Assembly: GCA_043826435.1 (NCBI GenBank)
Contig: JBDRQF010000053.1
Coordinates: 896 to 64,895, forward strand
Length of the DNA: 64,000 bases
Direction: 5' to 3'
Origin: Elusimicrobiota bacterium
GTDB taxonomy: Bacteria > Elusimicrobiota > Endomicrobiia > CG1-02-37-114 > JAHJSO01
A program made the position numbers and the translations under genes. Of the stretch, positions 1 through 64,000 are shown piece by piece. Under the pieces are notes generated by a model. The model was given only the letters and a program-made list of their open reading frames with translations. It was not told where the DNA came from and ran no database searches. Every line of letters starts with the position of its first letter. Positions within the stretch are counted from its first letter, which is position 1.

Positions 1-17
1 CTGACCTTGGTTCTGGT

Positions 18-3000
18 GTGACCACAGGACAGTACTCAATTTCAGGTGCAGGTATTGGCTGGACGGACATTTTTAATATTCCTACCGGGACACAGGCGTA
101 CACATCCAACTGGGGTCTGCAGTCAGGTCACTGGGGACTGTTAACCCCAGGAACAAACTATGTTTCTGTCCGGGGTTTTGATAAAGTTAATCTATCAACC
201 AGTGTGCCAAATTTATTCTTGGTGCTCAAGGATACCGAGCCACCCGCCGGCATCACAAATCTAACATGTAATCCGGGAATATCAGGGGGAGAAATTTTAT
301 TGAGTTGGACTGCACCGCAGGATATTCCGAGCGGGGTTGAGAGTTATTTAGTAAAATATACTACGGGTCCGCAGTTTATTAACCGTACTGATTTTTTGGC
401 TCGTGGGACAACATTTTATCAGTCCTGGACACCCCTTTTGTCGTCCCAGACAGAAAACAAATCAGTTACTGGACTTATAGAGGGAAGCACATATTATATT
501 GGTATTTTAAGTAAAGACAGAACAACGCCGCCTACAAATTATTCTCCACTGCTATATGGTTCAACAAACCAGTCATCTGCACAAAGAGTTGCCCCGGCGC
601 GGATAACAACCCTTGCGGGCTCTTCTCCTGGTGACTTAAATCCTTCAGAGGTCCGACTGACATGGACTGCAGTTGGCGATGATGGGACAACGGGTAATGC
701 CTCAGGATATGTTGTTAAATATGCGACTTATGCCTTTACATCAGCGGAGTGGAATAGCTCTGTTGTATCAACTTACACGCAGTCATGGACTCCTCTCTCA
801 TCAGGCTCACAGGAGGAAAAAGTACTTTCAATGCCACAGTCAGGGACAACCTATTATTTTGCAATCAGGGTATTTGATGACGCATCTCCGGGAGAGAATT
901 ATTCACTAATGTCCAATACAGTTGCAGTCCAGTCACGACCAACAGGCCCTGCTGATGGCATGATCGTATTCCCAGACGGCACATCAGGAACGCCTAAATA
1001 CCGCAAATACACAGCAGCAAATAATTCTTGGGGAACGACATCAGATGCAGCAGGTAGTGCAGGAACAGTCAGATGGGCGGTACTTCGTGCCTGCCCCACC
1101 ATCAGAAACGAAAAACTTCTTGGTATTCAGTCAGGCGGTGGAACAGAACCCGATGGTCGGCTATATTTACAACGATGGAATGGCAGCACATGGGCGGGGA
1201 TGTCACCATTGACTCCTTCGTCACAAATAAATTCTACAAAATATGATTCCAGGTATCGGGCGTTTGATATTGCCTATGAGCAGACAAACGGTAGGGCGAT
1301 GATTGTGTTTTCAACAAACGGCGTGGGTGCGGTTCAATATCACCTGTGGTCATCCACTGCTGAAGCGTTTGTTATATACGGTGGAACGGTCCCACTTTCT
1401 GGCTCCAGCGGGGTTGTCCGTTGGGTCCGTTTAGAGCCGCAACCTGGGACAAACCGGATAATGTTGTCAGCACTTGATGCAAACAATGACCTTTACTCTA
1501 TCTGTTGGAATGGTTCGTCCTGGGTTGAGGGGAATATGAATACCGTCGGGACAGCGGTCAATATATATCAGTGTTATGATGTCGCCTGGGAATTGACCTC
1601 CGGGAGATGTTTGGTTCTCTGGGCTGAAGGAACTGCTACACAATATAAAATTTATACTCCCGGAACTGGTTGGGGAATTGCAACAGCAGGACCCAACCCC
1701 GCTGCTACTGTAAACTGGATAAAACTTGCCTCTGACAGGGTTAGCGGAACAAACCGTATAGGTGCCTCAATACTGGATGCCTCCGGGGCACCCAATGACT
1801 GGTGGGTGAGTATATGGGAAGGCAGTTCATGGATTAATACGACGGAAATATCCGCCAGTATGGATGCCGCAACCCAGCGACTTATGGACATTGCCTGGGA
1901 AAAAGACGGAAGGTGCATTGTCGTCGGAGTGCAGAATGCAGCACCTGCAAGTTCCCTGAGTTACGCTATATGGTCGGCAGGTTGGTCGGGTCTTACGACA
2001 CTCTCCGATGATTTGGGAAATTCCGTTGACCTGAGATGGTTACAACTTATTCCTGACCCGAACTCCAATAAAATGATTGTTGCAGGGACAAATGCAAACA
2101 CGTCAAACAATGCCTCTGTAAGGACGCAGAACTGGTCGGGGACATCCTGGTCGGGTGTGACCGCCCACACTGCTCTGGCTCCTTCCGGCACTTATGAGTG
2201 TGCAGTCATTACTCTGGATAGACACGATACAGTCGCACCTACTTTTACCAATAACCAATCAGGAGATGGGATATGGCGTTCAATAAATAATGGTGTGTAC
2301 GATGTTGACTTCTTTGACACGGGCGACTCTAAACTTTCAAAGGTCCAGACGCAGTTGGCATCAGGTTCAGGTGGCAGCGGCGTTTACAGGACATGGACGG
2401 ATGAAATTACCGGAATTAACGCGGAGTCCTATACAACTAACTGGGGTTTGACCGGGACTACATGGCAGCAGTTAAATCAGGGAAAAACATTCATATCGCT
2501 TAAAATTTTTGACGGTGTAGGAAACAATGTTTCACTCACAGATGCATTTTATGTTCAGAAGGATACACAGCCACCAACTATTACTAACAACATGGCCGGT
2601 GGACTTACAACATGGTTCAATAATAACCCGGGTGCTGTGATGGATATTGATTTTGCTGACCAGTCAGGGTTATCACTTCTTTCTACGGCACAATATTTAA
2701 TATATGCACAGTCAAATATGACGGGCTCACAGATTGTTGTCGGGACAATATTTAACTATGCACCTTCTCGTTTGGGATGGACTGATAACTTTGGTTTGAA
2801 TACAGGTCACTGGGAATTGTTATTGAATTCAACCAACTATGTTTCAGTTAGATGTTTTGATGTTGCCGGTTCAACACGGACAGCCATTGACGCATTTGTG
2901 GTCTTAAAGGATACTGTCCCGCCAGCAGGTATTACAGGGTTGTCTGCGCTTCCTGGTGGCTTTAAGGGAGCGATAGCCCTTACATGGACCGCTCCGTCGG

Positions 3001-6000
3001 ACACAGGTTCTGGAAAAGTGAGACAATATATGATAAAATATTCATCCACGGTTGAAATCTCAACGGATGGCCAGTTTGATTCAGCCATGACATGGCCAAA
3101 TAATATCATCCCGTCATCAGCAGGGACAACGGAGAATATAACACTCACAGGGCTTGACATAAACACCACATATTATTTCCGTCTAAAATCAAAGGATGTT
3201 TCAGAGCCAGTGTCTCTCTCATCATGGTCTGTAATGTCAAGTTCTGCCGGGTGCAGACCGCAGAGGGCGAATGTTTATATAAACGACATTGTCCCGTCTT
3301 TGTCGGCAGGTTCTGACTGGGTAGAACTCTTCAGCAACCTGTCGGCGAGTCAGACGCTCAATGGGTGGACGCTCGTGTATAACCAGGGCAGTATTGATTC
3401 GCCCGGCAGCGAATCAACCGTGTGGACCGGCGGGGCGGCTCACTACGTGTCTTCAGGCGGATTTTTTGTAATAGACGGGCTCTCACTTGATTCTTCCCAG
3501 AGTTATCATGTCCAACTAAGGGACAACCTGAACCGCCTGATAGACATTGTCCAGTGGCCCGCAGGGCTGGTTTCTGGCAATTCGTTTAGCCGTATTACAG
3601 ACGGAAATGACAATTATTTTGAAATTGACCCGACTCCAACAAAGAACTATGCCAACCACACAACTACGGGCGTTATAAAACTGAATGAGATTGACTATGT
3701 TTCTTCAGAAGAGTTTATTGAGATATACAACTCCTCGGATACTGTCCAGTCCATGACCGGCTGGTCTGTCAGGAATTACAACAATATCGTATTCAGGTGG
3801 ACAAGGCAGTGCTATCCACGAACATTTTCAGGGCTGTGTTGGACTTCCGTTGACAATACAGGCAAGACGTGGACGAACGCTTTTGGTAGCGGCGGGCTGG
3901 ACAGTGTGTCTGATTTTGTAGTCCTTGAAAATAATTCCGGGCAGGTTATTGACAGGACTACCTGGCAGTCAGGTTCAACTTACAGATACCGGAATTACAA
4001 GGGACAATTAGTTTCTTACGGCGCACCTGCGCCGGGTGGTGCGGTGTCAGGAGAGACCATAGGCAGACAACCGTCCGAGGGTGCGGATACGGACAATGAC
4101 TCAAACGACTGGATTGTGTTTTCTGCATCTTCCCTTGGCAGGAGGAACAACAATCCGACGCCAGCAACAACAAACAATTTGGGTTATCCTGCGTCTGATT
4201 CTTTCATCCCCCGAAGAGCAAAACTTGAACTAACCCTCGGGTCTGACTCATCCGGTGGCTGGACAGATACTTTATGGTTTGTCCGCACAGGGGGTTCAGC
4301 GGACAACAGGTCGCCACACATTTATCGTCTCACTGACCTGGGATTTGTTCTGTCTTCAATATCTGCACAGACAACTCGGCATGTCTGGATAAACAGACCC
4401 GACATTGATGGTTGGACACTTATTAACGGGACAATCTACAAATGTATTTTGAATACAGATACCGGTTCAGGTGCAACCCCTCAGATAATCCCGAGCAATA
4501 TCACTTATGATGCATCAGTCCACACTATTAGTGTTGTTGATTGTGCCAAACCACTGGTCAACAATGGTAAAAGGACAGCGATGCTCAGGGCTGATATAAA
4601 GTCAAACAGCCCGTCAGGCGCAAATGCAATCGGCGTTTCAATGGTGAAAGTAAAATTGACAGACGGCTCCGGCACAGCCCTTACAACCCTGCAGGCGCAG
4701 AGTATTTTTGGAAATATATACCTTATTGCAGACAGTTTAACGTCGGGCAGCACCGGGGTTTATCAGTATGAGATGGACACTGGCACTGCCGCCCATGCGA
4801 GTAGCAGTGAAATTTCACTGGATGGGGACGGCTACCAGACGATAAACTTATCCACCCCGAACACTGCTGGAAGGGTTTCAGCAGGGCAGTCAAAAATTTA
4901 TTTTATGGTCGTTGACCTTACGGATAATGCGGACTCGCAATCACCCAATAATTTCAGGGCGGGGATGGATGCTGATTCAGACACTACTCTTGTTGATATG
5001 CCATCCCTGGTCTATCAGGATATTCAGGGCACATCGCTTGTTACCTCTGTGTCGTCTTATGCTATTGCCCCTGCGTCCGCACCTGCCGGCACGTACTGGC
5101 CTTATGATTCAGGCACTATAACAACGATTGAATCAACCCCTGAAATTTATGATAAAATATACGTGGGCATGGGCAACGGCACTCTGATAGCATTGAGCGA
5201 TGCAGGTGAGTATAATTCTGATTATGCGGGGACAGGGGTTTTGCTCACCCCTTTAAGAAGTGATTACTGGACAGGCGAAAATAATTATGTATATTTTGTA
5301 AGTAAGTCGGGATATATATATAAGAATACGACGGCAAATAGTAATGTGTGGACAAGGACGCTTTCTGCAGACATAAGTTCGGATTTTTCCGCCTACACCT
5401 CGCTTTATGCAGGCACATCAGACGGCAGGTTTTACCGTCTGGATACCTCGGGCGCTGACGTATGGAGCCCCGCGCCGACGCTGCCCAGCGGGGCGATGGC
5501 CGGCTCACCAGTGATAGACGATGGTTTTTCGACGGGCATAGGCGAAAGTTCTGTGTGGGTGGGGACGAATTCCGGATGGGTTTACCGTTTGAAATTATTA
5601 GATGCAACGGTTCTTTCTTCAACCTATGTCGCCTCTGCAATAACGACTTCTATATGTTATGATTCGGGATATTATGCCCAGTCATTGAACAAAATGAATG
5701 TGTATTTTGGTACAGAAAATGGAAAGGTATATTGTAGATATGGTTTGACACTCAGCAGTGTGCCGGCTAACTGGCAGGACTGCAGTTTCAATTCAAAAAT
5801 AAACTCACTGGTCGGGCCGCAGATAGAAGGCACGGACAAGTATTTATATTTGGCGTGCGAAAACGGCATGGTGTATAAAATAAATGCGGAAACAGGTGCG
5901 ACGGTCTGGTCATACCAGGCGGGCGGTGCGGTCAGGGCAGGATTGTTCGCTGCTACCTCTATGGCAAGTCCAGATATTAATTCCCCATTTTACAACCTCA

Positions 6001-6185
6001 ATTACATATACTTCGGCTGTGAAGACGGCAACCTGTATGCTGTCCACAAAGACACGGCAGGGATGAAGCAGGGTTTCCCGGTGTCCGTCGGAGCGGAAAT
6101 AAAAGGGAGCATAAAATATGACACATCAAATCACAGGGTTTATTTCGGAGCGAATAATGGAAAGATATACTGCATCCAGCAGTAA
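18..6185 (+). CDS. Giant secreted surface protein, 5' end cut by the window edge. It has FN3-like repeats, four ~95-aa Trp-rich repeats, three ~120-aa repeats ending in 'KDTxPP', two lamin-tail domains (LTD) and a C-terminal PQQ-like beta-propeller. There is no C-terminal sorting domain.
   Basis: The frame is open from the window edge. The FN3 signature 'LSWTAP...YLVKY...TYY' recurs. The LTD motifs are 'VYINDIVPSL...WVELFSN...NGWTL' and 'IKLNEIDYVSSEEFIEIYN...MTGWSV'. The PQQ-like blades are 'VYFGTENGKVYC', 'YIYFGCEDGNLYAV' and 'RVYFGANNGKIYCI'. Confidence 0.8.
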   Translation: MTTGQYSISGAGIGWTDIFNIPTGTQAYTSNWGLQSGHWGLLTPGTNYVSVRGFDKVNLSTSVPNLFLVLKDTEPPAGITNLTCNPGISGGEILLSWTAPQDIPSGVESYLVKYTTGPQFINRTDFLARGTTFYQSWTPLLSSQTENKSVTGLIEGSTYYIGILSKDRTTPPTNYSPLLYGSTNQSSAQRVAPARITTLAGSSPGDLNPSEVRLTWTAVGDDGTTGNASGYVVKYATYAFTSAEWNSSVVSTYTQSWTPLSSGSQEEKVLSMPQSGTTYYFAIRVFDDASPGENYSLMSNTVAVQSRPTGPADGMIVFPDGTSGTPKYRKYTAANNSWGTTSDAAGSAGTVRWAVLRACPTIRNEKLLGIQSGGGTEPDGRLYLQRWNGSTWAGMSPLTPSSQINSTKYDSRYRAFDIAYEQTNGRAMIVFSTNGVGAVQYHLWSSTAEAFVIYGGTVPLSGSSGVVRWVRLEPQPGTNRIMLSALDANNDLYSICWNGSSWVEGNMNTVGTAVNIYQCYDVAWELTSGRCLVLWAEGTATQYKIYTPGTGWGIATAGPNPAATVNWIKLASDRVSGTNRIGASILDASGAPNDWWVSIWEGSSWINTTEISASMDAATQRLMDIAWEKDGRCIVVGVQNAAPASSLSYAIWSAGWSGLTTLSDDLGNSVDLRWLQLIPDPNSNKMIVAGTNANTSNNASVRTQNWSGTSWSGVTAHTALAPSGTYECAVITLDRHDTVAPTFTNNQSGDGIWRSINNGVYDVDFFDTGDSKLSKVQTQLASGSGGSGVYRTWTDEITGINAESYTTNWGLTGTTWQQLNQGKTFISLKIFDGVGNNVSLTDAFYVQKDTQPPTITNNMAGGLTTWFNNNPGAVMDIDFADQSGLSLLSTAQYLIYAQSNMTGSQIVVGTIFNYAPSRLGWTDNFGLNTGHWELLLNSTNYVSVRCFDVAGSTRTAIDAFVVLKDTVPPAGITGLSALPGGFKGAIALTWTAPSDTGSGKVRQYMIKYSSTVEISTDGQFDSAMTWPNNIIPSSAGTTENITLTGLDINTTYYFRLKSKDVSEPVSLSSWSVMSSSAGCRPQRANVYINDIVPSLSAGSDWVELFSNLSASQTLNGWTLVYNQGSIDSPGSESTVWTGGAAHYVSSGGFFVIDGLSLDSSQSYHVQLRDNLNRLIDIVQWPAGLVSGNSFSRITDGNDNYFEIDPTPTKNYANHTTTGVIKLNEIDYVSSEEFIEIYNSSDTVQSMTGWSVRNYNNIVFRWTRQCYPRTFSGLCWTSVDNTGKTWTNAFGSGGLDSVSDFVVLENNSGQVIDRTTWQSGSTYRYRNYKGQLVSYGAPAPGGAVSGETIGRQPSEGADTDNDSNDWIVFSASSLGRRNNNPTPATTNNLGYPASDSFIPRRAKLELTLGSDSSGGWTDTLWFVRTGGSADNRSPHIYRLTDLGFVLSSISAQTTRHVWINRPDIDGWTLINGTIYKCILNTDTGSGATPQIIPSNITYDASVHTISVVDCAKPLVNNGKRTAMLRADIKSNSPSGANAIGVSMVKVKLTDGSGTALTTLQAQSIFGNIYLIADSLTSGSTGVYQYEMDTGTAAHASSSEISLDGDGYQTINLSTPNTAGRVSAGQSKIYFMVVDLTDNADSQSPNNFRAGMDADSDTTLVDMPSLVYQDIQGTSLVTSVSSYAIAPASAPAGTYWPYDSGTITTIESTPEIYDKIYVGMGNGTLIALSDAGEYNSDYAGTGVLLTPLRSDYWTGENNYVYFVSKSGYIYKNTTANSNVWTRTLSADISSDFSAYTSLYAGTSDGRFYRLDTSGADVWSPAPTLPSGAMAGSPVIDDGFSTGIGESSVWVGTNSGWVYRLKLLDATVLSSTYVASAITTSICYDSGYYAQSLNKMNVYFGTENGKVYCRYGLTLSSVPANWQDCSFNSKINSLVGPQIEGTDKYLYLACENGMVYKINAETGATVWSYQAGGAVRAGLFAATSMASPDINSPFYNLNYIYFGCEDGNLYAVHKDTAGMKQGFPVSVGAEIKGSIKYDTSNHRVYFGANNGKIYCIQQ

Positions 6186-6194
6186 CACCAGCGG

Positions 6195-6393
6195 TGTCAT
6201 TGCGAGCCACCGTGTCATTGCGAGGGGCGAAGCCCCGAAGCAATCTCTTCGCCCACTCTGTCATTGCGAGGAGCGAAGCCCCGAAGCAATCCCCTTTTAC
6301 CGACGAGATTGCCACGCCCTTCGGGCTCGCAATGACAATCCAACGGGTATTCAAATGATGTGTCATTGCGAGGCGCAGCCGAAGCAATCCCTT
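6195..6393. repeat. Cluster of MITE-like palindromic repeat units (TGTCATTGCGAGG...GAAGCAATC) at the junction of the two giant ORFs. Three to four forward units and one inverted unit (6308-6337).
   Basis: Forward units begin near 6195, 6213, 6259 and 6361. 'GATTGCCACGCCCTTCGGGCTCGCAATGACA' at 6308-6338 is the reverse complement of the unit start. The same termini recur at 8.6 kb, 12.6 kb and 55.9 kb. Confidence 0.8.
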
Positions 6394-8634
6394 TTGCTAT
6401 GGGCTATCCTTATCTGTTTTGTCTCTGTTGATTTCACATCCGCCGCCTCATGGAAGGCGTTCAGAAGAGGCGCCGGCAGGGAGGGGTTTATCAACGAGCA
6501 GGCATACCCTTACGCAGCCAACCCGCCCGGTTGGAATTATAACGTATTTTCTCCGGTTTTGTCTTCCCCTGCCGTCAAGGACGGCGTAATATATTTTGGC
6601 TCAAGAGACGGTTCCGTATGGGCATTAAATGCCCTGACAGGGGAAGTCCTGTGGCAGTACTCAACAAGCGGTTGGGTTGATTCAACCCCTGTCGTTGGAG
6701 ATTCCTTCGTCTATGTCCTGTCCAGGGACGGTGTCGTTTATTGTTTCAAAAAGAAGTATGGGGAGGAGGAGGACATGCGTCCCGTCTGGGAATATAACAC
6801 GTCCGCCACGAACTGTTCTTCTCCCCTGTACACCGACGGAAAGATTATTTTTCTTACCGGCCCTGCATTTGCAGGGACCGAGCAGAAAGCATACCTGTAC
6901 TCGCTGGACGCCCTGACGGGCGCCCTGGTTGAAAAAAGGCAATTGGGCCAGTTCAGTTATTCATCCGTTGCAACCGATAAAGACCGTTTTTACTTCTGCA
7001 CCAGCGACGGTAACTTTAACTGTTATGAAGGGGGCAAACCGCTCTGGACGAAAAAGACAATGGGCGGGCTGTACTTCACTACGCTTGCGGTTAAAGACGG
7101 GAAGGTTTACGGTTACGCCGGTTCTATTGACAACAGGGTTTATTCAATTTCCGGGGACGGTTCCGTTCTGTGGTCATCCCCTGAATTGAGCAACGTGGCT
7201 ACCGACGGAACTTCAATATCCGTTGCCGGGGATAAGGTGGTCGTGAACGTTTACCCGTTCGGGAAGGGATGGAACGGTTCGCAGTACACCTCATGGGCAG
7301 GCCGTCTTTACTGCCTTGATTTGCAAAACGGGACGACGCTCTGGTTCAAGGAATACACACCTGCAATAGACCCGTCCAAATCATACGGGCTTACTTCTTC
7401 TCCTGCAATCGCCGGCAAGGTTGTTTATGTCGGCACGACCGAAGAAGTCCTGTATGCGCTTGACATTGACAGCGGGACGGTTATAGCGAATTACTCTCTG
7501 GACGGCGGGATTGTCGCTTCGCCGGCTGTTTCAAACGGATGGATTTATATCGGCACGCTTTCAGGCAAATTCTACGGCATTAAGGCGGAAAAGATAACGG
7601 CGATATCTTCACCTGACGACGGGGATTCGGTTGGCGGCAGGGTTCCGTTAAAGGGACATGTAGTCCAGAAGCCGGCTGAATACGAAAAATACCGGATTGA
7701 CTATTCCCTCAATGATAACCCCTCAGTTTACGGGACCATTGCAGAATCATCCGCCACACCGTCAATAGAAGGGGACACACTCGCAACATGGGACGTTACG
7801 GGACTGCCCCAGGGCGAATACACAGTCAAACTTTATACCCTTGGTTCAACCGGAGGCGTTTTAGGAAGTGCTGCTGTGCAGTATTTTGTCAACCAGTCAA
7901 CGAGCGTTTTTGTCGGCAGGCAGGGCGGCACACTGCAGTTCTTCAGTGACGGCACTGAGATAGTAATCCCAGAGGGTGCGGTTGAGCAGACCGTTGAGAT
8001 TTCAGCCAGGAAATACACCGACCAGGAAGATTGGACGGGCAAAAACACGGGTATTCCGTCGGACGTCCGGGCCGCGGGAGACGCCAGAGAGTTTACCGTA
8101 TCGCCGTTGGTGGAGTTTAGCAAGAATGTCACGATTAAACTCCCTTATGAACTTGGTAAAAGCGGCATTTCACTGTCGGCAAAAGAGAAAAATCTCCGGC
8201 TCTTCTGGTGGGATGCAGACAAAAACAAATGGCGTATGGTCAATAACTCAACCCCGCATTCCGACGACACCCCGAAAAGGGTGTGGGCTGACATTCCGCA
8301 TTTTTCAACGTACAGGGTAGGCGAGTTTATTTCATCCGATACATTGCTGTTGGATGTTTATACCTACCCGAACCCCGCTCGTCTGACGGACAAACTTTAT
8401 TTTAAATTTTCATTGGGGGCTGAGAAAACGGACGTCATCATAGACGTTTACAACGTTGCAGGCGAATTAGTGGCGCACCTTGTGCGTCCGGGCCAGGACG
8501 ACGATGCGGGCCAGGTAAGGCAGTTTGAATGGGACATATCAAACATTGCAAGCGGTATGTATGTTTACAGGGTTGAGGCGAACTCATCCGGCAGGAAACA
8601 GTCGGTTACCAAAAAACTTGCAATAATACATTAG
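6355..8634 (+). CDS. Secreted PQQ-like beta-propeller protein with a conserved C-terminal cassette (two Ig-like domains plus a T9SS-type C-terminal sorting domain). It may be the split-off C-terminal half of the upstream giant gene.
   Basis: ATG at 6355 lies inside the repeat element and gives a signal-peptide-like N-terminus (MMCHCEAQPKQSLLLWAILICFVSVDFTSAAS). The ORF-track frame 6118-6354 is only the repeat read through. The PQQ blades include 'VIYFGSRDGSVWALNALTGEVLWQY'. The C-terminus is 'YTYPNPARLTDKLYF...VYNVAGELVA...ASGMYVYRVEA...KKLAIIH'. Confidence 0.7.
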   Translation: MMCHCEAQPKQSLLLWAILICFVSVDFTSAASWKAFRRGAGREGFINEQAYPYAANPPGWNYNVFSPVLSSPAVKDGVIYFGSRDGSVWALNALTGEVLWQYSTSGWVDSTPVVGDSFVYVLSRDGVVYCFKKKYGEEEDMRPVWEYNTSATNCSSPLYTDGKIIFLTGPAFAGTEQKAYLYSLDALTGALVEKRQLGQFSYSSVATDKDRFYFCTSDGNFNCYEGGKPLWTKKTMGGLYFTTLAVKDGKVYGYAGSIDNRVYSISGDGSVLWSSPELSNVATDGTSISVAGDKVVVNVYPFGKGWNGSQYTSWAGRLYCLDLQNGTTLWFKEYTPAIDPSKSYGLTSSPAIAGKVVYVGTTEEVLYALDIDSGTVIANYSLDGGIVASPAVSNGWIYIGTLSGKFYGIKAEKITAISSPDDGDSVGGRVPLKGHVVQKPAEYEKYRIDYSLNDNPSVYGTIAESSATPSIEGDTLATWDVTGLPQGEYTVKLYTLGSTGGVLGSAAVQYFVNQSTSVFVGRQGGTLQFFSDGTEIVIPEGAVEQTVEISARKYTDQEDWTGKNTGIPSDVRAAGDAREFTVSPLVEFSKNVTIKLPYELGKSGISLSAKEKNLRLFWWDADKNKWRMVNNSTPHSDDTPKRVWADIPHFSTYRVGEFISSDTLLLDVYTYPNPARLTDKLYFKFSLGAEKTDVIIDVYNVAGELVAHLVRPGQDDDAGQVRQFEWDISNIASGMYVYRVEANSSGRKQSVTKKLAIIH

Positions 8635-8718
8635 CGTCATTGCGAGGGCGAAGCCCGTGGCAATCTTGTAAATACATTAGCGTCATTGCGAGGGCGAAGC
8701 CCGTGGCAATCTTGTAAA
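8627..8718. repeat. Perfect tandem duplication of a 47-bp unit that includes the last codons and stop of the upstream gene plus one MITE-like unit (ACATTAGCGTCATTGCGAGGGCGAAGCCCGTGGCAATCTTGTAAA).
   Basis: Two identical copies follow each other directly. The first copy contains the TAG stop at 8632-8634. Confidence 0.85.
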
Positions 8719-8730
8719 AGTTAAACTGTT

Positions 8731-10371
8731 ATGAGGTTTTTTATGAAAATGAAAACTGTTAGCTGCATTTTTTCGCTGGGATTGTTTCTGGTTTTATTAC
8801 GGCCGACGTTCTATGGGACGCAGTTGAGGGCGGACGTCCGAATTCACCCCGACGCCGGCAACACCTCCGCCGCCTTTCTGAAGTTGAGCATAGGGGCAAG
8901 GCCGATATCCATGGGTAATAGTTTTGTTGCCCTTGCCGACGACGTGAACGCCCTCTGGTGGAACCCCGCTGGACTTGTCTCTGCGACGGAAAAAACGGCT
9001 GGCATTACCCACAACGAACACTTCCAGGACATAAGGCATGAGTTTGCCGGGTTCGTTTGTCCCCTCGGGGATGCCGGGGAAAATGGGGATACCCGCCGTA
9101 ATACGGATGCCGGGTTGCAAAAACATGTTGAGCGCCGGGCGATTGGGTTCGCTTTGTTAGGCCTTTATACCAAAAAGGAACTGGAAGGCAGAAGAGGGCT
9201 GAATGAGTTGGATCCCTACGAGCCGCTTACTCCGGTTGAATATTATTTTATGGTGTATGATATAGCGGCGCAGGTTTCGTATGCAATGCGTCTGCACAGG
9301 AACCTTGATGCGGGTTGTTCAATAAAGGGCATCCAGCAGACCATTGACGACGTTTCTGCCTGGGGCGGTGCGGTTGATGCCGGCGTTTTATACAGGCATC
9401 CCGGTTTAAATAAATGGCAGTTTGGCGCCGTTGTCCAGAACGCCGGGCCTTCAATAAAATTCATTGAGAAGGGCTTCCCGCTCCCGCTTACCTTCAGGGC
9501 CGGAATGAATTACAGGCATTCGGACAAACTGACGATTGTTTCTGATTTTGTCCAGCCCATAGACAACTATCTCTTTGTGTCGGCCGGGGTAGAATATAAA
9601 CCGATAAAACTTTTATCGCTACGCGCCGGTTACAGGTACCGTTTATACGGGCTGGAATTGGGAGACCTTTCAGGGCTGTCCTGCGGGTTGGGGGTTGATT
9701 TTTCTGGCTTTAACCTGGACTACGCCTTTGTGCCGTTCGGCGCACTGGGGGTTTCTCACCGCCTGTCTCTTTCCATGAAGATAGGCACGGTGTTCGGCAA
9801 AAAGGCAGACGCACCTGCATCCGCAGAACCGGCCGAAATACGGCAAAAGCCCCCGGCTCCGCTCCCGATTTTGACCGCTGAAAAAACAAAAGTTGATTTG
9901 TCAAAAATCCCGTTCGTTTACAGGCCATTCACGGCGAAAACCAATCTGCGGGACATAAACCCGTCGGGGATCGCGGTGTTCAGGTTTGAGATTGAAGACA
10001 GCACGGGCGGGATTTCCGTAATACATGGGACGGTGAGATCGCGTTCCTTTATGGCCAGGGTTGATTTTGAGATAGGAGAATGGACGCCCCTACCCGGCTC
10101 GCATGTCTCCGGTATGGAAGTGGTCAGATACTTTAACGTCAAAAAGAATTTTGCCGAAGAGGTCATCGGGGCGGAGATTACCCTGCGTCTCCCGAAGGCG
10201 GATATCGTCCGGGGACAGGGGAAAATTTACGTCCAACTGCTGGACGGCAGCGGTACGATTATTGAGCCGGAAATTTCCGAGGAGGGGGAATATTTGTATT
10301 ACCGTTTCCGTCTTGATAAACTCTCGCCATTTGCGGTGGTGAAACAGGGGAGAAATCCAATCAAAAATTAA
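8731..10371 (+). CDS. PorV/PorQ-family-like (FadL-type) outer-membrane beta-barrel protein with an extra C-terminal domain of about 190 aa
   Basis: The N-terminus is a signal peptide followed by 'FLKLSIGARPISMGNSFVALADDVNALWWNPAGL', which is shared with the two 323-aa paralogs downstream of the other cargo genes. Alternating beta-strand patterning continues to 'FVPFGALGVSHRLSLSM'. After a Pro/Ala linker comes a further domain (aa ~350-546). Confidence 0.55.
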   Translation: MRFFMKMKTVSCIFSLGLFLVLLRPTFYGTQLRADVRIHPDAGNTSAAFLKLSIGARPISMGNSFVALADDVNALWWNPAGLVSATEKTAGITHNEHFQDIRHEFAGFVCPLGDAGENGDTRRNTDAGLQKHVERRAIGFALLGLYTKKELEGRRGLNELDPYEPLTPVEYYFMVYDIAAQVSYAMRLHRNLDAGCSIKGIQQTIDDVSAWGGAVDAGVLYRHPGLNKWQFGAVVQNAGPSIKFIEKGFPLPLTFRAGMNYRHSDKLTIVSDFVQPIDNYLFVSAGVEYKPIKLLSLRAGYRYRLYGLELGDLSGLSCGLGVDFSGFNLDYAFVPFGALGVSHRLSLSMKIGTVFGKKADAPASAEPAEIRQKPPAPLPILTAEKTKVDLSKIPFVYRPFTAKTNLRDINPSGIAVFRFEIEDSTGGISVIHGTVRSRSFMARVDFEIGEWTPLPGSHVSGMEVVRYFNVKKNFAEEVIGAEITLRLPKADIVRGQGKIYVQLLDGSGTIIEPEISEEGEYLYYRFRLDKLSPFAVVKQGRNPIKN

Positions 10372-10397
10372 AAAAGATATTCAGCCAGATAAAATTT
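10366..10397. repeat. Left copy of a 32-bp perfect direct repeat (AATTAAAAAAGATATTCAGCCAGATAAAATTT) flanking the AlbA_2 regulator cassette
   Basis: Identical 32-mer at 11662-11693. Confidence 0.9.
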
Positions 10398-10413
10398 GAT
10401 AGGGAATAATTAA

Positions 10414-11593
10414 ATGAATAAACTAAAACTTGGAAAATTTGAAACAAAAAATATTGAATACAAAGAGGCAAAAAGTCGGTTGCCTGAAAACACTTATAAG
10501 ACGATTTCATCTTTTGCAAACACAAAAGGTGGAGTAATCTATTTGGGTATAAAACAGGATGGAGATAGGATAATCAGGCAGGGAGTGGAAAATCCGCAAA
10601 AGATTGTTGATGATTTGGTTTCAACGGTCAGTCAGAAGTATAATTTTTGTCCAGTCATTAAACCCGTCATAGAAAAGACAGGGATATTCAGAGGTTTTAT
10701 CAGGAGCGAGAAGGTTCACTTGATGCGCATACATTACCATGGCAGGACTGCTTCTTTTTGGTAAAACTACGGAAATTAAAAGGCATGTCCCTCATTTCAG
10801 GATTGATGTAATCAGGATAAGGGGAATAGAATGGGGCAAGGATAAAGACCCTTTCTTGTCTGCCGACTTATTCGGCAATCTTTTAAATATCAGGATACAG
10901 GTCATTGATATATTTGAGAGATTTTTCCTGACGCCGTTTAAGCTCGGTAAAGACCTGACCCGTATAGACGATGACCCGTTCAAGAATGCGTTGAGAGAAG
11001 CTCTGAGCAATCTCCTGATGCACCAGAACTATTTTCATTATTCTCCTTCACAAATCAGGATTTATAATGACAGAATTGAATTTTATAATCCCGGGTATTC
11101 ACTTAAAGACCCTGATAATTTTGCAACTCCCGGCTCTGAATTGCGTAATAGCCTGATTACTCCTGTGTTTTACGATATGGGTTGGGCTGAATCAAAAGGT
11201 ACAGGTTTTCGGACGCAGATTTTAGAATTGAAAAAATACGGATTACCGGAAGCCAAATGGGAAAGTGATGAGAAAAATGATAAGTTTACAATAGTATTTC
11301 CTTACCCCGAGGAACAGGTTGGTCAACGAGTCGCCCCACAAGTCACTGACCAAGTCACCGCACAAGTTACCGCACAAGTGGAAAAGAGAGACAGGATAGC
11401 TAAAATATTAAAATTTTGCGAGCAGCCGCAAACATTAAAAGAAATGATGCAATTCATAAATCTGAAACACAGGGTATACTTTTTAAAAGAAATATTAACA
11501 CCTTTATTAGAGAAAAAATATTTAAAGCGGACAATACCCGATAAACCAAAAAGCAGGTTTCAGAAATACATAACGAGTAAAAGGATTAAATGA
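10414..11593 (+). pseudogene. AlbA_2 (Schlafen-like) + HATPase_c_4 + wHTH putative transcriptional regulator ('RecG-C-terminal-like/Fic-associated' family), split by a frameshift near 10740-10765
   Basis: ORF 10414-10764 carries the AlbA_2 motif 'ISSFANTKGGVIYLGI'. It overlaps ORF 10739-11593 in another frame, which begins with the family-typical 'AGLLLFGK', carries an HATPase_c_4-like core, and has '[14 protein letters not shown]' linker repeats plus a wHTH tail. Confidence 0.65.
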
Positions 11594-11661
11594 AAGACCA
11601 CTCCCGGAAATTCTTGAAGATATCAAAACGCTTGATGAAAAATCAAAAGAACTGGATAAAG

Positions 11662-11693
11662 AATTAAAAAAGATATTCAGCCAGATAAAATTT
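11662..11693. repeat. Right copy of the 32-bp direct repeat
   Basis: Identical to 10366-10397. Confidence 0.9.
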
Positions 11694-11757
11694 TAATGTG
11701 TTTTGTAGGGCAGAGATTTAGCCCTGCTAAGACAGATGTTAAAAACAGGAGAAAAAT

Positions 11758-12576
11758 GTGACAACAAAAATAGCGGTTTTCAAAGGTAAAGGTATCAGAA
11801 AAACAATTCATAAGAATGAATGGTGGTTTGTTATTGTGGATGTGATATCGGCATTAACGGATTCTACAGATCCAAGTGGCTATTTAAAAGATATGCGTAG
11901 AAGAGATGAGCAATTACATAAAGGGTGGGGGCAAATTGCCACCCCCCTTCCCGTTAAGACAGAGGGTGGCATACAAAAACTGAATTGTGCTAATACAGAA
12001 GGTATATTTCGTATTATTCAGACAATCCCTTCGCCAAAGGCGGAGCCGTTTAAGAGGTGGCTGGCAAAAGTCGGATATGAGCGTATACAGGAAATAGAAA
12101 ACCCCGAGATTGCAACCAAAAGGACAAGAGCATTATATAAGGCAAAAGGATATTCTGATGCATGGATAGAAAAAAGAGTGCGTGGAATTGCCATAAGAGA
12201 AGACCTGACAGATGAGTGGGATAAAAGAGGAGTAAAAGAAGATAGGGAGTATTCAATATTAACAGCAGAAATCTCAAAAGCAACCTTTGGGATGACACCA
12301 TCAGAATATATGAAATATAAAGGGCTGGATAGAGAAAACCTAAGAGACCATATGACTGACCTTGAACTGATTTTCTCAATGTTAGGTGAAGCTTCCACTA
12401 CAGAAATAACCAAGAAGAGAGATGCTCAGGGTTTTATAGAAAATAAGCAGGCAGCAAAAGAAGGCGGAAAAATTGCAGGAAATGCCAGGAAGGAACTTGA
12501 AAGAAAAGCAAAGAGTAAAGTGGTTTCCAAAGAGAATTACTTAGATAAACCACAGGATAAGAAACTATTAAAATGA
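11758..12576 (+). CDS. dinD: DNA-damage-inducible protein D (DinD)-like protein with an N-terminal Bro-N/KilA-N-type domain
   Basis: GTG start 8 nt after an AGGAG. The N-terminal 'EGGIQKLNCANTEGIFRIIQTIPSPKAEPFKRWLAKV' is Bro-N-like. The overall length (272 aa) and the C-terminal region resemble E. coli DinD. Confidence 0.55.
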   Translation: MTTKIAVFKGKGIRKTIHKNEWWFVIVDVISALTDSTDPSGYLKDMRRRDEQLHKGWGQIATPLPVKTEGGIQKLNCANTEGIFRIIQTIPSPKAEPFKRWLAKVGYERIQEIENPEIATKRTRALYKAKGYSDAWIEKRVRGIAIREDLTDEWDKRGVKEDREYSILTAEISKATFGMTPSEYMKYKGLDRENLRDHMTDLELIFSMLGEASTTEITKKRDAQGFIENKQAAKEGGKIAGNARKELERKAKSKVVSKENYLDKPQDKKLLK

Positions 12577-12624
12577 GTAATTTGCGATACAGTGTTGCGT
12601 AATTCTGAAAATCGCAGACGGAAA

Positions 12625-12660
12625 AGATGTCATTGCGAGGAATGTAATGACGAAGCAGTC
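12625..12660. repeat. Degenerate partial copy of the GTCATTGCGAGG repeat unit
   Basis: 'GTCATTGCGAGGAATGTAATGACGAAGCA' is seen directly in the sequence. Confidence 0.5.
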
Positions 12661-12848
12661 ACGATGCAACATCTCTTTACGCATGGAACTCGCGGGGAAA
12701 AAACAAAACAAACAGAAATCTGTGGTGAGCAGGGTCGAACCATCGGCGAAATCCCTGAAAGATGGGAAGTGGTTGAATTAAGCAGCATTTGTGATTACGC
12801 AACTAGAAAATTGACATGGCCGGTGTATATCTCCGGTAGCCAAAGTTA

Positions 12849-13664
12849 ATGAATAATCATACTATAGCAAAAAACATCCTAATTCACAAACAGATAGGTG
12901 AGGTTGTTTCTGAATTTAACAGGGAGAATATTGACTTTATACTCCTGAAGGGGGCGGCACTCATAGAGATATTTCCCGACTATGCCTTTTCCCGCGATAT
13001 GGAAGATATAGACATCCTGGTAAAAAAAAGGTCTTTTTTGATGGCGAAACACATCCTGATAAACATTGGATATTCCTGTGCAATAGAGGACCCTGGTGCA
13101 TTTTTTAAGCAGGGGTTTCCCGCCCGTATTGACCTGTGTGATGGGTTGTGGTATCTGGACAGATCCGAGAACATCCTGTTGTTTAAAGAAGCAAAAATTT
13201 TTTTTGATATATCCGTTCTTTCCCCGGAGGATTTTTACATCCATGTTTTTGCGCACGCCTTTTTACATCACGCCAGAAGAGAGAGGGCGTGGTTGGATGA
13301 CTTGGCATTGCTTTCCGAGAGGTGGGCAGAGACAATAGATAAAAAGACATTAAGTTTAAAAATAAAAAAATACGGGTTTGACAGGGTGAGTAGCAACCCT
13401 TTTTATAACTGGTTTCTTGACAAGGAAATACCGCTTAAAGGACACATATTCAGATTTTTTTTCCTCCCGGTGAGAAAAAAGTTTTTATACATCAACGACC
13501 TTTTATTCCCGTCAGTTGATTTTCTTACGGGGAGGTATTCATTGAGAGGGTTCGGGCAGGTAGTTTGTTTTAGAATCATAAGACCCGCAATGTTGTTGTT
13601 TCAGTTTTTGAGATTTCTAACAGGGGTTGTTGGTTCCCTGTTTTTGCGCACCCAAAGTACTTAA
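12849..13664 (+). CDS. NTP_transf_5-type (PF14907-like) nucleotidyltransferase of unknown function
   Basis: 'QIGEVVSEFNRENIDFILLKGAAL...DMEDIDILVKK...GY' matches the family's N-terminal signature. Confidence 0.5.
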   Translation: MNNHTIAKNILIHKQIGEVVSEFNRENIDFILLKGAALIEIFPDYAFSRDMEDIDILVKKRSFLMAKHILINIGYSCAIEDPGAFFKQGFPARIDLCDGLWYLDRSENILLFKEAKIFFDISVLSPEDFYIHVFAHAFLHHARRERAWLDDLALLSERWAETIDKKTLSLKIKKYGFDRVSSNPFYNWFLDKEIPLKGHIFRFFFLPVRKKFLYINDLLFPSVDFLTGRYSLRGFGQVVCFRIIRPAMLLFQFLRFLTGVVGSLFLRTQST

Positions 13665-13680
13665 CATTCCGAACAATGTG

Positions 13681-13712
13681 GGAACTCAATGAAGCATCAG
13701 AGTTCCTTTCCT
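13681..13712 (+). terminator. Putative rho-independent terminator after the NTP_transf_5 gene
   Basis: Hairpin GGAACTC-(12 nt)-GAGTTCC followed by TTTCC. Confidence 0.35.
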
Positions 13713-13740
13713 GCGGCAGTAATCAATTGAATAATTAAAA

Positions 13741-13920
13741 AAATGCCAGCCCGCCAATCCTTGCAGTTCCATCGGTTGGTATAATTATGGTGGAAAGAAT
13801 TTTCAAAAGGGTGGTTTTACCAGCACCGTTTGGCCCGATGACAGCAGTTATTGAAGAAGGGGGAGATTCAAAAGATAACCCTGAGAGGGCAATAATTATA
13901 CTGTCCCCCATTAGTAGGGC
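13741..13920 (-). pseudogene. Truncated remnant of an ABC-transporter ATP-binding protein (N-terminal ~60 aa with Walker A)
   Basis: The minus-strand translation is 'LSGLSFESPPSSITAVIGPNGAGKTTLLKILSTIIIPTDGTARIGGLAFF*'. It stops right after the Walker A region and lies between the NTase gene and the IS remnant. Confidence 0.6.
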
Positions 13921-14000
13921 AGGCGAGTTAAGTTAGAGAAGGGCCTCTTGAAAAGACCTTACAAAAGAAGTAAAATAGGGGTCAAAAAGGAGGCACGGAG

Positions 14001-15064
14001 ATGGAGCGAAGGAAATGGGACAGTGCAAAGAAGTTTGAGGTGGTAGTGGAAGGGCTAAAGAGCGGGGTGTCAATCAGTGAGATGTGCAATCGGCACCAGA
14101 TATCGCAGGCGCAGTATTACAAATGGCGAGACCAGTTCATCAACAACGGCAGAAAAGTGTTTGAGATGCCTGCTAAGAACAAGGGGAGGAGCGGTTGAAG
14201 CAGGAGATAAGGAAGTTAAAGACAATCATTGGAGATTTGACGACGGAGTTAAAAAAAAACGACTACGAGTGAAACGGGCAAAATCACAAAAAGTTATGAA
14301 AAGGAATGCGGGGATAGTATCACAGATAAAAGAGATAAAAAGCGAGCATCCTTTGTGGGGATTTCGCCGGGTGTGGGCGTATATAAGATTTTAGAGGGGG
14401 ATTTTGGTAAATCGGAAACGGATATATCGTTTGATGAAAGAAAACGATTTGCTGGTTAGTCAGATAAAAAAGTTAAAAGCGGCCAAGAAAAATTAGAGCG
14501 ACAAAACCCGGCGAGGTTTGGGGCATAGATATGACGAAGGTTCTCACAAAAACTGGTTGGATAAATTTGGTCATAGTGCTTGACTGGTACACAAAGAAAA
14601 TAGTTGGTTTTAATGCAGAAGTTTACTCACGAGCCGATGAGTGGCTTAAGGCGTTGAACTTTGTGGTATTGGAACAGTTTCCCAACGGCATAAAGGAACA
14701 CGGGCCTCTATCACTGGTAAGCGACAACGGGAGTCAGCCGACGAGCGTTAAATTTATGAAGGAAACGTCGCTGCTCGGCATAAAACAGATATTCGCCAGT
14801 TACGACAATCCGAAAGGCAACGCCGACACTGAGCGAGTAATAAGGAAGCTAAAAGAGGATTTGGTCTGGCCGAGAGAGTTTGAAAATATTTATGAGTTCA
14901 AAGATGCGCTGTGTAAATTGGTGAACGATTACAACACGGACTTTCCGCATTCGTCGTTGAATTATCTGACGCCGGTAAAGTTTGAAGAAATATACCTGGC
15001 TGACCTGGCGCAGCAAAATATATTAAACCAGGGGGCCTTAAACTCTAACTTATTTTTCGCTTGA
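14001..15064 (+). mobile_element. Decayed IS3-family insertion sequence: an OrfA HTH fragment, then an OrfB (DDE/rve integrase) broken by frameshifts and stops
   Basis: OrfA-like 'SISEMCNRHQISQAQYYKWRDQF'. OrfB N-terminal 'IKEIKSEHPLWGFRRVWAYIRF'. An in-frame stop precedes 'ATKPGEVWGIDMTKV...GWINLVIVLDWYTKKIVG', then comes the rve core ending '...LNYLTPVKFEE'. Inverted terminal repeats were not identified. Confidence 0.7.
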
Positions 15065-15265
15065 CAAACGGGGGACAGTACATAATCTGTTTACCTCTGA
15101 CACGGAATACCTTTTTTAATCTCTCCGCATTTATGCTTATCATAATACCCGTTGCCTCAGGCCATCTGTTCCTCTGGCCACCTATTTCCCTTGCCGCTTA
15201 ACTTATGATATTCTGCCTCTTACTTCTTGCCCCCCGCCCTGTAGTCCACATTTTACCATTTTGTA

Positions 15266-15294
15266 TTGACAAATTCAAATATTTATAGTATAAT
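15266..15294 (+). promoter_or_regulatory. Perfect sigma70 consensus promoter, TTGACA-17 nt-TATAAT
   Basis: TTGACA at 15266-15271, a 17-nt spacer, TATAAT at 15289-15294. A 12-codon hydrophobic mini-ORF (MRVLKNLFLISF, 15304-15342) starts almost at the predicted transcription start. The HEPN gene lies about 230 nt downstream. Confidence 0.5.
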
Positions 15295-15527
15295 TCTAAC
15301 ATAATGAGAGTGTTGAAAAACCTCTTTTTGATTTCATTCTGAGTGAAACGAATAATCTCAATCAGTCGGAGTCGGGAATGACTATAGGTCTTTCCAATCT
15401 ATCGGGAAAAGGTTGATTTGATAACTGCAGGTTTGAAAAATAATTGAGTATTGAAAAAAAGTTGTTGATTTGCTACCATATTTGACAAGAGAGAAGGTCT
15501 CATAATTTCTATTAGAGTTTCACCAAT

Positions 15528-15914
15528 ATGAAAAACATTACAAAAAAATGGCTCGAGTTTGCTGAAAAAGATTTGAAAGTTGCTAATGATTTGTTAGAAA
15601 AGAAACACTGGCAGTATTGTGCTCTTTTCTGCCATCAAGCAATAGAAAAAATATTGAAAGCATACATTATTGAAAAAGGCAAGACTCCAAGAAAAATTCA
15701 TGATTTAACCAGTCTTTTGGTAGATGCGGGAATTAAGGTTTCCGAGCGTATTATTTCAATTGTTGAGACCTTAAATCCTCATTATATGCCACCACGATAT
15801 CCTGATATAGCTTACAAAATAAAACTCATTTATACCGAAGAAATTGCTTGGAATTTACTAAAATCTACACAGGAGATATTCAAATGGCTAAAAGACAAGT
15901 TGCACGAGAAATAG
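15528..15914 (+). CDS. HEPN-domain protein, the toxin partner of a HEPN/MNT pair
   Basis: 'CFCHQAIEKILKAYI...HDLTSL' is the HEPN signature. It overlaps the downstream MNT gene. Confidence 0.7.
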   Translation: MKNITKKWLEFAEKDLKVANDLLEKKHWQYCALFCHQAIEKILKAYIIEKGKTPRKIHDLTSLLVDAGIKVSERIISIVETLNPHYMPPRYPDIAYKIKLIYTEEIAWNLLKSTQEIFKWLKDKLHEK

Positions 15915-16219
15915 TTTATCAGTATATTCAACTTTTAGAAAATAAGATACGAATAGATAAAGTTATTCTCTTTGGTTCAAGTGCGAATGGAAAAATTGGA
16001 AGAAATAGTGACCTTGATATCATTATACTCTCGGATGACTTTAAGAAAATGAACTTCTTGAAAAGATTGGAACTTTTATCACGTGCGCGAGGCAGGGAAT
16101 GTATCTCGGTGCCAATGGATATTATTGGATATACTACAAAAGAGTTTTCCCGATCAAGTAAAGAATCATTAATTCTCGGGGAAGCCAAAAAGAACGGACA
16201 AGTAATTTGGTCAAGATAA
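15884..16219 (+). CDS. Minimal nucleotidyltransferase (MNT, Pol-beta superfamily), antitoxin partner of the HEPN protein
   Basis: 'ILFGSSANGKIGRNSDLDIIIL' matches the GS-x9-DxD NTase motif. The probable ATG at 15884 overlaps the HEPN 3' end. Confidence 0.7.
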   Translation: MAKRQVAREIVYQYIQLLENKIRIDKVILFGSSANGKIGRNSDLDIIILSDDFKKMNFLKRLELLSRARGRECISVPMDIIGYTTKEFSRSSKESLILGEAKKNGQVIWSR

Positions 16220-16237
16220 ATTATAGGGTTAGTTTGA

Positions 16238-16564
16238 TTGCTAAAAAATTTTTCTAAGAAAGAAATGATAGAAGTATATTCGTGGTTATTTGTATACAAG
16301 GAGTGGAGTAAACAGGAGAGAAAACCATTACAAGATAAGGGTTTTGAAGAAAGTTTCCGAGACTATCTTTGTAGGCATCAAATGAATTTTGATAGAGTGT
16401 CCAATGTTAGAGATATGGGATTTGGATTGTCTTACCAAACATTATCAGATATCCCTCATGAGTTAGATGTGATTTGTGTAAGAGGTAGTGAAATACATTC
16501 ACCTGGAGACGATGGAAACGATAGGAGTTTTGTTGTGAGGTCGTTTTATATAATTACAAGATAG
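16238..16564 (+). CDS. Hypothetical protein (108 aa) with no recognisable domain
   Basis: ORF with a TTG start (or the ATG at 16265). No signature recognised. Confidence 0.3.
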   Translation: MLKNFSKKEMIEVYSWLFVYKEWSKQERKPLQDKGFEESFRDYLCRHQMNFDRVSNVRDMGFGLSYQTLSDIPHELDVICVRGSEIHSPGDDGNDRSFVVRSFYIITR

Positions 16565-16575
16565 AGAAGTAAAAA

Positions 16576-18417
16576 ATGGCAAAAAATACAACCCAGTCAT
16601 TTTCAACTCATTGTAGCGAAAGATTTCAAAATCTGAGAATATACTTCTGGCCAGTTGTTATATTTTTATTTGCACTTTTGGTACGGTTATTTTACTGGAT
16701 GCAATTAAAAAATTTTCCTTTATCTCAGGTACCAGTTGTTGACGGTTTGTTCTATATAAAGTGGGCTGAGAGTATTAGTTTGGGTGATTGGTTAACTAAA
16801 TGGCAGGGAATATATTATTTAAATCCTGGTTATCCTTATCTTCTTTCATTCATTTTTTTGATTTTTGGGCGACAGATGCATTCTATACTTTTAATACAAT
16901 TTATTATAGGCACATTTAGTTGTGTGTTTGTTTATCTTCTTGCAAAAGAATATTTTAACCATAGAGTAGGAATTATATCTTCTATTGTTGCTTTGTTATA
17001 CGGTGTGTCACTTTTTTTAGAAGGGCTTCCTGTTACCGCCAGTTGGATTAATTTTTGGAATCTACTGATGTTACTGACCATCACAATTGCTCTTAAAAGA
17101 AATTCACTTTTGCTTTCTTTTTTTGCAGGAATATTCTTGGGATTATCAAATTTATTTAGAGCCGGCCCCGTAATATTGATTCCTGGAATTATTTTATATA
17201 TGTTTATTTCTGGTAAAAAGAAGAGGGAGATTGCGTATATATCAAGTTCGTTAATCCTGGGTTTTTTACTATTCTTTTTGCCAGTTATTTTGAGGAATTC
17301 TCTCTTTTCCAAACAACTTATTTTATCACCAACCGCTCATTCTGGAATAAATTTTTATATCGGTAACCATCTCCACGCAACTGGTTCATATGTACAAACA
17401 GAGTTTGATACAGGTGATCCTAAACTACAAATTCAAGATTACAGAAAAAGAGCAAGTCAAATTCTCGGGAGAGAGGTTTCTCTTAATGAATCTTCAAATT
17501 TTTGGTTTTCTGAAGGAATGAAGTTTATCAAGGGGAATCCTTTAAAGTGGTTAGCCCTCGTTGGAAGAAAGTTTTATTTACTCTTAGGTTATTATGAAAC
17601 AGGGTTAAATTATAGTTATTACTTTTTTCAAGAACAGATTTCGTTTTTAAAACTTCCATTTTTACTATCTTACGGTTTTATCGTTCCCTTTGCCTTAATA
17701 GGTCTGGTTTTATCTATAGAGCGAAAGAATCTACTCTTGCATTTTTTTATTATTTGTGCCGTTGTGGTATTACTTCTTTTTTATGTTACTACTGAATATA
17801 GATATTCTATTGTTCCGATTTTTATAATTTTTCACTCATACTTTCTTTATTGGATGTATGAACAGATAAAAACAAAAAGGTATAAGGTCCTTTGTCTCTC
17901 TTTGATGGCATCTTTAGGATGGGCACTATTTATTAATTTCCCAAGGAAGGAAATAAAGTTTGATAGAGATTATGTTAAATTGGCTACTGCGCATCTCACA
18001 TTAGGAGAAGCCGACCAAGGAATAGCATTGCTGGAGCGGGCTCTGGAATATAAGAAAGAAAGTTACATATATTATAACCTTGCTCATGCATATGCTTACG
18101 AGAAACATGACTATGTAAGAGCCATTGAAAATTACAAAAAAGCAATTGAATCAGACCTTAACAACCTGAATGCCTACGAAGAATTAGTTGAAGTATACTT
18201 AAAAACCAAAGAATATGAAAATGCAGAGAAGACATGTGAAGGGTTAATCAAAATATATCCCAAACATTATCCGATACATCAAATCCTGGGAAATATTTAT
18301 TATTTGCGAGGGAAGAAGAAACAGGCAATCCAATCCTGGGAAAATTCCCTTAGAATTTACCCGAATAACCCAGAATTGAGGAAAAACATAGAACGTCTTT
18401 TAGAGAAAAAAGGTTAA
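16576..18417 (+). CDS. Polytopic GT39/PMT_2 (ArnT-like) family glycosyltransferase with C-terminal TPR repeats
   Basis: About 10 predicted TM helices with PMT_2-like N-terminal loops ('DGLFYIKWAESI', 'NPGYPYLL'). The C-terminal 130 aa are TPR-like ('YNLAHAYAYEKHDYVRAIENYKKAIE...'). Confidence 0.55.
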   Translation: MAKNTTQSFSTHCSERFQNLRIYFWPVVIFLFALLVRLFYWMQLKNFPLSQVPVVDGLFYIKWAESISLGDWLTKWQGIYYLNPGYPYLLSFIFLIFGRQMHSILLIQFIIGTFSCVFVYLLAKEYFNHRVGIISSIVALLYGVSLFLEGLPVTASWINFWNLLMLLTITIALKRNSLLLSFFAGIFLGLSNLFRAGPVILIPGIILYMFISGKKKREIAYISSSLILGFLLFFLPVILRNSLFSKQLILSPTAHSGINFYIGNHLHATGSYVQTEFDTGDPKLQIQDYRKRASQILGREVSLNESSNFWFSEGMKFIKGNPLKWLALVGRKFYLLLGYYETGLNYSYYFFQEQISFLKLPFLLSYGFIVPFALIGLVLSIERKNLLLHFFIICAVVVLLLFYVTTEYRYSIVPIFIIFHSYFLYWMYEQIKTKRYKVLCLSLMASLGWALFINFPRKEIKFDRDYVKLATAHLTLGEADQGIALLERALEYKKESYIYYNLAHAYAYEKHDYVRAIENYKKAIESDLNNLNAYEELVEVYLKTKEYENAEKTCEGLIKIYPKHYPIHQILGNIYYLRGKKKQAIQSWENSLRIYPNNPELRKNIERLLEKKG

Positions 18418-18421
18418 AGTC

Positions 18422-20275
18422 ATGAAAAATTTTAAAACAACCCCTATTCTTGTAATATTTTTTCTTTTTTGTTTTACATTATTAGGTATTGATTCTCTTC
18501 GGCAAGAATCAGCTACCTTTGATGAATCTGAGCATTTAGCTGCTGGTTATTCTTATTGGAAAACGGGTGATTATAGATTAAATCCTGAGCATCCACCACT
18601 TATAAAAATGATTGCTGCGTTACCTTTGCTTTTATTCAATCCCACTTTCCCTAAAGAACATATCGCTTGGGAGAAAAGGTTACAGTTTGTAATCGGTGAC
18701 ATTTTCCTTTATCATAACTCTGTCGATGCCGAAAAGATGCTTTACCTTGGACGTATAATGCTCCTTCTAGTTATCACTATTCTTCTTGGTTGGATAATTT
18801 ATCGTTGGGGAACTGAACTTTATGGACATTTTGGAGGTTTATCAGCTTTATTCTTTTTCTCTTTTTGTCCGCCAATTATTGCTCATACAAAATTGATTAC
18901 TACTGATATGGGACTAACCTGTTTCTTTTTTTTATCTATCTATTTATTGTGGAAATTAAAGCGAAATCCATCCATATATCACGTTATTCTTTTTGGTTTA
19001 GCTTTCGGCGCCGCGTTAGAATCAAAATATTCAGCAATTCTTCTTTTTCCGATTTGTAGTCTATTAATCTTTTTATGGATAAGTGAACAGTATAAAAAAA
19101 CTAAATGGACAAAAGAAAGTGCTAGAATACTATATTATACAGCAGTCTTTTTTGTAGTTACTTTTTCTGTTGTTTTTCTCGTTTCTGGCTGTAGGATTAA
19201 TAATCTACACTGGTATTGGATAGGTTTGAATAAAGTTTTAACTAAATCCGCCGACGGAATGCCATCTTTTCTTATAGGGAAATATTCTACTGATGGCTGG
19301 TGGTATTATTTCTTAATAACTTTTCTGCTTAAAACACCTATTCCATTCCTAATTCTGTTATGTCTGGGTATTCGGTTTAGTTCTTTAAAGGAATCAAATT
19401 ATGTACGAAAAGAAATATTATGGCTTCTTATTCCTGTAATTATCTATTTTTTTATCGCTTCTTTTTCAAAGGTACAAATTGGACACAGATACATTCTGCC
19501 TATTTATCCTTTTCTCTTTGTCTGGGCTGGAGGAATTTCTTCTTCAATACAAGGAAAATTCAGATATTTACTATTAGGTGGACTTGCTGTGTGGTATGCA
19601 GGGAATACGTTGTATACCCATCCGCATCATCTATCATATTTTAATGAATTTGTCGGTCATCCGTCTAATGGGTATAAATATTTGGTTGAATCAAATCTGG
19701 ACTGGGGACAAGGACTGAAATTGCTCGGTCGATATCTTAAAAGTCAGCATGTGCAAAGTATTTATTTTTCTTATTTTGGTACCGCTGACCCAGCCTATTA
19801 TGGAATTAAATATGTCCCTATCAGCTTCGTAAGTGCTATAAATCGCACTGGTGATGAAGTTAACCCGCTAGACGAGCACCGCTGTTTATTCGCTATTTCA
19901 GCGACCAATCTCCAAGGGGTATATACACAGGGGCCTAACCGTTTCAGCTGGTTAAAAACGCGCTCCCCCATAAAAATTATTGCTAATTCAATATTTGTGT
20001 ACGATATTACTGACGATGTCGAAGCACATGAAATACTAGCGAGATATTTCACGATAGAAAAACAATATGATAAATCAATAAATCATTATAAACAAATAGT
20101 AAAATTGAACCCTGAGAATGGATTGGCATATCAATGTCTTGGTAATATATATTATATTCAAGGGAGAAAAGATTTAGCAAAAAAATATTGGGGGATTTCA
20201 TTAAATATTGAACCTAACAATCCTTTATTAAAAGAGAACTTGAAGAAGTTATCAGTCAATTTGAAAGAATGTTAA
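18422..20275 (+). CDS. Second GT39/PMT_2-family glycosyltransferase with C-terminal TPR repeats, a tandem paralog of the first
   Basis: 'FDESEHLAAGYSYWKTGDYRLNPEHPPLIKMIAALPL' is the conserved PMT_2/ArnT loop motif. The protein is polytopic, has a TPR tail, and starts 5 nt after the previous stop. Confidence 0.6.
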   Translation: MKNFKTTPILVIFFLFCFTLLGIDSLRQESATFDESEHLAAGYSYWKTGDYRLNPEHPPLIKMIAALPLLLFNPTFPKEHIAWEKRLQFVIGDIFLYHNSVDAEKMLYLGRIMLLLVITILLGWIIYRWGTELYGHFGGLSALFFFSFCPPIIAHTKLITTDMGLTCFFFLSIYLLWKLKRNPSIYHVILFGLAFGAALESKYSAILLFPICSLLIFLWISEQYKKTKWTKESARILYYTAVFFVVTFSVVFLVSGCRINNLHWYWIGLNKVLTKSADGMPSFLIGKYSTDGWWYYFLITFLLKTPIPFLILLCLGIRFSSLKESNYVRKEILWLLIPVIIYFFIASFSKVQIGHRYILPIYPFLFVWAGGISSSIQGKFRYLLLGGLAVWYAGNTLYTHPHHLSYFNEFVGHPSNGYKYLVESNLDWGQGLKLLGRYLKSQHVQSIYFSYFGTADPAYYGIKYVPISFVSAINRTGDEVNPLDEHRCLFAISATNLQGVYTQGPNRFSWLKTRSPIKIIANSIFVYDITDDVEAHEILARYFTIEKQYDKSINHYKQIVKLNPENGLAYQCLGNIYYIQGRKDLAKKYWGISLNIEPNNPLLKENLKKLSVNLKEC

Positions 20276-20347
20276 TCTTTTACTAAATATACGAGAAAAG
20301 AGAATGAAAAGATTAAAAACCTGAATTTAATGGGGACAAAATAGTTC

Positions 20348-23300
20348 ATGAAAAGAAAACAGATATTCTTAAAGTGTATGTTGTTGTGTTTATTCACAAT
20401 TGGACAAGGAACCTCAACAGCATCGATAATTTCTGGAACAGGTACCCATTTTGAGATATCTATTGAGGATTCGCAAACACTAACTTTGGATAGTAGTCAA
20501 GATATCAATGTTCTGTTAGAATATACACCCGCTTGTGAGATTAGTATCTTGATAGGAAGTACCACACTTACTTCAACGCATCTTACATTGGGTGGACTTA
20601 CAGCCAATACGACATATTACAAATATCTAAATGGGGTGCTTTCAGAGCATTTCTTATCTCAACAGGATGGGAAATACGTCTTTTTGCAGGACCTTTCTGA
20701 ACCGTGCCACATCTTCTTTAGTATGGACAAGTTAACTCTATCTTATATTACACCAGATGGAAATGTTACACCAGCCACGGTGCCTATTAAAAGAGTTACT
20801 GATGAGACATATGTTCTTATTGGTGATATTGAGGGTTCCATAGTAGTTCAAAAGGATGGTATAACCATAGACCAGAATGGTTACGCTATTCGTGGTCAGA
20901 GTTCTTTCGGATATTATATAGTTTTCGGAAGAGATATAACCATAGAAAATGTAAATATTCAAGGATACACCTACGGTGTTTTCGCAGCATATTCTTATAG
21001 AATTTCTGTAATCAAAAGCACTATTACCTTGAATACAAATGGACTTTTCTTTCACTCGCAAGGCGGCGCTTTGATTTCTCAAAATTTAATATCTTCAAAT
21101 ACTATAGGAATTCACTTCTGGTCGCCAGGGCATGAAAATACAATAGAGGGTAATCATATTTGCAATAATGACATAGGTATACGAATAGCATCAGATATAT
21201 ACATTAGCCGCTACAACACTGTTAGAGGAAACACAATAACACAGAATACCTACGGAATAAATATAAGTTATTGTGAGGAATTTGAAGCAATACACAACAA
21301 CTTTATCAATAATACAACTCAAGTAGAAATAGGTCCATGGTGTAGGGGTCTTCGGTGGGACGATGGTTATCCATATGGTGGTAATTATTGGAGTGACTAC
21401 GTCGGAATTGACAATTACAGTGGTTCCAATCAAGACCAACCGAGGAGTGATTGGATTGGCGATACTCCATATATTATTAATGCGTCTTATAAAGACAATT
21501 ATCCATTCATGATGAAAGATGGCTGGCGTCTTGATACAACCCCACCAGTAAGTAAGTTAGAAGTTGGAAATCCAAAGTATGAATATGAAGGTAAAATCTA
21601 TGTATCTACGATAACAGAATTTACAATAACTGCTGACGATGGTGAAGGACGTGGTGTAAAACTGACCAAATACCGTATTGACGATCAACAACCGTGGATA
21701 CTTTATAAAGGCAATTTTACATTAGCCGGTATATCCGGTATTTCTATAATTCCAGGAGGATGCGTGGGATACTGGAAATTTGATGAAGGTGAAGGGGCAA
21801 CCGTAATTGATTCTGTTGGTACAAATGACGGGACAATCTGTAGCGCAACATGGACAGCAGGAAAAATTGGTAATGCATTAAGTTTTGATGGTGTAGATGA
21901 TTATGTGAGAGTTCCAAATAGTGATAGTTTTAATTTACATAAAAACAGTTTAACACTTGAGGCTTGGGTTTATCCAAAAGCATATACCGGATACTGGGAG
22001 GGAGGGATAATTGGTAGAGTTATAGATCCATACGGTTGGAGATTAAGTGTAAGAAGCACGCGATATTCTCCGGGAACAATTTGTGGGGGTGTACAGAATC
22101 TTGTTTGGATAGATTCTGTAGAGAAAGCACCGTTAAATATTTGGACACACATTGTTATGGTGTATGATTTTGATAAAGATATAGAACAACTTTGGGTAAA
22201 TGGAGTAAAAGATAATGAGGTGAGTTCTGTAAGGGATAAAGAAATTTACGCTAATTTCAATATTAATAGTCCTCTTGGGATTGGACTTTATTATTATCAG
22301 GGAAATCCAAATATGGGTGCGTGTTTTAACGGTCTTATCGATGAAGTAGCCATCTACAACCGGGCATTAACTCCTGAGGAAATATACTCAAGATATACAG
22401 TCACAATAGTCCCAATAACAGAAGGACATCACACGTTTTCATATTACAGTACTGACGTTGTAGATAACAAAGAGGTAGTGAAAAGTACAAACATTGTTGT
22501 CGATGTAACCTCACCAGATACACCACAAATGAACCTTGAGCCAGAATTCACTAGTTCTCTACAGAATACCGTTTCCTGGTTGGAATCAACTGATACCTTA
22601 AGTGGAGTTTATGGCTATTTAGTTGAATGTTCTACAATTGAGGATTTCACTACTATTTTTTCATCATCCAGCTGGATTAAAATTACAAGTTATACTTTCG
22701 CAAATCTTTCAGATGGTATAAAATACTTTTATCGTGTGAAAGCAAAAGATAATGTTGGGAATGAAACTATTTGGTCAAATGTTGTATGGTCAATACAAGA
22801 TAATACAGCTGCAACTTTTGAAGTAATACCCTCAACTGGTGGAATATCTGTTACTGCCGCAGGCACTATTAACATTGATATAATTGCCAGCGAACCTTTA
22901 GTTGCTGCGCCAACTGTTTATGTAACCCAGAGTGGTCAGGAATTTGCTACTGATATTACAGCAACATTAACCACTACTGATAATATTTCCTGGACAGGAA
23001 CTTATGATGTAACAAATAATTACGATGGTATAGCGATTATTGAAGTAACTGGTAAAGACCGGGTGGGCTATACCAGTAAAGGACGAGGTGGTTTTGAAGT
23101 AGCAATTGGTCCTACAGGTCAAAATATTATCATTAGTAATGTTTCTGATTCACCAGATCCTTTTTCGCCGAGGACAGGTGAATCAACAACAATCTATTAT
23201 GAACTTTCTACAAGTGGCGGACAAATTAGTATTACCACAACAACAATAACTTTTGAAAATGCTCAAGGAGTTATTGTTGACAGCGTAACTATTTTTAACC

Positions 23301-24904
23301 AAACAACGGGGGCACAACAAACTTTATGGGGCGGACTTGATACTAATAATTTTCCATTTCCCGATAGTAAATATACCTATCGTATAAATGTTTCTGGCTT
23401 CAAACAGCAAGGCCCAAACCAAGTACCAGTAAGTGCAATTGAAAAAGTTGGAGAAATAACGCTTCTAAGTTATGCAGAGTTAGACACAACAGGATGTACA
23501 ATATCTAATCCATCTAATGCAGAGATTACAATTACCCCGGTAAGTGCAGTTTTGCCCTCAGCATTTGGAATACAATCAGGTAATGTTGGCTCAATTTATG
23601 AAATAGAACCAACCAATACAACATTTTCACCAGCAGCGATTTTGATTTTACGCTATACTGATGACGAATTAGCTGAAAAAGGAATTGATGAAAACACATT
23701 AGATATATACAAATTTATAGACGGTGTATGGGTTGCTCAAGGTGCAACATTAGACACAGTAAATAATACTTTAACCCTTGCTGTTACTTCTTTATCTTAT
23801 TTTGTTATACTAACCTCGGAATTTGTTGCTACTCCTGTTGCAGAACTTGACACAACACCACCAACCTTTGTGACTCATCTGACCATTGACCCCGAAGTAA
23901 CAGATAATTTAACAATAACTATAACTGCTTCTGAACTACTACTATTACCACCTAAAGTAACGGTTTATCCACATGGTAATAGTCCTCAAAAAGAGAGTGT
24001 AAAGGTAAATGTGAGTTTAGTGGAAGGTAGTGAGACAGTTTATGCAGGAACATTCAGTAGCATTACTGGTTTTGGTGACATAGATAGAATAGTTGTAGTC
24101 GGGAGAGATTTAGCAGGGAATGAAGGAGTAAGCGACGGAACATATACAAAGAATGTAATTTCTTCTGCTGGTGGAGTAATTTCTGATGCCAGAGGAAAAG
24201 GTGTAACAGTAGATATTCCAGAAGGAGCGATAACCGGAGAAATAATTGTCACTATCAGGGCTGAAGATAAAAGTAATTCAGTTCTGGAAAACAAGAAAAA
24301 GGCATCTGCTCAAAAACAGGAACTTAAACTTATTGGAGTAGGATACAAATTTGGTCCTGATGGGACACAGTTTTCTAAACCTGTGAATATTAGTATTCCT
24401 TATAGTAATGAAGACATTGATGGTATAGATGAAAAAACATTGAAAATGGCTTATTGGAATGTATCTATTAGTAAATGGGAATTACTTAAAACTTCACAAT
24501 CCAGGACAGAAGAAAATATAGTAACAGCAGAAGTTACTCATTTTTCGCTCTATAAAATTGTTGCTGGAGTAGAAAAAGTTTTAGGGCCACAACCAGATGC
24601 AACATTCAAAGAAGGAGAAATATATGCATATCCAAACCCAGCAAAGGGTAGCAAAAACCCAACGATACATGTAGAATGTGGTATTGCCGACGGGGTAGAG
24701 ATAAGATTTTACAATCTTGCTGCCGAACTTGTGAGTGCCGTGGAATTAGCAGGAACTGACTGGAAAATCAGAGACAACGAATACTATTATGAATACACAT
24801 GGGATGTATCAAATGTAGCGAGCGGTGTGTATGTGTATTTAGTGCAAGCAAAGAAAGACGATAAGGTAATAAGAACAGTAAAAAAAGTTGCAGTAATAAA
24901 ATAG
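20348..24904 (+). CDS. Giant secreted surface protein (1518 aa): signal peptide, right-handed parallel beta-helix repeats, a LamG-like domain, FN3/Ig-like domains, and a conserved C-terminal cassette ending in a T9SS-type sorting domain
   Basis: Signal peptide 'MKRKQIFLKCMLLCLFTIGQG'. Beta-helix repeats 'NTIEGNHICNNDIGIRIA...RGNTITQNTYGINISY...HNNFINNT'. LamG motif 'GYWKFDEGEGATVIDSVGTNDGTI...ALSFDGVDDYVRVPNS...LTLEAWVYP'. C-terminus 'YAYPNPAKGSKNPTIHV...FYNLAAELV...ASGVYVYLVQA...KKVAVIK'. Confidence 0.75.
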   Translation: MKRKQIFLKCMLLCLFTIGQGTSTASIISGTGTHFEISIEDSQTLTLDSSQDINVLLEYTPACEISILIGSTTLTSTHLTLGGLTANTTYYKYLNGVLSEHFLSQQDGKYVFLQDLSEPCHIFFSMDKLTLSYITPDGNVTPATVPIKRVTDETYVLIGDIEGSIVVQKDGITIDQNGYAIRGQSSFGYYIVFGRDITIENVNIQGYTYGVFAAYSYRISVIKSTITLNTNGLFFHSQGGALISQNLISSNTIGIHFWSPGHENTIEGNHICNNDIGIRIASDIYISRYNTVRGNTITQNTYGINISYCEEFEAIHNNFINNTTQVEIGPWCRGLRWDDGYPYGGNYWSDYVGIDNYSGSNQDQPRSDWIGDTPYIINASYKDNYPFMMKDGWRLDTTPPVSKLEVGNPKYEYEGKIYVSTITEFTITADDGEGRGVKLTKYRIDDQQPWILYKGNFTLAGISGISIIPGGCVGYWKFDEGEGATVIDSVGTNDGTICSATWTAGKIGNALSFDGVDDYVRVPNSDSFNLHKNSLTLEAWVYPKAYTGYWEGGIIGRVIDPYGWRLSVRSTRYSPGTICGGVQNLVWIDSVEKAPLNIWTHIVMVYDFDKDIEQLWVNGVKDNEVSSVRDKEIYANFNINSPLGIGLYYYQGNPNMGACFNGLIDEVAIYNRALTPEEIYSRYTVTIVPITEGHHTFSYYSTDVVDNKEVVKSTNIVVDVTSPDTPQMNLEPEFTSSLQNTVSWLESTDTLSGVYGYLVECSTIEDFTTIFSSSSWIKITSYTFANLSDGIKYFYRVKAKDNVGNETIWSNVVWSIQDNTAATFEVIPSTGGISVTAAGTINIDIIASEPLVAAPTVYVTQSGQEFATDITATLTTTDNISWTGTYDVTNNYDGIAIIEVTGKDRVGYTSKGRGGFEVAIGPTGQNIIISNVSDSPDPFSPRTGESTTIYYELSTSGGQISITTTTITFENAQGVIVDSVTIFNQTTGAQQTLWGGLDTNNFPFPDSKYTYRINVSGFKQQGPNQVPVSAIEKVGEITLLSYAELDTTGCTISNPSNAEITITPVSAVLPSAFGIQSGNVGSIYEIEPTNTTFSPAAILILRYTDDELAEKGIDENTLDIYKFIDGVWVAQGATLDTVNNTLTLAVTSLSYFVILTSEFVATPVAELDTTPPTFVTHLTIDPEVTDNLTITITASELLLLPPKVTVYPHGNSPQKESVKVNVSLVEGSETVYAGTFSSITGFGDIDRIVVVGRDLAGNEGVSDGTYTKNVISSAGGVISDARGKGVTVDIPEGAITGEIIVTIRAEDKSNSVLENKKKASAQKQELKLIGVGYKFGPDGTQFSKPVNISIPYSNEDIDGIDEKTLKMAYWNVSISKWELLKTSQSRTEENIVTAEVTHFSLYKIVAGVEKVLGPQPDATFKEGEIYAYPNPAKGSKNPTIHVECGIADGVEIRFYNLAAELVSAVELAGTDWKIRDNEYYYEYTWDVSNVASGVYVYLVQAKKDDKVIRTVKKVAVIK

Positions 24905-24930
24905 TAAATAAAACAAGGGGTAGAAAATCA

Positions 24931-25902
24931 ATGAATAAAAACATTATAAAAAAAGTTTTGGGATTATCAATTGGAAATATGTTATTATGCTGTTTTGCAG
25001 TAACTAATTGTTTATCAGAAACAACAGGTGCCTCTTTTCTAAAAATTGGTGTTGGAGCAAGACCGATTGCTATGGGTTCCGCATTCACAGCAGTAGCAAA
25101 CGATGTCACCGGGATATACTGGAATCCTGCCGGACTACTACAATTAACCAAAAGAGAAATTTCAGCAATGCATACAGAATGGATAGCAAACACACGGCTT
25201 GACTTTATTGGATATGCCCAGCCAACAAGAGCGGGTGTGTTTGGCTGTGGTATAATCTACTTATCACAGCAAGATATAGAAGGCAGAGATGAAAACCGAC
25301 AGATAACCAGTCCATTTGGTGCAAGTGACCTTGCAGTGACATTGAGTTATAGTCGTCACCTGACCGAGTTATCAAGATTAGTATCAGCAGGACTAAATGT
25401 AAAATTCATCCAGCAGAACATAGAAAATTATACAGCTCATGGAATAGCAATAGACATAGGCACACTTTATCAGACACCGATAAACAATCTCAAAGCAGGG
25501 CTATCAATTCAGAATATAGGACCACAGATGAAGTTCATCAGCCAGACATATAATCTACCCTTGACAGCGACATTTGGGATTGGGTACACAATGAGCGGAA
25601 TAGTCATTGCATTAGACCTCAAACAGCAGGTATATGAAGGCAGAACAATAATTTCAGCAGGAACAGAGTATTGTCCAATGAACTTAATTGTTCTGCGGAT
25701 AGGCTATGCTGGAAAGTTGACAGAAAGCATACTTTCAAACAGGGATATAATTCAAGGAAACAATACAGACAGCACAAACTTCACTGGCTTTGGTGCAGGG
25801 CTCGGCTTACGACTTTTTACCAACTATCAAATGGACTACTCATTTGCTCCTTATGGTCTGCTGGGGGATACACACAGGATAAGTTTTTTGGCAAGATTTT
25901 AG
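24931..25902 (+). CDS. PorV/PorQ-family-like outer-membrane beta-barrel protein (323 aa) directly downstream of the sorting-domain cargo gene
   Basis: Signal peptide, then 'TTGASFLKIGVGARPIAMGSAFTAVANDVTGIYWNPAGL'. Amphipathic beta-strand patterning to a C-terminal '...GLLGDTHRISFLARF'. About 80% aa identity to ORF 32574-33545. Confidence 0.55.
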   Translation: MNKNIIKKVLGLSIGNMLLCCFAVTNCLSETTGASFLKIGVGARPIAMGSAFTAVANDVTGIYWNPAGLLQLTKREISAMHTEWIANTRLDFIGYAQPTRAGVFGCGIIYLSQQDIEGRDENRQITSPFGASDLAVTLSYSRHLTELSRLVSAGLNVKFIQQNIENYTAHGIAIDIGTLYQTPINNLKAGLSIQNIGPQMKFISQTYNLPLTATFGIGYTMSGIVIALDLKQQVYEGRTIISAGTEYCPMNLIVLRIGYAGKLTESILSNRDIIQGNNTDSTNFTGFGAGLGLRLFTNYQMDYSFAPYGLLGDTHRISFLARF

Positions 25903-25959
25903 AAAGAGAGGTTATCAAAAGGGGAAAATTCCGAAAATCCCCTTGAATATCTTATAACT

Positions 25960-26376
25960 ATGATAAAATTTATTTTTTCTGACGCCATCTCCTTTCTGGC
26001 AGGTGTTTTAATCGTCGGTGGTTTATTGCTTTTTGTCATTGTTATGAGAGCCATTTTTGTGGGCGCGAAAACACGCAAAGCCCGTCGGAATGACACATTA
26101 AGCGATGAAGAAAAAACCCCATCAGCCGCTGAAAGACCGAAGGAAACAGACGGCGCACTCATAGAAGCACATCTGAATGCAATCGCCCAGGAGATTGCCG
26201 TGATAAAGCAGATTGTTTCCGACAAATCCGCAATTGAAGATGTCCAGAAACAGATTGACGCTCTCCTCACCCGAAAGGATACCGGCGGCGCCGACTATCT
26301 CCAGAAAGAAATCCTGAAGATTAATGCAAAACTGGAAGCGATATACAATGTGATGTCCGACCTTGCCAAAGGATAG
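25960..26376 (+). CDS. Small membrane-anchored coiled-coil protein, hypothetical, co-oriented with the Wza/Wzc genes
   Basis: The N-terminus has one TM helix and the rest is predicted helical. Its stop abuts the Wza-like start. Confidence 0.35.
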   Translation: MIKFIFSDAISFLAGVLIVGGLLLFVIVMRAIFVGAKTRKARRNDTLSDEEKTPSAAERPKETDGALIEAHLNAIAQEIAVIKQIVSDKSAIEDVQKQIDALLTRKDTGGADYLQKEILKINAKLEAIYNVMSDLAKG

Positions 26377-27582
26377 ATGAAAAACCCCCTGTTAGCATTT
26401 TTCATTTCGGTGAGTTTGTTTCTTGCAGTCAGCCAGGCAAGGGCGCAAGAGTTATCCCCCGGTACATTCCATGACGATCTCGCGTATTATTACAGGGTCA
26501 GCGAAAAGCAGGACCTAAGTCCCAACGACAGGTATTACATCCTCCTGAAAATAAAAAATAAATACAAGAACACGAACATAAACATTTCAAAACTGGAAAC
26601 AGAAATTGATAAACTGAAGGTTGAAAAGAGCAAACTGATTGACGGCCAGACGGCTGTCGCACCTGAACTTCCGAAGAACAGCCAGCCCCCGGTCCTGCCC
26701 CAGACAATGCCTCAGTCCCGGACATCCTCACCGCCCGTGGACAAGAAATACAAAATTGAACAGGGAGACATCCTTGCCATCAACGTAACGCCGGCTGAAG
26801 AGGTTTCAAGGGAAGTAATAGTCAAGCCGGACGGGACTATCTCGTTGCCGCTCGTCGGCAGCATTAAGGCGGAAGGCATGACTGCCGAAGAACTTTCAAG
26901 GATGCTTGAGAAGAATCTTTCAGTTTACATTACAGGCCCGAAGGTCTCAATAAACATGAAGCATTTCAGCAGGAGACAGATTTTTGTAATGGGCCAGATA
27001 AACAGGGCGGGGGCGTATGAATTCAGGCCGGGGTTGCGTATTTTTGAACTAATTTCCATTGCAGGAGGCCTCGGGAAAGAGGCATCTGCAAAGAATATCA
27101 GGGTGCACCGCGGCGAGAGGGAAAACAGGAAGACATTTACCGTGAACCTTGACGAGGTAATAAAATCAGGCGACCTGTCAAAGGATTTTGCCCTTGAATC
27201 GGGGGACATAATTGAAATCCCGAGAGAGCCGAAAAGTGTTTCTGTGATAGGGGCAGTAAATTCGCCGGGCGTGTATGAATGGCACGGGGGTATGCGCGTG
27301 CTGGATGCAATCTCTGCTGCAAAAGGACATTCCGAAATTGCAAGTTTAGGGGCGGTGAGGGTTTTCCGGGAGACATCCGAAGGCAAAAAAAGATTAAAGA
27401 TAGTCCCCGTGAATAAAGTGCTGGCAGGGAACACACAGCACGATATTGACCTTGAGCCGGGAGACATTGTATATGTGCCGAAAAGGGCGCTTGCCACAGG
27501 CCAGTGGTTTGTCCAGACCGTTCTGCCGTGGCTTTCGCTGATATCTTTGGTTCTTGTAATTATTGCCTATACTCCGAAATAG
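26377..27582 (+). CDS. wza: Wza-like outer-membrane polysaccharide export protein (Poly_export + SLBB domains) with an N-terminal coiled-coil extension
   Basis: 'YKIEQGDILAINV...VIVKPDGTISLPLVGSIKAEGMTAEELSRMLEKNL' (Poly_export). 'SVIGAVNSPGVYEW' (SLBB). C-terminal hydrophobic helix. Confidence 0.6.
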   Translation: MKNPLLAFFISVSLFLAVSQARAQELSPGTFHDDLAYYYRVSEKQDLSPNDRYYILLKIKNKYKNTNINISKLETEIDKLKVEKSKLIDGQTAVAPELPKNSQPPVLPQTMPQSRTSSPPVDKKYKIEQGDILAINVTPAEEVSREVIVKPDGTISLPLVGSIKAEGMTAEELSRMLEKNLSVYITGPKVSINMKHFSRRQIFVMGQINRAGAYEFRPGLRIFELISIAGGLGKEASAKNIRVHRGERENRKTFTVNLDEVIKSGDLSKDFALESGDIIEIPREPKSVSVIGAVNSPGVYEWHGGMRVLDAISAAKGHSEIASLGAVRVFRETSEGKKRLKIVPVNKVLAGNTQHDIDLEPGDIVYVPKRALATGQWFVQTVLPWLSLISLVLVIIAYTPK

Positions 27583-27617
27583 GAATACCGGCAGCAATCA
27601 ACATGGAGGAGATTTAA

Positions 27618-29507
27618 TTGGAACAATACGGGCTGACCGTCTATGATTACTGGCGTATAATAAGACGCAGGAAATTCATAATATTTTTCAGCGTAGTGAG
27701 CGTCCTAATTTTCACCTGGATTTTTACGAACCTGCAGACCCAGGTATATCAGGCGACGGTGGTAGTTAAGGTTGAACCATCTCTTATTGTTCCCGGCGTT
27801 TCAACCGAGTTGTTAGGGTGGGACATGCTTGCCGCAATAAACACCGAGGTGAAGATAATAAAGAGCGCCGTGGTGGCTAAAAGGACGGCGTTAAAACTCG
27901 GGCTGCTTCCCCCTGTTATAACCGAAGAAGAACAAAATTCAATAATAGCGAACGTGCAATCAAAGATAGAGGCGGAAAGGGTAAGCGACACAAACCTTAT
28001 AAAAATAATGAGCACGGGCGCCGACCCCGATGAGTTATACAAATTAGCGAACGTCACGGCGGAGGTTTACATAGAAAAGGGTATTGAAGACAGGACGAGG
28101 AGGGCAAGGGAGTTAAGGGAGTTTATAGAAACGCAGCTGACGGATGCAGGACAGAAATTGAAAGAGTCGGAGGAGAAACTAAGAAAATGGACGGAACAGA
28201 CGGGCGCCACTGGGATGGGGGGACACCTTGCCCTGCAGGCCGTGAACCTTCAGACACGGCAGGCGGACCTGCTTAAAAAATACACCGCGAAACACCCTGA
28301 CGTCGTTGAAATAAAAAAGCAGATTAAAACAATTGAAGACCAGATGAGGCAACTGCCGAGGGAGGAACTGGAATACGCCCGCCTGATTCGCGACGCAAAA
28401 CTGAATGAGGAACTCTACACCCTCCTTGCAAAGAGGCACAAAGAGGCGCAGATATCAGAGGCGGACAGGGTCCAGAGTGCGTTTATTGTGACGCCCGCAA
28501 CGAGGCCGTCTTACCCGATAAAACCCAACAAGATTATGAATATTACTCTTGGAGGCCTGGTGGGTATTTTCGTCGGGTTTATCTTTGCGCTTGTTACCGA
28601 GCACATAGACACGTCTATCGGGACCATAGAGGAACTTGAAACATACCTGCAGTTGCCTGCGATAGGGATAATACCGCACATAGAGGGGGTGTCTAGAAGA
28701 GGGGGGTTCAGGATTGATGCGGGGTTGTTCCGCAGGGCGGACGACATTGACGATATAAGAAGAAAACTCATTGTCTCCCACTCAACAAAATCTCCTTTTG
28801 TAGAGGCGTATCACACGCTCAGGACAAACATAAAATTTGTGAAAGAGGAAATGCCCGGGCCAGGCGCCAGCATCCTGGTTACCTCATCAGGGGTAAGCGA
28901 GGGGAAAACGTTGACTGCAATAAACTTTGCACTCGCTGCCTCGCAGGTAGGCATAAAGACCCTGTACATGGAACTGGACCTCCGCCGGCCGGCCGTTCAT
29001 AAAATTTTTGGAATTAAGAGAGCACCTGGTTTCAGCGATTGCATCCTCGGAAAGAAAAGATGGACGGACATCCTCCGCGGCACGACCGATTTCCTGATGG
29101 GAGAAATCGCACTGGATAAAATCATCAGGAGCCCGGGGCTTGAAAACCTGAAAATTATTCCGTGCGGCTCAATACCGCCAAACCCGGTTGACACGTTGAA
29201 CTCGCCGTTTGTGGGAGAGGTGCTGGACGAGATGCGCCGGAGTTTTGAACTGATTGTCTGCGACTGCCCGCCCGTCCTGCTATTTGCGGATTCGCTTATC
29301 CTGTCAAAACACGTGAACTCGGTTATAATAGTTTACAGGGTAGGCAGGATAGCCCGCGGGGCGCTGAAGAGGACAAAGGAGCAATTGGTGTCCGCAAAGG
29401 CAAACGTTTTAGGGGTTGTTCTGAATGACATAAAGGCAAGCGAGATGGAACCGAGATACGGATATTATTACGATTACAAGTATTACGCGGATGCGGAAAA
29501 GAAATAG
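27618..29507 (+). CDS. wzc: Wzc-like polysaccharide co-polymerase / BY-family tyrosine autokinase
   Basis: TTG start after GGAGGA. Wzz-type N-terminus with a TM helix. Periplasmic coiled coil. Second TM. Walker A 'VTSSGVSEGKT'. Tyr-rich tail 'YGYYYDYKYY'. Confidence 0.7.
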   Translation: MEQYGLTVYDYWRIIRRRKFIIFFSVVSVLIFTWIFTNLQTQVYQATVVVKVEPSLIVPGVSTELLGWDMLAAINTEVKIIKSAVVAKRTALKLGLLPPVITEEEQNSIIANVQSKIEAERVSDTNLIKIMSTGADPDELYKLANVTAEVYIEKGIEDRTRRARELREFIETQLTDAGQKLKESEEKLRKWTEQTGATGMGGHLALQAVNLQTRQADLLKKYTAKHPDVVEIKKQIKTIEDQMRQLPREELEYARLIRDAKLNEELYTLLAKRHKEAQISEADRVQSAFIVTPATRPSYPIKPNKIMNITLGGLVGIFVGFIFALVTEHIDTSIGTIEELETYLQLPAIGIIPHIEGVSRRGGFRIDAGLFRRADDIDDIRRKLIVSHSTKSPFVEAYHTLRTNIKFVKEEMPGPGASILVTSSGVSEGKTLTAINFALAASQVGIKTLYMELDLRRPAVHKIFGIKRAPGFSDCILGKKRWTDILRGTTDFLMGEIALDKIIRSPGLENLKIIPCGSIPPNPVDTLNSPFVGEVLDEMRRSFELIVCDCPPVLLFADSLILSKHVNSVIIVYRVGRIARGALKRTKEQLVSAKANVLGVVLNDIKASEMEPRYGYYYDYKYYADAEKK

Positions 29508-30907
29508 GATACGATGCTCCGGGCAGCCCTCTTGCCCATGCCCATCGCTTCAATAACTGTCCCTTCCCCTCCGACGATGTCACCCCCCGCAAACACCTTC
29601 TTTATTGATGTTTCCATCGTGTCGGGGTTCACCCTGATACTGCCGTCACCGGCGGTTTCCAGCCCGGCGGTAACCCTCTGGATAACAGGATTGGGTTTAA
29701 GCCCCATTGCAATGATTGCGGTGTCCGCAGGTAGAACAAATTCAGAACCGCGGACAGGTACGGGCGACTGCCTGCCGGAAGAGTCCTTCTCTCCGAGCGT
29801 GCATTTTAGACATTTAACGCCCGTTACGTATCCGTTTTTATCTCCGGTAAATTCTACCGGCTGGGTCAAAAATGTAAATTTTATTCCTTCCTCTTTTGCG
29901 TGCCGAATCTCCGCCAGGCGCGCAGGCATTTCCTTTTCTGTCCTCCGGTATAATATTGTGACGTCACAGCCCAGACGCAGGGCTGACCTTGCAGCGTCCA
30001 TTGCCGTGTTGCCCCCGCCTATGACCGCGACATTTTTTCCCGTGTTTATTGGCGTGTCGTATTTCCCGGGGTCGTTGCCGCCCATGAGATTTATTCTCGT
30101 TAAAAACTCATTCGCCGAATAAATCCTGCAGAGGTTTACCCCGGGTGCGCCCGGAAAAACGGGCAGTCCGGCGCCCGTTCCAATGAAGATTGAAGAATAT
30201 CCCATTTTGAATAAGTCATCCAGCGTCCGGAGTTTGCCGATTATCGCATTGCAGATAACCTCAACCCCTAACGATTTAACATATTGAATCTCCCGCTCAA
30301 TAATATTTTTCGGCAGGCGGAATGAGGGTATGCCATATCTTAAAACGCCCCCGGGTTCGTGCAGCGCCTCAAAGATGGTAACGCTGACCCCTGCTTTTGC
30401 AAGGTCGGCGGCGCAGGTGAGCCCTGCAGGGCCTGACCCGACGACAGCGACCTTCTTTTTACCGTCAGCAACGGTTTTTTCGTCCGGTGGATGTTTGCCG
30501 TCCGTTTCGGTTTTCGGGCAGTCCTCCCCGACCGCGTTGCTTATCTCCCAATCAGCAGCGAACCTTTCCAGACATCCGATTGCGACGGATAACCCGCCCT
30601 TTTTGCCTAACACGCATTTTATTTCACACTGGGTCTCTTGCGGGCATACCCTGCCGCATACACCCGGAAGGTTATTCTTTTCCTTCAGGGTTTTTATCGC
30701 CCCGGAAAAATTCTTTTCGGCAATCTCTTTTATGAATTTAGAGATGTCTATGCCGACCGGGCACCCTTCAATGCACTTTGGTTTCTTGCACCGGATGCAC
30801 CTGGCCGCTTCCATTATTGCCTGCTGTTCCGTATATCCGAGGGCGACCTCAGTAAAGTTGTTTTTTCTTTCGGCCGCAGGGGCTTCAGGCATCTTATTTC
30901 TTGTCAT
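29483..30907 (-). CDS. nfnB: NfnB/SudA/GltD-like NAD(P)H-dependent FAD/FeS oxidoreductase large subunit
   Basis: Cys clusters 'CIRCKKPKCIEGCP' and 'CPQETQCEIKC'. FAD/NAD folds 'VAVVGSGPAGL' and 'VAVIGGGNTAMD'. It pairs with the NfnA-like gene upstream. Confidence 0.6.
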   Translation of the reverse strand: MTRNKMPEAPAAERKNNFTEVALGYTEQQAIMEAARCIRCKKPKCIEGCPVGIDISKFIKEIAEKNFSGAIKTLKEKNNLPGVCGRVCPQETQCEIKCVLGKKGGLSVAIGCLERFAADWEISNAVGEDCPKTETDGKHPPDEKTVADGKKKVAVVGSGPAGLTCAADLAKAGVSVTIFEALHEPGGVLRYGIPSFRLPKNIIEREIQYVKSLGVEVICNAIIGKLRTLDDLFKMGYSSIFIGTGAGLPVFPGAPGVNLCRIYSANEFLTRINLMGGNDPGKYDTPINTGKNVAVIGGGNTAMDAARSALRLGCDVTILYRRTEKEMPARLAEIRHAKEEGIKFTFLTQPVEFTGDKNGYVTGVKCLKCTLGEKDSSGRQSPVPVRGSEFVLPADTAIIAMGLKPNPVIQRVTAGLETAGDGSIRVNPDTMETSIKKVFAGGDIVGGEGTVIEAMGMGKRAARSIVSYFFSASA

Positions 30908-31760
30908 TTAATTTTTTTATTGCCTCCCGCTCCTGCCCGGAAAAAAGTTTAACGCGGTTTTCAAGTTCATCCCAGTTTATGTCATCTCCGTCAAATTCAG
31001 GCCCGTCAACACATGCAAATTTCATTTTTCCCGAGACGGTTACCCTGCAACTGCCGCACATGCCCGTACCGTCAATCATAATGGGGTTAAGGGAAACAAC
31101 GGTTCTTATGCCTGCCTCTTTTGCAATTTCACAAACCCTTTTCATCATGAGGACCGGCCCCGCAGAATAAACGAGCGAAATCCCTCCGCTCCCCGGCGCC
31201 GTCACAAGTTTTTTAAGAACGTCCGTTACGAACCCCTTGTCTCCCGCAGTCCCGTCGTCGGTAGCGATGAAGAGCCGGTCGCCCGCCTTTTTAAAATCGT
31301 CCAGAAGTATCAGCATTGACGCCGACCTCGCCCCGACAATGACGTCCACCGTATTGCCTTTTGATTTAAGCGCCCCGCACACCGGAAGGACTTCCGCGGC
31401 CCCGACTCCGCCCGCCACGACTACCACATTCCCATAATACATTATTTCAGCCGCTTTGCCTAATGGACCTGCGATGTCATGCAGGGCATCCCCGGGTTTG
31501 AGACGTCCGAGCAGAGTGGTAGTAACCCCTACTTCCTGGAATACGATTGTAAGAATGCCCGTGGCAGGGGTTTTTTTAGCAACGGTCAGGGGGATTCTCT
31601 CCCCGTTCTTATGGACCCTTATAATTACAAACTGTCCCGGCTGAATTTTCCGTGCGATTTCAGGCGAGAACACTTCAATTTGTTTGATTTTTTCTGCAAG
31701 CGGCAGGATGCTTATGATGTTATTCTTTTTCAAGTTCAATGTTCCAGTAAACGCTGTCAA
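30894..31760 (-). CDS. nfnA: NfnA/SudB-like ferredoxin-NADP reductase-type small subunit (PyrK-like, [2Fe-2S])
   Basis: 'GQFVIIRVHKNGERIPLT' (FAD-binding barrel). 'VVAGGVGAA'. C-terminal 'CGSCRV' Cys motif. Confidence 0.55.
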   Translation of the reverse strand: MTAFTGTLNLKKNNIISILPLAEKIKQIEVFSPEIARKIQPGQFVIIRVHKNGERIPLTVAKKTPATGILTIVFQEVGVTTTLLGRLKPGDALHDIAGPLGKAAEIMYYGNVVVVAGGVGAAEVLPVCGALKSKGNTVDVIVGARSASMLILLDDFKKAGDRLFIATDDGTAGDKGFVTDVLKKLVTAPGSGGISLVYSAGPVLMMKRVCEIAKEAGIRTVVSLNPIMIDGTGMCGSCRVTVSGKMKFACVDGPEFDGDDINWDELENRVKLFSGQEREAIKKLNDKK

Positions 31761-32316
31761 TAAATTTCTGCCAGGATGATTTTACTTTAGCAGGGCTTTT
31801 CAGAATTAACGAGAGGCATGGGTTTACCGCAGGACGGTTCGGTTTGATTTTAAGTTTCATCCCTGCCTCTTCAAGCAGGAAACTACCCTTTTTAAGGTTG
31901 CATGAGATACAGGAAGTTACCACATTTTTCCAGTCGGTCCTACCTCCGCGGGAGCGCGGGACAACGTGGTCAAGGTTTAATTGTGTCGGAGGTAACTTTT
32001 TACCGCAGTAACAGCACTTGTAGTTGTAGTGTTCGTATATGTTTCGTCTTGTGAATTTCACGTCCCTGAAAGGCACCCTGTCGTAGAATTTCAGGGCGAT
32101 GACCTCTGGTATGGCGATTCTCAATGCAGGGGTTTTTACAAACCCGCCCGGGTGGGCCTTTATATACCGGGAGATTTCACACCAGTCACCGAAGGAATAC
32201 GTCTTGTATTCTTCGTCAACGACGGATGCCCTGTCCATATAGACAAGACGCAGAGCCCTCCGCCATGTAGTAATCTGTATTGCAAAAAAGTTTCTGTTTA
32301 ATACAAGGACATCCAT
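31720..32316 (-). CDS. Stand-alone HNH endonuclease
   Basis: 'CCYCGKK...LDHVVPRSRGGRTDWKNVVTSCISCN' is the HNH/zinc-finger motif. The 3' end overlaps the nfnA start by 41 bp. Confidence 0.65.
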   Translation of the reverse strand: MDVLVLNRNFFAIQITTWRRALRLVYMDRASVVDEEYKTYSFGDWCEISRYIKAHPGGFVKTPALRIAIPEVIALKFYDRVPFRDVKFTRRNIYEHYNYKCCYCGKKLPPTQLNLDHVVPRSRGGRTDWKNVVTSCISCNLKKGSFLLEEAGMKLKIKPNRPAVNPCLSLILKSPAKVKSSWQKFIDSVYWNIELEKE

Positions 32317-32573
32317 TGTTAAGTTATTCTTGATTTAGTCGATTTTCTGACATGGCGCACATCTGTTTCTTCTTTTGTTTTGATTTTTTCGGGTCTTTCA
32401 ATAAAGTGAGCAATCGGGGATAACTTCATCTAATATAGTGGGCAAAATTATCCTATTAACTTTAATTCTGCCACCCAAAATGCTCCACTTTTTTCCTTTC
32501 TTCCGTAATAAAGCAAAAATCTTAATCTGTCTGTACTACCCACTCTTTTAGAAAGACCTAAATAATGGAATGA

Positions 32574-33545
32574 TTAAAATCTTGCAGAAAAACTTATTCT
32601 GTGTGTATCACCAAGTAAACCATATGGCACAAATGAATAATCCATCTGGTAGTTGGTGAAGAGTTTCAAGCCAAGCCCTGCTCCAAAGCCTGTGAAATTT
32701 GTCTTATCTATATTATCTTGTGTTATTATGTCTTTATTTGATATTACACCTTCTATTAACTTACCTGCATATCCTGCTCGTAGTGCTAATATATTTACTG
32801 GACAATATTCTGTCCCTACACTTACTATTGTTCTTCCTTCGTATATTTGTTGTTTTATATCAACTGCTACTGTTATTGCACTTATAGTGTAGCCGAGTCC
32901 TGCTGTAACGGTTAATGGCAGATTGTATCCTTCTGAGATAAATTTCATCTGTGGACCTATGTTCTGTATTGATAGCCCTGCTTTCAGGTTGTTTATTGGT
33001 GTCTGGTAAAGTGTTCCTAAATCTATTGCTACTCCCTGTGCTGTGTGGTTTTCTATGTTTTGCTGAATGATCTTAAGATTTAATCCTGCTGAGAGTGATT
33101 TTGAAAGTTCTGGCATGACTTTACTATAACTCAATGTTACTGCAAGGTCATTTGCAGAAAATGGATTGGTTCTTTGACGATTCACATCTCTACCTTCTAT
33201 TTCTCCTTGAGATAAATATATTACACTCCCTGCAACAACTCCTGACTTGAGAGGGTGAGCATAACTAATAAAGTCAAGTTTTGTATCTACTAACCATTCT
33301 GTATGCATTGCTGAGATTTCTCTTTTGCTTAATTGTGCAAGTCCTGCTGGATTCCAGTGTATTGCTGTTACATCGGTTGCTACAGCGGTAAATGCAGAAC
33401 CCATTCCTATTGGACGAGCACCTATGCCAATATTAAGAAACGAAGCACCTGTTGTTTCTGAAAAACAGTTAGCAATTGTAAAACAGAATAATAGTAAAGT
33501 TACAGTTGATAACACTGAAATTTTTTTGATAATGTTTCTGTTCAT
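32574..33545 (-). CDS. PorV/PorQ-family-like outer-membrane beta-barrel protein, paralog of 24931-25902, directly downstream of the minus-strand cargo gene
   Basis: 'TTGASFLNIGIGARPIGMGSAFTAVATDVTAIHWNPAGL'. C-terminal '...GLLGDTHRISFSARF'. 323 aa. Confidence 0.55.
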   Translation of the reverse strand: MNRNIIKKISVLSTVTLLLFCFTIANCFSETTGASFLNIGIGARPIGMGSAFTAVATDVTAIHWNPAGLAQLSKREISAMHTEWLVDTKLDFISYAHPLKSGVVAGSVIYLSQGEIEGRDVNRQRTNPFSANDLAVTLSYSKVMPELSKSLSAGLNLKIIQQNIENHTAQGVAIDLGTLYQTPINNLKAGLSIQNIGPQMKFISEGYNLPLTVTAGLGYTISAITVAVDIKQQIYEGRTIVSVGTEYCPVNILALRAGYAGKLIEGVISNKDIITQDNIDKTNFTGFGAGLGLKLFTNYQMDYSFVPYGLLGDTHRISFSARF

Positions 33546-33581
33546 TGATTTTCTACCTCTACAGTAGTTTCTTGCTCACTA

Positions 33582-36500
33582 TTATTTTATCACTGCAACT
33601 TTATTCAGTGATTTTATTACTTTGTCATCTTTCTGTGCACGGACTAGATATATGAATACACCTGATGCTACATCGGGAGTATCCCAGGTGTATTCATACG
33701 CATATTTGTTGTCTATGATTTTCCAGTCATTACCAGAAATTTCAACTGAATGCACCAACTCTGCTGCTATGTTGTATATTTGTATTTCAATTTTATCTGC
33801 AGTACCTACTTCTATGTGTATCGTTGGGTTCTTACCTTCTTTTGCTGGATTTGGAAACGCATATACTTCACCAAGTTTGAATGTTGGGTCTGCAGTAATT
33901 TTTGGTTCTGGTTGTTCATCTGTTGACGGTGGTTCAGAAATAGCCACACCAGGAATGGGTGACATAATCTGATATAGTGAGAAATGGTTTGTCTCACAGG
34001 AAAGAGTATTTTCATCTGGATTGACTTTTGAACTTTCTATAGGTTCCCACAAACTTTTTTCTTCATTCCAGTAATATATTTTTAAGTCAGTCTCATCAAT
34101 ATATTTCACATTTTCATCAGTATAGTTCATTACAATTGTTATTGGTTTAGCAAATTGATTTGTGTCAGCATTAAATTCATAGCCTTTACCAACAGGTCTA
34201 ATTTTTATTTTCTCTGCTGATAATTTCTTACCATAACTAACCTGAACTGACATTGCAAGTATTTCTGTTTCTTTTCCTAACGCTCCTTTCGGTATAATCA
34301 ACTTTACACCGTCAGAACTTGTCAATTCGTCACCTTCAGATGAAACTTTTGTCATTATACTCGGTGAAATTATTTTGATTGTATCACTACCTATAAATTT
34401 TATCGGTTTGGATTCTATGTCAATTTCACCTTCAACTGTAATTTTTATTTCATCAGCAGGTATTACTACTTTTTGTAGTGCCTCTCTATCAAACTTCACC
34501 ATAAGGTCAGGTATACCGTCGTTGTCATGGTCGCCAATTCCTTTTGGTTTTGTCTCGGCATAAATTGGCTCTATTTCCATATTACCAATTTTTGTAATCT
34601 TTAATGTATTAATATTAACATCTTTCAGGTTATATTCAGTCGGTAATTCAATATATGCCGTAACCCATTTACCTTTTGATTTCAAGTTTAATGTATCAGG
34701 GTCAATATCAACAATAGCAACAACATGCGGTTCTTTACTAAATAGCGCATATAAAGATACTTGATATATCTCTGCTACTATACGATTGTTTGCTAAGTCA
34801 ACAAATTGATTTATTCCTGTAGTAACCCAAGTTGTTCCATCATACCGACGAATTTCTAAATTATTCCCGTCAAGTACAGGATCGTAAAGAAAAACTAAAA
34901 TTGCAGGTGCTAGAAAACTGCCCTGCGTTACATTTATATCATAAATAGCACTTTGTAAGAAAAGTCCTTTGTCGTTTATAGCATATGCTGTAGTAACCGG
35001 GATAGAAACTGTAGTAATACTTACATCAAAAGTAGGGTCGTGTCGTAAAATAATGTCTAAATAACTTGTACTAATTGTATTTGATTTAACTAATTCTATT
35101 GTTCCACTTTTGGGCTCTGAAGTAATCCATGGTACTGTAGGGGCTGGTTTATATCTTACCCAGGTATCATATTTATACACAGCAAAATTATAGTTGTCTG
35201 TATACCAGGAAACATTTTGAGTTAGACCTTCTGTAAACTTACCAAGGTCGCCAAAATCAATTGTTGTTATTGGGAGGATACTTGTTGAAGTTATTACTAT
35301 CTTAAACTGAAGTTCTACATTATCACCAGGAGCACATCCAGTAAAACTTATTGTTGATGTACTACCAATCACTATCGGGTCGGGGAAATCAATTAAATCA
35401 ACTACAATAGGTGCTGCTGTATCTACCTTTATAGCAAATGCACTTATCTTTTCTTGGCTTTCTTGTAGTGAAGGATTACTTGCTTTAACCTTGAGATAAT
35501 AGTTCCCGGATTTGATTTCTCCTGTTTGTTTCTTACCATCCCAGACAAATGAATGTAATCCACCAGATTGTGAAATTCTAGTTGCAAGTGTTCGTGCAAC
35601 TGTGCTTTTGTCTGATTCAAGTATTTCAACAGTTACTTCTTCTGCGGTTTCACTTAATATATATGAAACCGTACTTGTTTCACTTTCAAAAGGATTAAAT
35701 CTACTTGGTGTTGCTGATAAATTACTTATCGTTATTGATTTAACATTTATTACAAATTTGTCATTAGTATCAGGTAACATTACATTACCAACTAAATCAC
35801 TCGCATTCATAACAGTTATCTTTGCTATACCATCACCAGTATTCGGGTCAATTGCTACATCACTTGCAACTGTATATGTATCACTTGATTTATATGTAGT
35901 TGACCAAACAGGATTTGTATTTGCATATAAAGGTGGTACAACACCTTCCGGGTCAAAATATACCGTCGGTGGCTTTGTCAAATCCATCGATTCAGAGAAA
36001 ATTATCTTAAATATAGGTAATGTTCCAACTGCAGTAACTGTGCTTGGTGTAACTGTAATTGAAGTTGCTACTGGTGGAACACCATCCTTTGCTTGAATTG
36101 ATGAACCGATGACAGCATAATTTCCTGCTAGATCTGCAATTGAACTTACAATTATTACCCAGGGGTTAGCATCTGTTGGCATTACTGATGTTAAAGTTAT
36201 TTCAACTATTGTGTCTGTAATCAAACTGCCTGATTGCACAGTAAAACTTTCAACATTAAAGTCATTGCCACTTACTGTAGCAGCATCTAATTTCTCACTG
36301 AAAATTACATGAATTGTTGACGTACTTTTTGTTACTGCTGAAATTAATGATGGCGGAGTTTTATCACAAATTGCCCATGCTTGATTATTACCTACAGTTT
36401 GAATATTACCATCTTTATCCACTGGTTGAATAGTGTAGTAATAAACTACTCCGTCGATCAAACCTATACCTGAATCAATATATTTTGTAACTGTTGTTGT

Positions 36501-36857
36501 GGCAATTTCTATTCCTAATACAGGGTAAGTTGCTCTGAAAATTTTATAGTACCCTATACCTGTATTATCGTCAGTAACTTCTGACCAAGACAGTTCAATG
36601 TTACCTTGTATTCGGGCAGTTGCTGTTAAATCAACAACTGCGAATGGTGGTATGGTGTCTACATATTGGATATAGTCATATTCAATTATGGCTGAACGAA
36701 GCAACAGTTTATTACAAGTTATATCTTTATAGTCATATTCCAGTGTAGTTGAATGCAGTGTCAATGGTTGCGCCCCCGAATAAGTAATACAAAAAACAAG
36801 ATACAGAAGAAAAAAACAAAATGTGATTTTCTGCCAAATCCTTGACCTGAAGAACAT
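33582..36857 (-). CDS. Giant secreted surface protein (1091 aa) with FN3/Ig-like repeats and the conserved C-terminal cassette ending in a T9SS-type sorting domain
   Basis: N-terminal signal anchor. FN3-like 'IELSWSEV...YYKIFR...YYYTI'. The C-terminal 250 aa are homologous to the other two cargos, ending 'VYAFPNPAKEGKNPTIHI...IYNIAAELV...ASGVFIYLVRA...NKVAVIK'. Confidence 0.75.
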   Translation of the reverse strand: MFFRSRIWQKITFCFFLLYLVFCITYSGAQPLTLHSTTLEYDYKDITCNKLLLRSAIIEYDYIQYVDTIPPFAVVDLTATARIQGNIELSWSEVTDDNTGIGYYKIFRATYPVLGIEIATTTVTKYIDSGIGLIDGVVYYYTIQPVDKDGNIQTVGNNQAWAICDKTPPSLISAVTKSTSTIHVIFSEKLDAATVSGNDFNVESFTVQSGSLITDTIVEITLTSVMPTDANPWVIIVSSIADLAGNYAVIGSSIQAKDGVPPVATSITVTPSTVTAVGTLPIFKIIFSESMDLTKPPTVYFDPEGVVPPLYANTNPVWSTTYKSSDTYTVASDVAIDPNTGDGIAKITVMNASDLVGNVMLPDTNDKFVINVKSITISNLSATPSRFNPFESETSTVSYILSETAEEVTVEILESDKSTVARTLATRISQSGGLHSFVWDGKKQTGEIKSGNYYLKVKASNPSLQESQEKISAFAIKVDTAAPIVVDLIDFPDPIVIGSTSTISFTGCAPGDNVELQFKIVITSTSILPITTIDFGDLGKFTEGLTQNVSWYTDNYNFAVYKYDTWVRYKPAPTVPWITSEPKSGTIELVKSNTISTSYLDIILRHDPTFDVSITTVSIPVTTAYAINDKGLFLQSAIYDINVTQGSFLAPAILVFLYDPVLDGNNLEIRRYDGTTWVTTGINQFVDLANNRIVAEIYQVSLYALFSKEPHVVAIVDIDPDTLNLKSKGKWVTAYIELPTEYNLKDVNINTLKITKIGNMEIEPIYAETKPKGIGDHDNDGIPDLMVKFDREALQKVVIPADEIKITVEGEIDIESKPIKFIGSDTIKIISPSIMTKVSSEGDELTSSDGVKLIIPKGALGKETEILAMSVQVSYGKKLSAEKIKIRPVGKGYEFNADTNQFAKPITIVMNYTDENVKYIDETDLKIYYWNEEKSLWEPIESSKVNPDENTLSCETNHFSLYQIMSPIPGVAISEPPSTDEQPEPKITADPTFKLGEVYAFPNPAKEGKNPTIHIEVGTADKIEIQIYNIAAELVHSVEISGNDWKIIDNKYAYEYTWDTPDVASGVFIYLVRAQKDDKVIKSLNKVAVIK

Positions 36858-36887
36858 ATGTTACACTTCCTTTATCCCAAGCGGTAA

Positions 36888-37265
36888 TTATCTATTTCCA
36901 TATAAAATATCTACTATCTTAAATATAGAGTAGACAACCTTATCTTTAGTCCTTTCAGGAAAATCGTTTTTTAAATTGAGTAGTCCGTATTTCGTCAATA
37001 ACTTTATTGGTTTCCTTTGAAATTGATAACACTTATAAGGAGAAAGTATTTTGAAACCAGCAGAAACGAGATATCTTTTCATTACCTCATAAGTGAAATA
37101 ATAAATATGTCCTTCAGGCATGACATAATGTGATTTTTCACCTTTATACCTAAATCTGTCAAAATTAGAAGTTGAATGATAAAACAGGCCTTTTTCTTTG
37201 TCCAAAAACTGCGAATCTTTACTGATATCATGTGTTCCTATATCGGTATAGGGCGGTAATACCAA
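36888..37265 (-). CDS. Hypothetical protein, possibly a C-terminal fragment of a class I methyltransferase
   Basis: Weak resemblance to the Methyltransf_23 C-terminal region. No motifs. Confidence 0.25.
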   Translation of the reverse strand: MVLPPYTDIGTHDISKDSQFLDKEKGLFYHSTSNFDRFRYKGEKSHYVMPEGHIYYFTYEVMKRYLVSAGFKILSPYKCYQFQRKPIKLLTKYGLLNLKNDFPERTKDKVVYSIFKIVDILYGNR

Positions 37266-37396
37266 ATTGAATTTTTCGCCTGTATTGTTTTAAAATTTTT
37301 TTAATCACGATATAATATTTGATTGAAAGAAGGAATATAAATAGCATTTTCACCTGTACTGAAAACTTTTCCAGCATACAATTCTTTTATTGGTAA

Positions 37397-38119
37397 TCAA
37401 TATGGTTTTTTCGCAACAAAAATGAGGCCATCTGACCACATCACATTTTTTTGATTATTGAATTTTATGGATTGTTCATAATTCAAAAAAAGCAGAGGGA
37501 ATTTTTTATGTAATATTCGGCTTAAAAATGAAAAAAAACATGTTATTAAAGGATGCAACCAAATATAATAGCTTTTTAAACTAGCGCGATAAATTCTGAT
37601 CTCTTGAAATTTATTTTTTTCTAAATACGAGTTCAATAAATATGGTGGAAGGACACTTATATGGTTGTGTTCTGAGAGCCAGAATGGATCAAAAAGAAAG
37701 AAACCTCCGGTCAGAAGGAATTTTACTCTTGAGTAAAGCGAGTTTATGTTGGGTATATCTAAGATGAAAATACCCTTTGGTGAGAGAATACGAAAAAATT
37801 CAGATAATGTGAACATAGGATTTTCAACATGTTCAATACCAGCAAGACACACCACCGCATCGAAGAAATTATCTTCAAAGGGTAAACGCTTGTTCATGTC
37901 AGCAAAAACACATTTAACTTTTTCAAAAGACATTTTTTCCGGTAAAATGTCCGCCGCATATACTTTATATTTATTTTCAAATAGTATCGATGTAAACAAA
38001 CCACTCCCTGCTGGAATGTCTAATACAGTTGACACATTGGGATAGGTTTTTAGAATTGATAAAACTTGTTCGTAAATTCCTAACATGGTTTGCCTCACCA
38101 TCTCATTGTTGGTTCCCAT
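37397..38119 (-). CDS. Class I SAM-dependent methyltransferase
   Basis: 'VLDIPAGSGLFT' (motif I) and 'FDAVVCLAGIEHVENP' (motif II/post-I). Confidence 0.65.
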   Translation of the reverse strand: MGTNNEMVRQTMLGIYEQVLSILKTYPNVSTVLDIPAGSGLFTSILFENKYKVYAADILPEKMSFEKVKCVFADMNKRLPFEDNFFDAVVCLAGIEHVENPMFTLSEFFRILSPKGIFILDIPNINSLYSRVKFLLTGGFFLFDPFWLSEHNHISVLPPYLLNSYLEKNKFQEIRIYRASLKSYYIWLHPLITCFFSFLSRILHKKFPLLFLNYEQSIKFNNQKNVMWSDGLIFVAKKPY

Positions 38120-38189
38120 AAGCGTTCCTTGACCTTTATTGATTAGAGAAATAAATCAAATTCACAATAACGGAATTATCTATTAAAAT

Positions 38190-39524
38190 TCATTTTGCGT
38201 CAGTTCTTAATGTAATTTCTATTTGTATATATCTGTGGTTAGCAGGACCGTTAATTTTTTGTGTTTTGTATACTTGGTGATATGTAGGCAATACATCAGT
38301 AGAAGCAAATGGAGCATTGCTTCCTCGCCATCTTACTTCGCGAGTAATTGTTATTCCATCGTAATCTATCACTTGTCTATAACCCGACGGTAATTCCGGA
38401 TATTCATCGGCAATGAAAGTTATTGACTTGATCCGTCCAGTATCTTTCTGTGTATCAATCACAGGACTTCTTATTGACGCCGAGACAACCCCAGGTTTAA
38501 GTTTAATATTCCCATTAACATCCAATTCAACTAATGCACTTGTTGTGATAGGAGTGCCATTTTCATCTATCCACCCAGACCATTGATCATTAAACCAAGA
38601 AGAAATTCTTCCAATGCCGTGAGCGCCAATGTTCTGAAATTCCCCATTTTCTACCGAGCCCGCCTTAAGACAAAGGGATGATGACTTTAAAAGAAATATC
38701 TCTTTGTCAATATCTAAAAACTGGGGATCTACGGAAATACTTTTCTGACCTATTTTCTGAGGAACTGGAAGTGGTGCATAGTTCACTTTTTCATTTTGAA
38801 AGAAATTGTTGTAGTCGCAATATAAAACTCTATCCCAAGAACGCACGACAATACTTTCTGACCCCTTATTTTCTACAAAATTGCAATTTTTGACACTGCC
38901 TATATCAACAAAATAACAAATTCCATCCCGTGTGGCAGAATTTCTAACGAAATTGCAATTCCTTATACTGTAGGAACCATAATAGCGTGAAACAATACAT
39001 GCACCTTCTGTTGCTTTATTGTTGAAAAAATCGCAAAATTCAATACTAATAAAATATCCACTGATATATATCGCTCCGCCAGTGTGCGCAACATTATCTT
39101 TGAATACACAATTTCTAATAGTGATGAAACTACCACCCATAAAATTACTTCCTTCAAAAACTCCAAAGCAGTTTTGTATTATAAATGAATCAATCGCAAT
39201 GTAATCTCGGTTAATAACAAAACCCATTCGCGTTTTCTCTCCATCAATAACCACCTCACCAACACCTTTAAGATAAATATTTGCTTCTTTCGTTCCTGAA
39301 TTAACAAATGTTATTGTTTCTTTATATGTTCCCTGATTGACATAAAGGGTATCACCTGCCACTGCTTTGCTGGTTGCTGCATTGATAGTTTTAAATGCCG
39401 TATCCCAACATAGTCCGTTATTAGTGTCACTCCCATTTAAAGAATCAACATAATAATTTGTTGCATTTACTGTAAACCAAACTGATAAAACTAAAACTGT
39501 TGCAAGAAATAATGTTTTCTTCAT
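38190..39524 (-). CDS. Secreted right-handed parallel beta-helix (pectin-lyase-fold) repeat protein
   Basis: Probable start at 'MKKTLFLATVLVLSVWFTVNA' (signal peptide). The ORF-track start at 39557 is 11 codons upstream. Repeats 'IRNCVFKDNVAHTGGAIYI', 'FCDFFNNKATEGACIV', 'IRNCNFVRNSATRDG', 'VKNCNFVENKGSES'. Confidence 0.6.
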   Translation of the reverse strand: MKKTLFLATVLVLSVWFTVNATNYYVDSLNGSDTNNGLCWDTAFKTINAATSKAVAGDTLYVNQGTYKETITFVNSGTKEANIYLKGVGEVVIDGEKTRMGFVINRDYIAIDSFIIQNCFGVFEGSNFMGGSFITIRNCVFKDNVAHTGGAIYISGYFISIEFCDFFNNKATEGACIVSRYYGSYSIRNCNFVRNSATRDGICYFVDIGSVKNCNFVENKGSESIVVRSWDRVLYCDYNNFFQNEKVNYAPLPVPQKIGQKSISVDPQFLDIDKEIFLLKSSSLCLKAGSVENGEFQNIGAHGIGRISSWFNDQWSGWIDENGTPITTSALVELDVNGNIKLKPGVVSASIRSPVIDTQKDTGRIKSITFIADEYPELPSGYRQVIDYDGITITREVRWRGSNAPFASTDVLPTYHQVYKTQKINGPANHRYIQIEITLRTDAK

Positions 39525-39765
39525 CTGTGAATAACCCCCTAAGTTATTGCCAAACATCTATAGTTCTTCTTTGACCTTTCTGGTAAATGACTGCCAGTGG
39601 GATAAACGTCTTGATATAATTTTACAATACTTAAATCATTTTGTCAAGTACACCGGATAACAGTACACAGGATATCTGTAATGTCTTTATCTTTTTCCGA
39701 CGATTTTTTGCACAAAATTTTACAATAAAAAAGGATAGCCCCCGCCAGGATGTCATGTTGATTTT

Positions 39766-40620
39766 TCAGGAGTTTTTATAAGCTAGTACAATAAAACTTT
39801 TTGCAAGTAATTTTGCCAGTTTCAGAGCGAGTATTGTTTTTATGTAAAACAATTTTATGTCCGGGTGAGCGTCAATGTTCAGGTTTTTATATTTAGCATA
39901 GATTCCGGCATTTTGCCTGTCACAAGCATAACCTTTTTCTTCAATATTAATAACCCCGCACGGATACTGATAGTTGATTACCGGCATATATACCGTGCTT
40001 CCGGCAAACCCTGCAGACCCGACCATCCCTTTTAATTTCCGGTAAGAATAGATGGGCGTTTTGTAGAGGCGCCCCGCCAGAAGGTAGGAAACAAAATCAG
40101 CGATTTTTCTCGGTAACATACAAACAAAGGGTAAACTGACGTGCGGGTCCCACAAAAGATTTAAGGGGAACCATCTGTTTTCTATCCCGAGGTATAACAC
40201 GCCGCCGTTTTTTAACAATGAAAACGCCCGTGACAGGACCCGTTGATGGACGTTTTCAAAATCCCCTGCCTCGTTTATTGCCGTCCATTCCAGTACGCCG
40301 TTAAGCAAAATCAGGTCAAAGGAATTTTCAGCCAGGCGGGCGGACAGGAACGGCTCCTGTATCAATGAAATGTTATTAACGTTGCCATTCTTAATCCTTT
40401 CCCTTATTATGCCCGCATATTCATCGGATGGCTCCACCGCGGTTACTTTTAGGCAGTGTTTCGCAAAGGCAATGCTTATGCCCCCGCCGCCGGCTCCGAT
40501 ATCCAGGATATTTTTGTTTTTTAACAGGCCGGTTTCCCGCATGATAAATTGGGCCATCATTTCCCCGCGGTTTAACCCGTCCAGCCAGGAGGATAGTTTA
40601 TTGGTTTCTGAGTTTTTCAT
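39766..40620 (-). CDS. Class I SAM-dependent methyltransferase
   Basis: 'ILDIGAGGGGISIAFAKHCLKVTAVEPS'. Confidence 0.65.
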   Translation of the reverse strand: MKNSETNKLSSWLDGLNRGEMMAQFIMRETGLLKNKNILDIGAGGGGISIAFAKHCLKVTAVEPSDEYAGIIRERIKNGNVNNISLIQEPFLSARLAENSFDLILLNGVLEWTAINEAGDFENVHQRVLSRAFSLLKNGGVLYLGIENRWFPLNLLWDPHVSLPFVCMLPRKIADFVSYLLAGRLYKTPIYSYRKLKGMVGSAGFAGSTVYMPVINYQYPCGVINIEEKGYACDRQNAGIYAKYKNLNIDAHPDIKLFYIKTILALKLAKLLAKSFIVLAYKNS

Positions 40621-42658
40621 TTGATAAAATCCATTTGGTTGTGTAATTGATTATTCTTCTGAAAAATATCCTTTTTAATACAGGAGGCCTGCCTGCATTA
40701 AAAGCAAACTCATTGCCCGTTATATGAACGAAATAGCGTATTTCAAAAAAGGACAACAGGTCGTCATTAACGACAGATTCAGACGCGTACGCCTGCAGAA
40801 ATATCCTTTTTAGTTCTTTTATCTTTTTATAATCAACAAAAGGACGTTTTAGTTTAAACATGTCCATACAAACCAAAAAGGTTGCCGGGTCATCATATAT
40901 AGTCCTGTAATCAAAATTTTCAAAATCCACGATACATATCTTGTTTTGTTTGTTGATTAAAATGTTTCTTGGTCCGAAATCCCCGTGACACCCGGTGACG
41001 TCAAAAGACATTTTCCTTATTCCGGGCAGGTTTTTTTTGAAATACGTCCTGAAAATATTTACTGCCTTTGCCGGCATGCCCATCTTTTCCAGGTTAAACA
41101 AATCATTTTGTATGACCCGGTCGTCCGTAAGGAATAGCTCCCCGCCGGGTAATTTTGTTTTTTGCGGCGTTTTATTTTGAAATATTAACAGCCATTCAGC
41201 GCATTTTTGTATAAGTTGTTGGACATGGATGCGTCCATATGGGGGGAAGATGGGGCGGGCATATTTAACCAAGGCGTCTCTAAATTGTGAGGCGTCCTTA
41301 ATAACCTCTGTGGCCACGTAGTTGAAGTCCGACGAGTAACATACGGGGTTTTCAGTTATAAAGCCATTTTCCTGATTAAAAATATCGCCCAATCTTACCA
41401 TAAGACCAAAAATCTCCGGCGCCTTTTTTCCGGGGACAGGTTTTACAACGACGGTTTTCTCCGTATAGTCGGAAAAGGCCAGATTTATTTTCATAATCCT
41501 TTTGCCACGCGCGGAAAATTTAATTATTTTTTTACCGCAGGCGTTTTCTATGTCTGTCTTTAGTTGGTTTATAAAACCCTCAGGATAGAGTTTTCGCGGG
41601 AGCGGCCTGGCAATCACGCCGTACAATTTTTCCAGTTCCTGCATTTGTTTGCCTGTGTCAAACTTCTCTTTTATTTTTATTCTCGCATTTTCCCCGGCGA
41701 TGTTTCTTAATTTTTCATCCCCCAGTACTTTTAATAAAATTCCTGACAATTCCAAAGCATTGGGTTTAACCAGAAAACCGTCCCTGTTATTCTCAATGAT
41801 TTCTATGGGACCACCGGTGTTCGTTGATATTACCGCTTTGCCGCATGCCATCGCTTCAATTATTATCCTGCCGAACGGCTCGGGCTGGATTGACGGGTTA
41901 ACGACGATGTCGCAGATGCTCATCAACTGCGGGACATCTTTTCTGAACCCGGCAATTATAACGTCGCCAGTTAATCCCAAATCCCGGATTTTTGTTTCTA
42001 TGTTATTTTTCTCGGGCCCATCGCCGGCTATCAAAAACACAACGTTATTTATGTTTTCTTTAACTATTTTCGCTGCTTCCAGAAACAGGGAATGTCCTTT
42101 CCACGAATCAAAGCGGGAGAACATGCCTACAACCATTTTGCCATTTTCTATGTTTAAGCCCTTACGAAGTTCCCCTGTATCAATGCCCGGTTTAAACGTT
42201 TCCGTGTCCACTGCATTGTATATTTTTATGATTTTATCCTTTTGCCTTTCCCGGGATAACTGTTCGCCCACGGCGTCGGAGATAACTATAATCCTCGCAG
42301 ACAAAGAGGCAATTAACCTGTCTCTCCAGCCGTGCGGATGTATTACGCGGACGTGCCATACAAAAGGTATCCCTAACAGTTTTGATATGAGCGCTGCAGC
42401 GAAAGCGTACTTTTTCACGGGCGCGTTGCAATGGACGATTGACGGCATAAATTTTTTGATGGCGGAAAACAAGCCCCGCAACGGCACCACCCGGCATGGA
42501 ATATTTTCCGCTTCAAGCAGGTTAGTGTAGGAGGACCTGCCGGGGACAAACACGACAGGGTCGTATTTTGACCTGTCCAGGTGTTTTAATATGAGCAACA
42601 AACTTATCTGCCCGCCTCCCGGCGGCTCAATCGGAGTATCAAGATATAAAACTTTCAT
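40598..42658 (-). CDS. Fusion protein: N-terminal GT4 glycosyltransferase plus C-terminal APH/Kdo-kinase-like phosphotransferase domain
   Basis: GT4 N-terminus ('MKVLYLDTP...GGGQISLL', 'EPFGRIIIEAMACGKAVIST'). C-terminal kinase motif 'CHGDFGPRNILI...IVDFEN'. Confidence 0.6.
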   Translation of the reverse strand: MKVLYLDTPIEPPGGGQISLLLILKHLDRSKYDPVVFVPGRSSYTNLLEAENIPCRVVPLRGLFSAIKKFMPSIVHCNAPVKKYAFAAALISKLLGIPFVWHVRVIHPHGWRDRLIASLSARIIVISDAVGEQLSRERQKDKIIKIYNAVDTETFKPGIDTGELRKGLNIENGKMVVGMFSRFDSWKGHSLFLEAAKIVKENINNVVFLIAGDGPEKNNIETKIRDLGLTGDVIIAGFRKDVPQLMSICDIVVNPSIQPEPFGRIIIEAMACGKAVISTNTGGPIEIIENNRDGFLVKPNALELSGILLKVLGDEKLRNIAGENARIKIKEKFDTGKQMQELEKLYGVIARPLPRKLYPEGFINQLKTDIENACGKKIIKFSARGKRIMKINLAFSDYTEKTVVVKPVPGKKAPEIFGLMVRLGDIFNQENGFITENPVCYSSDFNYVATEVIKDASQFRDALVKYARPIFPPYGRIHVQQLIQKCAEWLLIFQNKTPQKTKLPGGELFLTDDRVIQNDLFNLEKMGMPAKAVNIFRTYFKKNLPGIRKMSFDVTGCHGDFGPRNILINKQNKICIVDFENFDYRTIYDDPATFLVCMDMFKLKRPFVDYKKIKELKRIFLQAYASESVVNDDLLSFFEIRYFVHITGNEFAFNAGRPPVLKRIFFRRIINYTTKWILSNEKLRNQ

Positions 42659-42702
42659 AAAAACTGTCGGCTAAGAGTTACGCCATTCATGTCCGAGGTA
42701 AT

Positions 42703-43527
42703 TTACTTCCTTGCTACGGCTAAAATTGACAAATACCAGTCCTTTCCGAATAATTTTGAAACGTAGTATGAGATTTTTTCTATTATTTTCCAGTAGGGGT
42801 CAACCTGACAAAAGTCAGGCCCCAATCTTACCACCCTGAAATTGTTTTTTTCAAGTAGAAGTTTTAATGTGATATAAGAAAAGTGATACAGATGCGGTTC
42901 TTTAGAATCCGACGTATATATTTGGAAATAATATCCATTAATTAATCTATAAAATTTTTGTCCGATTATATCGTGTATGTTTGGCACAGCAACGAACAGA
43001 TGTCCACCGGGTTTAAGTAAATGGTATGCCTTTTTTAATGTAATCTCTGGATGTGATAAATGTTCAAGTGTATGCCAGAATGTAATAATATCAAACGAAT
43101 TTTCCTGCAACCCGGAATCTTCCAATGTTGTCTTGGTAATATCAAGGCCGAAATTATCTTTTGCATATTGAACAGCAAACCCTGAAATTTCTACGCCTGA
43201 AATATCATAACCGGCATTTTTAGCACGGTAAAGGAACAGCCCCTCCCCGCAGCCGACATCAAGAAGTTTACCAGATGGCATAACTCTTTTTACAACCTTA
43301 ACTCGGTTCTGCCACAGTTTTTGTCTTCTTAATTGTTGTTTTGGTGTAATCCAGTGTGAATAATAATCGCTCCCGTATTTTTCTAATAATTCATTTTGGT
43401 CAGGTTGTAGGTTGGTAAAAACCAATTTACAATTTGTACAAATATAGATATGGATGCCATAGAGACCATTTTTATATGGGATGAAATCAGTACCATTACA
43501 AATTATGCATTGACTCACTTCGAGCAT
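42703..43527 (-). CDS. Class I SAM-dependent methyltransferase with an N-terminal Cys4 zinc ribbon
   Basis: 'CIICNGTDF...CTNCKLVF'. 'LLDVGCGEGLF'. 'FDIITFWHTLEHL'. Confidence 0.65.
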   Translation of the reverse strand: MLEVSQCIICNGTDFIPYKNGLYGIHIYICTNCKLVFTNLQPDQNELLEKYGSDYYSHWITPKQQLRRQKLWQNRVKVVKRVMPSGKLLDVGCGEGLFLYRAKNAGYDISGVEISGFAVQYAKDNFGLDITKTTLEDSGLQENSFDIITFWHTLEHLSHPEITLKKAYHLLKPGGHLFVAVPNIHDIIGQKFYRLINGYYFQIYTSDSKEPHLYHFSYITLKLLLEKNNFRVVRLGPDFCQVDPYWKIIEKISYYVSKLFGKDWYLSILAVARK

Positions 43528-44507
43528 AACTTTACAATCCTTCCAATATCAAACATAACATCAGCGGTCAATTTGATACACGGAAAAACAAAAAAGGTTA
43601 TTATTCTTTTACCTTTACTAAAATTAGATAAATGAAAATAATTAAACATAAATCTTGTTCTGGATATTTGTAAAAAATACCAGACAAAAAATGCTACCGG
43701 TAAAATTATCCAACCAAAGATAACACTCAATACTATAACAGGTAAAAGTTTCAATATTATTGATGTTGAAATTAGATAGTTAGTGTGAACAGTATGTTTT
43801 AGAAATAAATCAGCATCGGCTTTACCTCTACGAATGTACCATTTTATTATCTTAAAAAAATTGTTTCTCGGATGGTGCCATACCACAGCATCCGGCACAT
43901 ATCCAAAAGCATTATTTCCAAGTTTTTTTGTTATTCTTATTGACAAATCTGTATCCTCGCTACCGTAACGATTTTTCAAATCAAACCAGCCTACATTTTG
44001 GATAACTGATTTTTTAATTATGGTATTACAGGTAGCAACCTGGGACAATGGAATAACCTTGCCTTTAGAAAAATTATGTAAACGGAAACCACCCCCGGGA
44101 TGGCCCAAAACACCCTCACAGAAACCAATAATGTTGGGTTGACCGGGGAACACTGCGCCCATTACGCCGCCCATTACGCCGACAAGATTTTTGGGTTCTT
44201 GTATCTCTTTTGTAAGTTCGTAAAACCAACTTTCCGTAACCTCCACATCATCATCAATAAAAACAATATAATCACCACCTGCATTTTTTACACCGATATT
44301 TCTCTGATTGCTGTACCCGGCTTCTGAAAACGGCAGTTTGATATGTTGGACAGGATATTTTAAATCAGATATAGCCCCTCCTGACTCAACAACAATAACC
44401 TCAACTTCCGAGGGGATAAATTCCAGAAGTTTTTTCAGACAATTTATTAAAAGTTCCCTGTTATCTTTTGAGATTATCACTATTGAGAATTTCATTGTAA
44501 TATTCAA
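43515..44507 (-). CDS. GT2-family glycosyltransferase with a C-terminal membrane segment
   Basis: 'FSIVIISKDNRELLINCL' and 'DYIVFIDDDVEV' (DxD). Confidence 0.65.
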   Translation of the reverse strand: MNITMKFSIVIISKDNRELLINCLKKLLEFIPSEVEVIVVESGGAISDLKYPVQHIKLPFSEAGYSNQRNIGVKNAGGDYIVFIDDDVEVTESWFYELTKEIQEPKNLVGVMGGVMGAVFPGQPNIIGFCEGVLGHPGGGFRLHNFSKGKVIPLSQVATCNTIIKKSVIQNVGWFDLKNRYGSEDTDLSIRITKKLGNNAFGYVPDAVVWHHPRNNFFKIIKWYIRRGKADADLFLKHTVHTNYLISTSIILKLLPVIVLSVIFGWIILPVAFFVWYFLQISRTRFMFNYFHLSNFSKGKRIITFFVFPCIKLTADVMFDIGRIVKLCSK

Positions 44508-45639
44508 TCATTTTGCTAACAATATGTTTCCACTGATATTTTTCTTCAATAAGTTTTCCACTGTTCTTTCCGAGCATTATTCTTTTTTGAGAATTGTTTA
44601 ACAATTCAATAACAGCATTAGCAAATGCAAGAGGGGTTTCCGCAAACACAATGTTATGATTGTTTTCAACCTCAATTCCTTCACAAGCATTTCTTGTTGC
44701 CACCACAGGAAGCCCGAACGCGAGTGCTTCTAAGATTTTATTTCTAATCCCGAGACCGCTTCGTATCGGGGCAACAAAGATACTGGAATTTTTTAAATAA
44801 TCGTAGATATTACTAACATAACCTGTAACAATTATGGACTTATCTTTAACAGCGAGGGCTGAAACTTTTTTTGACGGATTTCTGCCCACTATATAAAATT
44901 TAACATTTTTTATTTTATTTTTTATTTTTGGATAAATTCTTTCAACAAAATATAAAACAGTATCAACATTTGGAAAAAATGACATATCCCCGGTAAAGAT
45001 AAGGGTTTTGTTATTTGGCGAAACGCCTGATGGAAAACTTTCAGTATCTACCCCAGAAGGAACTATATAAACCTTCTTGTTCTTATATCTTTTTAATATA
45101 TAATCTCTTGCTTCCTCGGAGACCACAAAAAAATATTTATAATGAGCGTAAAATTTTCTATCTGCGAGATAAAACCTGGGTATTCTTAAAAGTTTTATTA
45201 ATTTTCTTAAAATATTACATTCATACCAGACCTCATACCATGCACCCTTCAACCCACAAGCCCATAAATCTATAATTAGAGGTATATCTTTAACATTTAC
45301 AAAATACTCGGCCATTTGAAATTTATGAACATGGATTAAATCATATTTATTCTTGCCAAAGATATCATTTACTACGGTCTCAAATTTTTTGTCTTTGCTG
45401 TACGCCTTCAGTAAAAAAAGATTCTTTAGACGCGATGTAACATTGTCCCGACATTCAACAGTATGGATGTTATCCACAAGGTCCTTAATTTCGTCCGTTA
45501 TTTCTGCGGAAGGTTCAGCAAAAGTGAGCAAGTCCACATCCACCTTTTCTTTTTTTAGATATTTCAACTGATGATACATTCTTGAACCACCACCGCCGAG
45601 AAGATGAGGGGGGCCAGGTGTAACAAAAAGTATTTTCAT
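44461..45639 (-). CDS. GT4-family glycosyltransferase
   Basis: 'GLGIRNKILEALAFGLPVVAT' is the GT4 C-terminal E-x7-E region. Confidence 0.65.
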   Translation of the reverse strand: MKILFVTPGPPHLLGGGGSRMYHQLKYLKKEKVDVDLLTFAEPSAEITDEIKDLVDNIHTVECRDNVTSRLKNLFLLKAYSKDKKFETVVNDIFGKNKYDLIHVHKFQMAEYFVNVKDIPLIIDLWACGLKGAWYEVWYECNILRKLIKLLRIPRFYLADRKFYAHYKYFFVVSEEARDYILKRYKNKKVYIVPSGVDTESFPSGVSPNNKTLIFTGDMSFFPNVDTVLYFVERIYPKIKNKIKNVKFYIVGRNPSKKVSALAVKDKSIIVTGYVSNIYDYLKNSSIFVAPIRSGLGIRNKILEALAFGLPVVATRNACEGIEVENNHNIVFAETPLAFANAVIELLNNSQKRIMLGKNSGKLIEEKYQWKHIVSKMIEYYNEILNSDNLKR

Positions 45640-46766
45640 TGTAGCGCTCTCTTAAAAACTTCTAAAGTTTCTCTGGCTGTTTTTTCCCAACTAAAAAATT
45701 TGGCACGGTTAATGCCTTTAAGACCTAATTCTTTTTTTAATTGTCCATCATTTAAAACTTTAAGTATAGCGGTTAAAATTTCTTCTTCGTTTAATGGGTT
45801 CACCAATATCCCGGCATCACCGACAACCTCCGGAATAGAAGTTGTATTAGAAGCAATCACAGGCACTCCACAAGCCATCGCTTCTACCACTGGGAGGCCA
45901 AACCCTTCATACAGGGAAATAAATACAAACATCTCGGCACCGCTATAAATATAAGGCAAATCCTCATCAGGAATATAATCCAAAACCAATATTTCTTCTT
46001 GTAGATTTAATCTGTGAATTGTTTCTATAATTTCTTGGCCCCAATATTTCTTTCCACAAAGAACCAATTTGTGCGGTATTCCATGAACCCTCTTGAGTTT
46101 TTCAAAAACATTTACCAATCTATGCAGGTTTTTATGTGGTCCGAGGTTGCCAACATAAAGTATATATCTTTCATCTATCTTGTATTTTCTTAAGACAGCT
46201 ATAATCCTCTCTTTATCTTCAATCATGTTAAAAATTTCATCAGCAGCAAGCGGAATAACAACTATTCTGTCTGGTTGAACATCATAATATTTACATAAAT
46301 CGTTTTTCGTATATTCTGAAATAGTTATCAAATATTTTGACCTTTTAATTGTATTTTTGAGACGTAAATCAAATATTTCTCTGTGTTCTTTATACCCGTC
46401 ATATTTCATTGTGGTAATATCATAAACCACTGAAACAATCTGACATTTCTTAAATACAGGAGAAAAATAAATTGTAGAAAAATAAATATCCGGATTACCA
46501 AAAAGTTTTTTTGTTAACGGCATACAAATATTTTCCCTGGTCCAAAAAAACTCTAAAATTCTATTAGGTATTCTAATTTTAGATAACAACACATTGGATG
46601 GAAAACTAAAATTATCTATGAGATTATTTTTTTTCACCCCAATCCTGAAAGATAAGGTATAGTGGTTTTCACTATCAATACTGAAAATATGTTTTAAAAC
46701 AGAATTCAAATATGATCTTCCACCTGCTTGACCAAGCAGAGGAAGTGCATCAATTGCTATTTTCAT
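45636..46766 (-). CDS. GT4-family glycosyltransferase
   Basis: 'EGFGLPVVEAMACGVPVIAS'. Confidence 0.7.
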   Translation of the reverse strand: MKIAIDALPLLGQAGGRSYLNSVLKHIFSIDSENHYTLSFRIGVKKNNLIDNFSFPSNVLLSKIRIPNRILEFFWTRENICMPLTKKLFGNPDIYFSTIYFSPVFKKCQIVSVVYDITTMKYDGYKEHREIFDLRLKNTIKRSKYLITISEYTKNDLCKYYDVQPDRIVVIPLAADEIFNMIEDKERIIAVLRKYKIDERYILYVGNLGPHKNLHRLVNVFEKLKRVHGIPHKLVLCGKKYWGQEIIETIHRLNLQEEILVLDYIPDEDLPYIYSGAEMFVFISLYEGFGLPVVEAMACGVPVIASNTTSIPEVVGDAGILVNPLNEEEILTAILKVLNDGQLKKELGLKGINRAKFFSWEKTARETLEVFKRALQ

Positions 46767-48042
46767 CCCAATTCCTCATCTCTTTAAAATCTAAAATTAA
46801 ATTGTTCGGGGAAAATACAACTTTTTTTTTCAATACACGATAAAAAATATAGCAACACAAACTAAAACCAAATATTTGTGTAAAAGCCGTTGCTATGGCG
46901 GCGCCAGACGGTCCAATTTTAGGAATTAACAGTAAATTTAAAGCGATATTCAGGAACAGATTAAATATTGCAACCATTAAAATTTTTTTTTGTTGATTTA
47001 TTGCAATAAATATACTACCAAAGATGATATTTGCGAACAAGAAAGGAACGCCTATCAACAAATAGTTAAAAACACTCACTGAATCTTTGAATTTCAAAGA
47101 TAAAAACGATAAAATGAATACTCTACCGAATAAAACAAATATTAAAAGAATTGCTACGCCAAGCAAAAATATTCCCGTTAAAGTTACTCTGATTAACGCG
47201 GCAAATCTTTTCATATCATTGGAATATTTAGAAATCAGAGGAAAAACGACCGAATTGACAACCGCTGGGAAGAACAATAAAAAATTATAAAATTGCAAAG
47301 CGCCATTGTATATTCCGACTTCGTTTTCTGATTTAAGAAACATCAACATTAGCGTGTCAATCTTTGTATATAACAGAGAAATTATTACTATCAAAAACAA
47401 GGGCATTGACTCTTTTAATAAAAACTTAATTTTCTCGTAGGAGGGCTTATAAATAGGAGTAACAATTCTTCTGCCGATTACAAACGAAATTGTGCTTACA
47501 ACATATTCATTAAAAACTTGAAATAGAAAATAATAAACAAAATCTAATTTTAAAACTATAGATATTATTATCTGCAGTAAAAAAAGCAACTTCTTGAAAT
47601 TGTTGAATATAACGAGGTACCATATTTTTAATTCTGAGTAATAGACCGAATTAACGGCGGTAATGGGGTATACCAAAAGTATAAAGGAATACAGAATAAC
47701 ATAAATTTTTTTTGTATTATCCAAAAAAATACTTGAAAATAATAATATTATTATAAAAGTAAAAAATGTTAAAAATGTTCTAAGCAAAATAACATTTCCT
47801 AAAAACCCCCCTCCATTTTTTTTATCTTTAGAAAGTTCTCGCGTCAAAATAGGAGACATTCCTATATCAGCAATTGGAGAAAATATTGAGATAAAACTGA
47901 AAACAAACCAGTATATGCCAAATTCTTCTACTGATAAATACCGCGCTAACAATGAAATAGTAGCGATTGAAAGTAATGTCTCAGGTATTTTTCCAAAAAT
48001 CTGCGACGATATATTAGCAAAAACTACTTTTGTGAATTTCAT
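46750..48042 (-). CDS. wzx: Wzx-like oligosaccharide flippase (MOP superfamily)
   Basis: 12 or more predicted TM helices. N-terminal 'ISSQIFGKIPETLLSIATISLLARYLSVEEFGIY' is typical of the polysaccharide-biosynthesis protein family. Confidence 0.6.
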   Translation of the reverse strand: MKFTKVVFANISSQIFGKIPETLLSIATISLLARYLSVEEFGIYWFVFSFISIFSPIADIGMSPILTRELSKDKKNGGGFLGNVILLRTFLTFFTFIIILLFSSIFLDNTKKIYVILYSFILLVYPITAVNSVYYSELKIWYLVIFNNFKKLLFLLQIIISIVLKLDFVYYFLFQVFNEYVVSTISFVIGRRIVTPIYKPSYEKIKFLLKESMPLFLIVIISLLYTKIDTLMLMFLKSENEVGIYNGALQFYNFLLFFPAVVNSVVFPLISKYSNDMKRFAALIRVTLTGIFLLGVAILLIFVLFGRVFILSFLSLKFKDSVSVFNYLLIGVPFLFANIIFGSIFIAINQQKKILMVAIFNLFLNIALNLLLIPKIGPSGAAIATAFTQIFGFSLCCYIFYRVLKKKVVFSPNNLILDFKEMRNWDENSN

Positions 48043-48819
48043 TTATTTTCTTGCCTTTATCACACACACACCATTGACCCCACAAATTGAAGGCGCATTT
48101 TCCTTCTCTAATTCGTCCGACTTAGAGACATTCCAATATTTATTATCTGTTCTTTTATAGTAAAGTTCTTTCTCAATTTTAAAACCTTCCAATAATTTCA
48201 AAATCCTATCTTTATCATATACCCTGTAGTTTTTTGTTATCATGTTTTTGCCAAAAGGAACTGAAAGTATAAATATTCCATTTTCTTTTAATAGCCCATA
48301 AACTTTTTTTGCTACCATCATATCTCCATCAATATATTTTTCAGAACCATATACTTCCAACCCGATGTGTTCTAATACCGATATTGCAACGACAGCATCA
48401 AACTTCTCATTAAAATCTATACAATTTAAATCACCTTTAATAAATGTCAATCTATTGTGTGAAATATCATAGTCCCTGATATCTACCCCAAAAACTTCAT
48501 AACCAATGCTTGCCAGTTCCAATGCCTCATAACTGCCGCTACATCCAAACACTAATACTTTGCTGCCAAATGGTATATCTAATAATCTGAACAAGAGAGG
48601 ATACTCTACGATTCTTTCTGTCACATAAAAGTCAAAGTGTTTTGGTAACTTCTTCCGCCATAAAAATTCAAAGACACCACGCAATCTAAAAAAAATATTA
48701 TTGGGTGCTTTGTAATAATATACCAGGGGAAAACTTTCATATGGATGTTCAAAAAACCTATGCTGGATAAAAAGTTGCAAAGATAGAAATTTTTTGCATT
48801 TTTTTATTATATTTGTCAT
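48043..48819 (-). CDS. Class I SAM-dependent methyltransferase
   Basis: 'VLVFGCSGSYEALELA' and 'FDAVVAISVLEHI'. Confidence 0.6.
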   Translation of the reverse strand: MTNIIKKCKKFLSLQLFIQHRFFEHPYESFPLVYYYKAPNNIFFRLRGVFEFLWRKKLPKHFDFYVTERIVEYPLLFRLLDIPFGSKVLVFGCSGSYEALELASIGYEVFGVDIRDYDISHNRLTFIKGDLNCIDFNEKFDAVVAISVLEHIGLEVYGSEKYIDGDMMVAKKVYGLLKENGIFILSVPFGKNMITKNYRVYDKDRILKLLEGFKIEKELYYKRTDNKYWNVSKSDELEKENAPSICGVNGVCVIKARK

Positions 48820-50225
48820 AATTTTTTCCCCCTTATAGTGTAAATCTCAGGTAATCTGAGTACGATAGCAGTCAAAAACCAGAATGGCCCCATGATCCTT
48901 ATAATGATAAAGGTATTCACGGCAACAGATTGAAAAATTAAGGCGATTAACGCCGAGAAAAGCCCCAGCGCAAGACCCTTAGCAAGCCAGTCATCAATTG
49001 TGTTGAAAATTTTAATGGCATTTTTCCCGACGGAATACATCAGCCATATAAAAGCCAGGAGTCCGACAATTCCTGTTTCTCCAAGAATCAGAGGAAACAT
49101 GGTATCAACAAGCCCTACGCCTGTTAATCCATGACCCATCAGAGGTTCTCTCGGAAGCCACACAAAGAAGGCCTTTTTCCAACTTTCAACCCTTGCAAGG
49201 GCGGATGCTTCCCTTACCCTTATTCCGCCGACTGCCGTTTGCTCGTCGGTCCCTGCAAATGTTTCCTGTATTCTGCCAAGGACATCCTGTGTTGGTTTCG
49301 GGAATAAAATTGGAGAAAACAACAGCCCAGTTATAAAAATCATTATCAATAACAGTTTTCTTTTTTGTGCGAGCAGGACAACGCTCATGCACATCGGAAT
49401 AAATGCAAAGAATGAGGCGCGGGAGAATGTGTATGCAAGGGTAGGCAGCGCAAAAACAAACAAACCCATAAACAATATCGCATATTTTGTGGTGGGGGCA
49501 TAACAGAAAAGCCCCAACAGGACGGACATAACTATCAGGAGGTAGCCCCCGAGGGATGCGGACTCACCTGTCCCGCTAACGGGGTCAAAGTCAAAGGGCG
49601 CATAAATCCTGCCAACCCTGCCGATGAGCGTGTATCCGTACAGGTTGACGATAATAAAGGTTATCAGTCCCGCGATAAGGAGGTGTTTAACCTGGCGGGT
49701 ATCCCTGACGATATTTGCGGTCATAATGAACAGAATGAAATATTCAATATATTTCAGGAGATAAAAGAATGATTTTACCGGTTTAATATAACCGAGGACA
49801 ATTCCCCGGGCAGTGAAAAGGACGCATATAAGCGTGTAAATGAAAATCTGGCGGTTGATTGGCGTTCGGACAAAAAGGGCCATTTCCTTTCTTATCGCCA
49901 TGTGCACAAGCCAGACGACGAAGAGCGCCAGCAATATAAAATCGTCGTACCTGACCACGACGGACCTGCCGGGGAGCTGGGCGAGCGGGATTTCAGGGGA
50001 GAGGAGCATTGAGAATACCAGAGTGACGAGTCCGTATTGAATGTTCAGGAAAGATATGAAAATGAATGCGAGGCCGAGGATGAGCGCGAACAAAAAATGA
50101 ATTTTTATGTTGACGATTATTACGCCCGCCAGAAACGCCAGCAGGATGACTGCAAAAAACATTATGAGGGGGGTTGAATAAACCGGCATTTCAGTCATTA
50201 TACAAAAAAGATTTTTTTTAATCAA
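48816..50225 (-). CDS. Wzy/O-antigen-ligase-family (Wzy_C) polytopic membrane protein, putative polymerase
   Basis: About 11 TM helices with a large loop. The arrangement resembles O-antigen polymerase/ligase family proteins and it sits next to the Wzx gene. Confidence 0.5.
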   Translation of the reverse strand: MIKKNLFCIMTEMPVYSTPLIMFFAVILLAFLAGVIIVNIKIHFLFALILGLAFIFISFLNIQYGLVTLVFSMLLSPEIPLAQLPGRSVVVRYDDFILLALFVVWLVHMAIRKEMALFVRTPINRQIFIYTLICVLFTARGIVLGYIKPVKSFFYLLKYIEYFILFIMTANIVRDTRQVKHLLIAGLITFIIVNLYGYTLIGRVGRIYAPFDFDPVSGTGESASLGGYLLIVMSVLLGLFCYAPTTKYAILFMGLFVFALPTLAYTFSRASFFAFIPMCMSVVLLAQKRKLLLIMIFITGLLFSPILFPKPTQDVLGRIQETFAGTDEQTAVGGIRVREASALARVESWKKAFFVWLPREPLMGHGLTGVGLVDTMFPLILGETGIVGLLAFIWLMYSVGKNAIKIFNTIDDWLAKGLALGLFSALIALIFQSVAVNTFIIIRIMGPFWFLTAIVLRLPEIYTIRGKKL

Positions 50226-50230
50226 GGGGC

Positions 50231-50259
50231 TTGATTTTTCACAAAAAATTTTGTATTAT
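50231..50259 (+). promoter_or_regulatory. Sigma70-like promoter (TTGATT-17 nt-TATTAT) placed to give a leaderless or near-leaderless transcript of the DUF2062 gene
   Basis: The -10 element ends 7 nt before the ATG at 50267. It lies in the divergent intergenic region with the Wzy-like gene. Confidence 0.4.
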
Positions 50260-50266
50260 GTAGTGT

Positions 50267-50782
50267 ATGTTCTGGTTTAAAATACTCAAGAAAATCGTTA
50301 AACTCCTCAATTCAAACATATCACCCGACGAGTTAGCACTCGGCGCGGCGCTGGGCGCCGTTGTCGGGCTGACCCCTCTGGTCGGACTGCACAACCTCTT
50401 CATAGTGGTTCTCATAATTGTTTTGAACGTGAACCCTGCCGCCTCGGGGTTGTCCGCCCTGTTTTTTGGATTTTTGTCTCTGTTGACCGACCCGCTGGCG
50501 CACCGCATAGGACATTACCTTCTGGTCCAGAACGGAGCGCTTACGCCGTTGTGGACCTCCCTTTACAATATGCCCGTTGTCCCGTGGACGAGGTTTTATA
50601 ACACCGTCTTTATGGGGAGTTTTGTCATCTCCCTTGTCCTGTTTGTTCCGGTGCTTGTTTTTTCAAGGAAATTCATCGTCTATTACAGGAAGAACCTTAT
50701 GGGCAGGGTTCAGAATATGAAGATAACGAAAATGCTGAAGTTGACGGGTGTCTATAAATTTTATGACAAACTGAGAGGGTAG
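50267..50782 (+). CDS. DUF2062 (TIGR03546-like) small membrane protein
   Basis: 'SPDELALGAALGAVVGLTPLVGLHNLF' is the DUF2062 signature. Confidence 0.6.
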   Translation: MFWFKILKKIVKLLNSNISPDELALGAALGAVVGLTPLVGLHNLFIVVLIIVLNVNPAASGLSALFFGFLSLLTDPLAHRIGHYLLVQNGALTPLWTSLYNMPVVPWTRFYNTVFMGSFVISLVLFVPVLVFSRKFIVYYRKNLMGRVQNMKITKMLKLTGVYKFYDKLRG

Positions 50783-50790
50783 TCCGGATA

Positions 50791-52758
50791 ATGAAATACA
50801 TCAGATGGAAAGCCGTTGTCCCGTTGGTTATAATAACTGCGATTGTGCTTGTCTTTTGCGTGTTTCTGATTGATGGCATAACAAGGAAGATGCTGGTCTC
50901 CGCAGGTGAAATGATATTCTCCGCAAAGGTTGACATCGGCAGTGTCCGTATAAAGTTTAAGGGGCCTTCCATTGAAATTACCGGCATCGGGGTCGCGGAC
51001 AAAAACGACCCGTTCAAGAACTTGTTTGAGGCGGACAGAGTAAAGTTCGGCGTGTCATTTATTCATCTTCTATCAAAAAGGGTTATAATTGACGACATAA
51101 TTGTTGACGGCGTCCGATGGTCAACCCGGAGATTGACTTCGGGGGCGCTCCCTCCGAAGAAACAGAAAAGGATAGAAAAGGCAAAGAAGAAGGAGGATAA
51201 GGACTCCATAACGGCTAAACTGTTAGGCGGACTTAAGGAAAAAGCGGCCAGGGAAATAGCGGCATTGCCGGCAGTAAAGGATGCAAAAGAGTCGGGGGAA
51301 CAACTTAAGGCGTTTGACGGAAAAAAACTCATTGACGAGACGGCGGATGAACTGGAATCAAAAAAGGCGATTGAAGTCCTGAACAAAGAGGTATCTGAAA
51401 AACAGGAAAAATACACTGCCGCTCTAAACAACATAGACGTCCAGCAGCAGGTCAAAACAGTACAGGGACTCTCAGGAGAGATATCGGGGCTGAAGGTTGA
51501 AAAGATGGAGGACGTGCAGCCGGCCCAGGGAAAACTTTCCCAGATGGAGGCGGCCGGAAAATCGCTTGAGGAGACACGCTCAAAACTTGACGGTTTGTGG
51601 AAAGAGGCGTCTGCGGATATCACGGAAAAGCAGAAACTCGTTGAAAGCATAAACGGTTTAATACGAAAGGACTACGAGAAACTTCTGGCAAAGGTCAAAC
51701 TGCCGGACATCTCAAAAGGGAATATATCGCAGGCGCTCTTCGGCCGGATGTGGCTTGACAGGGTTAACAACGTCCTCAGCTACATCCATCTGGCAAGGAA
51801 ATACATGGGGCCCCGCAAAAAGGGAGAGAAAAAGACGGTGCGTCCCCGACTGAAAGGCGTGGACGTTGTTTTTCACAGGGACAAAGGATTGCCCGGTTTT
51901 CTTGTCAGAAACGTCCGGATATCGGCAACGACCGGTGGCAGGGGGAAGGACGAGGAGAGAGCAATTTCACTGGCAGGGGGAGCGTCTGATTGGACTTCGG
52001 ATCCTGTCCTGCTGGGCAGCCCTGCAAAGATTAAGTTGGAAGGAAAATCAAAGGACCGTGTTTATTCAGTGGACGGAATTTTTGACCATACTGGCGAAAC
52101 CCCTCTGGATGAAATTTCCATTGAGATGAAAGGCATTGACATAAGCGGGATTGAATTCGGTGAAAGCGAGTACCTGCCGGCAATGAAAGAGGGGAAGATA
52201 AGGATAAGGTCCGGTTTTGCCCTGAAAGGGGATGCCCTTGACTGCAGGATGTTCATAAACGTTACGGGGTTAAAATTTGCCGTCATAAAGGGAGGCGGCG
52301 ATGAAATGCAAAAAGTTCTGAACGAGGTATATAGGAGCATAGATTCAGTTGAAATAAACGCCCGGCTCTACGGGGTTTCCGGCGATTTAAAGTCAGAGTT
52401 AAATTCAAACCTTGACGGGTTGATATCAAACAAACTGAAATCCATTTATAGCGCAAAGACCGATGAAGTCCGCGCAAAGATTAAAACGTCGCTGGACGAA
52501 TATGTCGGCGCAGAAAAAGACAATCTCCTGAAGGGCTATGACGCCGGCAGGGAAAACATTGAAAAAATGTATTCGGAAAAACGCGGGACGATAGAAGAAC
52601 AGAAGAAAGTAATTGAGGCAAAAGTAAGAGAAATTAACGATAAGATTGACGCGCTGAAAGAACAAGAGAAAAAGAAGAGGGAGAAAGAGTTAAAGCAGAA
52701 AGAAGAAGAGTTAAAACAGAAAGCAGCGCCCCAGATTGAAAAACTCTTTAAGAGATAA
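50791..52758 (+). CDS. TIGR03545-like membrane-anchored, coiled-coil-rich protein (AsmA-like), the usual partner of DUF2062
   Basis: N-terminal TM. Long Lys/Glu-rich coiled coils. Immediately follows the DUF2062 gene. Confidence 0.4.
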   Translation: MKYIRWKAVVPLVIITAIVLVFCVFLIDGITRKMLVSAGEMIFSAKVDIGSVRIKFKGPSIEITGIGVADKNDPFKNLFEADRVKFGVSFIHLLSKRVIIDDIIVDGVRWSTRRLTSGALPPKKQKRIEKAKKKEDKDSITAKLLGGLKEKAAREIAALPAVKDAKESGEQLKAFDGKKLIDETADELESKKAIEVLNKEVSEKQEKYTAALNNIDVQQQVKTVQGLSGEISGLKVEKMEDVQPAQGKLSQMEAAGKSLEETRSKLDGLWKEASADITEKQKLVESINGLIRKDYEKLLAKVKLPDISKGNISQALFGRMWLDRVNNVLSYIHLARKYMGPRKKGEKKTVRPRLKGVDVVFHRDKGLPGFLVRNVRISATTGGRGKDEERAISLAGGASDWTSDPVLLGSPAKIKLEGKSKDRVYSVDGIFDHTGETPLDEISIEMKGIDISGIEFGESEYLPAMKEGKIRIRSGFALKGDALDCRMFINVTGLKFAVIKGGGDEMQKVLNEVYRSIDSVEINARLYGVSGDLKSELNSNLDGLISNKLKSIYSAKTDEVRAKIKTSLDEYVGAEKDNLLKGYDAGRENIEKMYSEKRGTIEEQKKVIEAKVREINDKIDALKEQEKKKREKELKQKEEELKQKAAPQIEKLFKR

Positions 52759-52781
52759 ACATAAGGATGGCGGTGCCGGGT

Positions 52782-53159
52782 TTACTCAAGGAGTTTGGCG
52801 AATATGCTTTCCCTTAAGTATTTAAAATCAAACGGTTTGAATATGCAATCAAAAGCCCCCAGACGGAACGCCTGCACAACCTTTTCCGCATCCCTGTAAG
52901 CAGTAATCATCATAACATGTGTCTCTGGTTTGATTTTTTTTATTTCAACAAGGGTTTCAAGCCCGCCCATCCCCGGCATGGCAAGGTCAAGTAAAACCAT
53001 ATCAATTTGCTCGTTTTTTATTTTTTCAATCGCCTGTTCCCCCGAATGTGATGTATATACCTTGAACCCCTCTTTGGCAAGGAAATCACCTAAAACAAGT
53101 ACCATGTCGGGCTCGTCATCTACGATAAGAACTTTACCATTTTTCTGTTTTTTTGCCAT
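52782..53159 (-). CDS. Stand-alone response-regulator receiver (CheY-like) protein
   Basis: 'KVLIVDDEPDMV', 'DMVLLDLAMPGMGG', 'VMMITAY'. Confidence 0.75.
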   Translation of the reverse strand: MAKKQKNGKVLIVDDEPDMVLVLGDFLAKEGFKVYTSHSGEQAIEKIKNEQIDMVLLDLAMPGMGGLETLVEIKKIKPETHVMMITAYRDAEKVVQAFRLGAFDCIFKPFDFKYLRESIFAKLLE

Positions 53160-53241
53160 TATTCATTGTCTCCTTTCTAAGAGTACAACCAGTGATTCCC
53201 ACCCGCTCTCAGGGGGATTATAGCATCTAAGAAGATGTGTG

Positions 53242-54369
53242 TCAGTCGGCAATCTGTCTGCCTGTAAGCATAAGCAGAACCACGACAAGGAAAAATACGG
53301 TTGCCTGTACGATTAGTATTAAAGAGCCGGTTGTGCCCGCGTCCCGTATAACAAGCGCCCCCAGTCCCAGTGACAAACTCAGCAAGACAATAAAACCCAC
53401 GCTCCGAGGTATTGAGAATCCCATTTTCATAAGACGGTGGTGAAAGTGATCTTTGCCGACATACTCCAGCCACTGCCGGACATTCCGGACCCGCCCGTTT
53501 TTTATGCGGGAGATTGTTGTGTAAATCATGTCAAATATAGGTATGCCGAGAATCAGCAACGGGGTTGACAACGCCACCACGGGGTTGTTTTCCGCCCAGC
53601 TACCCATAACCCCTATTCCGGCGAGCACGAACCCGATAAAGGTTGAGCCGGAATCGCCTAAAAATATTTTTGCGGGGTTCCAGTTGAAAAATAAAAATCC
53701 GGTGCAGGCCCCGGCCAGCGCGATGCACAAAAAACCCAGGAAGGTCTGTTCGGTCGGCATGGCTATGAGGAAGAACAACAGGGAACACATTACGCCGAAA
53801 GAGGAAACAAGCCCGTCAATGCCATCCAGAAAATTCACCGCATTGGCGATGCCGATAAACCACAGGACGGTTATAATTGCCTCAAGCAGTTTCTCCATAG
53901 GCCAGTGCGACGGGATGAAGGTGATGGACACCCCGCTTTTTATAACTATAAGTGAGGCGAGTATTTGCAGTGCAATTCTCGGGACAGCGCCCAGCGGGTA
54001 AACGTCGTCAAGTAAACCGAGAATGAAAATTATCGTCCCGCCGATCAGGAGTCCCATCAGTTCTCTTGAAAATTGCAAATTACGGAGCAGCGTGAACAGG
54101 AACGCCAGGAAAATGGCTATGCCCCCTATCCTCGGCGTCGGAAGAATATGCACCTTCCTCCCGTCAGGGTGGTCCAGGAGTTTCAGTTTGTGGGCTGAGT
54201 ATATGGCTATTATTGTAAAGAATATGCTCATGAAGAAAGAGAGAAGGAAAACATACAGCCATCGGATTCCCAGTATGTAAGCCCATCTCCCGCCCGTCGG
54301 GGAAAGAAGCATAAGCAGGATAGTGCCTGTGAGTATGAGATATATCTTGTGGGAGGTTTTTACGTTCAT
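53242..54369 (-). CDS. wecA: WecA/MraY-family polyprenyl-phosphate N-acetylhexosamine-1-phosphate transferase (initiating transferase)
   Basis: 'IANAVNFLDGIDGL' and 'DDVYPL'. About 10 TM helices. Confidence 0.7.
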   Translation of the reverse strand: MNVKTSHKIYLILTGTILLMLLSPTGGRWAYILGIRWLYVFLLSFFMSIFFTIIAIYSAHKLKLLDHPDGRKVHILPTPRIGGIAIFLAFLFTLLRNLQFSRELMGLLIGGTIIFILGLLDDVYPLGAVPRIALQILASLIVIKSGVSITFIPSHWPMEKLLEAIITVLWFIGIANAVNFLDGIDGLVSSFGVMCSLLFFLIAMPTEQTFLGFLCIALAGACTGFLFFNWNPAKIFLGDSGSTFIGFVLAGIGVMGSWAENNPVVALSTPLLILGIPIFDMIYTTISRIKNGRVRNVRQWLEYVGKDHFHHRLMKMGFSIPRSVGFIVLLSLSLGLGALVIRDAGTTGSLILIVQATVFFLVVVLLMLTGRQIAD

Positions 54370-54983
54370 ATATTAAAGTCCAGGGCAAGACGCAGGGGTG
54401 TAAACCCCTCGGCGTATTTTACCCTATTCTGGAAACCACGGAAAATTGCACAGGAGCGGACGCTCTCCAGTATGGAAAGGCCCGCAACCTTTGTGGCTTG
54501 GACCTGTGAGCGGTGCATTCCGAGGATGAGAAATTTTTGTTTTATCGTTTTCCTGACGTCAACAAAAACGCTCGGCGAAAAGTTTATTGATGTCGGGACC
54601 TCGTAAAACAGGACATTCCGGGCATATCTTGTAGCGGTGATTGTCGCCTGTGCAACGTTCCTGTGGTCCTGGTGGGTGTCTTCCGGGTAGTGTCCGAAAA
54701 TCAGGTTTGGAGATGTTTTCTTTATGATATGTTCAATGTTGTTTATCAGTTCCTTTGTTAACTGGATTTTCGTATCGCCAAAATTCCCCGTAAAAAGTTT
54801 CGCGCCCAGGCGGGCAGCCACTTTCTTCTGCTCGGAAAAACGCTTTTCCGGGTCGCCGCCCACCTCGCCTTTTGTGAGGACGAAAAGGAAGATTTTGTGC
54901 CCCGCGTTTTTGAATTTAATAAGCGTCCCGCCGCATCCGTATTCCAGGTCGTCAGGGTGCGAACCGATAGCAAGGATATTCAT
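54366..54983 (-). CDS. PIG-L/LmbE-family N-acetylglucosaminyl deacetylase
   Basis: 'ILAIGSHPDDLEYGCGGTL' and 'HQDHRNVAQA'. Confidence 0.7.
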   Translation of the reverse strand: MNILAIGSHPDDLEYGCGGTLIKFKNAGHKIFLFVLTKGEVGGDPEKRFSEQKKVAARLGAKLFTGNFGDTKIQLTKELINNIEHIIKKTSPNLIFGHYPEDTHQDHRNVAQATITATRYARNVLFYEVPTSINFSPSVFVDVRKTIKQKFLILGMHRSQVQATKVAGLSILESVRSCAIFRGFQNRVKYAEGFTPLRLALDFNI

Positions 54984-55015
54984 TTTTTATTAACCTCCGT
55001 ATCAATCCCATTTGC

Positions 55016-55831
55016 TCACAAAGACAAACTCTGGATTGTCTCTTTTATCGTTTCGGTATTTATGCCTGAAATTTCCTTGCCGTAACCGACCAGCAGGGCG
55101 GAATCGCAAATCTGGTTTATCCTTCGGGGAATCCCGCCCGAACGTTCGTATATAATGGGGAACACGCCCTGCTCAAAAATCCGATTCTGCGCCCCGGCGA
55201 TCGTCAGGCGGTGTTCTATGTAGCGGGGCAGTTCTTCACGGGTCAGGGCTTCCAGATGAAACTTCATCGCAATCCTCTGGCTCAGTTGTTTTATGCCCTC
55301 TATCCTTTCCTTTAATTCAGGTTGGCCGATAAGCAGAAGTGTAAGCAGGAATTTGTTTTCCGACTGGAAATTCAGCAACAACCGTATCTCCTCAAATATG
55401 TTCTTGTCTTCAATGACGTGCGCCTCGTCTATTACGACTACGGTTTTTTTGCCGTCAGCGAGATTGTTTTTCAGGGTGTTTTCCATGGCGATTAGAACGT
55501 CCGCCTTGCGCGTCGGAGGCGGCTGAATTCCCAGGTTATGGGCAATCATCTTTAACAATTCAAGGTCATCCAGACGGGGGTTATTTATGATTGCAAGTTT
55601 ATATACATCCTGTTCCAGTTCTTTCATCAGCGCCCTTGAGAGAAGGGTTTTCCCACACCCATAAACACCGGTGAGCAGTCCCGCCCCCTTGCTTTCTCTG
55701 ACGACATAAAGCATCCGGGCAAGCCCCTCCTCGTGTTGCTTTGAGTTGTAAAAAAATTTTGGGTCGGGCGTGTTTTCAAAAGGCCTTTCTTTAAGGCCCC
55801 AGTATTCTTCATACATAGTTATCCGTCCCAT
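55016..55831 (-). CDS. ExeA-like AAA ATPase (general-secretion protein A / PEP-CTERM-locus ATPase type)
   Basis: 'YEEYWGLKERPFENTPDPKFFY' (ExeA N-terminus). Walker A 'GVYGCGKTLL'. 'VVVIDEAH'. Confidence 0.6.
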   Translation of the reverse strand: MGRITMYEEYWGLKERPFENTPDPKFFYNSKQHEEGLARMLYVVRESKGAGLLTGVYGCGKTLLSRALMKELEQDVYKLAIINNPRLDDLELLKMIAHNLGIQPPPTRKADVLIAMENTLKNNLADGKKTVVVIDEAHVIEDKNIFEEIRLLLNFQSENKFLLTLLLIGQPELKERIEGIKQLSQRIAMKFHLEALTREELPRYIEHRLTIAGAQNRIFEQGVFPIIYERSGGIPRRINQICDSALLVGYGKEISGINTETIKETIQSLSL

Positions 55832-55842
55832 GTGTGCATGTC

Positions 55843-55990
55843 ATTGCGAGGAGCATCAGCGGTTGCGAGGCGAAGCCGAAGCAAACCCCTTGTCTTATGT
55901 GTGCAACTTCATCCGTATATCTGCACATCCCTCATGCTAAATATTGCGCATGCTGTTTGAGATTGCCACGCCCTTCGGGCTCGCAATGAC
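55843..55990. repeat. MITE-like element bounded by inverted termini TGTCATTGCGAGG ... CTCGCAATGACA (about 148 bp)
   Basis: The 5' end matches the forward units at 6.2 kb. The 3' end 'GAGATTGCCACGCCCTTCGGGCTCGCAATGACA' is identical to 6305-6338. Confidence 0.8.
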
Positions 55991-55995
55991 ACCTT

Positions 55996-56694
55996 TCAGT
56001 GAATAGTTACCCCGCCTCTCATTATGATGTCCCTGCTTTCGTTGCCGCAGTTAAACAATAAGTCAATGGCTGACATAAACGGTAAAAATGTTCCGAAGCA
56101 TTGCCTGTATTCAGGGTGGACGAATTTCTGGTAAACCAGTTTTATGCCGTTTTTTTCAAACAGACCCTCGTCCATGTAATTCATCCCGCCTGCGCCGGAG
56201 AGGTACGTATCTGCCCCAAAATTTTTGCAGATGTCTATTATCCTTTGAGTACTTGTGGTTTCCAGGTTCAATCCGGAACTGAAATGCACCGGCGTTTTTA
56301 TGTCAAAACACCCCGTTAAATATCTTACCGTTTCAACGTTTAAGTCCATAAGGGTTGTCCATTTTTTATTCAAGAGTTCCGAAAAAAAGCCATGGTGCCC
56401 GGTGAAGAAAGGGGCGGCTGCATAAGAGTGCTCAATCGTTTTTATGTGGTCATTTGCCCAGCCCGCATCGTTGTCTATTTCCACCTCTGCGATTTTTTGC
56501 ATATATCTGGATTTGGACACAATAGGGACCGTGAGCCAGAGCCAGCCGTTCCTCGTTTTTATCTTATTGCGGTTCTGGAATTCTCTTTTCTTATACTGGA
56601 CGTCGTCAAGAAAAACAAAAACGTCGCTCTTTGCAATTTTATGAAAATACCCCAACCATGGCATGTATTGCGGCTGATGTACGGAAAGGATCAT
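55996..56694 (-). CDS. wbqC: WbqC-family protein (glycan-biosynthesis associated)
   Basis: 'ILSVHQPQYMPWLGYFHKIAKSDVFVFLDDVQY...EFQNRNKI' is the WbqC signature. Confidence 0.65.
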   Translation of the reverse strand: MILSVHQPQYMPWLGYFHKIAKSDVFVFLDDVQYKKREFQNRNKIKTRNGWLWLTVPIVSKSRYMQKIAEVEIDNDAGWANDHIKTIEHSYAAAPFFTGHHGFFSELLNKKWTTLMDLNVETVRYLTGCFDIKTPVHFSSGLNLETTSTQRIIDICKNFGADTYLSGAGGMNYMDEGLFEKNGIKLVYQKFVHPEYRQCFGTFLPFMSAIDLLFNCGNESRDIIMRGGVTIH

Positions 56695-56695
56695 C

Positions 56696-58147
56696 TCATT
56701 TCATTATACCAAAAAAAAGAGGGTTTGTCACTACCCTGCTGTTATTTTCCGCTTTTACTTCCACCCTGCAGTAATTTTTGCCCCGCAGGATGCCTGAATG
56801 CTTTTGCATGTCAACCTCAATGGCCGCGGGGAGTCGTTTTTTAAGGGTTTCCACGACTATGCCGTTCAGCACTATCTTTATTTCGGCATTGTGTTTGCCT
56901 GTGTCGTCCGCATCAACCACAAATCTTAGCGAAGGATAGGTAGCCGTTTGCAATTCCCCGCCCATTGTCGCCGATACCCCTTTTGACCCCGGCCTGCCGG
57001 GGCCGGGGGACGAATAAATTTCAATCTCTCTTAGAAATACCTGCCAGTCGTCCGGTCGCCATTTGCATACAACGTAAAACCTGCCGGTCCTGATAGCGTC
57101 CAAAACCTCTTCCCGGTTTAGTGAATTAACGAACAGTATGTTCCTGGCCATGTTCATGTAGGTGCCGTTATAGCCGTCGGAGATATAGTCCAGTTCGCCG
57201 AACGCCCACACGGGTTTTTTCCTTTTGTTCTCCTGGTATTCGTTTAATACCCTGTCCCACAGTCCACCCGGAACGCCGACGATATCGTCCCCTTCCCAGA
57301 AGTAGGCAAAGCCGGTGTAGTTTCGCGTTTTCACCAATGAATCGGGGTATGGTTTTGTCCGGACTTTCACGCCGTTTAACTCAGTCGCATTTTCATAATT
57401 CCGCGCCTCGGGGTGCGCCCAGAAGACGATTCCTTTCTGCGAAACCACATAGTCAATGAGCGACTGGTATGGCCCCTCGCCCCCGTCTTTGTATTGACTG
57501 AAATCCGGGGATTTGAATGGAAAGTTATTGACGATAAACACCGCTGAAATCAACAGCACAAAAACCGCGGGGACGGGGCGTTTTTTAACCAGTAGCATGC
57601 CCAATAATAGCGTCGCAACCGGCCAGAGAAGAATTATCCTGAATTTTTCAGCGCCCCTGTTGCCGAGGACAGGCAGGTTTTTAAACTGTTCCGGGTCATC
57701 AAGCCCGGTTACGACCAGGTGTTTGTGGGCATTGTTCAGCGTAAACTCCTTTGTGAACGGCGAGCCGCTCCAGTAGTAATGCGGGGTGGACTCAAAGCCA
57801 GGCATGATTATTATGTCCGGATATTTTTCTTGTAAACGTTTTATCTCGTTTAAATATTTTTCATAGCCGATCTGGAAAATGGAATTTTTCGCGTGCGACC
57901 TCTTCAGTATGTTGCTCAAAGGACGGACGCCGTATTCAGCCATGACAATGTCGTGGTCAGTGAGGATTATAACGTCAATCTTTTCTTTCCGCGCCAGGAG
58001 GACCAGTTCTTCAAGGGAGTGTCTTCCGGATGAACTGAAGGTTGAGTGGATGTGGACAATGCATGAGACCTGCCGGTATGCATGCGGCTCCACGGGGGCG
58101 ATACAGGACGCCAGAATACACAATACGAAGCCCTTAAATATTTTCAT
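56696..58147 (-). CDS. PHP-domain metal-dependent phosphoesterase with a signal peptide and an internal TM segment
   Basis: Probable start 'MKIFKGFVLCILASC'. 'IVHIHSTFSSSGRHSLEELVLLARKEKIDVIILTDHD' is the PHP N-terminal motif. Confidence 0.5.
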   Translation of the reverse strand: MKIFKGFVLCILASCIAPVEPHAYRQVSCIVHIHSTFSSSGRHSLEELVLLARKEKIDVIILTDHDIVMAEYGVRPLSNILKRSHAKNSIFQIGYEKYLNEIKRLQEKYPDIIIMPGFESTPHYYWSGSPFTKEFTLNNAHKHLVVTGLDDPEQFKNLPVLGNRGAEKFRIILLWPVATLLLGMLLVKKRPVPAVFVLLISAVFIVNNFPFKSPDFSQYKDGGEGPYQSLIDYVVSQKGIVFWAHPEARNYENATELNGVKVRTKPYPDSLVKTRNYTGFAYFWEGDDIVGVPGGLWDRVLNEYQENKRKKPVWAFGELDYISDGYNGTYMNMARNILFVNSLNREEVLDAIRTGRFYVVCKWRPDDWQVFLREIEIYSSPGPGRPGSKGVSATMGGELQTATYPSLRFVVDADDTGKHNAEIKIVLNGIVVETLKKRLPAAIEVDMQKHSGILRGKNYCRVEVKAENNSRVVTNPLFFGIMK

Positions 58148-60275
58148 AGATGCGTTCAAGCAGATAAACCGTCCTCTCAATTCCGAATTCCGGCAAGCCG
58201 TCCGCCATCTTATTGATTTTCCTTTTTGCATTTTCGCCGAGTATTTTTGCCAGGTGGGGTTTTTCAATCAGCGTTATCACCGCCGAGGCGATTCCATCCG
58301 CGTCTGCAGGGGGGACAAGCAGCCCGGTTTTGCCGTCCTGAACAATGTCGGGGATGCCCTGCACCCTGGTGGCGACGACCGGTTTTGAGAATGTCTGTGC
58401 AAACAACAGCGTTTTCCCCATACCCTCGTTCTTAGAGGGCTGGATGTATATGTCCATAACCGCAAGAAAAGGGAATACGTCGTCCTGCATCCCGGTAAGT
58501 ATAAAGTCGTTTTCCATATCCTGCCTTTTAATCCTGCCCTCCAGGGCAGCCCTTTCCTCCCCGTCGCCGACAATCAGAAAAACAACCTTTTGCCGGTTAA
58601 CCTGCATCTTTTCCTTTATTATTTTTGCCGCTTTAACGAAGTATTTAACTCCTTTTACGGGAGCCAGCCGGGCGATTGTCCCTATGACAACTGCCCCTTC
58701 GGGAATTTTTAGTTTAGCCCGTAGCCCGCCCGCATCGTCCCGGTATGCTTTTATTTTTGATTCATCGGGATAGAGAATCCCGGCGGGTATTATTTCCCAC
58801 TGCCCTGCCTTGCCGACGCCGAAGCCGGTTGACTCGTTTTTTTCCCCGTCCGTAAGGGCTATAAGACGGTGCGTGAGCCGGGCGGTTAACCGTTCAATAA
58901 GAGTAAAAAATGCCGTTTTCAGTCCGCCGAAATAACCGTAGAAAACATGACCGTGTGGAGAATGTATAACTTTCATATCGCGGCATCCATCTTCCGTTAG
59001 CCGTGCAAGATAACCCGCCCACCGGCCTAAAATCCCGGCTTTGGAAGAATGCGTGTGTACAATATCGGGTTTTTCCGCCCTGATAAGGGCAAGTATTTTC
59101 CAGAAGGCGGCAATGTCTTTCACCGGCGATATTTTCCGCACAAGTTCGTTTATGCAGAATGTCTTTTCCGGCAGGTTGCCGTCGGGGGGCATGTCTCCGG
59201 AATACCCGTGGACGACGATCGTTTCAAATTTATCCCGGTTGATTCTTTCACACACGAGCAACAGGTTTTCGGAAGAGCCGCCCCTGTCAAGACGAGTTAT
59301 AATCTGCATTATCCTTTTCTTTTTACCGGGTGGACGGGCGGATGGGGGACAAACGGACGGTTTACGGGCGGACGCAATAAGCGAGGGCGCCAGGAGTATC
59401 CTGCCGTGCGTGAGGGAGCGGACAGTTTCAGCCGAGAAGTACATAAAGATTTTTGAAAGCGCCACAAACCATCTACCCAGGAACCTGCTTGTTTTATAGG
59501 GGTCACCAGACGTCGCGGGAGAGTTCAGGATTTTAATTTTTTCAAAGCGCACCAGCGTCAATAGTGTTTTCAGGGAGTTTGCGTCAAACCCGAAATTGTG
59601 AAGCACGGAAGGGTAAAGTCCGGCCTTTTCCAGTATGGGCGATAATTTTTCAACGAATACATGAAAATTTACGTTATGGAAACGGATAAACAAAAAGCCG
59701 CCGGGTTTTAATAGACGGTAAATCTCCCTTAAATCAGCCGCGGGGTCCTGCAGGTATTCCAGCGCTCCCCACATTGCTACGCAATCATAATGGCCGGAAG
59801 GAAGGTTTAACTCACGCACAGGTTTGTCATGTACCCTGATGCCATACGTATTTTGCGCAAACTCAGTTGCCTTTTTTGATAATTCTATGCCCTCAACTTC
59901 TTTCCAGCCGGAGTCCTTCGCCATTTTCAGGAAATATCCATGGCCGCAGCCGATATCCAGCAGATAGCCCTTCTCAGCGACATTCCGTTCTATAATCCCA
60001 AGCCCCCTGTTGAAAAGACGGGTTTTTGAACCAAGCCACACGTCCTCTTTGTCTTCCTGCGACGGTAACTCGGCGAAATACTCCGCTATTTGATTCGCCG
60101 GAGGGAGGATGCTTTTGAACGTCAGCCCGCAGTTCTTGCAACGGAGATATTCGCGGCCCGGCGTTTTAAGTGCAACCGTAATTTTTTCCAAACCGCAGAC
60201 GTTACACTTGCTTAATTTCATATAAGATGTTTTCAACCCCGTCCGTAAATTTTTCCCAGGAATATCTTTGTTCAA
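58134..60275 (-). CDS. Fusion protein: N-terminal zinc-ribbon class I SAM methyltransferase plus C-terminal GT4 glycosyltransferase
   Basis: 'CNVCGLEK...CKNCGLTF'. 'LLDIGCGHGYF'. 'VAMWGALEYL'. GT4 region 'EGMGKTLLFAQTFSKPVVATRVQGIPDIV'. Confidence 0.65.
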   Translation of the reverse strand: MNKDIPGKNLRTGLKTSYMKLSKCNVCGLEKITVALKTPGREYLRCKNCGLTFKSILPPANQIAEYFAELPSQEDKEDVWLGSKTRLFNRGLGIIERNVAEKGYLLDIGCGHGYFLKMAKDSGWKEVEGIELSKKATEFAQNTYGIRVHDKPVRELNLPSGHYDCVAMWGALEYLQDPAADLREIYRLLKPGGFLFIRFHNVNFHVFVEKLSPILEKAGLYPSVLHNFGFDANSLKTLLTLVRFEKIKILNSPATSGDPYKTSRFLGRWFVALSKIFMYFSAETVRSLTHGRILLAPSLIASARKPSVCPPSARPPGKKKRIMQIITRLDRGGSSENLLLVCERINRDKFETIVVHGYSGDMPPDGNLPEKTFCINELVRKISPVKDIAAFWKILALIRAEKPDIVHTHSSKAGILGRWAGYLARLTEDGCRDMKVIHSPHGHVFYGYFGGLKTAFFTLIERLTARLTHRLIALTDGEKNESTGFGVGKAGQWEIIPAGILYPDESKIKAYRDDAGGLRAKLKIPEGAVVIGTIARLAPVKGVKYFVKAAKIIKEKMQVNRQKVVFLIVGDGEERAALEGRIKRQDMENDFILTGMQDDVFPFLAVMDIYIQPSKNEGMGKTLLFAQTFSKPVVATRVQGIPDIVQDGKTGLLVPPADADGIASAVITLIEKPHLAKILGENAKRKINKMADGLPEFGIERTVYLLERIYENI

Positions 60276-61410
60276 CGAATCCCCTGCACGTCTGTCTGAT
60301 AATTTCAGGGTCTGAATTTTTGTTCCTGTTGATAAAGTCCCTTATGCCGGTATATATGTGATGATTTTCAGTCCCGTTAAAAATAAGGCGTTTATCAAGC
60401 GGGGCAAGGACTTCGGGTATTGCCCCGACGGGCGTCCCCATCACGGGTGTTCCGCATGCAAGCGACTCAAGTATGACGAGCCCGAAGCCCTCCAGGGATT
60501 TCGTGGGCAGGACAAACAGGTCGGCCGCGCGATAGTATGCCGGAAGTTTTTCCTGCGGGATAAACCCCGTAAAACGAACGGACTTTTCAATTTTTAAATC
60601 ACCCGCCATTTTTTTCAGTTTTGTTTCAAGGTCTCCCCGGCCGCCTATGACGAGAAAAATGATATCCGGAAACTCCGAATAAAGTTTTTGCATTGCCAGG
60701 AGAAGGTTTTCAAGCCCCATCCTTGATTTAAGGTTCCGGACGGTCAGGAGCAGAAATTTATCCTGTGGCAAATTGAGCCCCTTCCTTATTTCCATTTTTT
60801 CGTTTTGCGAATGAGGCGGGTTGAATTTTTTCAGGTCTATGCCGCCCGGGATTAAACGCACCTTGCTGTCAGGCGGGCAGTACAACTCCTTTAGTTTTGA
60901 TTTGATGTAATCGCTCAAAACGACTACGGCATCGGCAGTTGAAACTGCAATTTTCTCCATCAACCGGCGCAATAGGACGCCTGCGGCATGCGTGATAAAT
61001 GGCGTTCTTTTGCCGGAACATTTTAACAGGTACTCTTCAGGCCAGGGTGAATAGAAAAAATGTACGTGCGGTATTTTTTTACGGAACAACCATGGCATTA
61101 ACCCTGATGCTGAGAACGGCTGGTGCGTAAGGAGGACATCAACCGGTTTTTCTTTATTTATCTGCCTGAAATACAGGGAGGATGAAAAAATGTTCCTGCC
61201 GAATCTCCACACAGGGATCCCGTCAATTTCTTCTTTCCTCTTTAACCCTTTTGCACCGCAGGTCAGGACGTTTATTGTGTGTCCTCTTTTTGCAAGTCGT
61301 TTGGCAGTTTCCCACATAGCGGTTGCAGCCCCGCCTTCACCGTCGGCAGGGACGGCATCCGAAGTTATCAGGATATTAAACCTTCCGGCTGGTTTTTGTT
61401 TTTCGTTCAT
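60202..61410 (-). CDS. GT4-family glycosyltransferase
   Basis: 'EGFGLVILESLACGTPVMGT'. Confidence 0.7.
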   Translation of the reverse strand: MNEKQKPAGRFNILITSDAVPADGEGGAATAMWETAKRLAKRGHTINVLTCGAKGLKRKEEIDGIPVWRFGRNIFSSSLYFRQINKEKPVDVLLTHQPFSASGLMPWLFRKKIPHVHFFYSPWPEEYLLKCSGKRTPFITHAAGVLLRRLMEKIAVSTADAVVVLSDYIKSKLKELYCPPDSKVRLIPGGIDLKKFNPPHSQNEKMEIRKGLNLPQDKFLLLTVRNLKSRMGLENLLLAMQKLYSEFPDIIFLVIGGRGDLETKLKKMAGDLKIEKSVRFTGFIPQEKLPAYYRAADLFVLPTKSLEGFGLVILESLACGTPVMGTPVGAIPEVLAPLDKRLIFNGTENHHIYTGIRDFINRNKNSDPEIIRQTCRGFVEQRYSWEKFTDGVENILYEIKQV

Positions 61411-62510
61411 TCCGATAGAACCCCGAGTATTTTCTGCGTCATCCTTTCAGGGGTGTATAGCCCTGCCCTTTCAATGCCTTTCCGACGCACTGTTTGCCTG
61501 AGCCCGTTATCCGCAAGGATTTGTTGTAGCCGGTCTCTTATGTCCTGTGTATTATACGGGTCAAAATACATGCAGGCATCTCCTAATATCTCAGGCATTG
61601 AAGATGTGTTTGAACTTACAACAGGGCATCCGCATGCCATCGCTTCAAGCGGGGGCAGTCCGAACCCCTCGTAGAGCGAGGGGAAAACGAACAAATCTGC
61701 GGCTGAATAAAGAGATGGGACGTCCTCTTCCTGCACGTAACCCGGGAAGACAATTTTGCCGGCACCTGCAACTGTCCCTGCTGTGGTTGTCCCGTTTCCC
61801 CCGGCAAGCACCAGTGAATATTCATCCTTGATGTTATCAGGCAGATGTTTGTATGCATCTGCCAGCCGCGATAAATTTTTGTGCGGGGAAAAGTTTCCAA
61901 GGTAAAGTATAAATTTTCCCTGCAGTTTGTATTTTGACCTTATCTTTTCTATTTCATCCGGGCTCGCCGGTTTAATGTTTTTATTGACAGAAAGGTATGC
62001 GACCTCAATTTTTTCAGGCGACAGTTTGAGTTTTGAAATCAGATCCTTTTTGCTGTTTTCCGAACATGTCAGGACCTTTTTCGCTTTCTTTCCCGCGGTA
62101 GATATGAAATTTTTTAAATAAATGTTATAGAGATATTTCCCGCTGTAGGGTTGAGTAATTAAATAGGTTGTATCAAACATGGAGATTACTGCCGGAATTT
62201 TCAGGAATAATGGCATTTTATAGTATGGCGAGAAAAAGACATCACATCCGCTCCGGCTCATTGCATTCTTTAATTTTACTTGGTCCCACCAGAGCGTACA
62301 TTTTTCCGGTATTATTATTTTTTTGAATGATTTGTTGTTCAAAAAATTATATTCAAAACAAGTATGGTTGTTGCCGAAAAGGACAAAGGTATTACCGCTG
62401 CCCGAAGGGGAAAGAGAAATCCCTGTAAGGAGATTAAACAGCATCCGGCCTATGCCCGTCATGTTTCCCGTAAGTTCCCTTGCATCAATTCCTACGTTCA
62501 TCGCTATCAT
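61407..62510 (-). CDS. GT4-family glycosyltransferase. The probable start is at 'MIAMNVGIDARELTG', and the ORF-track N-terminal 92 aa are likely untranslated.
   Basis: 'EGFGLPPLEAMACGCPVVSS'. The family-typical N-terminus begins at the internal Met. The upstream 5' region overlaps a divergent promoter. Confidence 0.6.
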   Translation of the reverse strand: MIAMNVGIDARELTGNMTGIGRMLFNLLTGISLSPSGSGNTFVLFGNNHTCFEYNFLNNKSFKKIIIPEKCTLWWDQVKLKNAMSRSGCDVFFSPYYKMPLFLKIPAVISMFDTTYLITQPYSGKYLYNIYLKNFISTAGKKAKKVLTCSENSKKDLISKLKLSPEKIEVAYLSVNKNIKPASPDEIEKIRSKYKLQGKFILYLGNFSPHKNLSRLADAYKHLPDNIKDEYSLVLAGGNGTTTAGTVAGAGKIVFPGYVQEEDVPSLYSAADLFVFPSLYEGFGLPPLEAMACGCPVVSSNTSSMPEILGDACMYFDPYNTQDIRDRLQQILADNGLRQTVRRKGIERAGLYTPERMTQKILGVLSE

Positions 62511-62569
62511 TATCTCAAAAAAAACGGGTTTTGTCAAGGAATTTCCGGTGGCGATGCGACAACAATCTA

Positions 62570-62598
62570 TTGACAAAAGGCAAAAATTGAAGTATAAT
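62570..62598 (+). promoter_or_regulatory. Perfect sigma70 consensus promoter TTGACA-17 nt-TATAAT upstream of the PilX-like gene
   Basis: TTGACA at 62570-62575, 17-nt spacer, TATAAT at 62593-62598. About 72 nt of leader containing the hairpin CGGGGA-(10 nt)-TCCCCG. GAGGTG sits 7 nt before the ATG at 62677. Confidence 0.55.
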
Positions 62599-62676
62599 AT
62601 TATCGGGAAACGCAGAGATTTTTGCCGGGTGTCGGGGAGACGCCGGGTTCCCCGTAGGGACGACTGAGGTGCAAGA

Positions 62677-64000
62677 ATGATTGCCAATATGAAACTTACC
62701 GGTAAAAGGCAGGCATTTAATAAAGGCCAGGCAATGGTCCTGGTGATAATAATACTGCTGTTTTTTCTGGTAATGGCGGAACTCATTGTGTTTCAATTGC
62801 GTAACGAGAGTATATGGACAGTCAAGGAAAAAAAGGAAGTCCTTGCGTTTAATGTCACCGATTCAGGACAGGAACGCGCCTACTGGAAGATTACGGAGAC
62901 GACGGACGGATGGGATAAACTTATTATTGATGCCGCATTCCCATCGGGTTTTGACGGTAATACGGTTTACACGGTGGAGGGGAGGGGCAGGTACAAGATT
63001 CATCTTTCTACGGGTAAGTCGGGGGATGATGACATTGTTGTAGTCAGGACGGCCGGAGAGGACATAGACAGCAGGCAGGCCCGCGGCATAAAGGTTATAT
63101 ATAAACGCTCGGGACTACCCCAGTCGGCAATAAACGTAAGGGGAGGGCTGGGTGTAACCGGGAATGTGAGGATTCACTGGGGCTGTATCGTGAGTAAATC
63201 CGGGGATATAAACCTTACAGGTAACGCCAATAAGTGGTGGCCAAGGAAGTTTGCAGGGCTTGGGTATCTGGTTTCTCCGAGGGATGCAAGTGCAACAGAC
63301 ACCCCGCACATCGGCCCTGACAAACCCAGGAATGACAATCCGGATATTTTGTTGGAAGATGAATACAAGGAATGGTCTTCAAACGGTTACCGTGAAGCGG
63401 AGACGGTAGAGGTAGGCCTGTCAACATATGCTGCCAGAGCACAAACATACGGGCCACCACCAGGGATAACAACAAACGGGGCAGGTACCTGCACCGGAGC
63501 ATATTTTGAGGGCTATACCACTGTCTCCTTTCCCAACAACTATCTTGACACCCGTTCTACTGCGTGTTATTACATTAAAGACGCAGATGTTAGTTTTCCC
63601 GCGAATGCATCCATTACGGCATTGGACAATGCTGCCGGAGCAGTTAGCGACATTGTTTTCATTGTAGAAAATGGTGATTTAGACCTACCTCAAAACCCCC
63701 CGGCAGGTAGCCCCGGTAAAACCAATTATACTGTCCGGGTTCCAACAACCTGCTGGAAAGAATATCAAACAGAAGCATCGGGGTTGTCACCCTATGGCGG
63801 ACTCGGTCGTGGAGATACCGCCGCTATAAACGAATATCCCGGTGACCAGGGATACAGGACGTCCGGCGGGACTTTTGACCTGAACAACGTTATATTCCAC
63901 GGTTTGTTGTATGTTGGCGGTGACTTGGGGCAACAAGGGGGCGGCACCAAGAATATGGTAGGCGTGGTAATTGTTAAGGGGGGGGTTAATGATAATGGAA
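62677..64000 (+). CDS. Large PilX-N-like (type IV pilus minor-pilin/pseudopilin-like) protein, 3' end cut by the window edge. It is not in the ORF track because no stop occurs before the window end.
   Basis: Hand translation gives 'MIANMKLTGKRQAFNKGQAMVLVIIILLFFLVMAELIVFQL...'. This is a short charged N-region then a hydrophobic helix, as in PilX N-terminal domains. The frame stays open for 441 or more codons. Confidence 0.45.
   Translation, partial: MIANMKLTGKRQAFNKGQAMVLVIIILLFFLVMAELIVFQLRNESIWTVKEKKEVLAFNVTDSGQERAYWKITETTDGWDKLIIDAAFPSGFDGNTVYTVEGRGRYKIHLSTGKSGDDDIVVVRTAGEDIDSRQARGIKVIYKRSGLPQSAINVRGGLGVTGNVRIHWGCIVSKSGDINLTGNANKWWPRKFAGLGYLVSPRDASATDTPHIGPDKPRNDNPDILLEDEYKEWSSNGYREAETVEVGLSTYAARAQTYGPPPGITTNGAGTCTGAYFEGYTTVSFPNNYLDTRSTACYYIKDADVSFPANASITALDNAAGAVSDIVFIVENGDLDLPQNPPAGSPGKTNYTVRVPTTCWKEYQTEASGLSPYGGLGRGDTAAINEYPGDQGYRTSGGTFDLNNVIFHGLLYVGGDLGQQGGGTKNMVGVVIVKGGVNDNG

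Follow-up and report, generated by a model that had tools for sequence, protein, structure and literature searches.

A nest of REP-type hairpin repeats probably inserted between two separate propeller-protein genes in an Elusimicrobiota bacterium

Results

The DNA analyzed here (hereafter, the window) is a 64,000-nt stretch from an Elusimicrobiota bacterium (GCA_043826435.1, JBDRQF010000053.1:896-64895), which opens with two consecutive plus-strand genes. ORF1 (1-6185, TAA stop at 6183-6185) is the 3' part of a gene for a giant surface protein containing fn3 and LTD domains and a C-terminal eight-blade PQQ-like propeller, with blade motifs at about 1719, 1762, 1801, 1851, 1899, 1947, 2002 and 2046 of its translation. 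A first-pass annotation had started ORF1 at 18 and postulated an ancestral protein of about 2,900 aa; ORF1 in fact runs off the window and reaches at least 3835 aa in a sister assembly, which leaves that size estimate without basis. The same annotation had ORF1 ending at 6185 in propeller blades and lacking a sorting domain, and the domain search agrees, finding no Por_Secre_tail at the ORF1 C-terminus. ORF2 (6355-8634 in the NCBI annotation, plus strand) encodes a 759-aa protein, identical to MFH2070878.1, with a signal peptide, an eight-blade PQQ-like propeller (motifs from about 79 to 409), a middle domain and, at the C-terminus, a Por_Secre_tail sorting domain, bearing out the propeller and sorting domain proposed earlier. 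The blade counts combine motifs caught by regular expression (six in ORF1, five in ORF2) with the remainder read from the translation.

Between the two genes lies a cluster of short repeats (6195-6395). The sequence TGTCATTGCGAG, allowing up to one mismatch, is present ten times in the window where 0.14 copies would be expected, a count reached by none of 100 shuffles, and five of the ten copies are clustered here (6195, 6213, 6259, 6326 on the minus strand, and 6361). A covariance model delineates full units at 6214-6245, 6260-6291 and 6362-6389 on the plus strand and at 6307-6336 on the minus strand, and the plus-strand segment 6195-6208 (TGTCATTGCGAGCC), beginning 9 nt past the ORF1 stop, is a head-only fragment. 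Counts and model together substantiate the junctional repeat cluster noticed at first reading.

Unit 1 (6213-6245, plus strand; tGTC-ATTGC-GA-GGGGC-GAA-GCCCC-GAA-GCAAT-C) belongs to repeat family D2 (92% identity), scores 53.6 bits under the covariance model (E 3e-9) and is predicted to form a hairpin of -15.1 kcal/mol (z -3.7); with unit 2 it makes up an imperfect 46-nt tandem. Unit 2 (6259-6291, plus strand) and unit 3 (6307-6337, minus strand), separated by a 15-nt spacer, form an inverted, REPIN-like doublet (6259-6337), heads outward and tails inward, whose predicted fold (-32.9 kcal/mol, z -4.6) is matched by none of 200 shuffles. A 23-nt non-repeat spacer (6338-6360), holding ATGATG at 6355-6360, lies directly 5' of the solo unit 4 and its tail (6361-6395, plus strand; families D1 and D3, 37.6 bits), which encode ORF2 residues 3-14. 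This spacer can be placed outside the conserved unit because an identical reverse unit at 55961-55991 has another flank. Forward units are free of stops in every forward frame and two of the three frames are open over 6186-6354, so that the long open frame through the cluster is a composition effect.

Further units occur elsewhere in the window. A perfect 46-nt tandem (8625-8718, plus strand) consists of two copies of the final 10 nt of ORF2, including its TAG stop, followed by one REP-type unit; the units lie at 8635-8665, directly adjoining the ORF2 stop, and at 8681-8711, and the direct repeat ATACATTAG at 8626 and 8672 belongs to this duplication rather than to a target-site duplication. 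A solitary unit of the cluster's family (12628-12660, plus strand; 43.6 bits) is found 52 nt past the stop of a Bro-N gene. A second inverted doublet of that family (55839-55991, minus strand; ~75-nt spacer) separates two co-directional minus-strand genes, with one unit starting 4 nt past the stop of a WbqC-like gene and the other ending 7 nt short of the ATG that starts an AAA_22 ATPase gene. Measured from the preceding stop codon, window units start at 9, 0, 52 and 4 nt, and each of the four sites is flanked by ORFs running in one direction.

The window derives from a metagenome-assembled genome and misassembly classically arises at repeats, so that the cluster could be a collapse or chimera at short repeats, as the first-pass annotation had allowed. 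However, an independent assembly (ENA contig ERZ27247117, k141_592996), 99.897% identical to the window over 13.6 kb, carries the cluster base for base, with zero differences in 6100-6460 and 13 SNPs elsewhere. It also contains both 46-nt tandem copies, the first altered by a C>T substitution and by the loss of 1 nt. Separate assembly of the same cluster in a contig with its own SNPs and indel, units (30-46 nt) shorter than the sequencing read length, and synteny that runs on past the cluster in both directions make an artefact exceedingly unlikely.

The absence of a sorting domain from the blades that end ORF1, the blades that open ORF2 and the position of the repeats exactly between them had also suggested that the repeats cut one giant ancestral protein, ORF1 losing the sorting domain and ORF2 gaining a new start. 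The orthologue comparison named in that proposal points the other way. All four syntenic Elusimicrobiota loci (L001, L002, L123 and L124) present the same gene pair as two genes with a repeat-free junction, of -29, +6, -17 and +49 nt versus +169 nt here. The giant upstream gene terminates where ORF1 does in the alignment of these loci (...GKIYCIQQ*, ...GKIEVLQE*, ...GGINVFKE*), and the downstream protein has its own Met and signal peptide, aligned to the ORF2 N-terminus. The ORF2 N-terminus also aligns with the Met and signal peptide of eight stand-alone relatives of 725-880 aa, with which it shares a homologous signal-peptide core and cleavage site. The ORF1 C-terminus can be aligned as far as its final residue with orthologues that are 55% and 42% identical, and its stop position is kept in three orthologues (alignment A2) and in L123 and L124. 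Each of the two proteins has a full eight-blade set, a sorting domain is likewise absent from ORF1 orthologues as long as 6269 aa, and the 120 best ORF2 matches include no fusion of at least about 2,900 aa. Four orthologous loci with two genes and no repeats refute insertional fission, leaving it next to no probability; by this comparison, ORF1 and ORF2 have always been separate genes and no gene was split.

In the annotated ORF2, the repeat-encoded part is limited to residues 3-14 (CHCEAQPKQSLL, 6361-6395), corresponding to the signal-peptide n-region, whose sole basic residue is K10 within CHCEAQPKQSLL. The non-repeat part of the signal peptide (6396-6450, plus strand) comprises the hydrophobic core and, after it, the AAS|W motif for cleavage. 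This stretch (WAILICFVSVDFTSAAS|W, 6400-6450) consists of unique sequence alignable with relatives, and AASW.FR is conserved and aligned in eight full-length relatives that each start with their own Met (alignment A1). As judged from this alignment, the hydrophobic core and the cleavage site are ancestral. The earlier proposal that repeats encode the ORF2 signal-peptide N-terminus hence holds for the n-region (codons 3-14) but not for the core and cleavage site.

The start codon of ORF2 admits more than one reading. The frame is open from 6112 and contains in-frame ATGs at 6118, 6157, 6355 and 6358, so that 6355 is not the sole ATG, as had been claimed, and annotation pipelines differ: NCBI PGAP starts ORF2 at 6355 (759 aa), whereas the ENA gene call starts it at 6157 (825 aa). 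ATG 6355 lies in the spacer just outside unit 4, with a weak Shine-Dalgarno-like GGG 7 nt upstream. The earlier notion of a repeat-derived start is accurate insofar as 6355 abuts a unit and repeat sequence makes up the 12 codons that follow, but ATG 6157, with a better Shine-Dalgarno sequence, is also a candidate. Were translation of ORF2 to begin at the overlapping ATG 6157 (or 6118), the entire cluster would lie in frame within the N-terminal coding region as an intragenic insertion, comparable to Rickettsia RPE-4 and RPE-6. The in-frame ATG at 6157-6159 (plus strand), which overlaps the last 29 nt of ORF1, has GGAG 6 nt upstream, is the homologue of the start codon called for the orthologue L001 and is followed by a frame that stays open through the cluster; it is the start used by the ENA gene call, and overlapping starts are the rule in the relatives L001 and L123. 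Against this, the open frame is expected from composition, PGAP picked 6355, and both the ATG, which derives from conserved Asn/Asp-Gly codons of ORF1, and the GGAG are by-products of the conserved F-G-A-N-(N/D)-G codons of that gene. A start at 6157 would moreover place the hydrophobic core ~78 residues from the N-terminus, versus within 20-45 in relatives. Initiation at 6157 is accordingly a minority possibility, though a sizeable one, and constitutes a variant of the insertion reading, not its opposite.

Repeats might alternatively act as a promoter giving ORF2 its own transcript, as was suggested at first reading. The region contains a single sigma-70-like match (ATGACA-16-AATGAT, 6332-6359), partly inside a repeat unit, but its -10 element ends at 6359, so that transcription would start downstream of ATG 6355 and could not yield an mRNA containing the start that the match overlaps. 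The match agrees at 9 of 12 positions with the sigma-70 consensus, which is perhaps not that of this phylum, and shuffles give 0.7 such matches per region. A repeat-derived promoter is therefore very unlikely. It is also unlikely, if slightly less so, that the insertion damaged the ORF2 initiation region, making ORF2 poorly expressed or a young pseudogene in which the intact frame reflects a recent insertion. The Shine-Dalgarno sequence at 6355 is weak, the start codon sits between pairable arms (6326-6337 with 6361-6372) and translational coupling to ORF1 is probably lost, but the 759-codon frame is intact with motifs conserved to the final residue, a second population with 13 SNPs elsewhere keeps an identical cluster, and the predicted hairpin pairs the second ATG and the G of the first ATG, the start codon lying partly in the loop.

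Beyond the window, the repeat unit is found in ~20 bacterial phyla, as named in sequence records, and a model (R1) built from 25 copies from other phyla only matches eight window units at E<0.01. In the unit, a (C/T)GTC head precedes an outer stem (ATTGC/GCAAT) and a GA/GAA internal loop, which enclose a variable inner stem capped by a GAA loop; a short tail follows. Its predicted fold has a 5-bp outer stem, a 2x3-nt GA/GAA internal loop, a 3-5 bp inner stem and a 3-nt loop. Window units begin with tGTC at 6213, 6259, 6361, 6337 (minus strand), 12628 and 55991 (minus strand) and with cGTC at 8635 and 8681; among 143 cross-phylum copies, GTC is preceded by C in 82 and by T in 53. The first outer-stem pairs are A-U in 95, U-A in 96 and U-A in 95 of 97 distinct rows, counts that follow partly by construction, since these flanks were fixed in the search pattern, window units having been selected otherwise. 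Tails are CCA in 62 of the 143 cross-phylum copies (43%), CTC in 41 and CCC in 15; window copies end in CTC, CCC, CCC, CTC, CTT and CTT, against a superfamily consensus of CCA. Rfam searches returned no match at gathering score over the whole window, and at E<=10 (6100-6460, and a canonical copy in locus L011) yielded only noise, miRNA and tmRNA models far below threshold.

These features fit the CGTC/TGTC-tagged REP type, as set against the text descriptions of Di Nocera et al. (2013; BMC Genomics 14:522; PMC3733652). The excerpted text of that study describes an unpaired 5' CGTC (TGTC or CCTC allowed), A/T pairs at the first two stem positions, a CCA tail, an 8-9 bp stem and a 4-5 nt loop; it distinguishes four families, includes Neisseria dRS3 and Rickettsia RPE-4 and RPE-6 in the class, and names five phyla, among which that text does not mention Elusimicrobiota. 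Such repeats are there mainly inverted dimers located 3' of ORFs, between co-directional or convergent ORFs. The units reported here share with that description the (C/T)GTC head, the A-T/T-A stem opening and perhaps the short unpaired tail, the predominance of inverted dimers just 3' of ORFs with co-directional neighbors, occasional copies within N- or C-terminal coding sequence and, in the loci scanned, the lack of an associated transposase gene. They differ in having a 5-bp outer stem, a conserved GA/GAA internal loop and a covarying 3-5 bp inner helix with a 3-nt loop in place of the simple 8-9 bp stem and 4-5 nt loop of that description (PMC3733652).

REPINs similarly combine two inverted REP units and a short spacer into one long hairpin, as at 6259-6337 and 55839-55991, and are numerous and extragenic (Bertels & Rainey 2011, PMC3116915; PMC3337134), but their head is GTAG, not CGTC. 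In excerpts of the literature, REPIN-RAYT systems are mostly inherited vertically within a lineage, whereas the present unit is spread across phyla. No RAYT/Y1_Tnp or other mobilizing enzyme was detected among the 12 proteins of the 64-kb window scanned with Pfam, and across 120 loci no protein family recurs at distances of up to 400 nt from the motif. MITEs that alter gene ends, such as Correia elements and Coxiella MITEs (PMC5896051), are likewise small non-autonomous palindromes that add coding or start sequence to a neighboring gene; the present units, in contrast, are only ~30 nt long. The doublet flanks (CCCACTCT and AATCCAAC) are not direct repeats, although inverted arms are present, and no parent IS was found for the units. 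The first-pass term MITE-like was thus roughly right in kind, designating a small non-autonomous palindromic repeat, but with neither target-site duplication nor parent IS seen, the REP class is the better fit.

Discussion

Taken together, the evidence indicates that a ~200-nt nest of REP-type hairpins (6195-6395) was very probably inserted into the junction of two co-directional genes that had always been separate. With the closest repeat-free orthologue ~50% identical, the precise limits of the insertion and the original start codon are inferred. The ancestral junction would have been of nearly zero length, joining a gene for a giant secreted or surface protein with a complete propeller to a gene encoding a signal peptide, propeller and sorting domain. 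The insertion would have landed in the single tolerant spot, past the ORF1 stop and ahead of the hydrophobic core of the cleavable ORF2 signal peptide. ORF2 would then start either at ATG 6355, with unit 4 supplying a 12-residue n-region, or at the older overlapping ATG 6157, with the stop-free repeats read in frame to add 66 residues at the N-terminus. Either start would yield the same mature protein after cleavage at the conserved AAS|W, and the insertion would therefore be tolerated. Repeats that encode disposable first residues of ORF2 are an ordinary instance of something already known.

REP/BIME repeats within Escherichia coli operons impede 3'-5' RNA decay and tune how strongly neighboring cistrons are expressed relative to one another. 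Like them, the Elusimicrobiota repeats are hairpins between cistrons of one putative transcription unit, right after stop codons, but the sequence families are unrelated and the repeats here extend into downstream coding sequence. By analogy, the insertion is likely to have uncoupled translation of ORF2 from that of ORF1 and to have placed stable RNA hairpins between the two cistrons of a shared transcript.

A bolder and rather improbable conjecture is that the unit, (C/T)GTC-ATTGC-GA-[covarying helix]-GAA-GCAAT-CCA, is more than decaying selfish DNA, and constitutes a structure-selected DNA or RNA module read by a widely shared host factor. Were this so, its design would allow the module to settle at gene ends and even to donate start regions or signal-peptide n-regions, as at ORF2. 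The outer stem and internal loop are near-invariant in ~20 phyla, including isolates with complete genomes, and the inner helix displays compensatory changes, in units that have no linked transposase and no stops in forward frames.

Orthologous loci carry two genes with a repeat-free junction

The window derives from a metagenome-assembled Elusimicrobiota genome. The product of ORF2 (6355-8634) matches MFH2070878.1 with 100% identity, a protein recorded as 'PQQ-binding-like beta-propeller repeat protein [Elusimicrobiota bacterium]' and encoded on a 102-kb contig, and the upstream giant gene, ORF1, continues beyond the window start to reach at least 3835 aa in the independent sister assembly L125 (L125 1-10029). 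Domain searches confirmed that ORF1, which comprises fn3, LTD and a C-terminal PQQ-like propeller, ends in that propeller without a sorting domain, and that ORF2 consists of a signal peptide, a propeller, a middle domain and a Por_Secre_tail. Eight blade motifs are readable in each of the two ORFs, and each predicted propeller is whole, neither being a half.

The first-pass annotation had proposed the insertional fission of one ancestral protein by MITE-like repeats, and had named orthologous loci as the comparison to make. In four such loci (L001, L002, L123 and L124) gene order is kept and the repeats are absent. The upstream gene ends in GKIYCIQQ in L001 (GCA_030016915.1), where the called downstream start overlaps it by 29 nt; in GKIEVLQE in L002 (ERZ6864471), with the next ATG 6 nt on; in GGINVFKE in L123 (GCA_025060535.1), with a 17-nt overlap and a GGAGG-led ATG just 5' of the stop; and in TINVFKE in L124, ahead of a 49-nt spacer without repeats. 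Over its C-terminal 800 residues, ORF1 aligns along the whole length with L001 (55% identity) and L002 (42%), and the stop column is common to all three. The comparison thus returned two separate genes with a repeat-free junction and an aligned stop, which refutes fission. The best 120 relatives of ORF2 range from 417 to 1317 aa, and a fusion protein of roughly 2,900 aa or longer does not occur among them. Eight full-length relatives have their own Met and signal peptide at the N-terminus; these signal peptides align with that of ORF2, LLLWAILICFVSVDFTSAAS followed by WKAFR, and the AASW.FR motif is conserved. On comparative sequence grounds, ORF1 and ORF2 have been two genes from the outset. 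A repeat lodged between two neighbouring propeller genes can thus mimic a broken giant gene.

The ORF1 orthologue in L002 is 6269 aa long (L002 1-9994). All ORF1 orthologues carry the propeller at their end without a sorting domain, and the small downstream partner always has a Por_Secre_tail and either overlaps the ORF1 stop or lies within 49 nt of it. This pattern suggests a conserved two-gene unit whose products possibly cooperate at the cell surface.

In the window, the gap between ORF1 and ORF2 is 169 nt long and is all repeat save 9 nt past the stop and a 23-nt spacer. Because the junction is repeat-free in the orthologues, the cluster is taken to be an insertion into a gene junction. 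Alignment of junction DNA with the orthologues makes a large insertion visible, at a divergence too high to fix its boundaries. The JGI metagenome contigs scanned contained no close ORF2 relatives, and therefore no near-identical empty site for comparison.

An assembly artefact is very unlikely, since L125 (ERZ27247117, k141_592996) independently carries the cluster unchanged, with zero differences across 6100-6460, as well as both copies of a 46-nt tandem after ORF2. Across 13,582 nt, L125 differs from the window by 13 substitutions and one indel (99.897% identity); its first tandem copy has lost 1 nt and carries a C>T change.

Architecture of the repeat units

The presence of a repeat cluster at the split between the two ORFs was borne out by counts of the 12-mer TGTCATTGCGAG, which occurs, allowing up to one mismatch, in 10 copies across 64 kb against 0.14 expected. 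Five of these lie inside 6195-6372 and the rest at 8635, 8681, 12628 and 55839/55980, those at 8635 and 8681 being directly 3' of the ORF2 stop. Each complete unit folds as a 28-32 nt hairpin, in which (C/T)GTC, ATTGC and GA are followed by a GAA-looped inner stem and then by GAA, GCAAT and C. From 5' to 3', the junction cluster comprises a head-only fragment (6195-6208), a first unit (6213-6245), an inverted doublet (6259-6337; folding energy -32.9 kcal/mol, z = -4.6), the 23-nt non-repeat spacer, which holds ATGATG (6338-6360), and a solo unit (6361-6395). In the perfect 46-nt tandem at 8625-8718, each of the two copies joins one REP-type unit to the closing 10 nt of ORF2, its TAG stop among them; both copies recur in L125, which indicates that the duplication is real. 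A period of 46 nt also characterises the imperfect tandem at 6207-6298. A terminator scan detected no plus-strand intrinsic terminator in 6186-6400, and no Rfam family matched the unit, whether at the gathering score or under permissive E-values.

The same repeat forms another inverted doublet at 55839-55991, which fills a further co-directional gene junction, between minus-strand genes for a WbqC-like protein (55996-56694) and an AAA_22 ATPase (55016-55831); one unit begins 4 nt past the stop of the upstream gene, and 7 nt separate the end of the other from the ATG of the downstream gene. The reverse unit of this doublet (55961-55991) is identical to the 6307-6337 unit, but the flank differs.

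Translation start and signal peptide of ORF2

The product from ATG 6355 begins with MMCHCEAQPKQSLLLWAILICFVSVDFTSAAS followed by W. The first-pass annotation had ascribed both the start and the signal peptide of ORF2 to the repeat, and each attribution holds in part. Codons 3-14, which encode the n-region with its only lysine, are supplied by the last unit (6361-6395), but the hydrophobic core and cleavage site are non-repeat sequence homologous to that of the relatives, and ATG 6355 itself falls in the spacer, outside the conserved unit. Nor is 6355 the only ATG available, as in-frame ATGs are also found at 6118, 6157 and 6358. A repeat-derived promoter, the alternative offered to fission, is unsupported; the cluster holds a single sigma-70-like match (6332-6359), which is weak and overlaps the start codon.

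The ORF2 frame is open from 6112, which is unremarkable because the forward units are free of stops in every forward frame, and across 6186-6354 two frames out of three stay open. Within it, ATG 6157 has a GGAG 6 nt upstream, is homologous to the called start in L001, derives from conserved Asn/Asp-Gly codons of ORF1 and is the start of the ENA gene call P0121. P0121 (825 aa) and the NCBI protein MFH2070878.1 (759 aa) represent the same gene, 66 N-terminal residues apart, and the longer call translates the entire repeat cluster. We nevertheless favour 6355 as the probable start, with moderate confidence, because in every relative no more than 20-45 residues separate the hydrophobic core from the N-terminus; initiation at 6157 appears rather unlikely. 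The insertion may be tolerated at this spot because cleavage between AAS and W would yield an identical mature protein from either start. The n-region of a cleaved signal peptide would be a clean example of where REP-type repeats are tolerated in coding sequence. Being stop-free and GC-rich, such repeats also call for caution in annotation, as they give longer frames, spurious ORFs and shifted predicted starts.

Distribution and class of the repeat

Scanning one genome per species with the pattern GTCATTGCGAG-N8-16-CGAAGCAATC identified at least 120 loci, with about 20 phyla, as named in record titles, among the matches listed. These include complete genomes or isolates of Bradyrhizobium, Mucilaginibacter, Pedobacter, Chryseobacterium, Nostoc, Helicobacter rodentium and Chloroflexus, together with CPR, Omnitrophota, Armatimonadota, Verrucomicrobiota, Atribacterota and other groups. 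Plasmids or chromids of Methylosinus, Novosphingobium, Methylocystis, Calothrix and Legionella also carry the unit, with no annotation under the match (H1-H10). The usual form elsewhere is a palindrome of 80-110 nt, in which a forward 32-nt unit, CCAG, a 10-40 nt spacer, CTGG and a reverse unit follow one another; this is the layout of 6259-6337. A covariance model built solely from 25 copies of other phyla recovered eight window units at E<0.01. Across 97 distinct copies, 48 cells of the inner helix changed on both sides, versus 9.0 ± 2.2 in shuffles, and slid controls scored far lower; because the alignment was fitted to the model and its flanks were fixed by the search pattern, this is support for, rather than proof of, a covarying inner helix. 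The commonest inner stem, G-GA-GC-GAA-GC-GA-C, has tandem G.A pairs around a GCGAAGC mini-hairpin, a structure unusually stable as DNA.

Six-frame ORFs within 400 nt, compared all-against-all by BLASTP, revealed no recurrent neighbouring protein gene among the 120 loci listed, where the only recurrent ORFs were pseudo-ORFs of the repeat itself. Recurrent spurious peptides from the unit include ...DCFASLAMT, ...LLRFARNDG and VIARSEATKQS.

Compared by text description, the units match the class of CGTC-tagged REPs. Di Nocera et al. 2013 (PMC3733652) describe a CGTC head with TGTC as a frequent variant (in the copies here, C stands first in 57% and T in 37%), a stem starting with A/T pairs, a short tail of consensus CCA (43% of cross-phylum copies, against CTC, CCC or CTT in the window), mostly inverted dimers, sites 3' of ORFs and between co-directional ORFs, some copies within the coding sequence at its N- or C-terminal end (Rickettsia RPE-4 and RPE-6) and the absence of a dedicated transposase. 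They also caution that, where a REP falls in an N-terminal coding region, the start may have been misannotated. Whereas the stem they describe has 8-9 bp and a 4-5 nt loop, the stem here is composite, with 5 bp, a GA/GAA internal loop and an inner helix, and the phylum spread is far wider than the five phyla they give, among which Elusimicrobiota is not mentioned. REPIN/RAYT systems have a similar layout, but no RAYT was seen among the 12 window proteins scanned, and that family is described as lineage-bound. As identities for the unit, a k-turn, a hammerhead-like core, integron attC sites and IS terminal repeats were set aside on inspection of the motif geometry. Searches of literature full text with the repeat sequence, its reverse complement, sub-strings and encoded peptides gave chance primer matches only, and the repeat sequence was not found in the supplements of PMC3733652. 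The cluster adds one more case of a known repeat type acting in a known way. The class, described from five phyla in 2013, is represented here in Elusimicrobiota and, among the matches listed, in about twenty phyla. PMC3733652 raises the question of what mobilises or maintains CGTC-type REPs.

Other features of the window

Three genes at 10414-12576 (SLFN_AlbA_2-like, HATPase_c_4/Fic-like_C and Bro-N) lie between a UPF0164-like gene (8731-10371) and an NTP_transf_5 gene (12849-13664), which are adjacent in two relatives (L002 14010-16456 and L123 6932-9249). GC content drops there from about 0.51 to about 0.40, a solitary unit stands at the right edge (12628-12660), and the segment, also found in L125, looks like an inserted mobile or defence-type cassette. 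A 177-aa ORF with integrase-core domains (rve, rve_3; 14531-15064) adjoins this low-GC stretch and probably encodes only part of an IS3/IS481-type transposase. Base composition is mosaic across the window, as long stretches of 0.29-0.38 GC (16000-26000, 32000-40000 and 44000-48000) alternate with stretches of 0.46-0.52.

Follow-up and report, generated by a model that had tools for sequence, protein, structure and literature searches.

Three genes in the 64-kb window (the whole stretch of DNA that was analysed) encode the cargo proteins P1, P2 and P3, which end in related C-terminal regions, and each is followed by a gene for a putative outer-membrane barrel (Table 1). The open reading frames of all three were verified (6118..8634 and 20348..24904 on the forward strand, 33582..36857 on the reverse strand). 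Amino acids 1-79 of P1, counted from the listed start, are a translated repeat element, and the database copy of this protein, P0002, has 759 amino acids. The N-termini of the three proteins are signal-peptide-like, as judged by eye. In P1 the N-terminus is followed by a PQQ/BamB-type beta-propeller, an unassigned stretch of ~100 amino acids, a ZU5-like domain and a sorting tail. P2 consists of a signal peptide, a NosD beta-helix, LamG, fn3/Ig and FlgD_ig domains, a degenerate ZU5-like domain, an Ig-like spacer, the ZU5-like domain and the tail, and P3 of a signal peptide, fn3/Ig arrays, FlgD_ig, a weak degenerate ZU5-like domain, a spacer, the ZU5-like domain and the tail. In all three, the ZU5-like domain stands between passenger and tail, 100-130 amino acids from the C-terminus, and a short linker separates it from the tail. 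A profile search found neither this domain nor a sorting tail in any other open reading frame of the window, and no Rfam match was found within it.

The three cargo-barrel pairs sit inside a Wza/Wzc/Wzx/Wzy and glycosyltransferase cluster, and mobile-element genes are located at ~10.7-16.5 kb. The P2 locus is also present on a 13-kb ENA contig. Two other readings of these genes were rejected. That the open reading frame at 18..6185 and P1 are one gene split by a repeat insertion was provisionally set aside: their reading frames differ, the propeller of P1 is complete in itself, and only distant similarity to it is seen in the terminal propeller of the upstream frame. Toxin domains, which a polymorphic-toxin reading of P1-P3 would call for, are absent.

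Table 1. Features of the three cargo-barrel gene pairs (positions in the window)
Feature	Position	Strand	Remarks
P1 cargo gene	6355..8634	+	listed ORF starts at 6118; 6355 is the likely true start
P1 ZU5/GAIN-B-like domain	7897..8340	+	profile iE 3.6e-39; Pfam ZU5 E 2.6e-3
P1 HFS motif	8299..8307	+	aa 728-730; predicted F/S cut, 109-aa C-terminal fragment
P1 type-A-like T9SS C-terminal sorting domain	8347..8631	+	PF18962 39.9 bits (cutoff 27)
Barrel gene after P1	8731..10371	+	96 bp downstream; 546 aa; NF033709 152 bits
P2 cargo gene	20348..24904	+
P2 second, degenerate ZU5-like domain	23510..23818	+	iE 1.5e-11; SLS replaces HFS
P2 ZU5/GAIN-B-like domain	24140..24577	+	copy used for the structure model
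P2 HFS motif	24539..24547	+	aa 1398-1400; predicted C-terminal fragment 119 aa
P2 sorting tail	24608..24901	+	PF18962 20.7 bits (cutoff 27); TIGR04183 18.8 bits (cutoff 23)
Barrel gene after P2	24931..25902	+	26 bp downstream; 323 aa; NF033709 188 bits
Barrel gene after P3	32574..33545	-	36 bp downstream; 323 aa
P3 cargo gene	33582..36857	-
P3 sorting tail	33585..33878	-	PF18962 19.2 bits (cutoff 27); TIGR04183 18.9 bits (cutoff 23)
P3 ZU5/GAIN-B-like domain	33942..34361	-	profile iE 2.4e-47
P3 HFS motif	33978..33986	-	aa 958-960; predicted C-terminal fragment 132 aa
P3 weak degenerate ZU5-like domain	34725..35003	-	iE 0.019; VSL replaces HFS

A ZU5/GAIN-B-like domain ahead of the sorting tail

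The sequence-only reading of this DNA had proposed that the last ~250 amino acids of the three proteins are mutually homologous, and the alignments bore this out across the cassette. A three-way alignment of the last 270 amino acids has 50 invariant columns, amino acid identity among the cassettes is 25-46%, and the whole cassettes of P2 and P3 share 46% identity (E 7e-80). The similarity is not confined to the sorting domain of ~80 amino acids: once it was removed, P1 still matched P2 (BLASTP E 1e-10) and P3 (E 3e-11). All the motifs quoted in that reading, IPEGA/IPKGA, W..W and HFS(L/T)Y(K/Q/R)(I/V), were found. They had been assigned to two separate domains of a three-domain cassette. The IPEGA half (N-terminal) and the W..W..HFS half (C-terminal) belong to a single ZU5-like beta-sandwich, and the cassette therefore has two domains.

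The domain was modelled on the P2 copy with 43 sequences, and this model replaced a mediocre one (pLDDT 65) of the whole cassette made from three sequences. The modelled domain has the beta-sandwich fold common to ZU5, GAIN-B, FIIND and Nup98-C. The HFS tripeptide, which occurs exactly once in each of the three proteins, is found at residues 134-136 of the model, where the chain turns from the penultimate strand (127-134) into the last (137-143). The Pfam ZU5 model (PF00791), whose match spans only the N-terminal ~80 profile positions, scored 26.4 bits in P2 (cutoff 21) and 18.4 bits, below the cutoff, in P1; P3 was unlisted. When the domain profile was compared with the PDB, the ZU5 domains of ankyrin and ZO-1 were matched at E ~1e-3. 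The degenerate ZU5-like copy of P3 aligns with that of P2 (E 6e-6).

The ~140 amino acids ahead of the tail belong to the ZU5/Nup98-C/GAIN-B autoproteolytic superfamily, the bacterial type of which is named MAIN (microbial GAIN-like autoproteolysis-inducing domain), as in Bacillus subtilis YfkN (Brogan & Rudner, bioRxiv 2026, doi 10.64898/2026.05.12.724683). MAIN domains are cut between the F and the S of HFS and their fragments stay associated (doi 10.64898/2026.05.12.724683). From sequence, model and analogy we infer that the domains of P1-P3 probably cut themselves as well, at the predicted sites F729/S730 (P1), F1399/S1400 (P2) and F959/S960 (P3). Because the domain is a member of this superfamily and has retained the cleavage motif, its role is most likely release rather than sorting. 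The earlier label of a secretion/anchoring cassette leaves out this probable release domain, the main functional content of the cassette.

An exhaustive HMMER search with the domain profile retrieved 9,701 cluster representatives, and in ~86 of the 150 best of them the domain and a sorting tail lie together at the C-terminus. This unit ends proteins of 254 to 4,994 amino acids, and the passengers of 46 unit-bearing proteins matched 56 Pfam families, which include PQQ and NHL propellers, Kelch, beta-helices, Ig-like domains and fn3. As it is found on so many passenger types in proteins of such different lengths, the ZU5-like domain plus sorting tail is a portable C-terminal module. Other C-terminal ends retrieved by the same profile were SLH domains, a TM helix, PGF-CTERM-like signals and dockerins. 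H-x-S/T is retained in 140 of 149 anchor-proximal copies versus only 60 of 94 upstream copies. A word-indexed protein search, a tool too insensitive for this family, gave zero matches with the three-domain alignment and one weak match with the P2 cassette.

Barrel partners and the age of the copies

The tail of P1 scored above the curated cutoffs for type A C-terminal domains (CTDs), also with TIGR04183 (29.9 bits, cutoff 23). Those of P2 and P3 fell under these cutoffs, yet their homology with the P1 tail is clear. In the PorZ and PorU models it is the C-terminus that the tails match, that of PorZ being matched by both P2 and P3, and the P3 tail gave a CHU_C match of 23.9 bits, below cutoff. 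None of the T9SS core components sought (SprA/Sov, PorK/L/M/N, PorU/PorZ) was found within the 64-kb window. By the single marker NfnB, the nearest genomes are Elusimicrobiota MAGs (59-61% identity), which is a moderate signal from a transferable gene. To our knowledge, this phylum is outside those where T9SS is established.

The proteins encoded directly downstream of the tails all scored above the cutoff of 90 bits with the family model NF033709 (152, 188 and 200 bits after P1, P2 and P3, respectively), and the P2-linked one also matched Pfam PorV and UPF0164. The models of individual T9SS barrels scored highest for PorQ, with 90-136 bits (cutoff 220), followed by 72-101 bits for PorV2 (cutoff 325) and 43-90 bits for PorV (cutoff 250). 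By these scores the three barrels are members of the PorV/PorQ family and not orthologues of PorV or PorQ proper. The P2-linked and P3-linked barrels are 73% identical; the P1-linked one has a C-terminal extension of ~190 amino acids and is 36% identical to the other two over the barrel region. In metagenomes, an open reading frame ending in a sorting tail lies directly upstream of 48 of 62 distinct PorV-like genes, several cargo-barrel pairs occur per contig, and the same pair was found in an Elusimicrobia MAG. A GTDB genome scan with two close barrel proteins yielded poor patterns only and zero relatives. The ZU5-like domain is present in 15 of the 48 tail-barrel pairs and absent from the other 33, which indicates that the barrel is a partner of the tail rather than of the self-cleaving domain. 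The conserved genetic unit is larger than the cassette first described, as it takes in the barrel gene immediately downstream.

At the nucleotide level the copies are old. Between the P2 and P3 units, identity is lowest in the passenger (~45%) and increases through the ZU5-like domain (53-61%) and the sorting tail (~70%) to the barrel gene that follows (~75%). The sequence-only reading had taken all three passengers as unrelated. This is true of P1 when compared with P2 and P3 (E > 0.5), but between the passengers of P2 and P3 there are three weak, collinear matches (E 5e-8, 3e-7 and 6e-6), one of which is the degenerate second ZU5-like domain, and P2 has an extra N-terminal beta-helix and LamG. 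Given the collinearity of their passengers and the 73% identity of their barrel genes, P2 and P3 are, judged from sequence, diverged paralogues of one cargo-barrel gene pair and not independent fusions. A portable cassette on diverse passengers is well supported for the family as a whole, but not for the origin of the copies in the window.

Proposed anchoring and release at the outer membrane

We consider it probable that P1-P3 are secreted surface proteins held by their tail and its cognate barrel through a pre-cut, non-covalent, releasable link. The cargo would be exported by Sec, then carried by its tail either onto the outer membrane or through it, and kept there. What holds it would most likely be the binding of the tail to its own barrel, on the pattern of PorZ and PorQ; alternatively, it may be an attachment to glycan once the tail has been removed. 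The ZU5-like domain would cut itself between F and S through an N-O acyl shift. The lasting association of the fragments is something we infer from the position of the cut, as the last strand would be retained in the sandwich as part of an anchored fragment of ~110-130 amino acids. With a domain that is cut and still associated, the propeller, beta-helix or Ig-array passenger would be displayed through a non-covalent link, and pulling the fragments apart would release it.

A stronger form of this model is possible but tentative. The cargo and its own PorV/PorQ-like barrel may constitute a self-contained surface-anchoring, and possibly export, unit outside Bacteroidota, probably in Elusimicrobiota-like diderms, in which the tail would stay on the barrel, with no sortase to remove it, and a self-cleaving ZU5/GAIN-like domain would add a force-releasable tether. 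If this is so, sortase- or SLH-anchored MAIN proteins would have their outer-membrane equivalent in this unit, which might also be an ancestor-like simple form of T9SS cargo handling.

A rather unlikely alternative is anchoring as in the classical T9SS, where the PorV-like barrel would only shuttle the cargo and a PorU-type sortase would remove the tail and link the cargo to glycan. The surface glycan would come from the surrounding polysaccharide cluster, and the ZU5-like domain would still be the breakable link. The score of the P1 tail with the type A models and the location of the gene pairs inside that cluster agree with this pathway, and A-LPS is where cargo of type A is usually attached (PMC10202324). 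However, there is one barrel gene per cargo and there are several pairs per contig, unlike the single PorV shuttle of Bacteroidota. The layout resembles type B CTD/PorP-SprF and PorZ/PorQ, where the tail is retained, conservation within the duplicated unit is highest in the tail and the barrel, and neither PorU nor PorZ was seen in the window.

The ZU5-like domain could also be a non-cleaving structural spacer or binding module between passenger and tail, although we regard this as improbable. The closest solved structures are those of the animal ankyrin and ZO-1 ZU5 domains, which are not autoproteolytic, P2 and P3 also carry degenerate copies without HFS, and H-x-S/T is missing in 36% of the upstream copies of the family. 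Nonetheless, 94% of the anchor-proximal copies have H-x-S/T, mostly as the exact HFS that is the proven cleavage site of MAIN, and in our model the motif occupies the expected turn. Even harder to sustain is the idea that the whole 250 amino acids are one extended secretion signal, with the ZU5-like part required for the barrel or translocon to recognise the cargo. More than 200 residues are indeed needed in type B CTDs (PMC10202324), and the P3 tail has a weak match to CHU_C, a type B model. Against this, members of the same domain family are also found in proteins with SLH, TM, PGF-CTERM-like or dockerin ends, 33 of the 48 tail-barrel pairs do without it, and the tails themselves are type-A-like. 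Finally, the earlier suggestion that a cassette was recombined onto different bodies left no recent trace in this window, and a mobile cassette that recently recombined or underwent gene conversion is very unlikely: the three copies lie within 30 kb, two of them inverted, and mobile-element genes are nearby, but the longest exact word common to the copies is 14 nt, they share only 25-46% of their amino acids, GC follows the host gene (0.50 in P1, 0.35 in P2 and P3), and the P2/P3 homology extends beyond the cassette on both sides, to the passenger upstream and across the barrel gene downstream.

The tether model provides three testable substrates with exact predicted cleavage sites. It also tells release apart from sorting in a region that is usually labelled as a sorting domain only. 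The pairing of cargo and barrel, as widespread as it is in metagenomes, could shed light on how PorV-like barrels hold on to tails. In addition, these sequences suggest that T9SS-like tails and barrels may operate in lineages not counted among the T9SS phyla.

Comparison with known systems

Autoprocessing by ZU5 domains was predicted to be general among large bacterial surface proteins with adhesion or enzyme modules (Zhang et al. 2012, PMC3482391). In the polymorphic toxins of that study the domain is N-terminal and tied to a TcdB/TcaC route, and a link to T9SS tails was not described. The eukaryotic autoproteolytic ZU5, FIIND, GAIN and Nup98-C domains of PIDD, UNC5, NLRP1, CARD8, adhesion GPCRs and Nup98 differ from those of P1-P3 in serving intracellular or receptor-linked signalling. 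The domains of P1-P3 are 10-21% identical to them and are without GAIN-A helices, GPS cysteines or a UPA domain.

Among T9SS cargos, PorZ and PorU are those whose tails are known to remain on PorQ and PorV (PMC10202324). These pairs, as well as type B CTD cargo with PorP/SprF, resemble P1-P3 in that the cargo has a beta-sandwich tail at its C-terminus and an outer-membrane barrel as its partner, and the genes for type B cargo and barrel also adjoin. The differences are that the barrels described here are of the PorV/PorQ family and not PorP/SprF, that there are many pairs per contig, that the host is probably outside Bacteroidota, and that no T9SS core was seen in the 64 kb. Type V autotransporters likewise display a passenger through an outer-membrane barrel, with autoproteolytic release and sometimes a lasting non-covalent association. 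In P1-P3, however, the barrel is a separate gene of another family, and the cleavage domain has another fold and chemistry.

The closest parallel is with the MAIN proteins, which were shown only in 2026 to be releasable tethers on bacterial surfaces and have been discussed mainly as a Gram-positive device. Their order is signal peptide, passenger, MAIN and surface anchor, and the domain is labelled as Pfam ZU5 and ECOD ZU5/Nup98-C/GAIN-B in the dataset (doi 10.64898/2026.05.12.724683). The anchors described are sortase signals, cell-wall-binding domains and SLH domains, mostly from Bacillota; the system was called a possible "Gram-positive counterpart" of autotransporters, and T9SS tails are not mentioned in the text (doi 10.64898/2026.05.12.724683). 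P1-P3 share with them the ZU5/GAIN-B-type sandwich with HFS in the turn before the last strand, the same order of parts, very diverse passengers and large protein size. The likeness to YfkN is one of fold, motif and domain order, and our profile also retrieves proteins anchored by SLH, an anchor type in the tables of the MAIN paper. What differs is the anchor: P1-P3, from a diderm, end in a T9SS-type tail, and each has its own outer-membrane barrel gene. The same self-cleaving-type module is thus wired to a tail and a PorV/PorQ-family barrel, a wiring common in metagenomes, and the unit of P1-P3 resembles an outer-membrane version of the releasable anchor that has so far been reported chiefly from Gram-positive bacteria.

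Shared C-terminal region of the three cargo proteins

The C-terminal sequences of the three cargo proteins, P1, P2 and P3, were aligned and share 50 invariant columns across their last 270 aa. The sequence-only reading had correctly delimited this homologous cassette of about 250 aa. Similarity was not confined to the sorting tail: with the tail removed, P1 still matched P2 (E 1e-10) and P3 (E 3e-11) by BLASTP. P2 and P3 share 46% identity over their whole cassettes, and a Pfam Por_Secre_tail match, above the cutoff in P1 and below it in P2 and P3, lies at the C-terminal end of all three proteins. A profile search of six-frame ORFs found neither cassette domain elsewhere in the window.

The first half of the pre-tail region was matched by Pfam ZU5, above the cutoff in P2 and below it in P1, and a profile of the three copies found the ankyrin and ZO-1 ZU5 domains in the PDB. 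When 1.84 billion cluster representatives were searched exhaustively with a profile, 9,701 proteins reached E <= 1e-3, 851 of them E <= 1e-10. Forty-three family domains from this search were the input alignment for an AlphaFold2 model of the P2 copy, which was confident (pLDDT 94.4) and has twelve strands and two helices. Its structural matches (scores in brackets) were ankyrin ZU5 (14.8), UNC5B (12.2), CD97 GAIN (11.5), CELSR1 GAIN (9.1), CARD8 FIIND (8.7), BAI3 GAIN (8.5), NLRP1 FIIND (8.2) and Nup98 (5.2); Foldseek gave E ~1e-7 for ZU5 and ~1e-3 for GAIN. By its fold, the pre-tail domain belongs to the ZU5/Nup98-C/GAIN-B autoproteolytic superfamily. Since these matches place the region in one fold, the 'IPEGA' and 'W..W..HFS' domains proposed earlier are halves of a single domain, and the cassette has two domains instead of three.

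Features of the window discussed in the text
Feature	Positions	Strand	Description
ORF upstream of P1	18-6185	+	2,055 aa; lamin-tail, fn3, terminal PQQ-like propeller
P1 ORF as listed	6118..8634	+	passenger PQQ/BamB-type propeller (Pfam)
Repeat cluster	6190-6400		short repeats GTCATTGCGAGG.GCGAAGCCCCGAAGCAATC, 2-4 copies; 14-nt inverted repeat
Barrel gene after P1	8731..10371	+	96 bp downstream
Patch at the GC drop	10739-16500		Fic-like/RecG-C-like protein, BRO-N protein, nucleotidyltransferases, rve integrase fragment, HEPN/nucleotidyltransferase pair
Glycosyltransferase genes	16576-20275	+	two tandem genes, PMT_2 (ArnT/protein-mannosyltransferase-like) plus TPR; membrane glycosyltransferases; directly upstream of P2
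P2 cargo-barrel unit	20348-25902	+	
P2 ORF	20348..24904	+	passenger NosD beta-helix, LamG, fn3, FlgD_ig (Pfam)
P2 degenerate ZU5-like domain	23510-23818	+	SLS replaces HFS
Barrel gene after P2	24931..25902	+	26 bp downstream
P3 cargo-barrel unit	32574-36857	-	
Barrel gene after P3	32574..33545	-	36 bp downstream
P3 ORF	33582..36857	-	passenger FlgD_ig and Ig arrays (Pfam)
P3 degenerate ZU5-like domain	34725-35003	-	VSL replaces HFS
TIGR03546, TIGR03545 genes	50267-52758	+	adjacent, conserved pair (AsmA/DUF748-like); within polysaccharide cluster

The passengers, the regions upstream of the cassette, had been described as unrelated. This holds for P1, whose passenger showed no relationship to the other two by sequence comparison, but not for P2 and P3: residues 31-719 of P3 are collinear with residues 689-1168 of P2 through three matches (E 5e-8 to 6e-6). 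These matches make P2 and P3 old paralogues, the beta-helix and LamG head being an addition in P2. At nucleotide level the P2 and P3 units grow more alike along their length, with identities of ~45% for the passenger, 53-61% for the ZU5-like domain, ~70% for the tail and ~75% for the gene that follows. Nothing points to recent recombination of the cassette: exact words common to the copies reach 14 nt at most, and the GC content of each cassette equals that of its own gene. Portability is instead evident across the wider family. Among the best 150 of the 9,701 representatives, about 86, ranging from 254 to 4,994 aa, have a tail of the window type 100-120 aa beyond the domain. The 46 of these that were scanned contained 56 Pfam families, including PQQ propeller (12), NHL (9), Big_13 (7), NosD/beta-helix (4), fn3 (4) and Kelch (4).

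HFS motif and barrel partner

The invariant HFS tripeptide occurs once each in P1, P2 and P3. In the model it is found at residues 134-136, where a turn links the final two strands. Among the same best 150 of 9,701 representatives, H-x-S/T is present in 140 of 149 anchor-proximal copies (94%; HFS in 103) and in only 60 of 94 upstream copies (64%), so that the motif is lost far more often upstream. Both P2 and P3 contain a second ZU5-like domain of this upstream, degenerate kind, with HFS lost. A cut between F and S would leave anchored C-terminal fragments of 109 (P1), 119 (P2) and 132 aa (P3).

The outer-membrane barrel gene that follows each cargo gene is a third component of the unit, overlooked in the sequence-only reading. 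The three barrels score 152-200 bits with the NCBIfam 'PorV/PorQ family' model (cutoff 90) and fall below the cutoffs of the PorV, PorQ and PorV2 equivalog models, of which PorQ was best. The barrels after P2 and P3 share 73% identity; that after P1 is 36% identical to them and has a C-terminal extension of ~190 aa, missing from the other two, for which no family match was found. A metagenome scan with the window barrels yielded 79 loci, in which 62 distinct barrel genes are preceded by 700 bp or more of sequence. A tail-ending ORF lies directly upstream on the same strand in 48 of these 62, and 15 of the 48 contain the ZU5-like domain; wherever an ORF in the loci has this domain (16 cases), it ends in the tail. 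On several contigs (L117, L134, L138, L142, L148 and L151), two or three cargo-barrel pairs lie within 17 kb of sequence, and the pairs therefore form multigene families within genomes.

Host and neighbouring genes

Most of the window is taken up by a cluster for surface polysaccharide, with genes for Wza, Wzc, a flippase, Wzy-like proteins and many glycosyltransferases, and no T9SS core gene was seen in its 64 kb. By its NfnB-like gene, which is most similar to genes of Elusimicrobiota MAGs (59-61% identity) and next to those of Omnitrophota, the host is tentatively assigned to Elusimicrobiota; this assignment rests on one gene, in a window with GC of 0.32 to 0.51. One such Elusimicrobia MAG locus also has a tail-ORF and barrel pair.

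The repeat cluster, lying just after the stop of the upstream ORF, has no further copies in the window. It overlaps the likely real P1 start (6355), and when translated it yields the first 79 residues of the ORF as listed, which are spurious (CHCEERS.., ARNDN). The upstream ORF has neither ZU5-like domain nor sorting tail, and its terminal propeller resembles the P1 propeller only distantly. The 10739-16500 patch, where GC falls from ~0.47 to ~0.34, has the appearance of a mobile element or a defence island. The two PMT_2 plus TPR glycosyltransferases might glycosylate surface proteins; their gene order recurs on an independent ENA contig. The paralogous P2 and P3 units are inverted relative to each other, and Wza/Wzc export genes, an NfnAB-like oxidoreductase pair (GC 0.51) and an HNH endonuclease gene lie between them.

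Proposed mechanism and related systems

The cargo would be exported by Sec, delivered to the outer membrane in a tail-dependent manner, and held there through contact of the tail with its cognate barrel, glycan attachment being the alternative. Predicted self-cleavage at F/S would then leave the passenger bound only through the last strand remaining in the sandwich; since this strand alone would keep it attached, the passenger would be releasable. Domain identities, the HFS motif and the gene pairing are established by the analysis, and the steps that follow Sec export are inferred. The main function of the cassette is probably release and anchoring.

The C-terminal parts of the PorZ and PorU models likewise match the P1-P3 tails. 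In P. gingivalis, the tails of PorZ and PorU are retained and bound to PorQ and PorV, respectively. For cargo of type B, cognate PorP/SprF barrels are encoded in the same gene clusters (PMC10202324). Autoprocessing by ZU5 domains in large bacterial surface proteins was predicted by Zhang et al. 2012 (PMC3482391). Microbial GAIN-like domains were named 'MAIN' by Brogan & Rudner (bioRxiv, May 2026; doi 10.64898/2026.05.12.724683), who located cleavage between F and S of HFS by Edman sequencing and S-to-A mutants and found that the fragments remain associated. Their proteins, chiefly from Bacillota, consist of a signal peptide, an adhesin or enzyme, MAIN and a surface anchor, mostly a sortase signal, wall-binding domain or SLH domain. 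Their supplementary tables list the domain as Pfam ZU5 and ECOD 'ZU5/Nup98-C/GAIN-B'; the discussion considers MAIN a possible Gram-positive counterpart of autotransporters, and type IX secretion is absent from the text. Our family profile also finds proteins whose C-terminal end is formed by SLH domains, a TM helix and basic tail, PGF-CTERM-like signals or dockerins, and the window's domain therefore appears to belong to the same broad family as MAIN, with a different anchor. The unit joins two known kinds of system in a variant form: the autoproteolytic MAIN/ZU5 tether, and the T9SS-type tail paired with a PorV/PorQ-family barrel.

Follow-up and report, generated by a model that had tools for sequence, protein, structure and literature searches.

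A PorV/PorQ-family barrel of Elusimicrobiota that carries a hinged C-terminal beta-sandwich

Which described systems come closest?

To our knowledge, the T9SS and its PorV/PorQ carrier barrels have been described as specific to Bacteroidota, and our literature search found no description of a T9SS in Elusimicrobiota. The Bacteroidota PorV/PorQ proteins (PDB 6H3I/8GL6, chain F) belong to family NF033709 and are 14-strand barrels of FadL fold with an NPAGL hatch, features that they share with the protein described here, whose gene likewise adjoins genes for proteins ending in a Por_Secre_tail C-terminal sorting domain (CTD). In the translocon solved with its substrate, recognition of the CTD falls to the extracellular loops of the barrel together with SprA, and not to a periplasmic module or tail, while the periplasmic face of PorV touches SkpA (PMC10994853). 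PorQ/PorV complexes rest on PorKN rings, and PorG contacts PorK via a C-terminal extension (PMC12365241).

Individual cargos with cognate shuttle barrels are also known (PMC12618676), and the genes for the type B, PorP/SprF-like barrels are genetically linked to those for their own CTD cargo, just as we see here. For example, in the PorE-PorP-PG1035 system the cargo is thought to remain anchored on the barrel, and PorE, with its TPR, propeller, CarboxypepD_reg-like (CRD) and OmpA_C domains, ties PorP to the cell wall (PMC9143113, PMC12618676), thereby linking peptidoglycan to a barrel with a type B CTD protein bound (PMC9143113). The same domain types turn up fused to sister barrels of our protein. 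The differences are that our barrel belongs to the PorV/PorQ family, that the CTDs around it match the type A model, and that the proposed tether here is in cis and is a PGF-pre-PGF-like sandwich instead of OmpA/TPR. A final point of reference is OmpA itself, which has an N-terminal barrel, an internal last strand, a flexible Pro/Ala-rich hinge and a globular C-terminal domain. This is also the layout of our protein, and some sister barrels bear a real OmpA_C domain; however, our barrel is a plugged one of 14 strands where OmpA has eight, and its tail has neither OmpA_C homology nor a peptidoglycan-binding motif.

What does the gene at 8731-10371 encode?

In the window, by which we mean the whole 64,000-nucleotide stretch of Elusimicrobiota DNA that was analysed, positions 8731-10371 (+ strand) form one unbroken ORF of 546 aa, and its product is a real outer-membrane protein in four parts: a signal peptide with the NPAGL hatch, a barrel, a hinge and a beta-sandwich. 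A Sec signal peptide is predicted at aa 1-34 (8731-8832, +), both from reading the sequence, in which cleavage likely follows LRA, and from a hydrophobic helix at aa 9-29 of the AF2 model. Next comes the N-terminal hatch, or plug (aa 35-87; 8833-8991, +), whose AGxTSAAFLK and WNPAGL motifs fall in invariant alignment columns and are the best-conserved part of the protein in alignments to paralogs and long homologs; AF2 models this region with low confidence. The barrel itself (aa 88-351; 8992-9783, +) has 14 long strands in the DSSP list of the AF2 model and adopts the FadL/PorV fold.

The earlier note's description of a PorV/PorQ-like barrel is well borne out. The NCBIfam PorV/PorQ subfamily model NF033709, whose cutoff is 90 bits, matches at 152.4 bits over two stretches (aa ~45-114 and 173-350), and the top Foldseek matches of the model are F. 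johnsoniae PorV, 8gl6_F (E 1.1e-12) and 6h3i_F (1.1e-10), with FadL and TodX ranking after them. Pfam matches on the barrel are weak (UPF0164 21.9 bits, PorV 18.5 bits). Compared with PorV, however, our protein is only 18% identical in structural alignment, and it falls far under the cutoffs of the PorV and PorQ equivalogs (NF033710, 43.3 bits against 250; NF033711, 89.8 bits against 220); the PorV2 model NF052325 gives 72.4 bits against 325. In addition, there is one barrel per cargo gene here, whereas PorV/PorQ is one general carrier, the host belongs to Elusimicrobiota, and the hinge and 150-aa C-terminal domain have no counterpart in canonical PorV/PorQ.

The barrel ends at '...GVSHRLSLSMKIG' (aa ~351), and a Pro/Ala-rich stretch and a separate domain follow, all as the earlier reading had it, as was the length of 546 aa against 323 aa for both paralogs, which are 37-40% identical to our protein. 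The hinge, rich in Pro, Ala, Lys and Glu (aa 352-391; 9784-9903, +), is disordered, with pLDDT <50 for aa 354-386, and among homologs it varies from 15 to 53 aa without sequence conservation. The ten-strand beta-sandwich behind it (aa 392-540; 9904-10350, +) is modelled confidently by AF2, with a pLDDT of 92.9 against <50 in the hinge, and the chain stops six residues past it. The extra C-terminal domain that had been put at ~190 aa is thus a separate, conserved fold, but its size is ~150 aa, after a hinge of ~40 aa.

Do related genomes keep the extension? They do: it is retained in ~25 protein clusters at a query coverage of 92-99%, and also in seven GTDB species, all of them Elusimicrobiota where named. 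GC content (0.49-0.57) is even across the junction of barrel and extension, without a compositional break. Between about a quarter and a third of the barrels in this branch of the family bear C-terminal tails, and they comprise TPR, CarboxypepD_reg plus OmpA, OmpA plus AMIN, SH3_3 and LpoB/CsgG-like modules; in two proteins (P0024 and P0089) the same domain as in our protein is followed by a CsgG/LpoB-like one. Appended tails must therefore be counted as common in this branch, and the extension, which had been called unusual, is so only in comparison with canonical Bacteroidota PorV/PorQ.

What is the C-terminal domain related to?

As judged from sequence profiles, the tail is a divergent, distant bacterial relative of the archaeal PGF-pre-PGF domain (TIGR04213 / IPR026453). 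When a profile of the tail was searched against 1.84 billion proteins, PGF-pre-PGF proteins made up 111 of the best 150 matches, with library-wide E-values of 1e-10 to 1e-5 and alignments at residues that TIGR04213 also covers, and hhalign of the tail profile with PGF-pre-PGF gives 99.0% (E 2.9e-18, 123 columns). Across 26 tails TIGR04213 is the sole recurrent NCBIfam match, hitting four of them at E <= 1 (best 0.0017), with our own tail at 12.4 bits (E 0.12), under the cutoff of 28; Pfam has no recurrent match on these 26 tails. Sequence searches of the PDB with the tail profile and with the PGF-pre-PGF profile returned no matches, and a word-indexed search for homologs of the isolated tail, which is too divergent for the index, returned only an identical 215-aa fragment (P0083). 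We set aside six candidate relatives, P0084 (the top match of the profile search), P0087, P0099, P0104, P0112 and P0224, as tandem-repeat proteins matched in many short partial stretches.

The tail and the archaeal domain share the motifs G-x-VYKY and ED-x-x-Y-x-Y and a final P-x-F strand. The settings are different, in that the archaeal domain is followed by a Thr/Pro linker and then by a transmembrane (PGF-CTERM-type) anchor at the C-terminus, whereas the bacterial tail stands at the extreme C-terminus behind a membrane barrel and reads 'SPFA' where the archaeal domain has 'PGFS'. On PGF-pre-PGF, the only relevant literature we found was domain counts in archaeal genomes.

In its fold, the tail appears to resemble the ZU5/GAIN/FIIND class. 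Foldseek comparison with ZU5-like folds gives E ~3e-3 and a probability of ~1, yet low TM values (0.36-0.39), and Pfam ZU5 (PF00791) has no match on the tail at E <= 1. A true ZU5 domain occurs in the cargo encoded directly upstream, and its last strand aligns in register with that of the tail, but hhalign of the tail with the cargo sequence (1.2%) and with the cargo-ZU5 profile (1.7%) is not significant, so we do not claim direct homology between tail and ZU5. The link is indirect and runs only through the fold and through PGF-pre-PGF, which hhalign matches to the C-terminal half of the cargo ZU5 at 81% (E 1.2e-5), with GFS over HFS. Unlike the autoproteolytic ZU5, FIIND and GAIN sandwiches, the tail lacks the H-F-S motif before the last strand, reading 'LSPFAVV' instead, and the site varies among the 26 tails (PFR, PFT, PFS, EFS, DFT, HYA and others); with the triad missing and unconserved, autoproteolysis of the tail is not expected. 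No peptidoglycan-binding signature was found in the tail. The recognisable relatives of the domain, archaeal PGF-pre-PGF and the cargo ZU5, are all extracellular and membrane-proximal, an observation that counts against a periplasmic tail.

What company does the gene keep?

The gene is the third member of a cassette whose order is always the same: a giant protein, a PQQ-propeller protein with ZU5 and a T9SS-type CTD, and then the long barrel. The cassette is kept in loci L001, L002, L004, L006, L008 and L010-L015, it is confined to Elusimicrobiota, and the long barrel is its ortholog-specific third gene. In the window the giant, with fn3, lamin-tail and beta-propeller domains (Pfam), is represented by its 3' part (18-6185, +; cut at the window start), in which neither ZU5 nor CTD was found at the C-terminus; homologous giants of 4295-10481 aa hold the same position in other loci. 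The cargo gene (6118-8634, +) encodes a PQQ beta-propeller (PQQ_2), a ZU5 domain (7906-8337, +), found by HMM, with a profile that matches ankyrin-2 ZU5 (6m3q_E, E 2.7e-7), and a Por_Secre_tail CTD at aa 750-824 (E 5e-10). Its H-F-S motif (aa 728-730; nt 8299-8307) lies ~20 aa ahead of the CTD, and HFS is present in all three cargos of the window. A PQQ-propeller ZU5-CTD gene precedes every long barrel examined. The overlap of the first two ORFs is an intergenic repeat; we considered a frameshift there and rejected it, homologs having two separate genes, and a signal-peptide-like sequence after M80 makes this residue (nt 6355) the likely real start of the second ORF. Downstream, an NTP_transf_5 gene (12849-13664, +; assigned by Pfam) comes directly after the long barrel in three of four homologous loci, and is separated from it here by a low-GC insert.

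The two tail-less paralogs keep similar company. Each immediately follows a ZU5-CTD cargo gene of its own, one at 24931-25902 (+) after 20348-24904, the other at 32574-33545 (-) after 33582-36857 (-), which makes three pairs of CTD gene and barrel in the window, to be set beside more than 20 in other loci. The CTDs of the window match the type A model Por_Secre_tail, and one also matches CHU_C (Pfam). No T9SS core component (SprA/Sov, GldK-N, PorU) was found within the 64-kb window, so that it is from its family and from the adjacency of the genes that we describe the barrel as a carrier in a T9SS-like pathway.

What might the barrel and its tail do?

Our favourite reading, which we hold with moderate confidence, is that the protein is a cargo-dedicated carrier or anchor barrel, OmpA-like in layout, with a hinge that bears a docking domain in the periplasm. 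The barrel would serve the CTD protein encoded directly upstream, as PorV serves type A CTDs and cognate barrels of the PorP/SprF kind serve those of type B, and would grip its CTD through the extracellular loops. Given that a barrel of 14 strands finishes at its periplasmic face, the tail would hang in the periplasm from its hinge, and we infer some backing for this placing from the C-terminal modules of sister barrels (OmpA, AMIN, SH3_3, TPR, CarboxypepD_reg), which are of peptidoglycan-binding or periplasmic type, and from the CsgG/LpoB-like domain that comes after the tail domain in P0024 and P0089. There it may act as a non-catalytic docking module that fixes the complex of barrel and cargo to an underlying partner, be it the secretion machinery, the cell wall or a cassette-specific protein. 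The equivalent role would be filled in sister barrels by their fused OmpA, AMIN, SH3, TPR and CarboxypepD_reg tails, and in Porphyromonas by the separate PorE or by contacts between the barrel and the PorKN ring.

An unlikely variation, which takes up the earlier note's suggestion of cargo-specific recognition, is that the tail is a periplasmic cargo receptor, catching its cognate partner before export and handing it to the barrel or translocon, and so conferring cargo specificity; either the PQQ-propeller ZU5-CTD protein or the giant, CTD-less one would be that partner. Compatible with this, the tail goes strictly with one cargo type, being found only in barrels behind the pair of giant and PQQ-propeller CTD protein, while the two tail-less paralogs of the window follow other cargos, and tail and cargo ZU5 appear to be of one fold class, with their last strands in register. 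However, the solved translocon reads the CTD with the extracellular loops of the barrel and with SprA (PMC10994853), and the profile similarity of tail and cargo ZU5 is not significant.

Might the tail instead stand on the cell surface, beside the cargo ZU5 or the giant protein, as a kind of pedestal? For this the hinge would have to thread back through the barrel, in the manner of an inverse autotransporter, or the tail be exported otherwise. All other contexts of the domain superfamily are extracellular and membrane-proximal, with PGF-pre-PGF preceding the archaeal C-terminal anchor and ZU5 preceding the CTD, and a hinge of 15-53 aa could span a membrane. We nevertheless consider this decidedly unlikely: in barrels of FadL/PorV fold the N-terminal hatch forms a plug, and it is the motifs of this hatch that are conserved best here, the OmpA, AMIN, SH3 and LpoB-like tails of sister barrels act in the periplasm, and no FadL-type barrel is known to us to export a passenger.

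A more ambitious proposal, and frankly a long shot, joins these observations into one. The tail, the cargo ZU5 and archaeal PGF-pre-PGF may be a single ancient 'pre-anchor' module that would adjoin C-terminal sorting or anchoring devices in bacteria and archaea alike. In the Elusimicrobiota cargo, the active H-F-S form would cleave itself and leave the passenger kept on its CTD-barrel anchor by a non-covalent beta-strand only, and the barrel's own, inactivated copy would be the matching docking or decoy partner. If this were true, cargo self-cleavage would amount to a force-sensitive, GAIN-like release mechanism.

It is very improbable that the protein has nothing to do with secretion and is a generic porin or an uptake channel of FadL type, with an incidental CTD gene as its neighbour and a tail that is a generic envelope tether. 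The FadL/TodX fold matches too, the Pfam matches are weak and the T9SS core genes are absent from the window, but against this stand the three independent pairs of CTD gene and barrel in the window and their many counterparts in other genomes, an NF033709 score well over the cutoff, and PorV outranking FadL as a structural match. As for an artefact, in which a frameshifted read-through or chimeric assembly joined the barrel gene to a downstream ORF (the outcome, along with absence from homologs, that the earlier note named as fatal to the extension), it has practically no chance of being right and is already refuted by the homolog survey: although the exact full-length sequence is absent from the protein database, which holds only the identical C-terminal fragment P0083, the ORF is intact, independent assemblies share its architecture, the C-terminal domain is confidently modelled and the composition runs unbroken across the junction.

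Why should these barrels be of interest?

Here is a lineage outside Bacteroidota in which each surface protein with a CTD has a PorV/PorQ-like barrel of its own. Tails of periplasmic type are frequent on these barrels, and the set of TPR, CarboxypepD_reg and OmpA modules mirrors the separate tether PorE, which raises testable ideas on how carrier barrels are coupled to structures beneath the outer membrane. Among the tails, one that is conserved and has lacked annotation is, by its profile, a bacterial relative of PGF-pre-PGF, probably with a ZU5/GAIN-like fold, and this gives a poorly known module of archaeal surface proteins its first structural and evolutionary context. The cargos, in turn, bear ZU5 with the H-F-S autoproteolysis motif directly ahead of the CTD, and whether surface proteins are held or released by autoproteolysis in these bacteria is an idea equally open to test.

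How else does the barrel differ from its paralogs?

The barrel part of the protein exceeds the paralogs by only 28 aa, and 14 additional residues lie right behind the signal peptide (aa 32-45). An insertion of ~100 aa had been reported after NPAGL, a figure that does not hold up: from NPAGL (aa 78-82) to the next conserved block (F173) there are 90 residues against ~60 in the paralogs, a real excess of ~30, most of it a 23-aa loop unique to this genome. This insert of 21-23 aa ('GDAGENGDTRRNTDAGLQKHVERR'; aa 113-135; 9067-9135, +) falls between strands 2 and 3, in what strand counting and barrel topology suggest is a periplasmic turn. It is modelled at pLDDT <50; neither window paralog has it, nor does any of the 25 long homologs in the alignment, and no repeat or duplication in the DNA was found as its source. 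The remaining ~9 residues belong to the enlarged loop between strands 3 and 4 ('ELEGRRGLNELDPYEPLTPVEYYF'; aa 148-174; 9172-9252, +), which exceeds its counterpart in the paralogs by 9 aa and is probably extracellular. The loop consensus, ERRSGLNExDPxEPLSPVEGYF, is kept in 26 aligned sequences and is a mark of the long-barrel subfamily.

What does the gene encode?

The PorV/PorQ-family gene at 8731-10371 (+) is a single 546-codon open reading frame lacking internal stops, and its C-terminal extension is a real feature, not an artefact, and not a categorically new one. The protein is a family member by NCBIfam NF033709 (152.4 bits against a cutoff of 90), stays far below the equivalog cutoffs for PorV (43 versus 250), PorQ (90 versus 220) and PorV2 (72 versus 325), and draws weak UPF0164/PorV matches from Pfam. 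In an AlphaFold2 model built on an alignment of 26 homologs, 14 long strands (aa 88-351) follow a signal-peptide helix and a poorly modelled hatch bearing the most conserved motifs of the family. Foldseek against the PDB puts F. johnsoniae PorV in the T9SS translocon on top (8gl6_F, E 1.1e-12; 6h3i_F, E 1.1e-10), with FadL and TodX ranking below.

The two 323-aa paralogs, at 24931-25902 (+) and 32574-33545 (-), share 37% and 40% identity with this long barrel. In a three-way alignment their match runs to '...HRLSLSMKIG' (aa ~351), after which the long barrel has 195 residues without counterpart, so that the extension proposed in the earlier note is borne out. The insertion of about 100 residues after NPAGL was overstated: in the long barrel 90 residues separate NPAGL (aa 78-82) from the next stretch of conservation (F173), where the paralogs have about 60. 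Of this difference, 21-23 residues form one insert (aa 113-135) and some 9 fall in the loop at aa 148-174. The 23-residue insert is missing in 25 of 25 long homologs and disordered in the model. Another 14 additional residues come after the signal peptide. Over the barrel part, the long protein exceeds its paralogs by 28 residues, no more. Gene-wide GC is 0.49-0.57, without a break at the junction of barrel and extension.

A search of a 5.8-billion-cluster protein collection returned 82 relatives, of which the best 25 or so are 487-556 aa long (query coverage 92-99% in about a dozen) and are named in their sources as Elusimicrobiota, Endomicrobiales or Elusimicrobia proteins. The aligned long homologs follow a common plan of barrel, linker (Pro/Ala/Lys/Glu-rich, 15-53 residues, not conserved) and beta-rich domain of ~133-170 residues. 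Among 557 barrel relatives from a GTDB scan of one genome per species, an HMM of the tail (aa 392-540 here) matches 7 of the best 80 (L007, L008, L010-L014), the named ones all Elusimicrobiota. Because the extension is kept in both sets, it is neither absent from homologs nor a frameshifted read-through or other artefact, which the shared plan rules out. One database protein alone, a partial one of 215 aa from an Elusimicrobia MAG (P0083), is identical to the tail in the window; the homologs are annotated at source as 'PorV/PorQ family protein' or 'hypothetical protein', with no mention of the tail. A 563-aa Endomicrobiia barrel (L009, 1313-3004), with the usual ZU5-CTD cargo upstream, has a 180-aa tail that escapes both the tail HMM and Pfam and may be more divergent or of another kind.

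What is the tail?

Structure and homology of the tail are well supported. The full-length model gives pLDDT below 50 for the linker (aa 354-386) and 85-92 for the tail, while aa 392-546 alone, with their own alignment, form a ten-strand all-beta domain (pLDDT 92.9, pTM 0.86), upholding the suggestion of a separate C-terminal domain. The 26 tails (the window's and 25 homologs') are all without a Pfam match, and their profile finds nothing among PDB sequences. By fold, the tail matches the FIIND of CARD8 and NLRP1 (7.7, 6.7), UNC5b (6.8) and adhesion-GPCR GAIN domains (6.5-7.7); independently, Foldseek places the BAI3 GAIN domain and NLRP1 FIIND on top (E ~3e-3, probability 0.99-1.0, TM 0.36-0.39).

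The profile HMM of the 26 tails has 318 matches at E <= 1e-3 among 1.84 billion representative proteins. Within the best 150, 111 are matched much more strongly by a PGF-pre-PGF profile, and the majority of these end in a hydrophobic C-terminal anchor; the others are 25 barrel proteins or barrel-containing fragments, 7 short C-terminal fragments and 6 tandem-repeat artefacts, which we rejected. NCBIfam confirmed 4 of the 111 as TIGR04213 PGF-pre-PGF (E 1e-29 to 1e-42), over the same residues as the tail-profile matches, and comparing the tails, profile against profile, with 14 PGF-pre-PGF domains gave 99.0% probability (E 2.9e-18, 123 columns). Among NCBIfam families, the independent curated model TIGR04213 is also alone in matching several tails (4 of 26, the lowest E being 0.0017); for the tail in the window its score is 12.4 bits, below the cutoff of 28. 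By these scores and the profile-profile match, the tail is a bacterial relative of the PGF-pre-PGF domain, divergent and below threshold; we found that domain mentioned in the literature as an archaeal InterPro entry, with nothing further.

Cargo, ZU5 domains and the cassette

Each of the window's three PorV/PorQ-like genes lies directly behind one that encodes a large protein with a T9SS-type C-terminal sorting domain (CTD) at its end, and every one of these cargos has a true ZU5 domain 20-45 residues before the CTD, with an H-F-S motif. The ZU5 domains lie at 7906-8337 (+) in cargo 6118-8634 (HFS at 8299-8307, 'IPHFSTYRV'), aa 1269-1410 in cargo 20348-24904 (+) (HFS at aa 1398, 'VTHFSLYKI') and aa 836-971 in cargo 33582-36857 (-) (HFS at aa 958, 'TNHFSLYQI'). 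Their profile matches ankyrin-2 ZU5 (E 2.7e-7), and the order of ZU5-CTD gene and PorV-like barrel recurs in more than 20 other loci. FIIND and ZU5 domains self-cleave at an F|S bond after the ZU5 subdomain (PMC7483925), and the autopeptidase superfamily uniting ZU5, GPS/GAIN and Nup98 domains has members in large surface proteins of bacteria too (PMC3482391); if the cargo self-cleaves, the passenger would stay on its CTD non-covalently. Several orthologs of the long-barrel cassette's cargo have a degenerate form of the motif (SFS, RFS, GFS, SLA, APA). One ortholog in an Endomicrobiales MAG (L001 4712-7945, equal to L007 2661-5918) has tandem ZU5 domains, the first degenerate (aa 612-741, TSFSFYRIMEY) and the second intact (aa 852-989, PHFSYYRIMEY).

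With hhalign, cargo ZU5 (alignment A4) matches PGF-pre-PGF (A5; P0103-P0193) at 81% (E 1.2e-5) over the C-terminal 59 columns, the cargo 'xHFS' falling on the GFS of archaeal 'PGFS'; tail against cargo ZU5 reaches a non-significant 1.7%, the last strands nonetheless being in register. The ZU5-PGF-pre-PGF match and the fold matches suggest, though do not prove, that all three form one superfamily. PGF-pre-PGF may fall within the ZU5/GAIN superfamily, and we found no literature stating this. Conserved autoproteolysis by the tail is unlikely, because the triad is absent from the window's tail ('LSPFAVV') and the residues at this position vary across the 26 tails. The main leads lie partly beyond 8731-10371, in the ZU5(H-F-S)-CTD cargos and the PGF-pre-PGF/ZU5 link.

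At four loci (L001, L002, L004, L006) a giant fn3/lamin-tail/propeller protein (4295-10481 aa) is followed by a PQQ-propeller ZU5-CTD protein (851-1077 aa) and the tailed barrel, with an NTP_transf_5 gene next in three of the four; in the GTDB loci the cargo type is the same, and a long ORF extends past the 5' edge. The window matches this order (18-6185, 6118-8634 and 8731-10371). Here as at the four loci, a PQQ-like propeller blade closes the giant protein, which carries neither ZU5 nor CTD.

Where might the tail sit, and what might it do?

In a barrel of 14 strands the chain ends on the periplasmic side, and the OmpA layout of barrel, Pro/Ala hinge and globular domain is shared by the long barrel. 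A tail of 67 residues or more is present in about 24 of the best 80 (of 557) GTDB barrels, and many PorV/PorQ-family barrels with C-terminal modules occur outside Bacteroidota, in Elusimicrobiota, WOR-3 and others. Their tails comprise modules with a periplasmic action, namely CarboxypepD_reg + OmpA (P0039, L029, L053), FlgD_ig + OmpA (P0057), OmpA + AMIN (P0077), SH3_3 (L078), TPR (P0042, P0053, P0058, L021, L032, L040, L052, L075), and also a PGF-pre-PGF-like domain followed by a CsgG/LpoB-like one (P0024, P0089). One relative, P0030, has an aspartyl-protease domain at its N-terminus instead of a C-terminal module. TPR, CarboxypepD_reg-like and OmpA_C make up three of the four domains of PorE, which links peptidoglycan to the PorP barrel holding a type B CTD protein (PMC9143113); in sister barrels these domain types are fused in cis.

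As to canonical precedents, SkpA touches the periplasmic face of PorV in the extended translocon (PMC10994853), PorQ/PorV attachment complexes rest on periplasmic PorKN rings, which PorG reaches by a loop and a C-terminal extension (PMC12365241), and cognate carrier barrels per cargo are established for type B CTDs (PMC12618676). From these, the OmpA-like layout and the periplasmic type of the sister tails, we infer both location and function: the long barrel would be a dedicated carrier or anchor of the upstream PQQ-propeller CTD protein, and the tail a periplasmic, non-catalytic docking module. The strict tie of the tailed barrel to the giant-protein cassette suggests that the tail's role is cassette-specific, and leaves the earlier note's cargo-specific recognition as a less likely alternative. 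Less probably still, the tail would be exposed on the cell surface, since the relatives of the domain are all extracellular. A literature search brought up nothing on T9SS-like systems in Elusimicrobia.

The surroundings of the long barrel

The window's NTP_transf_5 gene (12849-13664) is set apart from the long barrel by a low-GC insert. GC falls from ~0.52 to 0.31-0.43 across at least 10400-14000, a stretch that carries overlapping ORFs (10414-10764 and 10739-11593; Schlafen AlbA_2 / HATPase_c_4 / Fic-like_C) resembling one split gene, a Bro-N gene (11758-12576) and the NTP_transf_5 gene; an rve integrase fragment (14531-15064) lies outside the GC-profiled region. Positions ~10400-15100 are probably a mobile insert parting the long barrel from its usual downstream neighbour.

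A short palindromic intergenic repeat, CATTGCGAG-N(8-22)-GCAATC, occurs in 7 copies against 0 expected: four at 6216-6389, two in tandem at 8638-8711 (46-nt period) and one at 55961-55988, so that both cassette intergenic spaces contain it. ORF 6118-8634 is padded at its 5' end by the translated repeat ('RGEAPKQSL...CHCEERS'); the true start of this ORF is probably M80 (nt 6355). Finally, envelope-polysaccharide genes (16576-20275, 26377-29507 and 37397-42658) enclose the barrel/cargo pairs, namely two PMT_2+TPR glycosyltransferase paralogs, Wza-like Poly_export/SLBB, Wzz/GNVR tyrosine-kinase-like and methyltransferase genes and one GT4-kinase fusion gene; in L002 and L006, Poly_export/Wzz genes of a similar kind are found downstream of the cassette.
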